A stretch of 64,000 bases of DNA from Hemiscyllium ocellatum (lineage: Eukaryota): contig NC_083408.1 in the NCBI RefSeq assembly GCF_020745735.1, forward strand, positions 64,138,484 to 64,202,483. Direction: 5' to 3'. Positions 1-64,000 of the stretch are shown here, piece by piece. The notes under the pieces are model-generated. The model did not search any database, was not told the DNA's origin, and was given only the letters and a program-made list of their open reading frames with translations. The position numbers were made by a program, and so were the translations under genes. Within the stretch, counting starts at the first letter, position 1. Each line of letters begins with the position of its first letter.

Positions 1-244
1 TTTCTCTTTGTCTCATCCTATTTCTATTTTCATTCTTCATTGGTGATTATTTCTATAATTAGTTAAATTTAAGTAAGTGTTGAATTTGATGCTCAGGAAA
101 TCCCAACCACACCATTCCATGATCAACTCACACATCCAGCAATTTTTGGACCTTCATATTTTGTAAAGTGGATTTTGGAAAAAAAATTGAACAGCAAATA
201 TACCAATAGCAGAATACATTTATTGCATTTGTTTCTTGCATCAG

Positions 245-1769
245 CCACAACTGAAGTCTTTGTTAGCTGCAATACGACTCAGCCTCTATAACCAAGTTAA
301 AAATACTGCTGAGCAACTAAAATTCATGGAGGCAGATATTTATGAAACAAACAGAAGACTTGAATATCTTGAGATAGAAAACTGCAAACTGAAACTGGTG
401 AGTGAAGTATTATTTAGCAATGCAGTGTTTTCTATTAAAACTAGTTGTATGTATTTACACTTTACATGCATCTGAACGGCAGAATCTCTTCAAGAAAGAA
501 ATATTCCTGCATGAAACAGTAAAATAAAGCATATTCACATTTGCACATGCTCTTCCTTAACCAACAGCGCAGCAAAAATGGCTGTTGTGGTTAGGCATTA
601 CTATCCGTTCCTTTAGCTGAGAAAGTTAAGCAATAAGGTCTGGATTTCCATTCTTAATCACTTTCAGCGAATTTGCTGTAAAAATCTGCAGGATGAGAGA
701 CACCTCTGATTACAATGAAGCTGCATATTAATAATAATATATTCCAATTAATCTTTCCTATCTTTCATTGACAGTGCAACTTCCAACTGGTGAGAGTCAT
801 TGCCTCACTCAAAGAAGGAAGAGAAAAGCAAATCACAGCAAAAAACCAACAGGATATTGAACTACAAATCATCTACGGTGCATCATCTGAAAAACTGTTT
901 TGTGAAAAGAACTTAACACAATGTCACAAAGTTTACATTCCAGTGTTTAACATCAAGCCTCGTAATTGTGATACTTTATAGTCAGTTTTTATTCCTAAAT
1001 ATTTCTACCAACAAATTAATTACTATATGTGCAAACTTAGGCTCACCTCAGATACCTTGGATGCAAACAATTCTATTATAGTGAGAAAAATGATTTCAGT
1101 CTCCTGAAAAATTTCAATTTGCATTCATAAATCATATAAGTGTTCTAGAATTTAAATGTTTAAACTTTGTCATTTTTTCCTCATATTTACATACAAATTT
1201 CAAGCAAAATGCATCTACAATTTAATCATTATTGTTGACACAAAGTGCATGCATACTGTTTGCACTATCGTGTCCCTGTTTGAAAGACTACCTATACTTA
1301 GTTCTACTCGGAGTAATATACCTTAATTAACACATGCTACCAAAGTAATACTATTTTTTCTTTGTTTTTAGATAATCTTCTGAATAGCTGGTCACTGGAT
1401 GCTAGGGTTCAAAAGGTAGTGAGTAACAAAGATTTTTACTGGTATTTATGCATGTATTTATCACAGAATTCACAAATGCCACTTTTGCAGGAATCTGAAG
1501 AATGTGAACAGTGTGTACTAAACACAATACAGGATCTGATGCAGAAAATCTATAGCAGAATACAAACGGTTGGCTACGTTAGTGATCAGCTAAAACAGTA
1601 CTTAAGTAAACTGCAGTCCTTTGTGGGAGCCACACTTCCTACTGGTAGGCCATATTTGATTAAAATTACTTTCTTAGTTGGATTAAACTTATTTTAAAAT
1701 TTACTTTATCTTTAAATTACAGAAGAAAAGGAAAGATGCGTGATGAAACAAATCACATCACCTCAATGA
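245..1769 (+). CDS. CCDC175: 3' portion of a coiled-coil protein, probably CCDC175 (5' exons lie upstream of the window)
   Basis: Phase-compatible GT-AG exons 245-397, 775-877, 1372-1415, 1491-1644 and 1723-1769 (TGA) join into an open, helical/coiled-coil-like frame (PQLKSLL...ENCKLKL/CNFQLVR...QIIYD/NLLNSWSLDARVQK/ESEECEQ...TLPTE/EKERCVMKQITSPQ*). The gene name rests mainly on synteny (tail-to-tail with JKAMP, as in human). Confidence 0.65.
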
Positions 1770-2049
1770 CAACATTATATAGGTAAGAAAATATCATTAA
1801 ATCCTATTAATAATATTTAATTTGAAATTTGTGAAAAATACTTAGTCACTTTTAACTGGCAGTATCAGAGGTCTCTGTTCGTAATTCCCTCCAAATCTTT
1901 ATGTTTTAAAACATTTATCATTGAGATTTCTGAAAGATATACTTCCAGTTTTTGTATTTAAGATCTCAACGTTTCAAATTATACTTGAGAAACATTGCCT
2001 CAAGAAAATATTAATACCAAACCTTTCATGATAGAAAGCTAACTACATA

Positions 2050-2191
2050 CAGAAGAACCTTGATTATCAGAACTTGAGTATCCGGCAACAACACAAGGTC
2101 CCAATGCTTGGCTAAACTACGTTATCCAGCATTCGATTAACTGAATGAAATACACCCCACCCGTGTCCTTCGGATAATCGAGGTTCCTCTG
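2050..2191. mobile_element. Tigger/pogo-like MITE
   Basis: Terminal inverted repeats CAGAAGAACCTTGATTATCAGAA / TTCGGATAATCGAGGTTCCTCTG flanked by TA on both sides. Confidence 0.7.
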
Positions 2192-2789
2192 TATAGATAG
2201 AGGAACTCCACTAGAAAATGGATGGGTGAAAGTTACAGTGGAAAAACAAAATGTAGACTGATAATTATTGTGGCAACTTAAATCTAACCTTTAATATTCA
2301 AAAAAACCATGGGCAGCTTCTGAAAGAACCAATTAATTGGCGATGTAGGCAGGCCCTTTCAACTGACCCACCACCGCACTTTGTTCAAGGAGATCAAATA
2401 AATTCTTCCAATAAACTGGCATTAGCCAAAGTTCAGAAACACAGTGTTGAAAATTAATGTTGATTAGGTTTGGACAGTTGTATCATTGCAAAAGATTCAC
2501 CATTTATATTCTGCCCCACAGGATGAAAAAGAAGCTGAAATTTACACTTTATGTAATCCACTGCAGTTATGAGAGATGGATCCAATTTATTGAAATAAAA
2601 TTTCTTATCTGCATTTTAATGCTGATTTGTCAAAGCATGTGAATCGATTATGTACATAAAATATAAATAAAGCAGACAGCACATCACAGCCGAACAAGCA
2701 ATAGTAATTATACTGTAATCATACTGATTCTTACACAAACAGCTAGAATCTGTTTCAAACATCCCTTGTTCTATAGTATGTGCCCCTTT

Positions 2790-5700
2790 TCAATGTCCAT
2801 TGCCACCTTCTGACAATATCCTTGAAGGTTCTGTATATTTAGCAGTTAACAGGTAGAAAAGTGCTGGAGTTGGTACTAAAGCCAGCAGAGGCAGATCTTG
2901 ATCCAGTTTATCTAATCTTGAAATTGAGATTATTCCATAGGCATGCAACATCCAATGACTAAACAGAACAACCAGTCTCTTCTTTTTGGTGATCAGATCC
3001 TTGTGTGTCTGTAAATGAAAAATACATTTTTGTTATTTTAAAACTTTTATTTATCCCCTGTTGCTGTTACAAAACAACATTACACTTAATGTGCCACACT
3101 TTGAACAGTCCTTCATCATACGCGCTCACAGCGATTCAGAATTTCAGCAACAGAAGGGAACTGATCATATTTATCATTCACCTAATTCCCTAAAACTGAG
3201 TTGTCACAAATTGAATAATCGTTACAATAAAACCTTTGCAGTATATATTCAGTTTTAATTCACAGTACCATTTTCTACTACACATAGAGTCACAGAGTTA
3301 TAGAGATGTACAGCATGGAAACAGACCCTTCGATCCAACCCGTCCATGCCGACCAAATATCCCAACCCAATCTAGTCCCACCTGCCAGCAGCCGGCCCAT
3401 ATCCCTGCAAACCCTTCCTGTTCATACACCCACCCAAATGCCTCTTAAATGTTGCAATTGTACTAGCTGCCACCACTTCCTCTGACAGCTCATTCCACAC
3501 ATACAGCACCTTCTGTGAACAAGTTGCCCCATAGGTCTCTTTTATATCTTAGTTAAAAATATTTAAATACTAAATTGACAGTTTATACAACATTAAATCT
3601 ACAGTATTCCAGAATTTCTAATAAAGTTTCTGTCATAGTTTTGTTATTTGAGTATTCTGACATACCTGTATTTCTGAAGCAGACATGTATACTGCCAAAG
3701 TTACCAATGACAAGACTAGAATTATGTATGGAAAAGCATAATCTAAAAGAAATGACCAAAAATTAGTTAATTGTTTCTCAGCACAATATCTTAACATAAA
3801 AATGTTGATTAAATTTATTTTGCAAATATAAACAGAATAAATTAAAAGACTGACTTTTTTTAAAAAAAATGTATACCTGTGAGAGTAAATGGCAACTCAT
3901 TAGATACATTCTAGAAGCATATGAGATCATTTAAATGCAGGGTAAAACATCAACTGACCTTCAGAGGTATCTCTTTCTCATGTTTAATCAGAACTGTTCC
4001 CCAAACCAGTTAGAAGGTAATAATGACTACAGAATTATCTGCAAGCTGGACTATAACTAATTATAAGCAGTGTCACTACAAGAATGAATTATAATTTTAA
4101 AAATTTAAGAAATACCATTTGTCAATCTTATGCATTATATTGTCCTTTTAACTATTTTTTGAGCAAAACAAGCAAACTGCATTACATGGTCAAATTTATT
4201 TTGGGTAAAATACTCAGAATGAATTCACCTTCAATAATAAACTGCATATGCAAAGCAAGGTTTATGCATAAGCAGTGAAGAATAGTGGGTATGTGATTAT
4301 TACAAAATCTCTGGGAAACTCGAATTAAAAATCACACAACACCAGGTTATAGTCCAAAAGGCTTATTTGGAATCATTAGCTTTCAGAGCGCTGCTCCTTC
4401 ATCAGGTGGTTGTGGGTATAAGATTGTAAGACACAGAATTTATCGCAAAAGATTACATTGTGATGTAACTGAAATTATATGTTGAAAAAGACCTGGATTG
4501 TTTGTCAAGTCTCTCATCTTTTAGAATGACCATGTTTCAATCCTTTCAGATGTAAATCGCAAATGTTTTTTTTTTAAAAGTTACATTCTCAAATGTCATG
4601 TCAGCCCAGGTAATGCATTGAAGGTGTAAACTGCCCTGTGTAACACTGTCTGTCTGGTGCAATATTCTGATTGATTCTAATCTAAAAAATGGATTTACAG
4701 AATCTTACGTGGATTCATGCAGTTTTTGAGCAAATAAAATGTAATTCTGCAAGTACAATTTCACCACCCAAACTTATGTGTGTGTGTGTGCATCTGGGGG
4801 TGTGTGTGTTTGTGGCGGTGGGGGGGGGGGGGGGGGTTAATGAGTGTCTGAGATGGAATGTGTGTGTGTGAGAGTGTAAAGGGGCATCAGTCTGTGAGAG
4901 GGTGAGTGTGGGAGTGTATGAGAAAGGGTCTGCGGGAGTGCACACGCGTGTAGTGCAATGGGGTCACCTGTAGTGTGACATGAACCCAAGATCCCAGTTG
5001 AGACCATCCCCATTGGTACCGAACTTGGCTATCAGCCTCTGCGCGGCCACTTTTTGGTGTTGCCTGTCCCAAAGTATGCCTTAGAAGACACTCACCCAAA
5101 GGTCCAAGGTCGAATGTCTATCTCACACCCCAGGCAAGGATGCACTGAGGCACAGTACATTTGCAAGATCAAGCAGAGGTTACGGCAACGGATGAATGGA
5201 CACCGCACAACAATCAACAGACAGGAGTGTTCCCTCCCCAGTCTCCCAGGGGACATTTATGTTCCCTCCCATAAATGTCCAATATTAAATGTGATTCTGT
5301 GGACAAAATTACTTAATTCTGACTGTGCCAAGAAGTACACTAATAATCAACTTAAGATCTTGACCAAACAGAGTCCAAGTCTCAGGAAACTAAGAATGAC
5401 AGTTCCTACTTCATCTCCATACCAACAATGTTCCACCCAAGCAGCACCCTCTTCTCATACTGTATAAGTAATGTTTCAGTTTAAGTTTGCTTTCTTGCAT
5501 CCCAGTTCTGATGAATGCAAGACAAAAGTTTTTTTAATAAATGTTAAATTTATGAATAAGCAACTATTCATTACCCAGGAATTAGACAAGGTCTTTTCCT
5601 ATCTTAACATTTCCCGGGTAACTATCCAGTTAAGTCCTAAAGCATTCTTCAATGTCTCAACCTCTAGCTCAGTTCGAGAGACTTTTGCAGAGTGCACTAA

Positions 5701-8700
5701 CACATGCAATTGCACATTAGAGGTACCAAAGGAACAGAAATGGAAATTCTCAAAGCCAATATTGGACAATTTGGTCAGTGGCAAAGGAGAGATAATTGAA
5801 TCAGTGGCAAAGGAGCACATTTTTTCATTTACATTGGATGTGAACATAGGAGGCATGGTTACTAAGTTTGCAGATGACACTAAAATTGGAGGTGTAACGG
5901 ACAGCAAAGAAAGTTACTTCAGAGTACAACGGGGTTTGGATTGGATGGCCAAAGGGCAGAGGAGTGGAAGATGGAGTTTAATTTAAAGAAACGTGAGGTG
6001 CTGTATTTTGGAAAGGCAAATCAGAGTAGGACTTATATACTCGATGGTGAGGACCCAGGGAGTGTTGCTGAACAAAGAGACCTTGGAATGCAGGTTCATA
6101 GCTCCTTGACAGTTGAGGCGCATGTATTTAGGATAGTGAAGGCAGCATTTGGTATACTTGCCTTTATTGGTCAACGCGTTGAGTATAGGAGTTGGGAGGT
6201 CATACTGTAGCTGTACAGGACATTGGTTAGGCCACATTTGGAGTATTGTGTGCAATTTTGGTCACCTTGCTATAGCAAGTTTTGTATGTCGGTTTGCTCT
6301 CTGAGCTGGAAGGTTCGGTTTCAGACATTTTGTCACCATTCTAAGTAACATCATCAGTGAATCTCCGGATGAAGCACTGGTGGTATGGCTCGTTTTTTAT
6401 ATATGTGTTTAGGTTTCCCTAGGTTGGTGATGCCATTTCCTATGGCGATGCCATTTTGTGATGTCATTTCCTGTGGTGACGTCACTTCCTGCCCATTTTC
6501 TTTTTGGGGGGGGTTGTGGAATCCAACTCAAAGTGTTAAAAGAACAGGGAATGGCATCACCATCCCAAAGGAACCTAAACATACAAATAAAAAGTGGGCC
6601 ATACCACCAGTGCTTTGTGCGGAGGCTCACTGATGGTGTTACCTAGTATGGTGATGAAACATCTGAAACCAAACCTTCCAGCTCAGCAACAAACATATGT
6701 CCAGAACCTCAACCTGAGCTACAAATCTTCTCAAAACTCGCTCATAAGAAGTTGTGAAGCTTGAAAGGGTTCAGAAATAATTTATAAGGATGTTGTCAGG
6801 GTTGGAGGGTTTGAGCTATAAGAAGGCTGAATAGACTGGGGCTATTTTCCCTAGAGCATTGGAGACTGAGGAGTGACCTTATAGAGGTTTATAAAACCAT
6901 GAGGGGCATGAATAGGGTAAATAGGCAAGGACCTTTCGCTGGGGTGAAGGAGTCTAAAACTAGATGGCATAGGTTTAGGGTGAGAGGGTAAAGATTTAGA
7001 AGGAACCTAAGGCAAAACTATTTCATACAGAGTGTGGCATGTCTGAAAGAGTTGTCGGAGGAAATGGTGAAGGCTGGTATGATCACACTGAAAAGGCATC
7101 GGGATGGGCATATGAAAAGTAAGAGTTTAAAGAGATGTGGGTCAAATGCTGGCAAATGGAACTAGATTTATGTAGGATATCTAGTTGGACCGAAGAATCT
7201 GTTACCGTACTGGATATCTCAATGACTAATGACAATGACTTCAATCTTTCTGATGTTGAGTTTGGAGAAGCTGGGCCTTTAGATGGACAAGATAATTGAC
7301 AGCACCAACACAATCAAGGGATCACATGAGGTGCTGAAAATGTGAGCAAACGAGCATACAATTTGACATTGATTCCCATATTAAAGATGATGTAATCAAG
7401 AGATAGACACTAAAAATGAAGACACCAGGGTTAGATCGTTGCTTGACAAATGCTAGTTGCATTTAGATAAATAGGAAATAAAGTATAACCAGGGCATGGT
7501 GTCACATAATATGAAAAACAAACATTGTAAGTAATTGTGCCATGATTTTCCTATGCAACAGTCAAAGGTGAGAAGGAATAATACACTCTGGTTATAGGCA
7601 TGTAGAATGTGTTTTGTGATATGAAATTGGTAATGAAAGAAAGTAAAATTGATTACAGCAGAAAAATCTCTACATGTTAATGCTGATAATTATATACTGT
7701 AAATCTCAAAACATGTCTTAAAAAGTATTAAAAATTAAATTATGCTGGTTTGGACAATTGCTGGGGTCAAATAGGTTGTGGCAAAACCTTGTGAGAGAAG
7801 TAGCTAAATCCGAAGGTAACATCTAGACACGGAAATGTACTTACAAAGCAGGCCTCCACCAACTGCCTGAAGTACTGTCAGAATTGGAAAAAAGTAGAGA
7901 GCTGCATAAATGCTTTTAAATCGATCAGATTTTCCAAGACCACAGGCAATCTTTTTAACCAGGAGTGGACGAAGCAACATCATAAAAACCAGACAAAAGG
8001 CATAGTATATGAAGATAATAGTATATCTGAAAACAAAACAACAAAAAAAAAGACTGACCATTAAAAACAAACATTAGCAGAGAACAGAAGTGAAATTGAG
8101 ATGCCCATTTTTCAAAACACTGGTTTCCAATTTTAAGGTGTGTGCTCCCTCACTACTTTTAACGATGAGTTTGTGAAAAGCATAACACATGCTCAAAAAA
8201 TAAGCAGTACATTTTTCTTTGTTAATAGAAGTGGAAAAAAACATTACTTACTGTTCCATTTCAGGAAATCAGTTGGTGAAGCATAGTACAGGAACTATCT
8301 TTATTGTCATTTATTTATTTATAGAGCTAACACTACAAGTTCCTAACTCAGCCACCCTAGAGATTTAATAAGTAGTATTTTAATATATTTTGAAACAATG
8401 AATTAATTAACTTTTCAAGGAAAGAGCTACCCATTAAAGGAGAATATCTCATAAATCTTTTCTAACCAATTTGTTAAGAGAGATTATTACCTGGAACAGG
8501 TAGGACTTCAACCCAGGCACCTTGTCTAGAGGTAGAGACACAATCACTGTGAATGCCTTTTTATTTAATGTGAAAAAAACCTACCAAGGGAGGTGTGGAA
8601 ACCAAGGAAAGTATTTTCTGGTGAAACAGCTCCTTCTCAACTGGGAACAAGACACAATGATTTAAGTGCCAGAGTGTTTTACATCTAGATAGTTTTTTTT

Positions 8701-11700
8701 CATCAACCTGTTCAAAGATCAACCTGTACTGAAACTCAGTCGCTCGCTTAACAGGTAACCACTTTACAAAGTGATTTATTTTTATAGTTTATTTTTCAGT
8801 CAGCCTGAGTGTATTATGACAGAGCTATATCCATCAATCCTGGGGTAGGACTTGAATCTGGACTTTCTGACACACAGGCACTACCATCTTCTACAAGATC
8901 TTAATGTCCCTTTTTAACATATAAAAACAGGGCAGGATTTTGAGGTTTAGCAATCTTGTGCAGATTGCCACTGTAACCTTTTTTAAAACAAAACAAAATT
9001 AGAACTCCACAGTTCTGACAGAAGAAATTTGAATCAAGACTCCTTCAGAAGTGCAGAACTGGACTTCCATTCAGACAATTCTCTTGTAGTGAACTTTAGG
9101 GAGAAGACAATCAATGGCCCCTTTCTCAGCAGACAGTTGCAGGATTCTGAAACTTCAGAATCACAAGAGACCCATTTTGACAACTAGAACATAGAACATA
9201 GAACAATACAGCACAGAACAGGCCCTTCGGCCCACGATGTTGTGCCGAACATCTATCCTAGATTAAGCACCCATCTATGTACCTATCCAATTGCCACTTA
9301 AAGGTCGCCAATGATTCTGACTCTACCACTCCCACGGGCAGCGCATTCCATGCCCCCACCACTCTCTGGGTAAAAAACCCACCCCAGACATCTCCCCTAT
9401 ACCTTCCACCCTTCACCTTAAATTTATGTCCCCTTGTAACACTCTGTTGTACCCGGAGAAAAAGTTTCTGACTGTCTACTCTATCTATTCCTCTGATCAT
9501 CTTATAAACCTCTATCAAGTCACCCCTCATCCTTCGCCGTTCCAACGAGAAAAGGCCGAGAACTCTCAACCTATCCTCGTACGACCTATTCTCCATTCCA
9601 GGCAACATCCTGGTAAATCTTCTCTGCACCCTCTCCAAAGCTTCCACATCTTTCCTAAAGTGAGGCGACCAGAACTGCACACAGTACTCCAAATGTGGCT
9701 TAACCAAAGTCCTGTACAGCTGCAACATCACTTCACGACTCTTGAATTCAATCCCTCTGCTAATGAACGCTAATACACCATAGGCCTTCTTACAAGCTCT
9801 ATCCACCTGAGTGACCCCAAGATCCCTCTGTTCCTCCACCTGACTAAGAACCCTACCGTTAACCCTGTATTCCGCACTCTTATTTGTTCTTCCAAAATGG
9901 ACAACCTCACACTTGGCAGGGTTGAACTCCATCTGCCACTCCTCAGCCCAGCTCTGCATCATATCAAAGTCTCTTTGCAGCCGACAACAGCCCTCCTCAC
10001 TGTCCACAACTCCACCAATCTTCGTATCATCTGCAAATTTACTGACCCACCCTTCGACTCCCTCATCCAAGTCATTAATAAAAATTACAAACAGCAGAGG
10101 ACCCAGAACTGATCCCTGCTGAACTCCACTTGTAACTGGGCTCCAGGCTGAATATTTACCATCTACCACCACTCTCTGACTTCGACCGGTTAGCCAGTTT
10201 TCTATCCAATTGGCCAAATTTCCCTCTATCCCATGCCTCCTGACTTTCTGCATAAGCCTACCATGGGGAACCTTATCAAATGCCTTACTAAAATCCATGT
10301 ACACTATATCCACTGCTCTACCCTCATCCACATGCTTGGTCACCTCCTCAAAGAATTCAATAAGACGTGTAAGGCAAGACCTACCCTTCACAAATCCGTG
10401 CTGGCTGTCCCTAATCAAGCAGTGTCTTTCCAGATACTCATAAATCCTATCCCTCAGTACCCTTTCCATTACTTTGTCTACCACAGAAGAAAGACTAACT
10501 GGCCTGTAATTCCCGGGGTTATCCCTATTCCCTTTTTGAACAGGGGTACAACATTCGCTACTCTCCAGTCCCCTGGTACCACCCCCGTTGACAGTGAAGA
10601 CGAAAAGATCATTGCCAACGGTACTGCAATTTCCTCTCTTGCTTCCCACATAATCCTAGGATATATCCCGTCAGGCCCGGGGGACTTGTCTATCCTCAAG
10701 TTGTTCAAAATGTCCAACACATCTTCCTTCCTAACAAGTATCTCTTCTAGCTTACCAGTCTGTTTCACACTCTCCTCTTCAACAATACGGTCCCTCTCGT
10801 TCGTAAATACTGAAGAAAAGTACTCATTCAAGACCTCTCCTATCTCTTCCGACTCAACACACAGTCTCCCACTACTGTCCTTGATCGGACCTACCCTCGT
10901 TCTCGTCATTCTCATGTTTCTCACATACGCATAAAATGCCTTAGGGTTATCCTTGATCCTATCCGCCTAGGATTTTTCATGCCCTCTCTTAGCTCTCCTA
11001 ATCCCTTTCTTCTGCTATTATACATAAATACATATGTTAAGTGTGAGGTTAGGGTGCTGGGGAAGACAGGTTGCCTGATGGTAGCACGTGTAGTGCACCT
11101 GTGCAAGGCAAATGATGGTGTATTTAGGAAAGGTCAGGATAGGTGGGAGAAATCAAATCCAGCAGGGGTGCGGGGCAGTGAGATTGTCAGGTCAAGAGGA
11201 ACTGTGTTTGAGGGGAGGCCAATTGGGTTAAAGAATAGGAAGGGACACTTACCCAGTCTACGGAGCAGGGTGGTGGGTCTGGAGCGAGGGGAAGTTGGGT
11301 GTGGATCCAAAGGGTGGTGTCAGATCTGAAGTGATGAGAGGGTAATAGGATGTCAGGGCACAGTCTGGGGGACAAAAGTGATCTGGGAGATTTGTATTTG
11401 GGGGTATGCGAGCTACACATGAAGTCAGTTGAATAATTCCTCAAGAGTTTCACCATCTATTTAATAATCAATTTTGCCTGATTAACTACTTCACTAATTT
11501 AATCAGATCCCTCCCAATAAAATGGATACTTATGCTGAGTACAAAACATAATGAAATCGCGAGTGGAATCTTCAATTTTCTGGGCAATTCTTTCAGCGTC
11601 TACTACGATTGAAATTCCACTGGGTCCCACAACTCCCAGCTGAGCCATTGTTTAATCAACCTGTATGGTTATGTTATGACACGATTACATGGTGGGTACT

Positions 11701-14700
11701 CAAAAGTATTATATTTTTAAATCAACTTGTTCAGAAATAGCACTACACACATCTGGAACAAATGGGCTTGAACCCAGCCCTCCTGGCTGAAAGATGGGAC
11801 ACTAACACTGTGACATAACAGCTCTCACAGGTCAGTGGTCAAGTGAAGTCCCAGTTCATGCCGACTATCTGAATATAATTCAACACAATTTATAGATTAT
11901 CAATACACTATGGTTTTTAAAATTGATACAGATGTACACAAGATGGAGCTCTAACTTGTCTGAAATGTATGGCAATTTGTAAATTAACATAACTATTAAG
12001 TGAGTAAATCAATTTTACTCTTTATTGAAAATCATATACTTACAAAGGGAATACAGCTTCCTGTGTACAGTGCAATGTATTGATGTAATCTGGACTCGGA
12101 TTATAAAGCATTGTATACCAGTCTGACAGCATCTTCACTCGGCAGGATCGGATTTTCAGTTGCCCAATTGGATCATTCACCAATAATGTAACAATAGCTG
12201 CAACAGTACATTCCAATAATGCTGTCACATGCTGAAAAAGTGCACTGGAACTATAGGGAAAAAGAAAATCTGATTCATTAAGATGAACTTTGTATCTTTA
12301 AAATAATGACAACAGATTTTATTTCAAGGTATAACGAAATGCAAATAAAAGACAAAATAAGAGGCTGCTCTGATTAAGATTCAGAAAAATTCGAAGAAAC
12401 TTAAACTTATGAAGGAATGCAAATGAGCAATTAGAAATTAGCTATTTTCAGTGACTGAGGTGGTTCTAGATCTTGGAACAATAGATGTAGAGTGCAATAG
12501 CAGCAACCCAACATAAAACAAGAGAAGGATCAGAGGGAAAATGAGACAAGTGCCCGTACCACCAATCTGTTTACATACATCTCAAATTCTACTCTATCCT
12601 TCTTATAGTTCATAATATTTCCAACTTTTGAAATTGTGCCCTGTACACAAAGTTCTAGGTTATTTATATATGACAACTATTGCTGGAAAACATGATTAAA
12701 ATAGTTAGGTGATTGTTTTTGACAAGCACCTAAAATGAACCAAAGGGCCTTTTTCTGTTTTGTCAACCTCTATGAACAGCAAGGGTTCTAATACTGAATA
12801 GAGAATTCTACTGTAAATCTACTTTCATTCCAACAAATAACTACTGATAAACAAAAACAAACAGAAACTTAAAGAAACAAAAAGAAACGTAGCAGGTCAG
12901 GCAGCATCTGTGGACAGGAAAGAAAAGGAGTTAATGTTTTGAGTCCAGTGACCTGTCGTTAGAACTAAATGAACTAAAAACCAGGTGCAGAGGAATAATT
13001 GGAGTCTGTGCCCAGAGAGAGGGAGGGCTTGGAAAAGAAAGTTTCATTGGAACGGTGAAGCACGTCAGAGGCAGAAATGTTGACAAAGGAACAGGTGGTG
13101 GGCCCCCGATCTAAGGAAGATGTGCCATCATTGGAGGAAGTCCAGAGGTGGCTTAGATTAGATTACTTACCGTGTAGAAACAGGGCCTTCGGCCCAACAA
13201 GTCCACACTGACCCGCCGAAGTGCAACCCACCCAGACCCATTCCTCTTCATTTACCCCTTCACCTAACACTACAGGCAATTTAGCATGGCCAATTCACCT
13301 AACCTGCACATTTTTAGATTGTGGGAGGAAACCGGACCACCCAGAGGAATCCCACGCAGAGACAGGGAGAATGTGCAAACTCCACACAGAGGAACAGATG
13401 GGAATTGAACCCGGGTCTCTGGCGCTGTGAGGCAGCAGTGCTAACCACTGTGCCAACGTGCCGCCCATTTACAAAAATGACTATGGGCATGAAGGGCTTG
13501 TCATAGGAGGACAGGTTGAGTACTTTGGGTCTGTGCTCAATGGTGCTTAGGAGGAGGAGGAAGGATCTCATTGAAACTTACCAAAACACTGAGGCGTGGA
13601 TAGAGTGGATGTCGAGAATATGTTTCTACTTGAAAAGACGAGGACCCGAGAGCACAGTCTCAGAGTGAAGGGACCACCCTTTAGAATTGAGATGAGGAAG
13701 AATTTCTACAGCCAATGGGTGGTTACTTTGTGGAACTCCTCGCCACAAAAGGAAATAGTGGCAAGTAATTGAGTGCATTTAAGATCGAGATAGATAGGTT
13801 CTTGATTAATAGCGGAATCAAGGGTTACAGGGGAAAGACAGGAGAATTGCATTATTAGCCACGATTGAATGGCAGAGCAGACTCAATGGGCCTTAAGGGC
13901 ACTATGGATCAACGTACAGCACCTGGACTGCAGTGATTCAAAAAAAACAGCTCACCTCCACCTTCTCAAGGGCAACTAGGGACAGGCAATAAATGCTGGC
14001 CAGCCATCAAAATCCATATCCCATCAGTTTTCTTTTTAAAAGCTGCCAGTGATTGAGGAACTCAAATCACAGTATCCAATGTGATATATAAATCAACATT
14101 TGGACAGCAGTTGACGAATATGCTAAGATGACAACTAATTTAACATTGTTAGTCAGCTTGCAATGGGGTGCATTTGTGCATTTTGGAAAATGCATATCTT
14201 AATACACAGGACCTTGTTCTTTGTAGACAGAAAGAACAAGTACACATATGGCTGCTGCTGCAACAAAAACAAGTGAAAACCAATCTATGGTTCATTTCTC
14301 AGAGCAAGACCTAAACCAGAGTTAACCTGCATGACTTAAAATTTAAACAAAGCTTGGAAGTTAACTATGAGTCATCTTCTAACGTAATTCTGCACAGCAA
14401 TGCCTCTACTCATTAAAATCTACTTGTTAATTGATTAGCACCCTCAGAGCATAAAATGTTGTTTACCCTTTACATTGGTGTTTCTTACAAATTATCCTGG
14501 TATGTACAAGATGAAAGACTTCAAGAAAATGTTTCTCAACTATAAACAGAACTAAGATTATTCAGTTGCATTTCACATGGACTCCTTGCAGCAACCAAAG
14601 ATGACTTTCACATCCTCAGTCTCTACTAATTCATTTCCTACCAGGGTAAACTCAACATTTAACCTACTGTGACATCTTCACATGTAAAAGTCAATACCAA

Positions 14701-17700
14701 GTAACACCACCATTTACACTTATTGTTCTAAAATAACACTAACCTTTTCTTCCCTGAATACCATTCGATAAAGAACCAATGCAAAATCAGAGGCAGCATT
14801 GCCATGAAGCCTAAGTACAACCAATCGTAGAGTTCCGGTGAATCCTCACATTTTCGACAAATCCTCAGTTCATCTGTTCTTTCCCCTCTTGGGCATACCT
14901 ACAGAGCAGTTGTTTTAAGATAAATGAAAAAGAATCTTCTCATTACCAATTTACATTAAATGTTTGTGTGTCACGTTTTTCCAGAATAAACTCATGGAAA
15001 TATATTTGCAAAACCATTTCTATTAAAACTAGCTCCTAACTGTTAGAATTTGGAGTATTGCTGGGCTTCTTGCTGAGATATTTGTATCATTGATAGTCAC
15101 AGGTGAGGTACCGGAAGACTGGAGGTTGGCTAACATGGTGTCACTATTTCAGAAAGGTGGTAAGTAAAAACCAAAGAACTATAGACGAGTGAACCTGACA
15201 TCAGTGGTGGGCAAGTTGTTGGAGGGAATCCTAAGGTACAGGATTTACATATATTTGGAAAGGCATGACTGATTAGGAATAGTCAGCATGCCTTGTGTGT
15301 GAGAAATCATGTCTCGTGAACCTCATTGAAGTTTTTGAAGAAGTTACAAAGACGATTGATGAGGGGAGAGCAGCAGACATGATCAGTAAGGTTCTTCATG
15401 GGAAACTGGTTAGCAGGGTTAGAGCACATGGAATACAGGGAGAAATAGCCATTTGGATACAGAACTGGCTCAAAGGTAGAAGACAGAGGGTGGTGGTGGA
15501 GGGTTGCTTTTCAGACTGGAGGCCTGTGACCTGTAATGGGCCACAAGGATCAGTGCTGGGTCCACTGCTTTTCGTCATTTATATAAATAATTTGGATGTG
15601 AACATAGTGGGTATAGTTAGTAAGTTTGCAAGTGACACACAAATTGGAGGACAGAGTAGAATGGGATCTTGATCAGATGGGCCAATGGGCTGAGGAGTGG
15701 TAGGTGGAGTTTAATTTAGATAAATGCAAGGAAAAACATTTTGGAAAAACAAATCAGAGCAGGACTTATACTTTGGTAAGGTCCTGGGGAGTGTTGCTGA
15801 ACAAAGAGACCTTGGAGTGCAGGTTCATAGTTCTTTGAAAGTAGAGTTGCAGGTAGATAAGATAGTGAAGGCTGTGTTTGATATTAGATTAGATTAGATT
15901 AGATTAGATTCCCTACAGTGTGGATACAGGCCCTTCGGCTAACCAGTCCACACCGACCCTCTGAAGAGTAACCCACCCAGACCCATTTCCCTCTGACTAA
16001 CTGACCTAACACTATGGGGCAATTTAGCATGGCCAATTCACCTGATCTGCACATCTTTGGACTGAGAGAGGAAAGCAGAGCACCTGGAGGAAACCCACCG
16101 GACACAGGGAGAACATGCAAACTCCACAGACAGTCACCCGAGGCTGGAATCGAACCTGGTACCCTGGTGCTGTGAGGCAGCAGTGCTAACCATTGAGCCA
16201 CTGTGCCAGTCAGAGTATTGAGTACAGGAGTTGGGAGATCATGGTGCAGCTGTACAGGACACTGATAAGGCCACTGTTGGAATATTGAATGCAATTCTGA
16301 TCTCCTTCCTATCGGAAGGATGTTGTGAAACTTGAAAGGGTTCAAAAAAGATTTACAAGGATGTTACCAGGGTTGAAGAATTTAAGTTATAGGAAGAGGC
16401 TGAATAAGCTGGGACTGTTTTCTCTGGAGCACCGGAGGCTGAGGGATGAAATTACAGAGGTTTAGAAAATCATGAGGGGCATGGATAGGATAAATAGACA
16501 AGGTCTTTTTCCCTGGGGTGGCGGAGTCCAGAACTAGAGGGCATAGGTTTAGGGTGAGAGGCGTAAAGATATAAAAAAAGGACCTAAGGAGCAACTTTTT
16601 CACGCAGAGGGTAGTGCATGTATGGAATGAGCTGCCAGAGGAAGTGGTGGAGACTGGTACAATTACAACATTTGGATGGGTATATGAATAGGAAGGGCTT
16701 AGAGGAATATGGATTAGTGGTGCTGGAAGAGCACAGCAGTTCAGGCAGCTCCGAGGAGCAGTAAAATCGACGTTTCAGGCAAAAGCCCTTCATCAGGAAT
16801 AAAGGCAGAGAGCCTGAAGCGTGGAGAGATAAGTTAGAGGGGAGTGGTGGGTGGGGAGAAAGTAGCATAGAGTACAATAGGTGAGTGGGGGAGGGGATGA
16901 AGGTGATAGGTCAGGGGCTGGGGGAGGGTGGAGTGGATAGGTGGAAAAGGAGCTAGGCAGGTCGGACAAGTCATGGGGACAGTGCTGAGCTAGAAGTTTG
17001 GAACTAGGGTGAGATGGGGGAAAGGGAAATGGGGAAACTGTTGAAGTCCACATTGATGCCCTGGGGTTGAAGAGCTTCAGGGCAGAGGAAATGACCTGGG
17101 AGTTGCAGTAGGAGAGGGACTCCCTGAGATTCTTGTAGAGAGAGGAGGAAATATGGGCCAAGTGCTGGCAAATGGGTCTAGATTAGGTTAGGATATTTGG
17201 TCAGCATGGATGAGTTGGATGAAGAGTCTGTTTCCGTGCTGTACAACCCTGCGACTCTGAGTCATTAACCCCTTCAAAATCAATTTCTGAAATAATTTGA
17301 TGATCTATTTTCTTTAATTACAAGCAAGATTTCATGCATGGTGCTAACATCTAAGCAATCATATCAAAGTACAACAGAATTATTAGTACTCCTGAGCATG
17401 CCTCAAGTACTCTATTGCCAGTCAATGCAACACCACAATAATCTGTACTCAAGGAATCTTTCTTTGCATATCAAAAGGAATTGATTTAATGCGATCATTA
17501 CCTATTATGTGAACTGTCCAATTACAAAAGATATTATTTACCATTCAGCCCATTAGTCAGGTCAGGCCATCAAGATTTCTAATTACCTTTGTGAAACTCT
17601 CTAGTCAGCTTGGAAACATTTCAATAGCAGTTCCTGGCCAATACAAAGAAAGCTTTGGTACTCAGCTATTTTGACTTAGCCCTACCAATTACGTCATTCT

Positions 17701-20700
17701 TAGATTCTTCTAAAGTGCTTATCTTTTAGTTATTATGTCACGGTCTAGCTTTTTGAGAGTTTTGTCAATTTCAGAAGTTTGCTTCTTTACAATTTGGCTA
17801 ATAGAAGTCCAAAACACATTCAACGTCATACGAACCCGACAGCTGTTTTCACCCAGTGTATACTACATGAAGGTATAAAATAGTTCTGCACAAGATTACA
17901 TTCAAAGAAGTGTATTTAAGTTAGTTTTCATTGAAATGCAAGAAAACGAAGGATTTGCTAGATGATTTGAAGGAGAAAAACACAATTTGGGAAATAAGAT
18001 CAAGATGAGAGTGGCATGTCTAAAAACAACCTGTATTTCTTTATGAATTCAAACTATAAATCTATTTCAACTAAAATCACAGCACCTTAATGCTTGTAGT
18101 TTGAATCCAGAAGCAAATCAATGGCAGTTTATTCAGTGACTTGCATCAGGATGATCATTTTTCATTCAAATTATGGAGTCAACAAGTCTGCTTCGAACAT
18201 ATAAATACACTCCTTCAAGTACACAAGATTAAACAGTGAATAAATTAATAATTATTCAATCTTTTTATCTATAATTAAAACAAATGCCGCAGCACCATAT
18301 AATGAATTTAGTTTACAGATAGCAGTCATTAGCTCTATACTTTGATAAATCCAACTTGCAAATGCTAATTGCAAAATTAAGAAAACACTGCCTCCAGAGA
18401 GATAGTCAGCGGTCACACAACACCATGTTATATTCCACCAGGTTTATTTGAAATGACAAGCTTTTCGGAGCATGCTGCTTCATAGATTTCACCCGAAAAA
18501 GAGCAGTGCTCCGAAAACTTGCGATTTCAAATAAACCTATTGAACTATAATCTAGTATCATGTGACTTATATCCTCATCCACCCCAGTCCAACACTGGCA
18601 TTGCCACATCATTCTAGAGTCCTATGAGCAAATTTGTAAATAGAAGACCCAGACACATTTAGAATGAAATACAGACCTGACTGTATGATCAACACAAAGG
18701 AGCTACGATTACCTGGCATTGGATTATCCGAATATCAGACTGTCTGGCAAGTTTGCAAGGTCCCAACACTTGGCTAAACTTATCTGGCATTCAATTAACC
18801 AAACGAAATACTCCCTGCCCGTATCCTTTAGATAATCAAGCTTCCTCTGTATATGTTTCACATACTAAACATAATCACAAAAGTTGTTCAATATTAATGA
18901 ATATACAAATACTGGATTTTTTTAAATTGCTTGAATAACAGCTATCACCTAAGCCCTTGTGTAAACCTGTGATCTCTAAGGGCTAATTGCACCTTTAATC
19001 ATTGTCAGTTTTACTCTACACAAGAAATGAAAAACGTACAAAACCACTTACCCCACATTCTCCAAACTGTGGATGGCTGTCATTTCTGTTTTCTATTGTT
19101 GACCTCCCACAGTATAATCCAGGGCACATTAAATTAACATCTGAAATTAATAACATTCTTAACAAGTTTCCCAAGCATTAAACTAATTTTAATGCAATTA
19201 TAATGTAAATATTTGAATGATAATTACTATAAACCATTTAAAACTGACTAGATATCAAAGCATTGAAGAATATGACATAATTTAACCCTAACAAAACCAA
19301 ATGGAAAATAATTCCAATGGTGAATTCACATCAGGTACAATAAAAGGTAGTTGTGAGTCACAGAACTCTCATTACAGTCATGGTAATCTTGCCAAAAATT
19401 TGTAATGGAAGTGTTTGTGGCCCAAGCAACTACAATTACTTCATCAAAGATCAAGATTGGAGTTGTTTGCTGAGGTTTCCAGAATATTTAATTAAATTCT
19501 TGAAGCATCCCATGCCCGTCTGCTTTAGGACCTACTGAAAATTCAGGCTTGGACTTAGAAACAATAGCTAACATTTTGCAGGCAATAGCCATTTCAAAGT
19601 ACTCAAGCACCTTTCCTTGACTTTTATTGAGACTTCTAACATAGATCATCATTGATCAGAAGTTGAACAGGAGCAGCAATATTAATAATTGTTACCACTG
19701 ATCCACAGGCAAGGTTCCCAAATTCATTATGATTCCAGGTGAGACTGCCAATTCATTATAATCCTGAATGATTCAAACCCTATCCTCCACACTTCAGTTG
19801 GTCAAACCAAGGTTAACTTAACACAGGAATCCTTTAAACAAACAAACCAGAAATTACTAGGGAAGCTTAGCAAGTCTGGCAAAATCTATGGAGAGAAAAC
19901 AGTTAGCATTGAGTCCAGCAACCCTTCTATTCTTACTTGAAGTTGTTTGACAGCCCCCCGGTGTGACATTCCACGATCCGATTGGAATGGGTTATAATTT
20001 ACACAGGAATTTTAAAGTCACTGAATTTATATTCTGAGAATTTACATTCCCCATCATCTTTGCCTGATGCCTTTTCCTTTTACTCAAGATTTCAACATGT
20101 CTGGTTATGTTTGGTCTGGACAAGTCAAAATGAATAACTCACTCCAAAACCATTAAACTATCATCTCCATTTAGAAGAATGAAGTCAAGTGTGTGATTGA
20201 ATTCCAGCCACTTATTCAGATGGATACACCTGCAATAACTTGTATGTGTGTTGCACGTTTAATGGTAAAGTGCTACAAAGGAAGATGATCAAACAAGTTG
20301 TTAAATTGAGACATACGAGAAGTTTTACAGGCTCGTGACTGTAATTAGCAGTTCAAAGAAGGTTCAATATGCTGAATCCTCGGGTGAAGGGAGTGTCTTA
20401 AACGAAAAGGTTGAAGTTTAGAAGACAGAGTGATTTTACAGAAATTTGTAAGTTTGTTTTTGTGATTGTTAGTGTAGATACTGAGAGGATGTTTTATCTG
20501 TGGGAAATCTAAAACTTGGAGCACAGATTAAAAATCAGGGGTCTCCACTTTAAAACAAAAATGAGGATACATTTCTCTTCTCAGTTTTAGTCTTTGGAAT
20601 TATTTTAGAGACTCAAATACTGAATACATTCAAGGCTGAGTTGCAATGAAATTGTATCAAAGGGATTCAAGGGTTATGGGAGGTCGGCAAAAAAGTGGTG

Positions 20701-23307
20701 TTAAGGCCACAACGAGATAATTCATGATCTTACTTAATGGCACAGAAGGGGCCAAGTAGCCTATGCCTCCTGATTAATTTATCTAATGAGAATTTAAGAG
20801 AAGTGATCATAAAAGTAAGATTTAATTAGCATCTTAAAGTGAGGGAAAGCAGTGGAAAAGTTCATTTAAACAACATTTTATTCATTCAGAAACTGAGAGT
20901 TGCTAGATAGGCCAGAACGTTTTGCCCATTCCCAGTTACCCTTGAGAAAATTGTAGCAAGTTAACTTTGTGAACTACTGCAGTCTATTTGGTTTACGTAC
21001 ACACACAATGCTCTACCACACCAAAATGCCAATACTTGGATCCTAGGCAACAGAAGAAAATTAAGAATGGGATACAAGTCAGAACTGGAGTACACAGACT
21101 GCAGAGGATTGAAGGGGTGTAGAAGGTTACAGAGGTTTAGAGATTAAGAACAAGGAAGATTTGAAAATGGTTAAGATTTACAACAGACGCTGTAGGATCA
21201 GAAGCCAATGAGTAAGGAGTGCAGTAACTTGTGTACAGAACTCGGTAGTTAGGAAAAAAAGGCAAGTTTAACAAGAATGCAAGGTAGGAGACTAGCCATA
21301 AGATATGTACATTGTGAATGCAGAAGTTAAAAAGTGATGGATGAGAGTTTCAGTAGTAGTTGCAGTGATGCAGGGTCAAAGACAGGGTATGTGATGAAGA
21401 AAGACTAGTCAGTGAAGTATGCAGTGAGGATGTGAATGCTTAGCTCAGGGATAGCAAGGATGCCAGCTGTCTGGTTCAACTTCAAAATCCAAGGTGTCAA
21501 AAACTGTGCACATTATGAGACCTTTAGGTAATAACTACTCCCTTTCCAACATTTGAATGGAGGCAATTCTGCCTATTCAATTCTGAATATCACGTAAGTA
21601 TTACCAATCATAGAGAGGTTAAGATCAATTTGTGAAAGCTTCAAGATCATCCTAGGATAAAGTAATTAGACTGATTAACATTTCTGATACTTGGCCTAAT
21701 ATAATCCCTTTCATCACCAACTATTGCGTGTATGCCTAAAATGTACATAACTCAATGCATCCACCCAAACTCACTGTGAAACTTCCCACTTTGCAAACTC
21801 TGTTTCAGGAGGACAAGAGTCATTGTTCAAATATACCAAGCCAGATTGATAGAGGTGGTAAAAGTGAAACACAAACTTTATTAACTAAAACAATTTAAAT
21901 AAATGCATACGTGAGAATAGCAGACAGTGATGTATTGATGGGTATTACAAAATAGTAATGTTCTGTTACGTTGTCTTTACAAAGGAGAATTATTCAATAA
22001 CCATTATCAATATAGGTTAATTAGATTTAATGTGACTGCTATTGCAGTTCTATTTCAAGTCTAAAGCCTTTTTCAATGAGCTACATTTAATGTTGACGAC
22101 TTTTGAGTAATCACCGAAATACTGCCAGTTCTTACTGCCAATATTACAATAGAAGGCATCATAAATCATTTCGTAGACTCGATGGACCTAATGGCCTTAC
22201 TTCCACTCCTTTGTCTTATGGTCTTATTTACTCACGTATTAACTGATCATTTATTTCCTGAATCAGTTAATATGTTTTACAACAATTTGAATTCATATAA
22301 CAGCCTTAATAAATTAAATCACTTTGCTTCCAATCAGAACATTCACAAAGTTCTATTCCCGCCTCAGGTGACTGACTGTGTGGAGTTTGCATGTTCTCCC
22401 CAATGTTTGCGTGGGTTTCCTCCCACACTCCAAAAATGTGCAGGTCAGGTGAATTGGCTATGTTAGATTGCCCGTAGTGTCAGGTAAATGTAGGGGAATG
22501 GATCTGGATGGGTTGCACTTTGGCGGGCCGAAGGGCCTGTTTCCACACTAAGTAATCTAATCTAATTATTTGTAAGCAATGTTTGGGAGAAATTCATATA
22601 AATGCAATTATCTTCAGTTCACAACTATCATAAAATCACTAGTATCTAAATAAAAGCAAAAATAACAGGAAAATAGAATGTGTATTTTTTTTAAATTCAT
22701 TATTCCACTAAGGGCTTTTCAACAAGGCTAACAGAAAGTTGCATGCAATCATACAAGCAAAAGTTATGACCAGGTTCCAACAGAGTTTTGAAAACTGAGT
22801 CATGAGGAGATATGCAGTGACTTTTTGTGGCTCCCAATGGCTCAGAAATAGTTCAATTTTAAGACCAACACGGTACAGAATTACTTTGGCGTGTTTAAAG
22901 ATTTAAAGAAAGCAACTTATTGATGTATCTTTATCTAAATACATGGTAAAGATGCATTAAAGGCCTTGTATGACCAGTAGCCAGTGGGTAACATTAATAT
23001 TTTTATAAGCTCTGAATGATTAGGCAGTTGTTAGTCACACCCTTGAGTAAAAGAAAATGTGTTGAGGGTGGGGGGATAGTTTGGTTTACATTGGGCAATA
23101 GAGACAGCCTAGTATTTTCTGATACATTGCTGAAAAGGTGCAAGAGCAATATTGTGGATGACTTAAACGCCTTACCACCACCCACCCAACACACACACAC
23201 ACACACACACACAGATAGAAACACAATAGTGAGGACGACTAGGTCCCTTACCCCACCCCCCAACACACTCACACACAATATTGAGGAGGACGAGATCCCT
23301 TACCCAT
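2790..23307 (-). CDS. JKAMP: JNK1/MAPK8-associated membrane protein (JAMP), complete, 310 aa
   Basis: Coding exons in transcript order: 23304-23307 (ATGG), 19052-19140, 14744-14898, 12044-12250, 7845-8026, 3666-3742, 2790-3008. All junctions are GT-AG and phase-compatible (933 nt). The protein MDVNLMCPGLYCGR...GECGVCPRGE...LYDWLYLGFMAMLPL...LSDWYTMLYNPSPDY...KKIACGLGKSDRFKSIYAALYFFPILTVLQAVGGGLLYYAFPY...EPSRILSEGGNGH* matches vertebrate JKAMP. Confidence 0.97.
3284..3550 (-). mobile_element. CR1 LINE 3' end fragment
   Basis: Closely similar to the 3' end of the CR1 at 59943-60200 (ATAGAGATGTACAGCATGGAAACAGACCCTTC...). Confidence 0.8.
4325..5240 (+). mobile_element. Penelope-like element remnant (GIY-YIG endonuclease fragment and terminal repeat)
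   Basis: Translates GCTEAQYICKIKQRLRQRMNGHRTTINRQE, a degenerate YIGxTxxxLxxRxxxH GIY-YIG motif. The terminal segment AAAATCACACAACACCAGGTTATAGTCC recurs at ~18415 and ~54896 and contains a hammerhead-like core. Confidence 0.65.
4375..4408 (-). ncRNA. Minimal hammerhead ribozyme motif, second family
   Basis: Minus strand reads CAC-CUGAUGA-A-GGAGC-AGC-GCUCU-GAAA-GC-UA, with palindromic AGCU stem III. Confidence 0.45.
5834..7227 (+). mobile_element. 5'-truncated CR1 LINE (RT C-terminus and 3' UTR), interrupted by an insertion at ~6278-6743
   Basis: KFADDTKIGG, WKMEFN, RDLGMQVH and YRSWEV peptides; CR1 sequence resumes after ~6743. Confidence 0.9.
6278..6743. mobile_element. Palindromic Penelope-derived element nested in a CR1
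   Basis: Inverted arms of ~150 bp (6285-6440 vs 6550-6697), each with a decayed CTGATGA-stem-GAAACGTC hammerhead core. Confidence 0.6.
9185..11010 (-). mobile_element. Young 5'-truncated CR1 LINE with a nearly intact RT domain
   Basis: ORFs 10478-10924 and 9258-10649 (one frameshift between them) encode [39 protein letters not shown] and FADDTK. The 3' tail is (TTCTATG)n at 9185-9204. Confidence 0.95.
13153..13466 (-). mobile_element. HE1-type tRNA-derived SINE inserted in a decayed CR1 fragment (~13100-13900, +)
   Basis: tRNA-like head (GGCACAGTGGTTAGCACTGCTGCCTCACAGCGCCAGAGACCCGGGTTCAATTCC), CR1-like 3' end and (AATCT)n tail. Confidence 0.85.
15883..16207 (-). mobile_element. HE1-type SINE nested in a CR1
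   Basis: Same head and body as 13153-13466, with a long (AGATT)n tail. Confidence 0.85.
16712..17150 (-). mobile_element. Penelope-like element 3' fragment nested in a CR1
   Basis: Matches 57785-57952. Contains a pyrimidine-rich tract and a hammerhead core, and is flanked by an imperfect duplication (GAGGAATATGG / GAGGAAATATGG). Confidence 0.65.
16765..16800 (-). ncRNA. Minimal type-I hammerhead ribozyme motif (Penelope-associated)
   Basis: Minus strand reads AUUC-CUGAUGA-A-GGGC-UUUU-GCCU-GAAA-CG-UC-GAUU: conserved core boxes, stem II hairpin, palindromic ACGU stem III and a GUC cleavage triplet. Confidence 0.55.
18693..18851. mobile_element. Second, more diverged copy of the same MITE family
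   Basis: Shares internal sequence (CAAGGTCCCAA...CTTGGCTAAAC...GCATTC..TTAA..GAAATAC) and the right TIR GATAATCAAGCTTCCTCTGTA with 2050-2191. Confidence 0.6.
22358..22565 (+). mobile_element. 5'-truncated HE1-type SINE
   Basis: GTGGAGTTTGCATGTTCTCCCC...GAAGGGCCTGTTTCCACAC...AATCTAATCTAAT. Confidence 0.75.
23188..23213 (+). repeat. (CA)n microsatellite
   Basis: About 12 CA units in JKAMP intron 1. Confidence 0.9.
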
Positions 23308-23429
23308 GTTTATTTCCAGCAGCAGCCACTTCCATCCCAATGTGACGACACTTCCGCCTCCGTGTCCCGTACACTTCCGGTTGGGGTGGGTCTAACTGTG
23401 GACCCGCCCCCTGTCCTCCCCAGGTTGGG
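23308..23429. promoter_or_regulatory. Bidirectional promoter shared by JKAMP and L3HYPDH, at the edge of a CpG island (~23340-23960)
   Basis: Divergent ATGs at 23307 (-) and 23430 (+). ETS/GABP-type cores ACTTCCG (23350-23356) and ACTTCCGG (23373-23380), GC box CCCGCCCC (23403-23410). CpG-rich DNA continues through L3HYPDH exon 1 in an otherwise AT-rich, CpG-poor window. Confidence 0.75.
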
Positions 23430-26400
23430 ATGGATGCAGTGGGACAGCGGCTGGGGCCGGGCTCCGTGCTCTCGGTGCTGGATATGCACACGGGCGGTGA
23501 GCCGCTCCGGATCATCACCGGCGGCTTCCCCCCGCTGCCGGCGGGCGACATCCTCAGCAAGCGGCGCTATGTGCGGGAGCGGCTGGACGGCCTGCGGCGG
23601 AGGCTGATGTTCGAGCCCCGCGGCCACAGGGACATGTACGGCGCGCTGCTGGTGGGCTCCGAGCGGCCGGACGCTCACCTCGGCGTCCTCTTCATGCACA
23701 ACCAGGGCTACAGCACCATGTGCGGGCACGCCGTGCTGGCCCTCGGCCGCTTCGCCCTGGACTACGGCCTGATCAAAGAGCCCAGCTCCCCCGAAACCCA
23801 GGTCAACATCGACTGCCCTTGCGGCCTGGTCCGGGCTTTCGTGCGATACGACAAGGGCAAGAGCGGGAGGGTCCGCTTCCACAGCGTCCCCGCATTCGTA
23901 TTCGCTACAGGTAAGAGAGAGAGGGGCTCAGGAGCCGGGGCTGGAGGTTCAGCACCACCGCCTGTGACTACACAGGCAGCAGGGTTTGCATTGTCCGACA
24001 TTAAAGTGAATTGATTCACCTTTTAGACAAAACGCACCAGTGAACTGGCAATAAAAAGACCACACACTGGGCTGATCCGGCAGTAACTGCTGGAGAAAGG
24101 ACAGGTTTTAATCTTTCAGGTCAATGACCGTCAGAACAGAACACCTTAGACACGGTCACTCCCTCCACAGGTGCAAAGTACTATCTTTCAACATTTTGAC
24201 AAGTTCATCCCAGTTGGCGCTTTTAGCTGCAGGTGCCTGGAAATATATTCAACACATCGTAACATTAAGTGTTTAGATGAGCACTTGCCATTAGACATTG
24301 CCACGAGCGAAGAAAAAGGGGATTAGAATAGTTTGGTGCTGTGTTTTGACCAACACAAGAGATCTCTAAGCCATTAGCCATACTTCTTGCATTTACGGAT
24401 GGCACAATTCAGAGCTATTGTACCTACACATACAAACAACATACAGTACTAGTTTACTCTCCTCTCTTTCAGATGTTACTGTTGATGTACAAGGATTTGG
24501 GAAGATTGCAGTGGATATTGCATATGGAGGTGCTTTTTATGCATTTGTGAGCGCAGATCGTTTTGGTTTAGATGTTTGTTCCTCCAAGACCCAGGATCTT
24601 GTAAATGCAGCAGTATCTGTCACTAATACTGTGAAAACACATGTATGTAAAGGAGCCAAATATTGTTTTGACTAATCAGTATTGCACCTTTTTGTACTCT
24701 GACTGTAAATGCTTTCTGTGCCCTTGTTTTCTGCAGTGGCTAAGAAACTCTGCAAATTTAAGTTGTAAACGCCCCAAATGGAAGTGCAGATCCCTGCTAT
24801 GTCAACTAGTTGTGTGGAACAAATTAAACCATAACATTCTGCACTCCTGACAATAACTGTACTGAAATTAGACCTTACAAACCTAACTGAGCGCCAAAAC
24901 TTTTGATATTAATGAACATAGTCATAAAGATGTACAGCACAGAAACAGACCCTTCAGTCCAACCTGTCCTTGCCAACCAGATATACAAAATTAATCCAGT
25001 CCCATTTTCCAGCACTTGGCTCATATCCCTTCCTATTCATGTACTCATCCAGGTACAATTACAACATTTAAAAGGTATCAGCTCCACCACTTCCTCCAGT
25101 AGCTCAATCCATACACTCAACACCCTTTGCATGAAAAAGTTGCCGCTAGGTCCCTTTAAAATCTTTACACTGTCAGCCTAAACTTATGCCCTCTAGTTCT
25201 GGACTCCCCTACCCCAGGGAAATGACCTTGTCTATTTACCCTATCCATGCCTCTCATGATTTTCTAAATTTCTATAAGGTCACCCCTCAGCCTCTGACGC
25301 TCCAGGGAAAACAACCCCAACCTATTCAGCCTCTCCCTATAGCTCAAATCTTTCAACAATGATGACCTCTTGGTAAATCTTTTCTGAACCCTTCCAAGTT
25401 TCACAACATCCTTTTGATAGAAGAGAGACCAGAATTGCACACAATTTTTCAAAAATGGCCTAATGCCCTGTACATGACCTCCCAACTCCTATACTCGATG
25501 CTCTGACCAATAAAGGAAAGCCAGGCCAAATACCTTCTTCACTGTCCTATCTACCCGAGACTCCACTTTCAAGGGACTGTGAACCTGCACTCCATGCGCT
25601 CTCTGTTTAGCAACACTCCCCAGGACCTTACCATTTAATGTATAGGCTCTGCTCTGATTTGCTTTTCCAAAACACCACCTCACATTTATTTAAATTAAAC
25701 TCTGTCTGCCACATCTTGGGACATTGGCCCATTTGATTAAAATCCTATTGTATTCTGATACAACAGAGAATTGAGAACTTTGCTGAGAACTACACCTCCA
25801 ATTTTAGTGTCATCTGCAAACTTACTAACTATACCTCTTATGTTCACATCCAAATCATTTTATATAATGATGAAAAGCAGTGGATCCAGCACCGATCCTT
25901 GTGGCACACCACACCAGACAGGCCTCCAGTCTGAAAAGCAACCCTCCACCACAACCCTGTCTTTTCCTTCAAGCCAGTTGTGTATCCATATGGCTAGTTC
26001 TCCCTGTTATCCATGTGATCTAACCTTGTTTGAAACCTGCTGTTTATATTCAGCCTTCCCAGATCAGAAAGTTGATGGAAGCTCAACAAGAAGATCTGAC
26101 AGTTGCAGATCCATCACGTGGTTTGGAATTGGCATAACTTCCCAATCTGGCAACCTTGCAAACCTGGGATAATAACCTCAGATTTTGAATCTAGGATTTG
26201 TTAAAATGTTTCCTGAATATCCCTTAAAGCCTTAAAGACAGTATTTACGTATTTTGAAGTGAGTTACGCTATTTGCATCAGGATTAATTTTTTTAGTCTC
26301 CTAATTACTAAAAGTTGAAGCTATAATAGATATAAAAATAAAGTTGATATTATTAACTCAAGGTCAGTATCAGTTCAGAATAGTTTTTCCCAAACTATGC

Positions 26401-29400
26401 TTCTCTGCACTGATCTCCATTTCAGCCTAGTCAGTTGACTATTCTGTGTTCCATTGCATTATTGGTCAGGAGTTTGCATGCAAATTAATTTGCTATTATC
26501 TGACAAACCTGTGCTATCTCTAAAGGTATAGTTCTCTATGATGCCCCTGCATCAGTATTGATGTCTTTCATGTTAATGAAGGAAACCATCTGGAAGTTAA
26601 TTATGACAAGCCTTCACTCTTCCAATTTGGCGTCCAAGTTAACTCTATGACCAATGTACTCTTTCATTTATAATCACATACATTTTGTGGCTAATAAGTG
26701 TGAACTAGTACTGGTTGCCATTACAAGCTGTTGTTCAAACATTACTTCTGTTTCCTACCAAAAATAGATTAATTTCCAGTTAGGTTTAGAATGTTGCTGT
26801 GAGCATCTCTAGAACTCTGGAAGTGCTGTATTAAATCACAAGTTAGAACATACTTGGTGGTTTTGAGATTCAAACAAAACAAAATTCCAAACAAAACCCT
26901 ATAAACTGAAGATGGAGTCTATTGCTGATATGTACTAATTTCAAAATTCAGCAGTTTTATACAAGTTCATTCCATTTCACAACTGACTGGAACACATGTC
27001 CGTCAATAGCATGTAGTAGTCCACCAAATGAAACACTCCTTATACACTAAGCAATACTATTAACAGATTATATCTTTGGCAGGTCAGGTCTGGAGGGAAA
27101 AATCTCTCCACCTTTCGAGAGCTGTATTCTTACTCAGTCTCCAGGGTGTGTGGAGGAGAATTCAAAATTAGGAAATAAGTTACCTAGCATATGATTTTCT
27201 TTATTATTTAAAATATTACAGAGGGCATGTATTTGAATTTGATTACTTCTGATCTAGTAAGCTAACATGTGTAAAAGAGTTTTATACTGTGGGCATTACC
27301 CACCAAATGGTTTGGTCAGAATTTACTCTTGTCCTCTGTGAAGAATATCCAATTTTCTACTGTCACATTGAGTGTTTAACTATTCTCATACCAAATAGTA
27401 GTTTGATTAACGGTTGTCTGTTCAAATTGAGATTCTGAGAAGTAATTATGTTTGAAAATGCTTAACTATTAAAATAGACTTTCAGCTGGTATCTACCAAA
27501 AAAACAAGTATTACAATTGAGCCAAAGGGTTAATATCAAATCTTGCTTTATTTTTGTAACAGGTTAAGTTCCATCACCCTGACAGTGAAGACCTTGCTTT
27601 TCTCTATGGGACTATATTAACTGATGGAAAAGATGCATTTTCTGAAGAGCCAACAGCAAATATCTGTGTTTTTGCAGATGCTCAGGTAGGTAAAATAACT
27701 GAGTAAAACTTATTAAAATAAACATTATGATCTCTAGTCATTTCATTTAACCCAATTGCAAAATTTGAAGTGGAATAAAATCTTTGAATTTCAGTTTTGA
27801 AATTCTCAAACTTGTTTCTTTTTAGGAATATCAATTTACAATTCAAGTTCATTAATCAAATTGAACATGACATTCTTCGTGCAATAAAGGGAAAAGAAAG
27901 TATCTGTCCAAACTTCTTCAAAATATTTTCATTTTTATGTATAAATGGAATTGATAAGCTCAGTTGAAATTTGATAATTTTGAAAATGTCAGATTTTACC
28001 ACATTAAGAACAGCTCCAAGAGAATCCATTATAGGGAACATTTTCACGTGCACTGGAGCAACTCTTGAAAACACAAAGAGCTATGAATAAAATAGAGCTG
28101 CCTACTAATTAGACAATAATTGGAACTTCCACCTCCATCTTTGCAATGTTTTCTATCAACATTGAATACTTTTTAGATTTACAAACTCGAAATAACCTGT
28201 TCATCGTTTCAGCTGAGAAATATCAACCGGTTTAATGGCTGAAATCAAATAAAAAGTTGCGTAGTTCTACTGGACTCTGGCTGCACTCTCATTAGAATGA
28301 TGGTTTAACCCAAGGGTCACCAAACCTCAGGTAAGGGGAGAGATTGAGAAGAAGAATTCTTCATGGTCACCTCAGCCAGTACAGGAATTGAACACATGCT
28401 GTTGGCATCACTGTTTTAAACCAGCTGTCCAATCAGCTGAGCTAACCAATTCCCATTCAAATACAATTCATGCATAAAGAACAGTTCAAACATTTTTTGT
28501 GTAACTTATAGGTTGACAGAAGTCCTTGTGGCTCAGGTGTGACTGCTCGTATTGCACTGCAGTACCACAAAGGATTGATTCCCCTGAATCAAATGAGGAC
28601 ATTTCAGAGTGGTCCAACGAGTTCACTGTTCACAGCAAAAGCTGTAGAGGTAATTGACATATTATCAATATTGTTACTTTTTGAAACCCAATTAGTTATT
28701 TTGGCCCAAGCCATAATGCTTAGCTGCATTTATCTTTTCTGTCAATATCAAGAGCCAATAATCTATACCTACTATGTATGGAAATTACAGAAATATGGTA
28801 TTCACCACAAGTTGTAGAAATTAACTTCGGCTTCAGAAATTAATGTTTATTGGAAATTCCATTTTTAATTGCTCGAGTTTTTCTTGCAATTAATCCTTCT
28901 GATTTTTGAAGTTATTTTAAATATTCCTTAAAGTTTATAGTACCAAATATCAACAGTAAAGTAAGTATACAAATATTACAGAATGATCCAGCTTAAGTAG
29001 CAAACAGAATGCAGTTTCCATCAATGTGGCACCCAAAGATAGTATTGTTCCATTTCCACTGTACAGTGTGCAAACAGGTTAAAAGCTTTCCATTTCATGA
29101 CCAAGAATTGTTATCAGTATTAAGTTATGTAATATTAGTCTAGAGAGAATTCAACCGTCTGTTTTTTTTTAAATTAACTTACAAATTTAATCAGCATTCA
29201 GTCACCATTATACTTAGCTCCACTTTAAAACATGGGTCTGTCTACTCCTCCACTTAAAGATGAGTATCTGTCTAAGTTAATAACTACTATATAGCCCAGA
29301 AATGCATCTGGATTAAAAAAAACAAAATTATCTTTCCGTATCAATTTGTTGTGGATGGTGTGCTTCACTAATGTTCTATCTGCATCATTAAAATAACAGA

Positions 29401-30405
29401 GAAAAGACTTAGAACAAGTTAGAAAGTTCATTTCCTGAAGCTTTTTGTCTTACACTTACCAGAACTAGGTTACAATAAACAGATTGGAATTAAGAGACAC
29501 GTTTTATATGGCACGAGAGAGGCTGGAGATTGTGCCATAATTGACATGGAGATGCAGAAACCAGTTTAACTGTCAATCTTAATTCTCAGACTCGCAGATG
29601 GATTCTTATTGATCAGGGAACTGAATTGGGGGTGCAGCAGAATTTGACTGTTTCCATATCCCCTTTCATTGAAATTGGTTTAATGTATCTACACTCCTTT
29701 TTGATTTTGCCCCTCTCTCCCTTCCCTCACTTTTAGTTTATTGCACAGACCTTGATGGACTTTCCACATTAACATGGTAATTTAACTGGAAAATACAGAT
29801 ATTTAGTAGTGGTGAATAAAGGTGAAAAGTAACACAGGTGATGGGGGAAATAAAAAAAAGTATTGAGAGAAAGCATTTCTGAATAAAAATAGAAGTCCTG
29901 AGGAAAGGGGTTTGGAGATGGATGGTAGAACAATGGGTCAGGGGTTGTTTTCTCTCTTAGTCCACCTCCCGTGAATATATTTTCAAAATCTAAAGATTTA
30001 TAACCAGCATATTCAGATCAGAAACAGAAAGCTACCACTATTTCTTTTTTAAAAATTTTGAATAAATATGGACAAGTAACTATTAAGAAATATTTAAAAA
30101 CTGGTCAAAACCAAAGATTTTTTCATAGTTTCTGCATGATATTAAAAGCTTTGTATATAGCACAGACTTAAGCAACATTTGTCCAGTTATATTTATTTGG
30201 TAGCTTCTGTATATTATGTGCCAACCGTGTGCAATATCATAAAAAAGACTGATAAAAATAGTCTTTTTTCCCTCTACAGGAAACTAAATGTGGTGATTTC
30301 AGAGCTGTTATAGTGGAAGTAGCAGGACAAGCATATTATGCAGGAACAGCAAATTTTTACGTGGAAGATGATGACGATCTGAAAGATGGGTTTCTGCTCC
30401 GCTAA
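23430..30405 (+). CDS. L3HYPDH: L3HYPDH/C14orf149 orthologue (proline racemase superfamily), 345 aa, with a Cys/Cys active site
   Basis: Exons 23430-23910, 24473-24642, 27563-27685, 28512-28649 and 30280-30405 (1038 nt, GT-AG, in frame). Motifs: DMHTGGEPLRI, EPRGHRDMYGA, YSTMCGH, DIAYGGAFY, FLYGTI, QVDRSPCGSGVTAR, DGFLLR*. Lies between JKAMP and GPR135. Confidence 0.96.
24917..26028 (-). mobile_element. CR1 LINE 3' fragment in L3HYPDH intron 2
   Basis: Peptides CVQFWS, RVQKRFT and LRGDLIE, plus a CR1 3' UTR. Confidence 0.9.
28270..28450 (-). mobile_element. Old tRNA-derived SINE in L3HYPDH intron 3
   Basis: Minus strand begins GGTTAGCTCAGCTGATTGG...GTGTTCAATTCC (A- and B-box-like). A related decayed copy lies near 44150-44230. 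Confidence 0.5.
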
Positions 30406-31075
30406 GAAAAACAAATGTTAATTCTTACCTCTCCGTTCTTCCCAAACGCAATTCAGCATTCTTAATCTGAATCTCAATATCTCAAGGGCATTGAATTATT
30501 TTGGTATAATTAAGTTTGTCATGTGTTTAGTAACTGGTTAATCATGAGTTAAATGTACAATGAGTTTAGAACCAGTTATGTATTTCACACTAGAAATGTT
30601 TCATGCTAAGTAAATCTAAAGTGATATTTCAGTCTGAACAAGGTGCTTATTCTATTAATTGTATTTAAGTGCATCATGCAATGAAACTCTATGCAATGTT
30701 AATTGAGACTGTACAGTGTAAGCAGACAAGCATGCTGGTCTGCAAAATATCTCTAATGGCTTTAAATCACAATATACTCATGCTGCTATTGAAATTATTA
30801 ATCTGAACCTCAGAATATGTATTGAAAACATAGACCTGTAAATCACCTGCCTTCTAGTATTGCCACAAACATTTAACTGCTATAACCTGACATTTCAATT
30901 AAATCACTAACATTTAATAATTGTTAACCCAGTATGCATAATTATATTTTACTACTAGATAAATTAGATTTCTGTTTTGTATGATTTTAATTTGATAAGT
31001 CTAAGACTGACAAATCTGCCAAAATTAGTTATAATGTTTAATTTAGTTTTATTTAATTAAGAAGTGTTGGAGAAC

Positions 31076-31081
31076 AATAAA
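31076..31081 (+). promoter_or_regulatory. Candidate L3HYPDH polyadenylation signal
   Basis: AATAAA ~670 nt after the stop codon, followed by a GT/T-rich tract (TTTGGTTTTGCTTTG). Confidence 0.5.
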
Positions 31082-31129
31082 GTACATTGTCCAACTGTAA
31101 TGCATTTGGTTTTGCTTTGCAATAAGGTC

Positions 31130-31437
31130 AGATTAGATTAGACTACTTAGTGTGGAAACAGGCCCTTTGGCCCAACAAGTCCACACCGACCCGCCGAAGC
31201 GCAACCCACCCAGACCCATTCCCCTACATTTACCCCTTCACCTAACACTACGGACAATTTAGCATGGCTAATTCACCTAAGCTACACACTTTTGGATCGT
31301 GGGAGGAAACCGGAGCACCCGGAGGAAACCCACGCAGACACGGAGAATGTGCAAACTCCACACACAGTCACCTGATGCGGGAATTGAACCCGGGTCTCTG
31401 GCGCTGTGAGGCAGTAGTGCTAGCCACCGTGCCGCCC
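31130..31437 (-). mobile_element. HE1-type SINE (well-preserved copy)
   Basis: Body highly similar to 13153-13466, with many CpGs retained. Confidence 0.88.
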
Positions 31438-33629
31438 ACAAGTTACTATAATATTTGACTGTATAAGGGTCCCAAATTTATAAACGTCCACCATATAAAC
31501 ATTTCCTGTACTTACGAGCAGCAACTTTATATTGTCCTACATTGTATTCAGACTTGAATACAAATCAATTTGTGAATGGACTCAAGAACAGAACCATTCA
31601 TAACCCAGAAACTGCCTGGACAATACAAAGCCAGATTTAATTAACCATATAACTTGTCCTGTATTGTCCAGGGTATTGAGCTTCAGCTTCATTTTGAGAT
31701 GCTGTGACAAGTAGAAAAATTATTTCAATGGAGTAAATGGTCAAAGCGGTTGTAATGTTATTCAAAGGCTTTTAATAAATCAAAAGCTCAGTCATAAAGT
31801 TGCTCAATAGAAACCTTGTTGGACATTGAGTAGCTTTATTAACGTCCCATTGGGGGCTATCAGTATATCTATAAACAAGAAAACAATTAACATTAGAATT
31901 TAAAGGTACAACAATGCAAATTGAACACAGAATTTCCCATGGGTTAAATCTTCTGATACTTAAATGTACAAATATCAAGTGATTTACAGGTAAAATTGTC
32001 AACTCGGTGCTGCATAGACCAGTAAGATTACAGGTTTCATACCAGATTAGTCTGTTCTTTATAGTGTCCTTGTTAAATAAAGTGAAAGCATACTGGGCTT
32101 TTTCACAACCCTCCTTTTGATCGTGAGAATATTATTAGTCATGTTTTGAGCAGCCTGGGCTCTAAGCTGTGGAATTTCTTTCAACCCTTTCTACCTTCCA
32201 TCATAAAAGAAAACCTCCTTGTTTAAATGTGCTTTTCATTACCTTTCCTAAATATCTCCTTATGTGGCAAGATGTCAGATTTTTTTTCTGCAACATATCC
32301 AAGACATTATCAATGTTAAAACTGCTATCTAAGTGCAAGCTATAGTTGCTAATAACTACACACCAGTTCATACAGGAGTGTACCTATATATTAAACAGAG
32401 TGAAGATGAGTTTAGTTTCAGCTCTAATGGCCACTGCAGCTTGGTAGTTTACTAGTTCACAAGAAAATATGGCTACTTGATGACGTAGCAAAATGTGACT
32501 ACCTTTGGAGGGAAGGGCAACCAAAAATCAAATCACTCAAGTGTTTGGAGTCTAATAGGAGTAGGTCTGCAGCCCTGTCTGCTGAAGGAAGCTAGCCTCC
32601 ATGTAATTCTTTCTCATGTGCAGTTAGATGCACAAACTCTGAATATGAGGTCACTACATTGAGTGCTATTGTTTGTGAGGCAAAGGATATAGTAAATATA
32701 ACTGCTACACATTGAGCTCATTAATGATACTACAAATTGGCTAAGCATCACGTTTGGCGAGTTTAACGGAAGATGAACTCCCGTATTTTCTCATGCAATT
32801 TTACACTGCTCACCTTATTAATGTGTGCACCACAGCTCTGCAGTGAAAGTACTCATCATTGCTAGGACCTATCAATTCTATACTTAAAGCCCAGTTGTGC
32901 ACCAGGTCAAATGCTCCCACCTAGGAACTTCCCTTCACAGTACACAATGCAAGGAAAATAATTTTTAAAAGGAGCTTTTAACAGCATTTAGATGGAGGCA
33001 TGAATTTCACAAATACACATTCGTAAATGTATTGCTCTTTTACATCATCACCTGTCTAAGTGACAATCATAGTGACTGCAGCCACAAGAATCACTCTCCA
33101 CAGATTACACTCATACTTCTATACCAATTTAGAACCCTGTTGAAAGGAGTGTTACCCAGTGGAATGTCATATCTTATCATTGTTCAACACAGGAGCATTA
33201 CATGCTGGAAAGACTTAAAACAGTTTAAACTCCTGACTTTTCTTGAACAGAAGAATCAAAGAGAAAACAAAGTTGCATCTACTTCCGAGAACCAACAAGG
33301 ATGGATTGCCTTTTCAGCAACATCAAATTTACTGTCAGTGAGTGACCACTGCACTGAGCTCATATCTATTAGAGCAAAATATCAATTAAGTCCTGTCTGG
33401 CTTCTTGTGCCTAGTGCTGTAGCGCTATATCTCACTGAAGGTAATGTTCCTCCTGCACAATGTCTTCATTTCGGAAGATAGATGCTATTCTCCCAGCTGT
33501 TCAGCATCCATGAAATTCCCTCTTTGCCTGCTCCTTTGGCACATGGTTTCAGGGGACCATAGACATACACCTATTAGATCCAAACCATTTTGTGATTCAA
33601 TATTTGGTTGTCCTTCTCCCTTTTCTATC

Positions 33630-34250
33630 TCACAGGCTGAGATTATTGCAGCACTCTCTGTCGAGGATGTACTACAAGGCCCTCCCCCCTTGACTGATCC
33701 AAGCATCGGAACCTGATCTTTGGGAATCCTATTGTATGTTCTACAAGGGTCCTATTGAAAGAATGGATTGAATTGTACCTCCATTCAGCATCAGGCAGAG
33801 GTTATGTAATGGAGTCATCAGCCACATTTGCAGAGGATAGTCCTCATCTCCTAATAACCATACTTATAAAATATACAACCCTGGAAACAAAGCAGGAATG
33901 AGTTCTGAAGGATATAGGCATCATGGAGGCTTCCACAAACGACTTGTATATTATGGGATGCAACCCCTTTCATGAAGTCTACCTTGTGATATGGTACTCT
34001 CAATGTAGTCTTGTGCCCTCAGTACATGGGAGAAGTCGACTTTGTTGGAAAACCCTTTGATGAAAAACTTAATGTAGCTGTCAGCTTGATGATGTTAAGA
34101 ATAGGATGACAACCACTCCTTCAGATCACTCCAGCAGATGACACAGTTAGGTGATAGTGTCCTGGGACATGCTCACGCATGAAGAAATGGCATAGAGGAT
34201 AAAAGACTCTGGGTCTCCTGCACCCTCTTCCACACCCCAAGGGACCTTCA
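33630..34250 (-). mobile_element. Decayed PIF/Harbinger DDE transposase
   Basis: Manual minus-strand translation across frameshifts gives KGVASHNIQVVC / GSLHDAYILQNS / WLLGDEDYPLQMWLMTP / EWRYNSIHSFNRTLVEHTIGFPKIRFRCLD. These match the Harbinger/HARBI1 motifs KGxHSxNVQ, GSxHD, LLGDxGYP..WLMTP and YN..H...R..VE..IG..K.RF.CL. Confidence 0.8.
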
Positions 34251-34291
34251 GCTGAAACCTCTTCAAATGGAGTCTGTTCATAGCCACCAGT

Positions 34292-34622
34292 GATTGTCAT
34301 AGTCATAGAATCCTGACAATATGGAAACAGGCCATTTGGCCCAACAAGTCTACACTGACCCTCCAGAGTAACCCACCCAGATCCATTCCCCTATCCTATA
34401 CTCTACATTTCCCCTGATTAATGCACTAAACCGACACATCCGTGAATGCTATGGCCAGTTCACCTTACCTGCACATATTTGGACTGTGGGTGGAAACCAG
34501 TGCACTCGGAGGAAGCCCACGCAGACATAAGCAGAAGGTGCAAACTCCACACAGTCGCCCAAGGCTGGAATCAAACCCAGGTCCCTGGGGCTGTGAGACA
34601 GTAGCGCTAACCAGAGCCACCC
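34292..34622 (-). mobile_element. HE1-type SINE (diverged)
   Basis: GGAAACAGGCCATTTGGCCCAACAAGTC...GTGCAAACTCCACACAG...GCTAACC. Confidence 0.8.
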
Positions 34623-37179
34623 CGAGCAGCCAGATTGCTGCTCACCCTGAGTTTGCTGGCACACTTGATTTTCCTCCATTTCTATGCACCTTCATAGCAC
34701 CATGGCCACAGTGACCATAGCTGGATCAATTGACCACAGTTCCAATGAACCTGTTGGGGATCAGATTCTTAGTAATGTGAGCAATCGGCATTCTCATCTC
34801 AAGTTGATAATGGTTTAGAAAAGTTCTCAATAAACGGATACATGGAGGACTCTGACAATAAAGGCCATGAATTGCTTGTCCATGAACTTTTGACACAGGG
34901 GCCTCATTACAATATTTGCAACACAAATTATGCCACATACATATAGTGGGAGATTGTAAACACAGCAGAATTACTGAAAACTTGTCCCCACACCCAACAT
35001 CACCTAAGTGAAGAGGTATAGCACATAAAAGCACATGGAAAATACACACAGTTCAAGGAGAGAGGAAATCAGTTCCATGTCCACGTGCAGTCAATGAAGT
35101 CTAGGATTGTCTATATGAATTGTTTCTTAGAGGAAAGATTTTTAAGGTCACCTATGAATGATTCTATTTTAAAGAGATCAATAGAATCAATCTGAAATGA
35201 CCAAATGACGTGGTCAACATGACTTGTTGTCAGGATTTGTATCCACACAAGGTACCGCATGCATTTCACATACAAAGTACAATGATTAGACGTGTCTTCA
35301 ACCTGATTAACTTCCCCCTGAAACGTCTTACACTACTCATGTAGTGCTTATACAGAAAACAATTATTTACCTAGCTTTGGTCACTGCAATTTCCATTTCT
35401 TTTGCACATTTGCAACAAGAATGGAAAATAACACAGGATTCTTTATTGCCCTTTGGGAAGTTAGGGGTGAGCAATGAATGCTAGTCTACTCAGTGACATC
35501 TTCATCCCTTAAATACATAAAACAAAATGAACAATAAATGTTTTCATTAGGCAATTAATGGTATAGAAAATTATTCAGCATTGAAATTCATTTTTTTCAG
35601 CCAAACTTCTATTAACGCTGACGCTGGTTTTGTCAGCTGTTACTCTTTACAAAATTTCAAATAAAGAGTATTGTTCTTCATTTCACATAGAGTCACATCA
35701 CATTTATTAGCACTCTCACTGATTTCTCATTATTTTATTTTATTCTTTTATCAATTTTGGTTTCGAACTATGAACTAAGAACCGTGAGCTGAAAATAACC
35801 TTTCGGCTGTGGAAGCAAATTGCATTTTAAAAAATGAGAAAGCACAAACATTGTTTGTGAGCCCAGACCTGGAAGTTAATTACAGATTAGTTCTCAATCA
35901 AAAGGTTTTACAGACTGTCACTGGTGCAGATCAGTATGTGTAGACAAAAGAAGCCAGCACCTGGGAATTGGTTCCAGCAAGTCTGGGTCAAGCAGAGGGC
36001 AGATATTGAATGGTAACTGGGACTCATGGTAAGACAGTTAGTCTGACAGGGAGAGGCCAGAAATTTTGATCTGGGTTTTTAGATTTAGATTAGGCTTTCT
36101 AAGAGATTTTTGGGTTTTGATACTACAGCATGATGATTTGAAAGCTCCCTACCTAACCTTCCACTGATAGTTCAGGGAATAAAAAATAAGTTATAATATC
36201 ACTGACTACATCATATGAACTAGAAGCAGTATTAATCAATGTCTTGAGAAAATCAAATATGTCTATGGAATAATGCAAATAAAACTGCTTAAATAATTTG
36301 GCCAGTTTTGTTATTTTGTTTTACTTATCCCTTCATTGTGTTTGTCTGTCATTTGTGAGAGTGGGTTGACAACAAAGGTTAAATCATAGACGTCAATTAA
36401 ATTACATTTTTGTTTAATTTTGCTTTGCTAAAGTAATTGTATTGCTAATAAATTGCTAAATCTGTTGTTTAAGCTATAAACCTGGTGTCTCTAATTGATT
36501 GTTTATGGAGTGTAGGATTGGCTATTCAGAACGTCTGTTTAGGAGTCATTGGGACCAATTTTAAGAGTCTTTGAAGGTTTTAATTTTACTGTGTTGTGAA
36601 TACAGAGGTTGAAAAGCCAATTTGGTTCCACTGTTTGTCTCTGTATTGTAACATTTAGCAAAACATTCAATAAAACATCCTTTTACTTTTCAAAGTAACT
36701 TTAAGAAAGGATTTGTTCAGTGTAGCTAGATGTATACTACTACAACAACAAAGCATTACTGGTTCACTAGTACATTAGTGTACTATGTATACTTTTCTAG
36801 TTCCTAGATCTGCTCTACCCCATAAATTGAATTTTTTTATCTATGTTTTCTCTTCACCAAACCCTTCCATATTCCTTATCAGCAAAACCTCAACCTACTC
36901 TTTTGTAGAGAAATGATTAGCAGCTTTTTATGATAGTTATAACCTCTCAGTTTTGGCGTCATTAGAGATAATTTGCACATTCTGCAGCATCTCTAAATCC
37001 TTTTGTATCAATACGGAGACCAAGACTGCTTGCTGTGTTACCAAATGTGGTCTAACCATAACTTCTATTTCTCAATTCTATCCTGTAGAACTGAACTCCA
37101 ATTTTTGATATACTTGTTAATTACTGTCATTGCTACTTTTTGTGATTTGTTTACCTCTGCCCCCTTGATTCTTCCAAAA

Positions 37180-39590
37180 GACCATAAGACATAGGAGTGG
37201 AAGTAAGGCCATTCGGCCCATCGAGTCCACTCCGCCATTCAATCATGGCTGATGGGCATTTCAACTCCACTTACCCACATTCTCCCCATAGCCCTTAATT
37301 CCTTGAGACATCAAGAATCTATCAATCTCTAACTTGAAGATCCTCAGCCATTCCTCATATGTTCGACCAACCATTCCAGGGATCATCCGTGTGAATCTCT
37401 GATGGGCACATTCCAGTGCCAGTATATCCTTCCTGAGGTGTGGGGATCAAAACCGGACACAGTAATCCAAATGGGGCCTAACCAGAGCTTTATAAAGTCT
37501 CAGTAGCACAACGGTGCTTTTATATTCCAACCCTCTTGAAATAAATGACAACATTGCATTCGCTTTCTTAATCATGGACTCAACCTGCATGTTTACCTTT
37601 AGAGAATCCTCAACTAGCACTCCCAGATCCCTTTGTACTTTGGCTTTACTAATTTTCTCACCGTTTAGAAAGTAGTCTATGCTTTTATTCTTTTTGCCAA
37701 AGTGCAAGACCTCGCATTTGCTCACGTTGAATTCCATCAGCCATTTCCTGGACCACTCCCCCAAACTGTCTAGATCCTTCTGCAGCCTCCCCACTTCCTC
37801 AGTACTACCTGCCTGTCCACCTAACTTCGTATCATCTGCAAACTTCGCTAGAATGCCCCCAGTCCCTTCATCCATATCATTAATATATAATGCGAACAGC
37901 TGTGGCCCCAACACTGAACACTGCAGGACACCGCTTGTCACCGTCTGCCATTCCGAAAAAGAACCTTTTATCCCAACTCTCTGCCTTCTGTCAGACAGCC
38001 AATCCTCAATCCATCCCAGTAGCTCACCTCGAACACCATGGGCCCTCATCTAGCTCAGCATCCTCCCGTGTGGCACCTTATCAAAGACCTTTTGGAAGTC
38101 TAGATAGACCACATCCACTGGGTTTCCCTGGTCTAGCCTACTTGTCACCTCTTCAAAGAATTCCAACAGGTTTGTCAGGCATGACCTCCCCTTACTAAAT
38201 CCATGTTGACTTGTTCTAATCAGACTCTGCTCTTCTAAGAATTTAGAAACCTCATCCTTAATGATGGATTCTAGAATTTTACCAACAACCGAGGTTAGGC
38301 TAATTGGTCTATAATTTTCCATCTTTTGTCTTGATCCTTTCTTGAACAAGGGGGTTACAACAGCGATCTTCCAATCATCCGGGACTTTCCCTGACTCCAG
38401 TGACTCTTGATAGATCTCAACCAATGCCTCCACTATTTCCTCAGCCACCTCTCTCAGAACTCTAGGATATATCCCACTGGGGCCAGGAGATTTATCAATT
38501 TTAAGACCTTTTAGCTTTTCTAGCACTATCTCTTTTGTAATGGCAACCATACTCAACTCAGCCCCCTGACTCCCTTTAATTGTTGGGATGTTACTCATAT
38601 CTTCCACTGTGAAAACTGATGCAAAGTATTTGTTAAGTTCTCCTGCTATTTCCTTATCTCCCATCACTAGGCTTCCAGCATCAGTTTGAAGTGGCCCAAT
38701 GTCTACTTTTGCCTGTCGTTTGTTTCTTATGTATTGAAAGAAACTTTTACTATCATTTCTAATATTACTGGCTAGCCTACCTTCATATTTGATCCTCTCC
38801 TTCCTTATTATTCTCTTTGTTATCCTCTGTTTGTTTTTGTAGCCTTCCCAATCTTCTGATTTCCCACTGCTCTTGGCCATTTTATAGGATCTCTCTTTTT
38901 CTTTAATACATTTCCTGACTTCCTTTGTCAGCCATGGTTGTCTAATCCCTCCCCGGATAATCTTTCTTTTCTTGGGGATGAACCTCTGTACAGTGTCCTC
39001 AATTATACCCACAAACTCTGCCATTTTTGCTCTACTGTCTTCCCCGCTAGGTCTGCTTCCAGTCTATTTTTGTCAGTTCTTCTCTCATGCCCTCATAATT
39101 ATCTTTATTTAACTGTAACACCATTACATCCGATTTTGCCTTCTCTCTTTCAAACTCCAGACTGAACTCTACCATATTATGATCGCTGCTTCCTAAGATT
39201 TCCCTTAGTTTAAGATCTTTTATAAAGTCTGGTTCATTGCAAAGCACTAGGTCCAGAATAGCCTGCTCCCTTGTGTGCTCCATGACAAGCTGTTCCAAAA
39301 AGCCATCCTGTAAGCATTCCATGAATTCCCTTTCTTTGGATCCACCGGCAACATTATTTACCCAGTCCACCTGCATGTTGAAGTCTCCCATGATCACTGT
39401 GACCTTGCCTTTCTGATATGCCTTCTCTATTTCCCGGTACATGTTGCGTCCCTGGTCCTGACCACTGTTAGGAGGTCTATACACAACTCCAATTATGTTT
39501 ATTTTTTACTTTTTGGTTTCTCAATTCCACCCACACAAACTCCACATCATCTGACACTATGTCATTCAGTGCCATAGATTTAATTTTGTT
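37180..39590 (-). mobile_element. CR1 LINE with APE endonuclease and RT domains, internally deleted
   Basis: ORFs 39047-39484 (YRPP, MGDFN, LDLVL, SDHN), 38050-39024 (NYRPISLTS, YLDFQKVFDKVPH) and 37447-38049 (FADDTK); the last two are separated only by an in-frame stop. Confidence 0.95.
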
Positions 39591-42500
39591 CCGCTACTGT
39601 ATTCCACTTTAATGTTCATTTTCCAAAGTCTAAAGTCACAGCTTTCGGCAAAAATATTAACTCATATCTTGATTTAAACACTAAAAGGCTAATGCAGTTG
39701 ATAGATTTAGTTTTTTTTTAGATTTAATTAGTTTAAGAAATATTTTGCGTGCAATTTAGAAATGGATGTAAAAAGCTTCTTGAACAATTATTAAGTGATG
39801 ACAGTCGGAATTTGCAAACATTTTCTTGTCACTTCAAAAAATGTGTTCAGCATTGAAAATTCTCATTACACTGCCACCTACAGAAGTAACTAATATATTT
39901 TCAATGAAGCATCGGCTCGACGTACAAAACTTAAGAGACATTGCCTGGAATCGGTAGTCATCAGCAAAGCAATAGCATTTACTTTTGGCTTTGAAGTAAA
40001 ATGTCACAGAGATCAAACAATTTCTTTGGTGAGAATTTCAGCCTTATCACCATGCAGATCAGTGACCTTCACTGGGACATTTCCAGAATGGAGCAATATC
40101 ATGAGACTGTCCAAGCAGCAAATAACATTAAAGGGATTTTCTGAAATACTCAGCCTGGCAACAAAATGAAATTGTTTCATTTAAAAAGAAAAAAGTGAAA
40201 ACAATCTAAAATTTCAAACATACACATCAGATAAGGTAGACATTAAAATGCTTCGACTTCTTTTTCTCAACTTAAACTTTATTTTTAAAAATCTAATCAT
40301 CACTTAACATTCTCCACCATTACAAAACAAATCAGACAAATTCTGTAGTTTATCAAATTTTATTTTTCACATCCTATCACAAACTATTGAATAGGTCATA
40401 ACTTATTACTGGGTTTCTATCAGTGACATGGGAGGGAAAAAGCAGAAATTCTCATTGATTTCAGGAATTATTTGCTCCTTTAAAGGAGATGCAATGCCCC
40501 TGTCTCAGAGCACAGACTGACAGACCATTACTTTAGCACCTCAGTTCTGAAGGTTGGTCATATTGGACTCAAAACATCTGTTCTGTTTGTCTCTTCACAC
40601 AGATGTTGATAGACCTGCTGAGTTTCTCCGTCTATCCTTATTTAGAATATCAGCATGTGCCTAATATCATGAATTTGTGATTGTTTTCAAAATAGTAATA
40701 TCTACTTCTGCTACCTTGCCATCCATACCTTGCCCACTGTTCAGAATATTGTCAACAATAGTAGTATTACACTACTACTGAAATTAAAACAAAGATAATA
40801 TTCACCTGTAATGTTTGCTCTGTGATAGCCACCATTTTAGGAAATTAAGAAGCCCTACCTAAAATCTAGCAAGCAAATTACTGCAATCACCCAAGAGGGA
40901 ACACTATGATTTCCTTCTTCTGTTGGGACAGTATAGAACATTTATGGTTTCCACACCTTGTCAGTAATTACTATTACATTATTCCAAAACTAAAAACCTA
41001 ATTGAACAATTTATTAAAAAGGACTAACACCATTAGAAATAAAGACTTAAAGTAATTATTAAAATAAGCAAAAGTGATACAAGGAAAATCTTTCACCTAA
41101 TAAGTGGTTCTGATCTGGAATACAGAGAGTGTGTGGTGGATATAATTTAAATTGAGGCTTCAAAAGTGAATTAAACAGTTAACAGAGAAGGAAGAATGAG
41201 CAGGATTACAGGGTGAAGGCAGCCAAGTGTCACTATGTGAGTTGCTCATTCAAAGAACCAATTCAGGTACTAAGAACCGTACATCCATGCTGAAAACAAA
41301 TCTGTGATTAACAATTGTATTTAATTTTTCTTTCTCACCCAACTCAATGTATGTGAAACATTTCACTTTTCATTGAGATTAAATACATAAATCTAAATTA
41401 ATATATATTCAGTCAAAATTGAAGATGACATTGTAATATAAAATCAGGATAGAGTCAATGGACCCTCTAAGTTCTGGGGCTGCCCAACAACCTGAAAAAT
41501 CCCTATACAGGTTACTCACTAATTTGCTTCTTATAATTGCAGGGCGATATACAAATAAACATTGAAAAGTCAAGCATACCAAAAAATCAGGACAGTATGT
41601 TAACTAAGACTGTGCAAGATGTCAAAAATGAAGATCAGAACAGACTTTTCCTTCATTGTAAATATCACATTTTTATTTTCTTTAGTTTGCATTGTGGCAT
41701 AAATTGGGAAAAGGATTTTGCTGTAAGGTCTGTGGAAGCAGTTGCTGTATTTGGAAGAACTGACATAGTGAATTGTGGGTCCACTATTGCTTTGTTCTAG
41801 TAGTGTGGAAGATGTCCAAGATGCTTTCGTGGGTGAATACAGAATAAACTTCACTCAGACAGACAGATTGCTAATTGTCCAAAATGGGACTGGTTGTAGG
41901 GGCCAGGAGTCATCAGAGAATGTTACTGGTGGAGAAACTTCCATGGTGCATCTGAGACAGGTCTCTGTCTCTCCCACTACAGTGAAGTAACCAAAACCTG
42001 GAAGATTGCTACCTATGTTTTTCCCCACTAGCTACTGTGAGTTCTTGCCTCTAATCATTGACTGAAAATTAGCGTGTTCGTTACACTTTGTCTCCAGTAA
42101 TGAACTGAAAGAATGTGAAGAATAAACTTGGAGATCAGAAGGACTTGGGAAGTAAAACAGACTTCTCATTGCATCCTATGGACTGGTGCTACTGAATTGT
42201 GTTTCCCGATTATTTTCATTGACTATGAATGTCATATTTGTTAGTGTAGGGATTAAACGTGAAGAGCTTAGAGTTTCAGTTGGTAAAGTTATATGCTGAC
42301 AATTTGTACTTTTGTTTGCCTGTGGTTAGTATTGATTTCTTTGCAATAAATAGTCATTTCTTGTTATTTACAGAAACTTGAGATTCACTTGAGTTAATCA
42401 GAGGTATTGGAGGATTTGACTAATTTAATAAAATCATTCACATTTTTGATGATTCCAAGAGTAATGGGACTCAAGCATTAGCACACCTTCCCAAGTATCA

Positions 42501-44529
42501 CATAGAAGAGGGCACTCAGCTTGTCATACCTGTGCCAGCTATTGAACTCAATCACTGCAACTCTCCTGCCTTCTTGAATTTGTTTCTGAAAATACCTATA
42601 TTTCTCATACCAAGATTGTGTTTTTTTTCTCTGTTCTGGATCTGTACTCTATAAGCTTGAAATGCTAAATACAGGACTAAGAAGACATTTCCCCACACAT
42701 ACCAAATGTTTGGAAAGTTGTGATTGCTTCATAGTTGAATATATTGAGGACCAAAATAAAAAGATGTTTAGCCTCTCAGTTAATGAAGGAATATGGGAGG
42801 AGGTGGGACAGTGAAGTGGAGCAGAGTACATGACTTTATTGAATGGCGGAGCAGGATCCCCTGTTATGATCCACACCAGCTCCTCGTTCGTATAATCAAC
42901 ACCTGTATGTAGTCATTACAAGCACTAAATTACATCTGTGATCACACTCCACCTTCTCCCTCATGACAATGTAAATGGTTAATTCCAAACAAAGCCAATA
43001 TACAGTATTTCATCCATAAAAATGTATAACTGAAGAATTCGAAGGTTGTAACTCGTTTTGGAATCCACAACATTGAACAGGTTTATCATATTTCCTCTAA
43101 CCGTTACTTAGGTATGTAGTCATTTGGACGAGATTTTAAACTACTGAAGTGCGTCTACTATTGAATTTACGTGCTCCTCTCAGTCTCACTAAACAAAGAG
43201 GCACATCTTTACATCATTAACGTTTCCGGTCTTCATTTGTCCACTAATATGCAAAATCGAAACCCGCCCTTACCTTGCAGGAAACTCGACCATTGTTTTC
43301 TTTTAAGACACTGCCTCAGAGTTTACCAGAGAATCAGCAAATGTTACTCTACATCATGAAGGTCACTGAATTCTCCCATAACGCTCATCACCTTCGTGAA
43401 CTAAGGGGCCAGATCTTTTGCTTTGAGCACACGCAAGCGACAGCAGACGGTAGAGAGTCGGGCTATTGATTGTACATTGGAAACTGTCACATCAGTAGCT
43501 TTACAGCACTGGGAAGGAATCGCAGATTGTTAGCAACCCATGTAATCGTGGGTTTCGGTGCTTACACTGTTACTGAGCCTTTACTAGTTAGCCTTGCCTA
43601 TAGCTGGAAAACGTGGATCCACGTTTGATGTTTGATACAAAGGCTGTGTTTCTGTGATTCCAATTGTTCAGCCTGCAGCCCTCCCCCTCCTGCTCTGTAC
43701 GTGGGGAGACGGATCAAACCTCTACACTCACACCAGCCTTCTTTCCCCAGGACAAAGTGCGCAATGGTCAAACATTTCAGTGCCTGAACGGCGGCAGCGA
43801 GGTCTCCCCAGTTACCACAAAATCCATGACAGAGGGGGAAGGAAAAGCAAAGTATCATCAAATGCATCCTGGTGCAGTTTGCAGTTTCATTGTAGGTGGG
43901 TGTTATCTGCGTCATGGCCATGGTCATGTGATTCTTCCATCATGTGACTCCTCTGTTTTTGGTCTCTGGGCAGGGGATTAGATTGCAGGTTCGTGGAGCT
44001 CCAGCTACTTATGTAAGTTGCTTTGTTATTTTGTATCATGCTTCATTCATTCACGTGTGCTCTACCCAAAGACAGGTCCTTGGCTCGTGATCTGCTGAAG
44101 CTTCATCCTGAACTGTTTTCTTGGCTGTTACTGTCAGTGGTGGTTTTCCATTGCCTTCCACTTGGGCTGGGTGAGGAGATAGGTCCCAAGTCTACCTCAT
44201 GTCAGAACAGGAATTGAACCAATGCTGTTTGTGTTATTCCCAATACCATATAGTGCTTAAGAAATTGCATTACTCTTTCTCATACCAGAGGTATACAGCT
44301 ACTGTTTAATGATGTGTTGACACACTAGTGGGAAGGTATGCACAGAAATTCTGCACATGATATGGATATTGGCGAGAAGGTTTCACTGCTCGAGTCTCTT
44401 CAAGCTGAGCTAGAACCAGATGTACGAATTGATCCATCTGCCATTGGCTCTGCTATTGACCTTTGTGTATCACGGTTAGGACAGAGCCAGTGATGAAGCG
44501 TCCATTTCCCGGATGTGTCGTTCTGCCCA

Positions 44530-45837
44530 ATGGATCTTTCAACCAAGCTTCCCCGCTTCAACAATCTCACAGAGACCAACAGCACAGACACTTCCAACAC
44601 TGTGACCACCATCATCGCCAACCAAACCAGGGTCACTCCACAAGATTGGGCCAGAGACCAGCCTGACACCAACTCCCTTCTCCATGGCATGGCCTTAGCT
44701 TGCAAAGCTCTCATCCTCCTACTCATCTTCCTGCTCTCCTGTCTGGGCAATTCAGCTGTCATAGTGATGATCGTCAAACACCGGCAGCTCAGGACAGTGA
44801 CCAATGCCTTTATCATGTCTCTATCCCTGTCTGACCTTCTCACTGCCCTGCTCTGTGTGCCCTTCTCCTTCATCATGCTGTTCACCCAGGAAGGGGTCTG
44901 GATCTTCGGTGACCGGTTCTGCATTGCTAATGGCTTCTTCAACTCCTGCTTTGGGATAATCTCCACCCTCACCATGACGCTCATCTCCTTTGATCGTTAC
45001 TATGCCATTGTCAGGCAACCCCAGGAGAAGATTGGGCGACGTAGGGCCACCCAATTACTAGTTGCCGTCTGGTTGATTGCAGTCCTTTTCTCTTTCCCCT
45101 GGTATCTCATGACACAAGCCAATGGTCCACTGGTTGTCCACAAGAAGGGGTTCTACCACTGCATGTACATCTTCCACTCAGGCAACTCCCGGATGGGCAC
45201 CAGTTACAGCATCACCCTCATTGTCATCTGCTATCTTCTGCCCTTCTCTCTGATGTGTTTCTGCCACTACAACATCTGTAAAACGGTCAGGCTGTCAGAG
45301 ATCCGGGTCCGCCCAGTCACCACTTACGCCCACCTACTGCGCTTCTACAGTGAGATGAGGACAGCTACAACTGTATTGATCATGATTGTTTTCATCATCT
45401 GTTGCTGGGGCCCCTATTGTATCATGGGCATCATCACTGCCACGGGCAACTTCCATTTCACCCCCATCATGGATACTGTAGCAATTTTGCTAGCATGGGC
45501 CAATGGAGCTCTCAATCCACTTATCTATGCTACCAGGAACCCCAATATCTCCATTCTCTTGGGCAGAAATAGAGAAGATGGCTACAGGACTAGAAACATA
45601 GCTGCATACCTGTCCAGTCAGAGCCATGAGGCCAGGAGTAGGGTGGACAGAATTAGGGATCAGTATGTCAGTCGACAAGGGTCTGGCAGCAGGATGTCTT
45701 CCTCCAGCCCTGCAAATGGAGATGTTGCAATGTGGGCATGTAGAAACCCAGCTGTGCTCTTCTGCAGAGATGGACAACCAGATACTGTGTCTGAGCCTGC
45801 CGTACCCAAATCAGAGACTGCAAATACAAGCCTTTAG
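44530..45837 (+). CDS. GPR135: Orphan class A GPCR GPR135, single coding exon (~435 aa)
   Basis: 7TM ORF with GNSAV, LSLSDL, FDRYY, CWGPY and NPLIY motifs, plus the GPR135-typical [29 protein letters not shown] and DVAMWA segments and C-terminal NTSL. First in-frame ATG is at 44530 (the ORF track starts at a GTG at 44515). Syntenic with L3HYPDH. Confidence 0.93.
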
Positions 45838-46404
45838 ACAAATTTTTAAATTATTCAATGGAGTTATATTTATAAACAGAGGGGCTTTAAATTCAAAGTC
45901 TTTCTTGAAAGTGCAGAAATTTGTAGCAGTTTCTGAAAGAAAACTAGTATATGACGTAGTTATATTAAAATAAAGTCTAATTTGGATTTGAGATGGTATA
46001 ATCCTAAATTAACAATTAGGAAGTAAAAATTCAATTCCGAACAAAATAGTTTGAAGCACTAATAGGAACTCTTGGAAATCTGTCATACACAATACAATAA
46101 TGAGATGTAATTTCAGACATGTAGCAGATGTTCTGAAATGTTGAGTGCAACGAGATTGCATCTTAGACAAAATGATAATGAAATAACTAATGCTTGAAAA
46201 TTTCAAATCAGTTCAGAAGGCAACTACATTATTTTCAGTTGTTACATAATGTGTGTCTTTTTAATATTTTAAAGACCATTTGATTGAGTCTTTAGCATAC
46301 GGTAATCAGAATTGTCCCTGTTTCACGGTCGTATCATGAATCTGAGGCATATAGCCTGCAAAATCCCAGCTTTGATTTTTAATTCGTACCCAATCTTTAA
46401 AAAA

Positions 46405-46720
46405 CAATTTGCATTTGTATAATACCTTAGGACACCCCAAAACAATTTACAAACCCAATGAAATAATTTAGACGTAAAGTCATTGTTGTATGGTAGAGAA
46501 AAGCAACAACCAATTTTACAAGACAAGATCTGACAAACAGTAGAGTGATACATGAACAAATAACTTTGACAGTGTTAACTTGTTAATATGCTAATATGTT
46601 GTTCTGGACATCTGACAAAATCTCCTTCAAAATGGTGCTAAAAGGATCTTTCATATTCACCTGAAGGGCCTCAGTTTATTCTGATCTAAAATGTTGACTG
46701 TCCAGCACTACATTTAACAC
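46405..46720 (-). mobile_element. Ancient Deu-domain SINE (SacSINE1/AmnSINE-like) downstream of the GPR135 stop
   Basis: Minus strand CTGTTTGTCAGATCTTGTCTTGTAAAATTGGTTGTTGC...ACAACAATGACT...TTCATTGG...GTAAA...ATACAAATGCAA resembles the DeuSINE central domain and tail; similar to 50675-51090. Confidence 0.5.
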
Positions 46721-48009
46721 TATGGTGTAAGTTTACCGAATGTGTTTTGATCTTTTCTGAAACAATGGGTTTTCTATGAATGGCCTCAGCAACACTTGAA
46801 GGAAAGTGATCAAATATAAATTTTGCTGTTAAATGTCATGACTGTGTTGGTTAGATGGAGACAGAATCATAGTTGTGATGATTTACACCTCCACCTTCAG
46901 CCCTTCATCCCCACACAACTGTCGCCAGCATTTACTATTGAAATTCACAAATGATCCCTTGGGTTAGGTTTCAGAGGATGATTATCACAATGGAACCATG
47001 AAACCAACTCCTTGGGAGAAGAGGGAAGAAATTTGGTCAGAATGTCGAAGTAGCGAGCAAGTGATTAAAAACACACAAGAGTCAGTTAACACTATATGAT
47101 GCAAGGCTCAAATATTTCTGCCATTACTTTGACAATGTTAGTAGGTGTACCTTCTGTAGTTACTAATTATGCGTCAAAACCAAATAAGTGCCCAAAGTGC
47201 CAAAACAGTGATTGAAATTTTGTTTTAAACAAATCAATGGGTCTGTTTGGCATACATCAATTGAAAACAAAATCATGTTGTTTGAGCCTTATTTACTAGC
47301 AGTCGACTGGGAAAGTTGGTGCCTATTTAATTAACCAAAAAATTCTCCAGGAGTAATGTCAGAGATATCATTGTAAATGTGTTACATTTTAGAACAATAA
47401 TTTTTTAAAAAGTGAATACACAAAAGCTTATTTATGAAGCAAGTATCTTAGAGTGTATTGTTTTCAAATTCTAAAATGTTCTGGTGGCCTCATGCTTATT
47501 GGTATTAAGTTGTAAATACAGTATTGATGCTTTACACTGTGATACATTTCCATTCCTCAATTTCCTTTTGAAGACAATAGTAAAAGGGAGGCAAACATTT
47601 CCCTGTGTTGTGTTTTAAAGCTTAAGATAAATGTTATCTTCATAATTTGCTAATGCTTGTGAAAAAATATTTTGTAAGCAAATCAGAAGCAACTTCTCGT
47701 ATTTAAATATTGCTTTATATTCTAAGGAAGTGTAAGTTTGATGCCCCAGATTGCTGAATGTTACTGTATTACATGAAACCAAGGAACAGAAATTGTATGT
47801 ATGCCAGTACATGTTTTCAATCATTAAAGCTTAATTTTAAAAATATTTATTGTTCAATCAGCATTGTCAATTTATCTCATCAGGCAAGGTTATCAAATAG
47901 AAATATTCAGCGTAATACACTTGAATAAAATATATATTTTAAACAAATCAGCAATTCACAATTATTAGATGGAGCTATGACAATAGATGTTTCCTTGCTT
48001 ATTTAAAAA

Positions 48010-49060
48010 TAGAGTGATACATGTTTCACTGGCAAGACACTGCCATTTGTTTTCCATCCCTCACTGTCCACGTGGTGGTTTTGATGATCTTTCTTCTTGA
48101 AATATTGCAGTCCAACTCATGTAGGTACATTCACTGTGCTATGAAGAAGATACTTCTAGATTTCAACCCAATAACAGTGAAGGGAATGAAGTCAGTATGG
48201 TGGTGACTTGGAGGGAGAACCTGCAGTTATTGGTATTCCTATGCATCTGCTGCCCTTGTCCTTCCTTGTGGCAAAGATCACAGCTTTAGAAAGTGCTATT
48301 GAAGGGTTGGTGAGTTGCTGCAGTGCATCTTGTATACAGTGCACGCTGCTGTCACTGTGTCACTGGTGAAAGGAGTGCTATACACCTCAGTACTTTGTAC
48401 TGATGGTATTTAGATTATTGAGTGCTTTGGAGCTGTACCCGCCCAGACAAATGGAAGTATTCAATTACACTCCTGACTTGTGCTTTGTAGGTGGTGAGTG
48501 GGCTCTTGGTATTTAAGTTTGTTACTTGCTGCAGAATTCCCAGTTTCTGACCTGCTTTTCTAGTCACTATTTATTTGGCTTGTCCAGCTTGAACCCAGGA
48601 TGTTGATCTTAAGAGATTCAGCTATGGTAATGTTGTTGAATGTTAAGGATAGATAGTTAGCATCTCTGTTGTTGGAGATAGTAGGTGCCAAGTAGATGTG
48701 TAGTGCAAATGTTATTTCCTGTTTAATCAATCCAAGCCTGAAAATGATCTAGGCCTTACTGAATTAGCCTTTGTGTGTACACTCCATCAAAGGAGTCTCA
48801 AATTGTTTTTGAATACCAAACATCATCAGTGAACAACCCTAACTTTTACCTTATTGATGGAGGGAACTTCATTGAAGAAGCAGCTGGAAATAGTTGGGCT
48901 GAGGCTTCTTCCCTGAGGAGTTCCTGCAGAGATGCTCTGGAGACAAGATGATCACCCTTAGATAACCACAATTAACTTCCTTTATATTAAGTATGGCTCC
49001 AACTGTGAAGATTTTCCCACCGCTACCCATTGATTTCAGTTTTGTTAGGGCTTCTTGAAG
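48010..49060 (-). mobile_element. Old CR1-clade LINE fragment
   Basis: Colinear similarity to 52200-53200 (e.g. ACACTCCTGACTTGTGC, GATGGAGGGAA.TCATT). Confidence 0.6.
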
Positions 49061-49353
49061 TCAGGGCCTGGGACAGAGGGTTACATCAGGTCCCAGTTGC
49101 CAGAGCTTGGGGCTGTGGAGGTGGACAGTGTTTGGTTCAGGGTCTATGGTCCCAGCCAGAAGCAGTATTAATTTTCAGGTCTCTGCCCCTACTCCTGCTT
49201 GATGACACATTCAATCAAAAGCAAAGGTTAAGGTTGTAAAGACAATTTTCATTTTGTTTAAACTGAGAGAGAAGATATTGCTTTAAACTGTGTAAGGTGT
49301 TTGCAGTTTTAAAAGCAAATTACTGGCAAATGCCTGGAATGTAATTATATCTA

Positions 49354-49617
49354 CAGGTCAGTAGATACAGTAGATCTACAGCAACTCAAACTGCCAACAT
49401 AAAGATTCTTTATGTGTTTCAATTTACTCTGCAATGGTTATGCTATAATGCAACAGTTGATTTCCACTGCAACCTCACTCTATAGAAAACCATGCCGTGG
49501 AAAACTATTAGACCCATTCAGCAGAAAGTTCATGTTATCCAAACAGCGCCCACAATTCATCAATCGCGTTATAGCCAATTCGCGTTGACGAAACACACAT
49601 TATGCCAGAACGACCTG
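49354..49617. mobile_element. Tigger-like MITE with an interrupted left TIR
   Basis: TA-CAGGTC[...]TGCTATAATGC at the left and CATTATGCCAGAACGACCTG-TA at the right. A related element lies at ~51225-51415. Confidence 0.5.
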
Positions 49618-50674
49618 TACAATGTACAAGGCTTGCTTTGAATTATATATTCAAAAAGTTAACCACGTGAGAATTGTAGACTATTACCTCTTTATTGCTT
49701 AGGAGATTTCTCCTATAGATTTACAGAAATATTAGCCTACAGCCTTTTATTAGATAATTAATTTAAGACTTTAGGATGACAATACCCAAGTTTTTTGTTT
49801 TAAGTGACAGGAAAGAGAAAGACAACAATGTTGTGTCCACAGCACTAATCCCCTTCACATCAAAGATGCAAAAAGTAACTCAAACTGCCAAATAAAGAAT
49901 CTTTATGTGTTTCGATTTACTCTGCAATGGTTACTTACATTGAAGGGTCGTTTTCTGTAAGGTTAAGTGTCAAGGCCATATAGTCAAAACAATAGTGTCA
50001 GAATATAAATTAAAGAAATCAAAGATATTATGCATTTAATGGATTATAGTAGCTACCGTAACTTATCAATAATCAACCTTGTAGATATTTTGTATTGTGG
50101 TAATTCCTTTTGTTTTGTTCATGTTTAATTATTACCATACAAGCATGTTGGACTTGCAAAAGAAAACCTAAACAACAAGATCCAGGTTTTGTAGATCGAG
50201 AATAGTCATCAAACTAATATGAGTCCCCAGAACTATGATTTACATAGGCCAAATCCTTTTTGTCTGCATGTGGGTAGTTAAATGCAGAAAGCTGGAAGTT
50301 CTAAACTGCTGCTCCTCCACAGACTGATCTACAACAGTATCTCACTAATAGGCTTAGCATTTACATTTAAGGACATGAAGGTGCAATACTTAAACACAAA
50401 ACATGGCAGACCTGGTGCATACAGGTCCAGATGAAATTTTAAGGGTGCGCTACATTATAATTACTGCCAAAATAACCCCTCCAGTCCAAAAAAAACTGAC
50501 ATTACAATTATGAGATTTTACAGTATTCTGTCAGAATAATGAGTATTGGAATTTTAAGAAAATTCGCCTTTTTTCTTTCTGTGTCGTATCCCTTTAAAAG
50601 TCCATCTTTCATTGCAATCTTTAGGTTCATCTATTGGATTTGATTCTCATTTCTACTTTCTGATTTTAATGTCA

Positions 50675-51090
50675 ACCATGGTTCAGTTGGTAGCACTTTT
50701 GCATTGGAATCACAAGGTTCCAAGTTCAATCCCACGTCAGGACATGAGTGCAAAATTCAAAGCTTACCCTCCAGTGGAATGCTGTGAAGTCACAGGATGG
50801 TTTTTCTGATGAGACATTTATCAGAAGTCTTTTCTGTCTACTCAGATGGGTGTAAAAGTTGGTGGAGGACAGTGAAGTTATCACTTTATCCTGATCGACA
50901 TATTTATTTCTCAATCCACATAAAAATAAATTATCTAGTCTTTATCACACTGCTGTTTGTGGCAACTTGCTGTTTGAATTTTGGCTGCCATGTTTCTTAC
51001 AATGACTAAGCCTCTAAAGTACTTCATGTAAAGCAATTTGAGACATCCAGTGGTTATAAAAAACACTACATTAACGCAAGTTTTTCTTTT
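50675..51090 (+). mobile_element. Deu-domain SINE (SacSINE1-like)
   Basis: tRNA-like head GGTTCAGTTGGTAGCAC...GTTCAATCCC, Deu-like core GCTGTTTGTGGCAACTTGCTG...TTGGCTGCCATGTTTC, tail ACGCAAGTTTTTCTTT. Confidence 0.6.
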
Positions 51091-52199
51091 TTATACTGCA
51101 CAACTCTGGGGACTTTTCAATTTGGTTGATTGAAGAGCCCACTTTTTTTTTGCAACAAATGTTCAACCATGCCACACATCTGCAAAGGGTTTCATGCTGG
51201 ATCAGACATCTATACATTTCGTACTGCTAGAATGTGTGTTTCATTAACGCGATTGATGAATTGGAGACACTGCATCTAAAGCACAAACTTTTAAAACTTG
51301 TGTTGGCTGTAATACAATTACATCACCAACAGTAAGCACTGTTTCTAAAGCACAATTTTTCTATAACACGGGTGCACAAGAACACAACCATCGCATTATA
51401 GAAGAACTACCTGTATCAGCAAATTTCCACTCAAAAGTCTGCAAAATACTGTATGGGCTGCTGTCAGTGCAGTGGACAGTGGGCATAGTTCCTTCACCCC
51501 AGACTACAAATCTATGTAACTATATGGAATCAGTGGAGTAAGCAAGCTAGAAACTGCTTCATTTCAGACAATACAACCAATGTAGGACTGGTACAATATA
51601 TGCACATGTACAAATGAGGAGACCATTCAAACCCTCAAGCTAACTCCATTATTTAGTAAGATCATAGCTGATTAGATTGTAACCTTCAGTCCACCACATT
51701 CCTGCCAACCCTGATAAACTTTCACCTGTTATTTGCCAAGAATCTACACTACTTTGAAGATACCCAAAGTCTTTGCTTCCAGTACCTTTTTAAGAAGAGG
51801 TTTCCAAATGCTCGTGACACTCTGAAGTGAACAAAACCTTGCCCTAATATTTTTTAAATCACATTTAATGGGAGGAACATTTTCTGATATTCCAACCCCA
51901 CAACTCCGTGAGTCTTGCCAAAAATATAAATCAATTTTTAATTGCCAAAATTGTCACCTCATTTCTCCGCTGTGCCATTATGTAGAATTGAAGAAACATT
52001 CACCAGACTTCAATAAATAACAAAAATTGCTAATTCTCCAACCGAATTTCCATTCATTTCAATTGGAAAGCTAATCAGCTAAGAGAAATCTCTGGTCCAT
52101 AAAAGTATATCATTTATTGTGATCATCAAAAGAATTACATACAATTAACAGCATAGAACATGCTGCTTGGCCAAGCAGTGTACAATAATATTTAGTGTC

Positions 52200-53568
52200 A
52201 TTAATTTATGGGATGTGGGTATTGCTGCTGGCCAGCATTTATTGCCCATCCCTAATCGCCCCTGCAAAAGTGGTGATGAGTTGTCTTTTTGAACAGCTGC
52301 AGTCCACCCACTATGGATTGACCCAAAATACCATTAGGGAGGGAATTCCAGGATTTTGACCCAGCAACAGTGAAAGAGCGATGATATATTTCCAAAACAG
52401 GGCGGTGAGTGGCTTGGAGGGAAACTTTCAGGTGGTGGTGGTTGTGTGTTTGGAAGATGCTGTCTGAGGATCAATGGTGAACTTCTGCTGTGCATCTTGT
52501 AGATAGTACGCACTGCTGCTCCTGAGGGAGATGATGGAGTGGATGCTTGTGGATGTAGTGCCAATCAAGCAGGCTGCACCCATTCAGACATGTCACACTC
52601 CTGACTTGTGCCTTTAGATGATGCACAGGCATTTGGGAGTCAGGTGGTGAGTTACTCACCACAGCATTCATAACCTCAAACTTGCTTATATAGCCACTGT
52701 GTTTATATGGCGAGTCCAGTTGAGTTTCTGGTCAATAGAAACTTCCATAATGTTGATAGTAGGGGATTCAGTGATGGTAACACCATTTAATATCAAGGGA
52801 CAATGATTAGATTTTCTGTTATTAGTGATAATCATAGCCTGGCATTGTGTGGCACAAACATTACTTGCCACTTCTCAGCCCAAGTCTAGATATTGTCCAG
52901 AATCTATTGCATTTGAACATTGTTTGCTTCAGTGACTGAGAGTTATAAATGGTGCAATCATCGGAGAACATCCCCACTTCTGACATTACAATGGAGGGAA
53001 GGTCATTAATGGAGCAGCGGAAAAAGGCTCATCCTGAGCAACTCCAACAGAGATGTCCTGAAGCTGAAATGAATAATCTTCAACAACCACAACCATCTAC
53101 CTATGTGACAGGTATGACTCCAACCAGCAGAGAGTTTGCCCCTTGATATCCATTGATTCCAGTTTTGCCAGGGCTCCTTGAAGCCACACTCGGTCAAATG
53201 AAGCCTTGATATCAATGGCCGTCACTCTCACCTCACCTCTGGAATTCAGCTCTTTTGTCCATGTTTGAACCAAGACAGGAATGAGGTCAGGAGCTGAGTT
53301 GCCCTGAGGGTCACAGAGCAGGTGCTGCCTGATAGCACTGTTGATGATGCCTATCACATTACTGATGATCAAGAGTAGTCTGATGGGGTGGTAATTGGCC
53401 GGATTGGATTTGTCCTGCTTTGTGTACAGGACATAAATGGGGCAATTTTCCACAATGTCAGGTAGGTGCCAGTGTTGTATCTGTACTGGAAGAGCTTGGT
53501 CAGAGGAGTGGCAAGTTCTGGAGCATATGTCTTTAGTACCATTGCCAGAACGTTGTCAGGGCCCACAG
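52200..53568 (-). mobile_element. CR1-clade LINE fragment (second lineage)
   Basis: Peptides GPDNV...APELATPL, PANYHPIRLL and DIKASFDRVW; 3' end GGGCAATAAATGCTGGCC. Confidence 0.8.
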
Positions 53569-53769
53569 CTTTACCACATCAGCTTCTTTCCCTTATATTT
53601 ATTTTTATCTCACCCTAATCACCTACCTCTCTAATCTAATTTCTATCTTAATTTTTCTCTTGAAGGGAATGAAGTGGCAAATAGCATTTTAGAGAGTGAG
53701 GACCATATTTTCACTGTTTAGCAATACCACTGGTACCTGCCACTTCACCGAGGTGAAGTGTGGAGAGAA

Positions 53770-56240
53770 CAAAAAAACAGTACAGCATGGTAACAGACCC
53801 TTCAGCCCACCAAGACTGTGGTGAGACATGATGCCTTTCCAAATGAAAAACTTTGTGTCTCTTCGCAGTCCGTATCCCTTTATTCCCTGTCTGTTCAAGT
53901 ATCTGTCAAGATTGCCTCTCAAACATCGCTATTGTATCCACATTTTCTAGCAGCACATTCCAAGTACTTATCATCTTCTGTGTAAACAAACTTGCTTCTC
54001 ACATGTTTAAAATCATCCGCTTTCATCCTAAACCTATGATCCATCATTGTTGCCATTTTTAACCTGGGAAAAGGACTCCAACTATCCATTCTATCCACAT
54101 CTCTCATAATTTTGTCTCGTCCCTTTTCCTTCAACATGAAAGGAAAAACAAACAGAGTTTGTCCAATCTCTCCTCATAGCTAATCCCTCCAAACGTGGCA
54201 ACATTCTGGTAAACCCCATTTCTATAGCCTCTCCAACGCCTCCACATCCTTCTGGTAGTTGTACACAATATTCCAAATGTGGCCTAATGAAAGATCGATA
54301 CAGCAATAACGTGACTTGCCAATTTTTATACTGTGCGCGCCAACTGATGAAGGCAAGGTTACCATATATCTTCTTGGCCTTTCTATCTACTTGTTGCCAC
54401 TTTCAGGGAGCTGTGGACCTGTACACTGAGATTTATCTGTATGTTAATGCTACTAAGGGTTCTTCCATTTACTGTTTACTTCCTTCCTGCATTAGATCTT
54501 CCAAAATGTATGATCTCGCAACACAACCTCCCTGCTTTTAAACTCAGTCCTTTCAGCAATGAAGGACAAAATTCCATTTGCCTTCCTAATTATCTGTTGC
54601 ACCTACAGATCAGCCTTCTGTGATTCATGCAGAAGGACACCCAGGTCCCTCTGCACATCAGCATGCTGCAACTCTTTACCATTCAAGTAATAGTCCTTTT
54701 TACTAATACTCCTTTTTACTAATAAATACTTTGCATTTATTAATATTGTATTCCATCTGCCAGACTTTGCCCACTCACTTAAAGTATCTATGTTCCTCTG
54801 CAACGTTTCACAGTCTGCTGTACACACTTTGCTCTACCACTTATCTTAGTCATGGTGTGGAGGTGCCGGTGTTGAACTGGGGTGGGCAAAGTCAAAAATC
54901 ACACAACACCAACTTATAGTTCAACAGTTTATTTGTAAGTACAAGCTCTCAGAGTGCTACTCCTTCATCAGGTAGCTACCTGATGTGTGATTTTTAAACT
55001 CACCTTAGTGTCATCCGCAATCTTTGACACACCACACATGGTCCGCAACTGCAAATCATCTATGTAAATTGTGAATAATTGCAGTCCCAACACTGATCCA
55101 CGAGGCACACTACTAGTCATTGATTGCCCACCAGAATAACACTTATTTACCCCCACTCTGTGCTTCCTGTAGGTTAACCAATCCTCTATCCATGCTAATA
55201 TGCTACCTGTGAAGACCTTTATCTTATGCAGCAGCCTTTTCCAAGTGCAAGTCAATCCTATCCCTAAGGTTCTTCGCCAGTAATGTCCCAACCACTGCTG
55301 TAAGGCTCACCGGCCTGTAATTTCCCACCCTGTTGCCCTTCTTAAACAAAGGAACAACATTGGTTACTCTCCAGTCCTCTGGGACCTCTCCTGTGACTGA
55401 AGAGGATATAAAGATTTAAACAAAGCCTGAGCAATTTCCTCACCTGCTTCCCTCAGCATTCTGGGATGGATCCCATCAGGTCCTGGGGACTGGTCTATCT
55501 TAGTGCTTTTCAAACACCCAACATTTTAAAAACATATCGGCATGCCCAAGAAGATCAACCTAGCCCGCCCGAGACTCACCATACACCATGGCCTTCTCCT
55601 TTGTGAATACAAATGCAAAGTATACTTCCTCCATCTCAAGGCATAAATTCCCTCCTTTGTCCTCGAGTTGATCTACCCTTTCCCTAGCTGCCCTCTTGTT
55701 CCTTATGACAGTATGTATAAACTCCTTGAGATTTTCCTTAATCCTATACCAAAGACATCTTATGACTCCTTTGAATTCTTCTAATTCCTTTTGAGTTCTT
55801 TCCTGCTATCTTTGTATTCTTCAAGATCCCTGTCTGTTTTCAGTTTCCTAAACCCTACATATGCTTCCTTCTATTTGTCTAAAATTGCGATCTGATTTGT
55901 CATGCAAGGTTCCTGAATTTGGCCATCCTTATCCTTCACCTTTACAGGAATATGCAGGTCCTGAAGTCTGATCAACTGGCCTTTAAAGGATTCTTACATT
56001 CCAGATATGTGGATTAACCTTCAAATTGCCACCCCCAATCTACATAGCCTTCCCCGAGTTTAGTACTTTCATCTGAGAATTACTCATCCTTGTCCATAAC
56101 TAACTTAAAACTTACAGAATTATGCTCACTGTTCTTGAAATGCTCCCCCACCAAAACTGAGATCACCTGGCCAGGTTCATTCCACAATACCAGGTCCAGT
56201 GTGACTCCTTCCCTTGTTGGACTATTTACATATTGTTTCA
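53770..56240 (-). mobile_element. Composite of decayed CR1 fragments with a short Penelope-type terminal insertion (~54850-55000)
   Basis: Peptides RPHLEYCVQ, RDLGVLLH, ADDTKV and LDLVL...EPGQV...SEHN. Confidence 0.8.
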
Positions 56241-57784
56241 AAACCATGCTAGATGCACCAAACAAACTCTTGTACAGGTCCCACATGCCCCAGAAAACAT
56301 CCCAATGATGCACATTCCTCCTATACCAACACGGGAAATTAAATTGGGAAGCACAAAATTCTTTTCCACAGTCTGATGAAATTGTGAGGACAACCAAGAG
56401 GATTCTGTTGGCGATGTGCAATATTTTCTGGTGCATTTTGCTCTCTGCCTCTCCCAAACAATAGGAAATGATGGCAACTTTCCTTCCTTTTTTGTATGAA
56501 CACAAATCAAATATTTTCCCTCACATTTCTGTTCCAGTTTGCATTTTCACATTATCATACTGCATTCAGCCACTGGAAGTTTCCCATCTCACCCTAGGTA
56601 TTAAATTTCAAAAGACAGAAAAGAAATCACAAACTCATAATTTTTCCTGTTGGTCCTAACATGTCTGCTCAATTAGACCTCCCAACATGCTCTGCATTAG
56701 ATTCAGAATCTCCCAATAATTCATAGTCAACTTATACATTGAATCCTGATATTCTGGGCTGAACAATGCAAGTCCTGATCTCTAAGTCAAATGCACTAAG
56801 AGCCCACATTTACAAAGGACCATGATATGATTTCACAAAATAATCAGACCATAACTTAGAGGCAGCTCCTTTTCCTAATCTTCTCCATTCCCTCCAAACT
56901 TTAATCGAGAATAATTGCATATTCTTTCAATCCTGTAGTAATCTGCCTATATGCAAATCTTGCCTCAGCTACCTTCTCTCGCACACACCCACTGCAATCT
57001 TTTACCTCAGTACAAATCTCTGCCCCAGCTCTAGGTATGGATAGTTTGTCTTATCAAAACACACAGCTATTTTAATTCTATTTAATTTGACCAAAAAAGT
57101 CAAGATTTACCACAAAAAGAGATGACCGTATAATTTTAAGAAATGTATTCACAGGTCCTTAAAGACAAAAATGAATCCAGAAAGCACAAGAGGGGAATAA
57201 TTTCATTCAATTTGAAAAATGTTCATCTTCATCCATGGATGAATTCCCTCCCTAATGGCATTGTGGGTCAACTCACAGCAGGTAGACTGAAGCAGTTCAA
57301 TAAAGCAACTCACCCCCAGTTTCTCAAGGGGAACTAGGGCCAGGCAATAAATGCTGGTCAGCCAGTGACTCCCACATACTAGAAAAATGAATATAAAAAA
57401 AAGGCTCATGTTCTGGGGGTAAGTATTTAGAGCAAACAGTGTGCGTCAGAACCAAGAGGTGGAGGGGGGTGGCGTCCATGAGGGCAGGGAGCTGCTGATG
57501 ACCAGGGTAAGGGTGTGGGGAAGGTGAGGGAGTATTATAGAGATCAGTAGGGGGCAGCTGGAAGAGATTGCTAGGATGGGGTCTGCAAATAAACTGCAAC
57601 TTGAGTGTGTTTGTACTTAAAAGAAATGCTAGAAAAGTATACAACTAGCTGAACTAAAAGCAGAAAATGCTTCAGAAACACAGCAGCATCTGTGGATAGA
57701 GAAAAAGTTAACACTGAACTCAAATATCTCCCTTCTTCAGAATCCCAGAATGTAACTCACTAAACCTGGCAGATTCTAAGTAAA

Positions 57785-57952
57785 AAAACAATGACTGCAG
57801 ATGCTGGAAACCAGATTCTGGATCAGTGGTGCTGGAAGATCACAGCAGTTCAGGCAGCATCCAATGAGCAGCGAAATCGACGTTTTGGGCAAAAGCCCTT
57901 CAGGAAGAAAGGCAGCTGGAAGCGTGGAGAGATAAGCTAGAGGAGGGTGGGG
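57785..57952 (-). mobile_element. Penelope-like terminal fragment with a degraded hammerhead core
   Basis: Homologous to 16712-16850; the core is mutated (CTGAAGGG instead of CTGATGAAGGG, AAAAC instead of GAAAC). Confidence 0.6.
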
Positions 57953-58369
57953 CAGATTCTATTACCATTTAACCATTGGTTCTCTCAACCACTGTCAAAG
58001 CCCAGCCTTCTACCATTATGGCAAAATCTAACACACAAAGATGTCTGTGCATCTAATAATTGCTGTTTCATCTCTTCACATTGTTAATCAGATAAAACTC
58101 TCTGCAGTTCAGCTAGCACTGAATACTTTGGTGAGAGTTTGATATTAGATGTCACATTTTTAAACGGTTTAATGCTTCCCTGGAAAATGATACACCCACT
58201 AGAAAGGGTTGAAATTACTCCCAGTGTGTTTCTGACAGTTTCAGTTAAAGCTTAATTTAAATAAAACAAATCAGTTAATTGGCAGGAAGGAATACTAGGG
58301 TTAAAAGTGTATTCATGCTTCCTTCTACAGGATTTTCACCAGAAAGGAAACAGCCTGATTTGGTCATCT

Positions 58370-59455
58370 TTGAGGCTGCTAAATAACAGCCCATGGTGTT
58401 TGGGGCAAGGTACTGGCCTGGAAGGAGGACTGGCTGACCGGCAGAAGGCAGAGAGTGGGAATAAAGAGGTATTTTTCAGGATGACAATTACTGACTTGTG
58501 GTATTCCACAGGGGTCAGTGTTGGGACCACAGCTATTCACATTATATATTAGCAATCTGGACAAGGGAAGTGTTGATAGGTTTGCAGTTAACACAAAGTA
58601 GGTGGATGGACAGATAGTGTTGAGAACGTGGGGTGTCTGCAGAAGGACTTGGACAGACTAGGAGAGTGAGCAAAAAAGCGGCAGATCAAAATACAATGTG
58701 GGAAAGTGTGAGGTTATCTACTTTGGTAGAAAGAATAGTGGCATTAAGTATTTTCTAAACTGGGAAAGGATTCAGAAATCTGAAGCACAAAGGGACTTAG
58801 TAGTCTTAGTTTAGAGTTCTCTTAAGGTTTACAAGAAACTTCTGGTGGCAGTTAGAAAGGCAAATGCAGTGTTGGCATCCATTTCAACAGGGCTAGAATA
58901 CAAGATTAGAGATATACTTCTGTGGCTGAATAAGGTTCTGGTCAGACCATGTTTTAAATATTGAGAGCAGTTTTGTGCCCTGTATCTAAGGAAGCTGACC
59001 TTGGAGGGGATCCAGAGGATGTTTACAACAATGACCCCAGGGATGAAGGGCTTGTCATATGAGGAGCAGTTTAAAAACTCTCAGTGTATACTCGGTGGTG
59101 TTTAGAAGGATGAATACGGAGAGGTCTGGATAGATTGCACGTGGAGAAGATGTTTCCACAGGTCAGAGAGACTCGGAGAAGCCTCAGAGAGAAGGGACAA
59201 ACCTTTAGAATGGAGATGAGGAGAAATTTCTTCACCCAAGGTGTGGGGAATCTGTGGAACACATTTCTGCAGAAGGGTGTGGAGACAAAATCATTGAGTG
59301 TATTTAAGACAGAGTTAGATAGGTTCTTGATTAGTAAGGAGATAAAGGGTTATAGGTGGAAGACAGGACTCTGGGTTGAAAAACTTATCAGCTATGTTTG
59401 AATGGTGGAGCAGGCTTGATGGGCTGAATGTCCTAATTCTGCTATCTTATGGTCT
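58370..59455 (+). mobile_element. Decayed CR1 LINE 3' fragment
   Basis: PQGSVLGP-encoding segment, RRNFFTQ.V..LWN and FKTELDRFL peptides, tail CTTATGGTCT. Confidence 0.85.
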
Positions 59456-59942
59456 GCCATCTCCATTAATCTTTTCAAAGAAAGCATTTATATCCAAGAC
59501 TTTCCTGTAAATAAAAAATGACCATTCCATTACTCCATCAAAAGAATTCAATGGGATTGCTTACATTCAGGCTCAACAAATTCAGTTGATCCAGAAAGTT
59601 CCCCTATTCTGTGTATTTCCTTCAAAACCCATCTCCAAGGTCACTATTTGCATGTTTTCCTTCTCCCGGCATAATCCACCCTCATTGGTGCAGAGTACTC
59701 AAAATCATTTTGCCTGCGTTTCCTGTAACGTGCAATTTGCTGCCTTCTCCACATCCTGTCACACAGCAGTAATGTCTCCTAGACAGGTTATCTAGCAATT
59801 ATGAGCCAATACAAATAACAACTCAGATTCTGTGTGGGGAGAGAAAACAAATTCTATGATTCTGTGAATTATCCTCACTCTGCAATGTGTGGTCTGATAT
59901 TGTTCATATATCTCCTTTATTGAATGGTTTGTTTTATAATAT

Positions 59943-61705
59943 TAGAGTCATAGAGATGTACAGCATGGAAACAGACCCTTCAGTCCAAACCATCCATGCC
60001 AACCAGATATTCCAACCCAATCTAGTCCCACCTGCCAACACCCGGCCAATATCCCTCCAAACCCTTCCTATTCATATACCTATCCAAATGCCTCTTAAAT
60101 GTTGCAATTGTACCAGCCTCCACCACATCCTCTGGCAGCTCATTCCATACACTTACAACCCTCTGCATGAAAAAGTTGCCCCTGAGGTCTCTTTTATATC
60201 TTTCCTCTCTCACCCTAAACCTGCGCCCTCTAATTCTGGACTCCCCGACCCCAGGAAAAGACTTTGTCTATTTATCCTATCCATGCCCCTCATAACTTTG
60301 TAAACCTCTGTAAAGTCACCCTTCAGCCTCCGACGCTCCAGGGAAAACAGCCCCAGCCTGTTCAGCCTCTCCCTGTAGCTCAGATCCTCCAACTCTGGCG
60401 ACATCCTTGTAAATCTTTTCTGGACCCTTTCAAGTTTCACAACATCTTTCCGATAGGAATGAGACCAGAATTGCACGCAATATTCCAACAGTGGCCTAAC
60501 CAATGTCCTGTACAGCCACAACATGACCTCCCAACTCCTGTACACAATACTCTGACCAATAAAGGAAAGCATACCAAACACCTTCTTCACTATCCTATCT
60601 ACCTGCAACTCCACTTTCAAGGAGCTATGAACCTGCACTTCAAGGTCTCTTTGTTCAGCAACACTCCCCAAAACCTTACCATTAAATGTATAAGTTATGG
60701 TAAGATTTGCTTTCCCAAAATGTAGCACCTCGCATTTATCTAAATTAAATTCCATCTGTCACTTCTCAGCCCATTGGCCCATCTGGTCCAGATCCTGTTG
60801 TAATCTGAGGTAACTTTCTTCAGTATCCACTACACCTCCAATTTTGATGTCATCTGCAAACTTACTAACTGTACCTCTTATGCTTCATCCAAATCATTTT
60901 TAATGTAAATGACAAAAAGTAAAGGGCCCAGCACCGGTCCTTGTGGCAGTCCACTGGTCACAGGCCCCCAGTCTGAAAAACAACCCTCCACCACTACCCA
61001 CTGTCTTCTACCTTTGAGCCAGTTCTGTATCCAAATGATTAGTTCTCCTTGTATCCCATGAGATCTAACCTTGCTAATCAGTCTCCCATGGGGAACCTTG
61101 TTGAATGCCTTACTGAAGTCCATATAGATTACATCTACTGCTCTGCCCTCATCAATCTTCTTAGTTACTTCTTCAAAAAACTCAATCAAGTTTGTGAGAC
61201 ATGATTTCCCACTCACAAAGCCATGTTGATTATCCCAAATCAGTCCTTGCCTATCCAAATACATGTACATCCTGTCCCTCAGGATTCCCTCCAACAAATT
61301 GCCCACCACCAAGGTCAGGGTCGCCGGACTATAGTTCCCTGGCTTGTCTTTACCGCCCTTCTTAGACAGTGGCACCACGTTTGCCAACCTCCAGTCTTCC
61401 GGCACCTCACCTGTGACCGTCAATGATACAAATATCTCAGCAAGAGGCCCAGCAATCACTTCTCTAGCTTCCTACAGAGTTCTCAGGTACACCTGATCAG
61501 GTCCTGGGGATTTATCCACCTTTAACCATTTCAGGACATCCAGCACTTACTCCTCTGTAATCTGGACATTTTGCAAGATATCACCATCTATTTCCCTACA
61601 GTCTATATCTTCCATATCCTTTTCCACAATAAATACTGATGCAAAATATTCACTTAGTATCTCCCCTATTTTCTGAGGCTCCACAGAAAGGCCGCCTTGC
61701 TGATC
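59943..61705 (-). mobile_element. CR1 LINE 3' half (RT domain and 3' UTR)
   Basis: ORFs 60878-61459, 60210-60755 and 60022-60213 encode successive CR1 ORF2 segments ([33 protein letters not shown]). Confidence 0.93.
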
Positions 61706-64000
61706 TTCTTAATCACGTTGTTCAGGTATGTTATGACAATCATCTGGAGCAGGTGTGATCAGAGCCCAGGCCTGGTGGCCTACAGGTGGGGACACTGCTA
61801 CCGCACCACAACAGGCCTCAAATTGTTTTATATTGTTTTTCGTTCCAATGTCTGCTGTTTAATTATCAACAGAAAAGCATTCCTTAAAAGTTTATAGTCT
61901 TTGCTCTCTTATTGCTACAACTATCCACTTGTCTATCAGTTAGTTCCAGTCTCGCAATGTCTGTTGAATATTTTGTCCTTTCCAGATCCTGTGCAATAAG
62001 GCTGCAAATGGACATGATCCTCCAATCAATGCTGCCTATACAGATCACAGAGCACATATCCTGTTCTGTACTTTCAGTTGGATCTTTCAATCCTGACTCT
62101 AAGAATGACACTTCAAATGCAGTGATAGCCACAGAGGAGTACAGAAGGCATGCTGAAGTCTCCAACCAGCGATTCCTTCAAAACATTTGCGGAGGGTCCA
62201 AGGAAGCACAAATCAGTTGAATATTTCAGTACCAAGCCTTGAATTCTACCATTTTAATTATTACAATCTCAATATACACCAGTAACTTTATTTTTAAAAT
62301 AATCCAAAATCCTAGTTACTGACTAAAAGAATGAAACCAAAAACTTTCATGGTTTAAAACAAAAGAATATTTACTGTACTTGAATCAAACAAAATAAACC
62401 ATAGGTAATACCTTACTTTACTACTTCTACTTTAATATCCAGAATCAACACGCTAAACACAAATTAACAGGTATATTGTACTTGATTATAAACTATAAAC
62501 TACACATTAAATGATAAATACAACTAAGGTAGATCTTACAAACTGCTTGGCAGTTCACAATATAAATCAAAGTTCTTCAATGATTTGTCTTACAAAGCAT
62601 TTCAGCTCCTCTGCTTCCAGAATGTAGTTTGCTCCCCTGCAAACCACAATGAACAGAGTTTCATGGTTATGGTCATTTGCACAAATGGCACACATCTGCG
62701 GAAACTCCTCAACTCAGTTTCAATGATACAGATTCAACATTATCTTCAAATAACAGATAGAACTGTGGCAACTATACCTGCTTATTCTCAGCTTCTGGAC
62801 TTATTCTCTGTGTACCTTCAGCTTGCCTGTGAACTTGTCAAATTCAACTATTCAGCTTTTTTTGATCAAAATACAAAGCTGGGAAAACTCAGTAGGTCTA
62901 GCTGCCTCCAAGGACAGAGAAGCAGTGAATGTTGAGTCCAGTTTGACTCTTCAAAACAGGTTTGATAATGCAGAAAAAAGATGTCAAACATAAGCTGTAT
63001 TATTTCTATAACAAAAATGTTATATACTATATTTGAATACTCACTTTGCATGAAAATTATTGACATATATTTTCTTCCAAAAAGAACAGTTTTCATTCTG
63101 TCCTCTACAATTTATGTTTGCATTTCTTAGCCAGGCCACATGATGGCATAATTGACCAAAAACAGTAAATGCATTTGCACAGTATTGCTGTATAGAAACA
63201 GCAAACCTATTTAAAAGGTTCTGCTATTTTGGTGCAAAATACATAACTTCTGATGAGATCATCACATATTTAAAATGCCTGAAAACATTAGCAATGTTTG
63301 CTTATCAAGACACTGTTTCCCCACCCTAGAAAACCTTGAACTAAATGTCTTCCTCTGCAACCCTATGACAAGTGGCAGATCTACAACAAAAAAGCTCTAG
63401 GGCCAACATGCATCTCCCAGAGGTAGATTTAATTGTGTGTCCCATTGGAAATGAATTATTAAAACTTCTTGACAAAAATCTGAAACAGCAAGCACTTTCC
63501 CCACGATGATTAGAATGAGTGAAAACAGTCAGCGTATCAAGATGAAAGGTTGCCTATAAAACACATGTTTGCCTGCCTGCAATCCCAGAAGACATATTGA
63601 GAGCAGCTGGACCAGCTGGTGTGTGGCAGAAAAATGTCAGGAATCATTTCCTGCAAACGAGGATATTACAGCGGAGGTGGAGTATGCTGGGACAATGGGA
63701 TTTTACTGAGCTGGGGGAAGGAAGCATCTACGTTGTTATGGAAATGTGCCAGAGTAATAAGAGACCTATCACCAATTATTTTATTGAGTGGCTTAAACTG
63801 GACTGTTGTCAATGGTAGGAGCATAAATTCTAATTGGTAGTAAACAGCATCAATAAAAAAGCTTAATAATTTCTATCTCCGGTGTTTATGATACACCCAT
63901 GGTAACACATTGAAACACAAAGTTAGCAATGAAGCAAAGGGCAAATGCACCAAGCATGCTAGTATTAATCAAGTATACAGAGCTTAATTGATTTGGGAAT

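What the first reader, a model, noticed from the sequence alone, without database searches (positions are those of the whole stretch)
28512..28649. L3HYPDH has a Cys/Cys catalytic pair (DRSPCGSG): a predicted vertebrate hydroxyproline epimerase/proline racemase
Seen: exon 4 begins GTT GAC AGA AGT CCT TGT GGC TCA GGT = VDRSPCGSG, giving Cys264 (TGT at 28527-28529). The first catalytic residue is also Cys (MCGH; TGC at 23721-23723, Cys98). The ORF and all splice sites are intact. Established: in the proline racemase superfamily, Cys/Cys dyads catalyse racemisation or 2-epimerisation. Human L3HYPDH has Cys104/Thr273 (DRSPTGSG) and is a trans-3-hydroxy-L-proline dehydratase, and its engineered Thr-to-Cys mutant gains 3-hydroxyproline epimerase activity. 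Thr (ACN) to Cys (TGY) needs at least two base changes, so a single-base sequencing error is unlikely. Inference: this lineage naturally carries the specificity-switched enzyme at the orthologous locus. It may interconvert trans-3-hydroxy-L-proline and cis-3-hydroxy-D-proline, or racemise proline. That would imply an undescribed D-imino-acid or collagen-breakdown route in cartilaginous fish. Caveats: some bacterial Cys/Cys enzymes are bifunctional dehydratase/epimerases, and the motif here is SPCGS rather than the SPCGT of classical proline racemases.
Basis: partly seen in the sequence, partly recalled or inferred. Interest (0 to 1): 0.88.

Follow-up and report, generated by a model that had tools for sequence, protein, structure and literature searches.

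The report
Cartilaginous-fish L3HYPDH carries Cys/Cys pair
Sharks, rays and chimaeras have replaced one catalytic threonine with cysteine in the enzyme that other vertebrates use to break down collagen-derived 3-hydroxyproline; the same change turns the human enzyme into an epimerase, so these fishes may process this amino acid differently, although some bacterial enzymes with the same cysteine pair still act as dehydratases.

Summary
The window holds an intact 5-exon, 345-aa L3HYPDH gene with Cys98 (TGC, MCGH) and Cys264 (TGT, DRSPCGSG).

It lies at the orthologous locus. The order JKAMP(-)/L3HYPDH(+)/GPR135-like(+) is the same in chimaera, skate and the Thr-type gar, and the exon sizes are identical.

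The Cys is not private to this species.
- All 11 chondrichthyan entries found (9 species of sharks, rays and a chimaera) carry DRSPCGSGVT.
- About 90 bony-vertebrate orthologues and most invertebrate orthologues carry DRSPTGSGVT.
- Ancestral-state inference gives Thr at the vertebrate root (P about 0.99) and Cys at the chondrichthyan root (0.98).
- Codons differ synonymously (TGT/TGC), and dN/dS to chimaera is 0.24.
- The same switch recurs in a sea cucumber, an acorn worm paralogue and one teleost transcript.

All other known pocket residues are of the 3-hydroxyproline-dehydratase type, not the proline-racemase type. The protein is therefore a natural copy of the human T273C epimerase mutant.

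However, a 95-97% identical orthologue of the characterised Bacillus cereus-group T3LHyp dehydratases is also Cys/Cys, so the pair alone does not prove loss of dehydration.

The most likely activity is T3LHyp 2-epimerase or bifunctional epimerase/dehydratase. This is not proven. No cyclostome sequence was obtained.

The parts
23430..23910 (+). L3HYPDH exon 1 (start codon 23430-23432; first catalytic Cys98, TGC 23721-23723, in NQGYSTMCGH)
   Evidence: Pfam PF05544 E=2.5e-49; tblastn with P0001 94% identity
24473..24642 (+). L3HYPDH exon 2 (170 nt; contains AYGGAFYAF with Tyr183)
   Evidence: same 170-nt exon in gar and chimaera
27563..27685 (+). L3HYPDH exon 3 (123 nt)
28512..28649 (+). L3HYPDH exon 4 (138 nt; the finding). 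DRSPCGSGVT with second catalytic residue Cys264, TGT 28527-28529
   Evidence: PF05544 E=4.1e-9; 100% identical to P0001 over this exon
30280..30405 (+). L3HYPDH exon 5 with stop codon TAA 30403-30405
23250..24000 (.). CpG island over the shared JKAMP/L3HYPDH 5' region and exon 1 (GC 0.67, CpG o/e 0.81-0.88; window mean 0.39 and 0.27)
   Evidence: This is indirect support for an active promoter, not proof of expression.
2793..19177 (-). Neighbour gene JKAMP, head-to-head with L3HYPDH. Coding exons lie at about 19019-19177, 14731-14898, 12043-12297, 7807-8073, 3636-3896 and 2793-3032.
   Evidence: Open stretches; Pfam PF05571 JAMP, E=1.6e-30 to 9e-4, covering profile positions 21-292 in order
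44530..45834 (+). Neighbour gene: single-exon GPR135-like GPCR downstream of L3HYPDH
   Evidence: 7tm_1 E=1.9e-48; nearest Atlas clusters are named G-protein coupled receptor 135, score 0.98

Best explanation
[quoted passage not shown] In it the second active-site residue, Thr in all bony vertebrates, is Cys.

Shown here:
- The replacement arose from Thr in the stem lineage of cartilaginous fishes.
- It has been kept in sharks, rays and chimaeras.
- The rest of the substrate pocket is unchanged.

Inferred mechanism:
- Cys98 removes the C-alpha proton of trans-3-hydroxy-L-proline, as in the dehydratase.
- In Thr-type enzymes the carbanion can only expel the 3-hydroxyl, giving pyrroline-2-carboxylate.
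- With Cys264 on the opposite face, the intermediate can also be re-protonated, giving cis-3-hydroxy-D-proline.

The enzyme is therefore most likely a 3-hydroxyproline 2-epimerase, or a bifunctional epimerase/dehydratase. The partition ratio between the two reactions is unknown.

Orthology:
- The order JAMP(-)/Pro_racemase(+)/7tm_1(+) is shared with Callorhinchus, Rhinoraja, C. plagiosum and the Thr-type gar.
- Exon sizes 481/170/123/138/123 are identical to gar.
- There is one copy, and no second exon 4, in the window or in the three loci with DNA.

Distribution:
- 11/11 chondrichthyan entries carry Cys. About 90 osteichthyan entries and 13 invertebrate Thr-type orthologues carry Thr.

Tree and polarity:
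- Vertebrates have support 99/100 and chondrichthyans 100/100.
- Mk2 reconstruction gives P(Thr)=0.99-1.0 at the vertebrate root and P(Cys)=0.98 at the chondrichthyan root.

Constraint:
- Cys is encoded by TGT and by TGC.
- dN/dS to the chimaera is 0.24.

Pocket:
- D68, Y70, M97, Y183, Y232, R261 and S266 equal human D74, Y76, M103, Y192, Y241, R270 and S275.
- The AF2 model has pLDDT 95.4 and TM 0.88-0.95 to 7QPO and 6R76.

Literature:
- The human Thr-to-Cys mutant shows T3LHyp epimerase activity (PMC3958920).
- PaLhpL, with Cys at the second position, converts T3LHyp mainly to cis-3-hydroxy-D-proline, with weak dehydration (PMC5144071 supplement).
- The Cys/Cys enzyme TlProR epimerises 3-Hyp (PMC4364671).
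- Swiss-Prot lists a 3-hydroxyproline 2-epimerase (A9AKG8) among the Burkholderia dehydratases.
Against: - No enzymology exists for any chondrichthyan protein.
- A Bacillus protein (L054) has Cys/Cys (MCGH, DRSPCGTG). It is 95-97% identical to the characterised t3HypDs Q6HMS9, Q73CS0 and Q81HB1, and an OCD/mu-crystallin gene lies 23 bp downstream of it.
- Across 76 bacterial loci of this clade, OCD-family genes flank Cys/Cys genes as often as Cys/Thr genes (15/49 against 9/27). A Cys/Cys pair is therefore compatible with a dehydratase pathway.
- Long conservation of Cys may reflect only that every single-base change from TGY is harmful. Reversion to ACN needs two steps.
- Epimerisation is reversible and dehydration is not, so a bifunctional enzyme would still act as a net dehydratase in vivo.
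- The Visser 2012 paper could not be read here, so the residual dehydratase activity of human T273C is unknown to me.
Confidence: 0.55

Rival explanations
1. [quoted passage not shown] Cys264 is a tolerated substitute for Thr and was probably reached through a Ser intermediate. It is kept because all single-base neighbours of TGY are worse, not because a new activity is selected.
For: - An orthologue (L054) 95-97% identical to the characterised Bacillus cereus-group t3HypDs is Cys/Cys. A Pyr2C-reductase-family gene is adjacent to it, and the published BC_0905 primer site lies directly before its RSPCGTG codons (PMC4113996).
- Acidobacterial Cys/Cys genes are paired divergently with OCD genes in 11/34 loci.
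- The shark protein keeps every Thr-type partner residue, for example Val268, which is Thr in the old Cys-type lineages.
- The best NCBIfam model is the dehydratase NF045511, as it is for gar.
- Only one gene copy is seen, so loss of the dehydratase would remove the known 3-Hyp route.
Against: - The closest experimental analogue is the human enzyme (about 70% identical, same DRSPxGSGVT context). It shows epimerase activity on exactly this substitution (PMC3958920).
- The Bacillus enzymes are only 36-37% identical to the shark protein. They differ at second-shell positions (HHGMYG against HRDMYG, and Thr268), which could be what keeps them dehydratases.
Confidence: 0.35
2. The enzyme has become a proline racemase or a 4-hydroxyproline epimerase, so both the substrate and the chemistry have changed.
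For: The Cys/Cys pair is the hallmark of these enzymes (PMC4364671). The fold is shared (TM about 0.9 to T. cruzi ProR).
Against: - Ligand site 1 is Tyr70 (DMYG), as in T3LHyp dehydratases. The three proline racemase structures aligned (7PB3, 1W61, 6J7C) have Phe there, and Phe at this site is described as ProR-specific.
- NQGYSTMCGH, AFYAF and GSGVT match the dehydratase subfamily, not GGYLNMCGH or PCGTGT.
- Only 8 positions are fixed differently between chondrichthyans and bony vertebrates. Apart from Cys264, none is a known pocket residue.
Confidence: 0.05
3. The Cys is an artefact, or the gene is decaying: an assembly error, a pseudogene or a misassigned paralogue.
For: None found.
Against: - The same residue is present in 10 chondrichthyan species, with two synonymous codons.
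- The ORF is intact and the splice sites are canonical.
- dN/dS is 0.24.
- There is a CpG island at the 5' end.
- Synteny and exon structure are conserved.
Confidence: 0.01

Closest known systems
[quoted passage not shown]
   Same: It is the orthologue. P0001 matches 7QPO at E=5.7e-166 with about 70% identity. The fold is the same, and so are the first catalytic Cys and the pocket residues (M103, Y192, S275, D74, R270, Y76, Y241 in human numbering). The gene neighbours JKAMP and GPR135 match my recollection of the human 14q23 arrangement, and here they are confirmed in gar.
   Different: The second catalytic residue is Thr273 in human and Cys264 here. Human Glu98 is Gln92 in all chondrichthyans, but two Thr-type fishes also have Gln.
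Engineered human T273C mutant (Visser et al. 2012, as cited in PMC3958920)
   Same: It has the same catalytic pair in the same DRSPCGSGVT context. It is reported to show T3LHyp epimerase activity.
   Different: It is an artificial single mutant. The chondrichthyan enzyme has had more than 400 My with Cys, plus about 27% other differences. I could not read the original kinetics.
Bacillus cereus-group t3HypD (Q81HB1, Q73CS0, Q6HMS9; Zhao et al. 2014, 'navy cluster 5')
   Same: A Cys/Cys pair is inferred from the 95-97% identical L054 and from L051. The HNEG-STMCGH motif is the same.
   Different: It is only 36-37% identical to the shark protein. It has PCGTGTS (Thr268) and HHGMYG. It is experimentally a dehydratase with an adjacent Pyr2C reductase gene.
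Burkholderia multivorans A9AKG8, 3-hydroxyproline 2-epimerase (Swiss-Prot name)
   Same: It is 42% identical and lies among the T3LHyp dehydratases in the fold/sequence ranking. It shows that 3-Hyp epimerases exist inside this subfamily.
   Different: It is bacterial. Its catalytic pair could not be checked here because no sequence was available.
Pseudomonas aeruginosa PaLhpL (PA1255), Ser/Cys type
   Same: It has Cys at the second position. It converts T3LHyp to cis-3-hydroxy-D-proline, with weak dehydration.
   Different: Its first residue is Ser, it belongs to a distant subfamily, and it lies in a bacterial gene-cluster context.
Classical Cys/Cys racemases and epimerases (T. cruzi ProR 1W61, TlProR 6J7C, PA1268 HypE 2AZP)
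   Same: The Cys/Cys dyad and the fold are shared (TM 0.83-0.91).
   Different: They are 24-35% identical. Their ligand-site residues differ (Phe against Tyr70), and their motifs are GGYLNMCGH and PCGTGT.

Membership tests
Proline racemase superfamily (Pfam PF05544) | Profile match over the whole domain | tested here: met
   Exon 1 E=2.5e-49, exon 4 E=4.1e-9; near-identical P0001 E=4.2e-109 over profile positions 1-324 of 325
Proline racemase superfamily (Pfam PF05544) | Two-domain fold with the active site between the domains | tested here: met
   AF2 model of P0001 has pLDDT 95.4. Foldseek gives TM 0.88-0.95 to 7QPO, 6R76 and 1W61.
Proline racemase superfamily (Pfam PF05544) | First catalytic Cys in the MCGH motif | tested here: met
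   Cys98, TGC 23721-23723. This column is invariant in alignment A1.
L3HYPDH orthologue group (vertebrate T3LHyp dehydratase, type I) | Orthologous locus and gene structure | tested here: met
   JKAMP/L3HYPDH/GPR135-like order in the window, chimaera, skate, C. plagiosum and gar. Exon sizes are identical to gar. The protein sits inside the vertebrate clade, support 99/100.
L3HYPDH orthologue group (vertebrate T3LHyp dehydratase, type I) | Cys/Thr catalytic pair (DRSPTGSG) | tested here: not met
   DRSPCGSG: Cys264 replaces Thr
L3HYPDH orthologue group (vertebrate T3LHyp dehydratase, type I) | T3LHyp pocket and closure residues (human M103, Y192, S275, D74, R270, Y76, Y241) | tested here: met
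   M97, Y183, S266, D68, R261, Y70 and Y232 are conserved
L3HYPDH orthologue group (vertebrate T3LHyp dehydratase, type I) | NCBIfam equivalog NF045511 above its cut-off | tested here: inconclusive
   It is the best model at 354 bits, but below the prokaryote-tuned cut-off of 540. The Thr-type gar protein behaves the same (374 bits).
L3HYPDH orthologue group (vertebrate T3LHyp dehydratase, type I) | Dehydration of trans-3-hydroxy-L-proline to pyrroline-2-carboxylate | not testable with these tools
   Needs an enzyme assay
Cys/Cys racemases and epimerases (ProR EC 5.1.1.4, HypE EC 5.1.1.8, 3-Hyp 2-epimerase) | Two catalytic Cys on opposite faces | tested here: met
   Cys98 and Cys264 align with the two Cys of 1W61, 7PB3 and 6J7C
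Cys/Cys racemases and epimerases (ProR EC 5.1.1.4, HypE EC 5.1.1.8, 3-Hyp 2-epimerase) | ProR-specific Phe at ligand site 1 (DMFG) | tested here: not met
   Tyr70 (DMYG), as in the T3LHyp dehydratases
Cys/Cys racemases and epimerases (ProR EC 5.1.1.4, HypE EC 5.1.1.8, 3-Hyp 2-epimerase) | PCG(T/S)GT motif (Thr four residues after the Cys), seen in long-established Cys-type lineages | tested here: not met
   Val268, as in all Thr-type enzymes. Thr is found there in bacterial, mollusc and hemichordate Cys-type lineages.
Cys/Cys racemases and epimerases (ProR EC 5.1.1.4, HypE EC 5.1.1.8, 3-Hyp 2-epimerase) | 1,1-proton transfer (epimer formation, solvent deuterium incorporation) | not testable with these tools
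   Needs an enzyme assay

The most novel reading that the evidence does not exclude
Cartilaginous fishes have no dedicated 3-hydroxyproline dehydratase. Their only L3HYPDH would be a PLP-independent 3-hydroxyproline 2-epimerase that makes cis-3-hydroxy-D-proline. This would be the first such imino-acid epimerase in a vertebrate, and it would feed a D-amino-acid-oxidase-type route for collagen breakdown. The independent Thr-to-Cys switches in a sea cucumber, an acorn worm paralogue and a teleost would then be repeated toggles between dehydratase and epimerase chemistry in animals.
Probability: 0.3. Interest if true: 0.75.

Novelty: new variant of a known kind. Interest (0 to 1): 0.55.

Why it matters
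L3HYPDH is the only known vertebrate enzyme acting on trans-3-hydroxy-L-proline from collagen.

- A whole vertebrate class carries the residue change that, in the laboratory, converts the human enzyme into an epimerase. This gives a natural experiment, more than 400 million years old, on how one residue partitions a carbanion intermediate between elimination and re-protonation.
- If the enzyme is an epimerase, cartilaginous fishes would make a D-imino acid and would need a different 3-Hyp disposal route. Current database names ('trans-L-3-hydroxyproline dehydratase') for all chondrichthyan entries would then be wrong.
- If the enzyme is still a dehydratase, then together with the Bacillus Cys/Cys dehydratases it shows that the widely used Cys/Cys-versus-Cys/Thr rule for annotating this superfamily is unreliable.

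Either outcome can be tested with one recombinant protein and one point mutant.

Tried and rejected
1. Cyclostome outgroups. None of the three homologue searches listed a lamprey or hagfish protein, because each list stops at 120 hits and is dominated by teleosts. Polarity rests on invertebrate deuterostomes and other animals.
2. The original Visser 2012 paper is not held. Its result is cited second-hand.
3. The catalytic pair of A9AKG8 (3-hydroxyproline 2-epimerase) could not be checked. The eLife tables and supplements are not held, and the genome scan returned no Burkholderia.
4. E92Q as a coupled second change was rejected as specific. It is fixed in chondrichthyans and sits at the human residue 98 contact with Gln267. 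However, Gln also occurs in the Thr-type Conger and Amia, and the other Cys lineages keep Glu. The association across representatives is weak and is confounded by phylogeny.
5. Hidden paralogy, a tandem duplicate or an alternative Thr-encoding exon 4 was rejected (and synteny).
6. Names for the 50%-identity representatives were mostly absent.
7. A literature search combining shark terms with proline racemase was uninformative.
8. The scan's earlier notes held nothing relevant.
9. Position 185 (aromatic against aliphatic) covaries with the pair in bacteria, but not in eukaryotes.
Full report
OBSERVATION

- Exon 4 (28512-28649) follows a ...tatag acceptor and is followed by a gtaatt donor. It translates to VDRSPCGSGVTARIALQYHKGLIPLNQMRTFQSGPTSSLFTAKAVE, with TGT at 28527-28529.
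- TGC at 23721-23723 is the Cys of NQGYSTMCGH.
- The five exons are 23430-23910, 24473-24642, 27563-27685, 28512-28649 and 30280-30405. All have GT/AG borders. They join into one 345-codon reading frame ending in TAA; alternative donor choices break the frame.
- tblastn with the best database homologue finds exactly these five pieces. It finds no second copy and no second exon 4 in the 64 kb.
- The 5' end lies in a CpG island: GC 0.67 and CpG o/e 0.81-0.88, against 0.39 and 0.27 for the window.

WHAT THE GENE IS

- Exons 1 and 4 match Pfam Pro_racemase.
- The nearest protein is the annotated 'trans-L-3-hydroxyproline dehydratase' of Chiloscyllium plagiosum, P0001. It is 96.5% identical over 345 aa, and none of the 12 differences is at a key residue. 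The window therefore comes from a closely related carpet shark.
- P0001 matches the crystal structure of human L3HYPDH (7QPO) at E=5.7e-166. It matches the Thermococcus litoralis T3LHyp dehydratase (6R76/6R77) at 6e-98.
- An AlphaFold model has pLDDT 95.4. It superposes on these structures with TM 0.88-0.95.
- The best Swiss-Prot matches are the vertebrate T3HPD entries, at about 70% identity.

ORTHOLOGY

- Upstream on the minus strand lie six JKAMP coding exons, which cover the Pfam JAMP profile in order.
- Downstream on the plus strand is a single-exon 7TM receptor whose nearest Atlas clusters are named GPR135.
- The same order, JAMP(-)/Pro_racemase(+)/7tm_1(+), is annotated around the gene in Callorhinchus milii (L003), Rhinoraja longicauda (L005) and the Thr-type gar Lepisosteus oculatus (L004). 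In gar a formin gene follows. In C. plagiosum, JAMP and Pro_racemase are in the same arrangement.
- I rebuilt the chimaera and gar coding sequences exactly. Exons 2-5 are 170/123/138/123 nt in all three species. Exon 1 is 481 nt in the shark and the gar.
- Each locus holds one copy.
- The Cys-type gene is therefore the same gene as the Thr-type gene of bony vertebrates, not a hidden paralogue.

DISTRIBUTION AND POLARITY

- All 11 chondrichthyan entries recovered have both MCGH and DRSPCGSGVT. They come from nine species: Chiloscyllium, Carcharodon, Mustelus, Heptranchias, Narcine, Pristis, Hemitrygon, Rhinoraja and Callorhinchus.
- About 90 full-length bony-vertebrate orthologues have DRSPTGSGVT. 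They include coelacanth, lungfish, bichir, gar, bowfin, amphibians, a mammal and many teleosts.
- The same Thr motif is found in five echinoderms, three hemichordates, a nemertean, a priapulid, a brachiopod, a gastropod and a sponge.
- In a maximum-likelihood tree of 57 proteins, vertebrates are one clade (99/100) and chondrichthyans one clade (100/100). The Thr/Cys character needs at least seven changes.
- A two-state Markov reconstruction gives P(Thr)=0.99-1.0 at the vertebrate root. This holds even when chondrichthyans are forced to be sister to all bony vertebrates. It gives P(Cys)=0.98 at the chondrichthyan root.
- Thr is therefore ancestral. Cys was fixed before chimaeras and elasmobranchs split, more than 400 My ago by common dating (background knowledge).
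- The Cys codon is TGT in this shark and the skate and TGC in the chimaera. The gar Thr codon is ACA.
- dN/dS between shark and chimaera is 0.24. The gene is constrained, and the residue is not an assembly error.
- No cyclostome sequence was obtained.

THE SWITCH IS RECURRENT

Cys is also present in proteins that otherwise carry the DRSP-GSGVT context of the Thr-type enzymes:
- Holothuria leucospilota (P0384);
- a second Saccoglossus gene (P0334) on the same contig as the Thr-type P0325;
- the fungus Paraglomus;
- one teleost transcript (P0101, Logan assembly of SRR19345908), nearest to Xenentodon and cichlids, with codon TGT.

Older Cys-type lineages carry DRSPCGSGT-. These include the bivalves Mya, Ylistrum and Solemya, and the hemichordate proteins P0140 and P0330. 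Among the 150 best 50%-identity representatives, 57 are Cys/Cys and 63 Cys/Thr. Many Cys/Cys ones keep the dehydratase-like HNEGYSTMCGH motif. A Cys/Cys member of this subfamily is therefore not unprecedented. A whole vertebrate class whose only L3HYPDH is Cys/Cys appears not to have been described; full-text searches found nothing.

ACTIVE SITE

- Only eight positions are fixed in chondrichthyans and rare in bony vertebrates: 17, 30, 40, 54, 92, 119, 208 and 264.
- The residues that the human structure paper names for binding and closure are all conserved. In human numbering these are Met103, Tyr192, Ser275, Asp74-Arg270 and Tyr76-Tyr241.
- Gln92 replaces the human residue 98 that contacts Gln267 in the open form. 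Gln also occurs in two Thr-type fishes, so I do not treat it as coupled.
- Ligand site 1 is Tyr70 (DMYG), as in dehydratases. The proline racemases 7PB3, 1W61 and 6J7C have Phe there. Watanabe et al. describe Phe at this site as specific to proline racemases.
- Val268 is the Thr-type partner residue. Long-established Cys-type enzymes have Thr there.
- The shark enzyme is therefore a dehydratase scaffold with one catalytic swap, the natural equivalent of human T273C. A change of substrate to proline or 4-hydroxyproline is unlikely.

MECHANISM AND ITS RIVAL

Established in the literature:
- In t3HypD the single Cys abstracts the alpha proton and the 3-hydroxyl leaves (PMC4113996).
- The human Thr-to-Cys mutant shows T3LHyp epimerase activity (PMC3958920).
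- PaLhpL, with Cys at the second position, gives mainly cis-3-hydroxy-D-proline plus weak dehydration.
- TlProR epimerises 3-Hyp.

Inference: Cys264 can re-protonate the intermediate from the opposite face, so the shark enzyme should form cis-3-hydroxy-D-proline.

I tested the generality of 'Cys/Cys means epimerase' on 80 bacterial and archaeal loci of this clade.
- 49 loci are Cys/Cys and 27 Cys/Thr.
- Genes of the OCD/mu-crystallin family, the Pyr2C reductase partner of the dehydratase pathway, flank 15/49 Cys/Cys genes and 9/27 Cys/Thr genes. In Acidobacteria the OCD gene is a conserved divergent neighbour in 11/34 loci.
- Some Bacillales Cys/Cys loci also carry DAO and Pyr_redox_2 genes.
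- The Cys/Cys protein of Bacillus locus L054 has an OCD gene 23 bp downstream. [quoted passage not shown] These accessions were characterised by Zhao et al., who report t3HypD activity for their Bacilli cluster.
- The published BC_0905 qPCR primer matches L054 with one mismatch, directly before the RSPCGTG codons.
- Characterised dehydratases are therefore very probably Cys/Cys.
- They differ from the shark enzyme at second-shell positions (HHGMYG, Thr268) and are only 36-37% identical to it. Even so, they show that the pair alone does not decide the reaction.

Two further cautions apply. Epimerisation is reversible and dehydration is not, so a bifunctional enzyme would still drain 3-Hyp to Pyr2C. 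Conservation of Cys may reflect only that all single-base neighbours of TGY are deleterious.

VERDICT

- The orthology claim is supported.
- The functional claim is plausible but open. My estimates are 0.55 for substantial epimerase activity (pure or bifunctional), 0.35 for an essentially unchanged dehydratase role, and 0.05 for proline or 4-Hyp specificity.
- This is a new variant of a known enzyme kind. It is of moderate interest and can be resolved with one recombinant protein and one point mutant.

Noticed in passing
L002:90-1124 (protein P0101; Logan assembly of SRR19345908): A teleost L3HYPDH transcript, 91-92% identical to the cichlid and needlefish orthologues, also has DRSPCGSGVT with codon TGT, while every other teleost seen has Thr. 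It may be an independent recent switch, or a variant in one sample. The species is unknown.
   Followed up: partly
proteins P0384 (Holothuria leucospilota), and P0334 and P0325 (Saccoglossus kowalevskii, same contig): A sea cucumber orthologue carries Cys in a Thr-type context. The acorn worm has a Thr-type gene and a very similar Cys-type gene on the same contig, plus a divergent Cys-type gene (P0140).
   Followed up: partly
L054:5977-6978 and L051:5977-6978 (Bacillus sp.): Orthologues 95-97% identical to the Swiss-Prot B. cereus-group 'trans-3-hydroxy-L-proline dehydratases' have a Cys/Cys pair. This does not fit the textbook Cys/Thr rule for dehydratases. An OCD-family gene lies downstream in both: 23 bp after the gene in L054, about 1.3 kb after it in L051.
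   Followed up: yes
L006-L042 (Acidobacteriota / Vicinamibacterales MAGs): Cys/Cys members of the dehydratase-like clade are paired divergently (27-296 bp in nine loci, about 1 kb in two) with an OCD/mu-crystallin gene in 11 of 34 loci. A gamma-glutamyltranspeptidase gene is often nearby. The function is uncharacterised.
   Followed up: partly
L001:484-1527 (protein P0121, bacterial MAG GCA_964504425.1): An intronless bacterial gene next to a bacterial-type glycerol-3-phosphate dehydrogenase encodes a Thr-type protein 59% identical to the shark enzyme. It is closer to animal L3HYPDH than the fungal protein sampled. This may be old gene transfer, or just very slow evolution.
   Followed up: no
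protein P0342 (Solemya velum, 560 aa): The gene model contains two MCGH motifs but only one DRSPCGSGTT motif. It is probably a fusion of tandem proline-racemase-like genes, or a mis-joined model.
   Followed up: no
protein P0053 (Sinocyclocheilus anshuiensis, 336 aa): This cavefish copy has DRSPAGSGVT (Ala at the second catalytic position) and lacks the GYSTMCGH motif. It may be a decaying duplicate in a tetraploid.
   Followed up: no
window 9261-10966 (-), 37450-39505 (-), 60213-61471 (-): Three LINE-like retrotransposon remnants. They have reverse-transcriptase ORFs (RVT_1; up to 465 aa open) and one endonuclease domain (Exo_endo_phos_2). They lie in JKAMP introns and in intergenic DNA.
   Followed up: partly
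window 23190-23215: A short (CA)n microsatellite lies just upstream of the CpG island shared by JKAMP and L3HYPDH.
   Followed up: no
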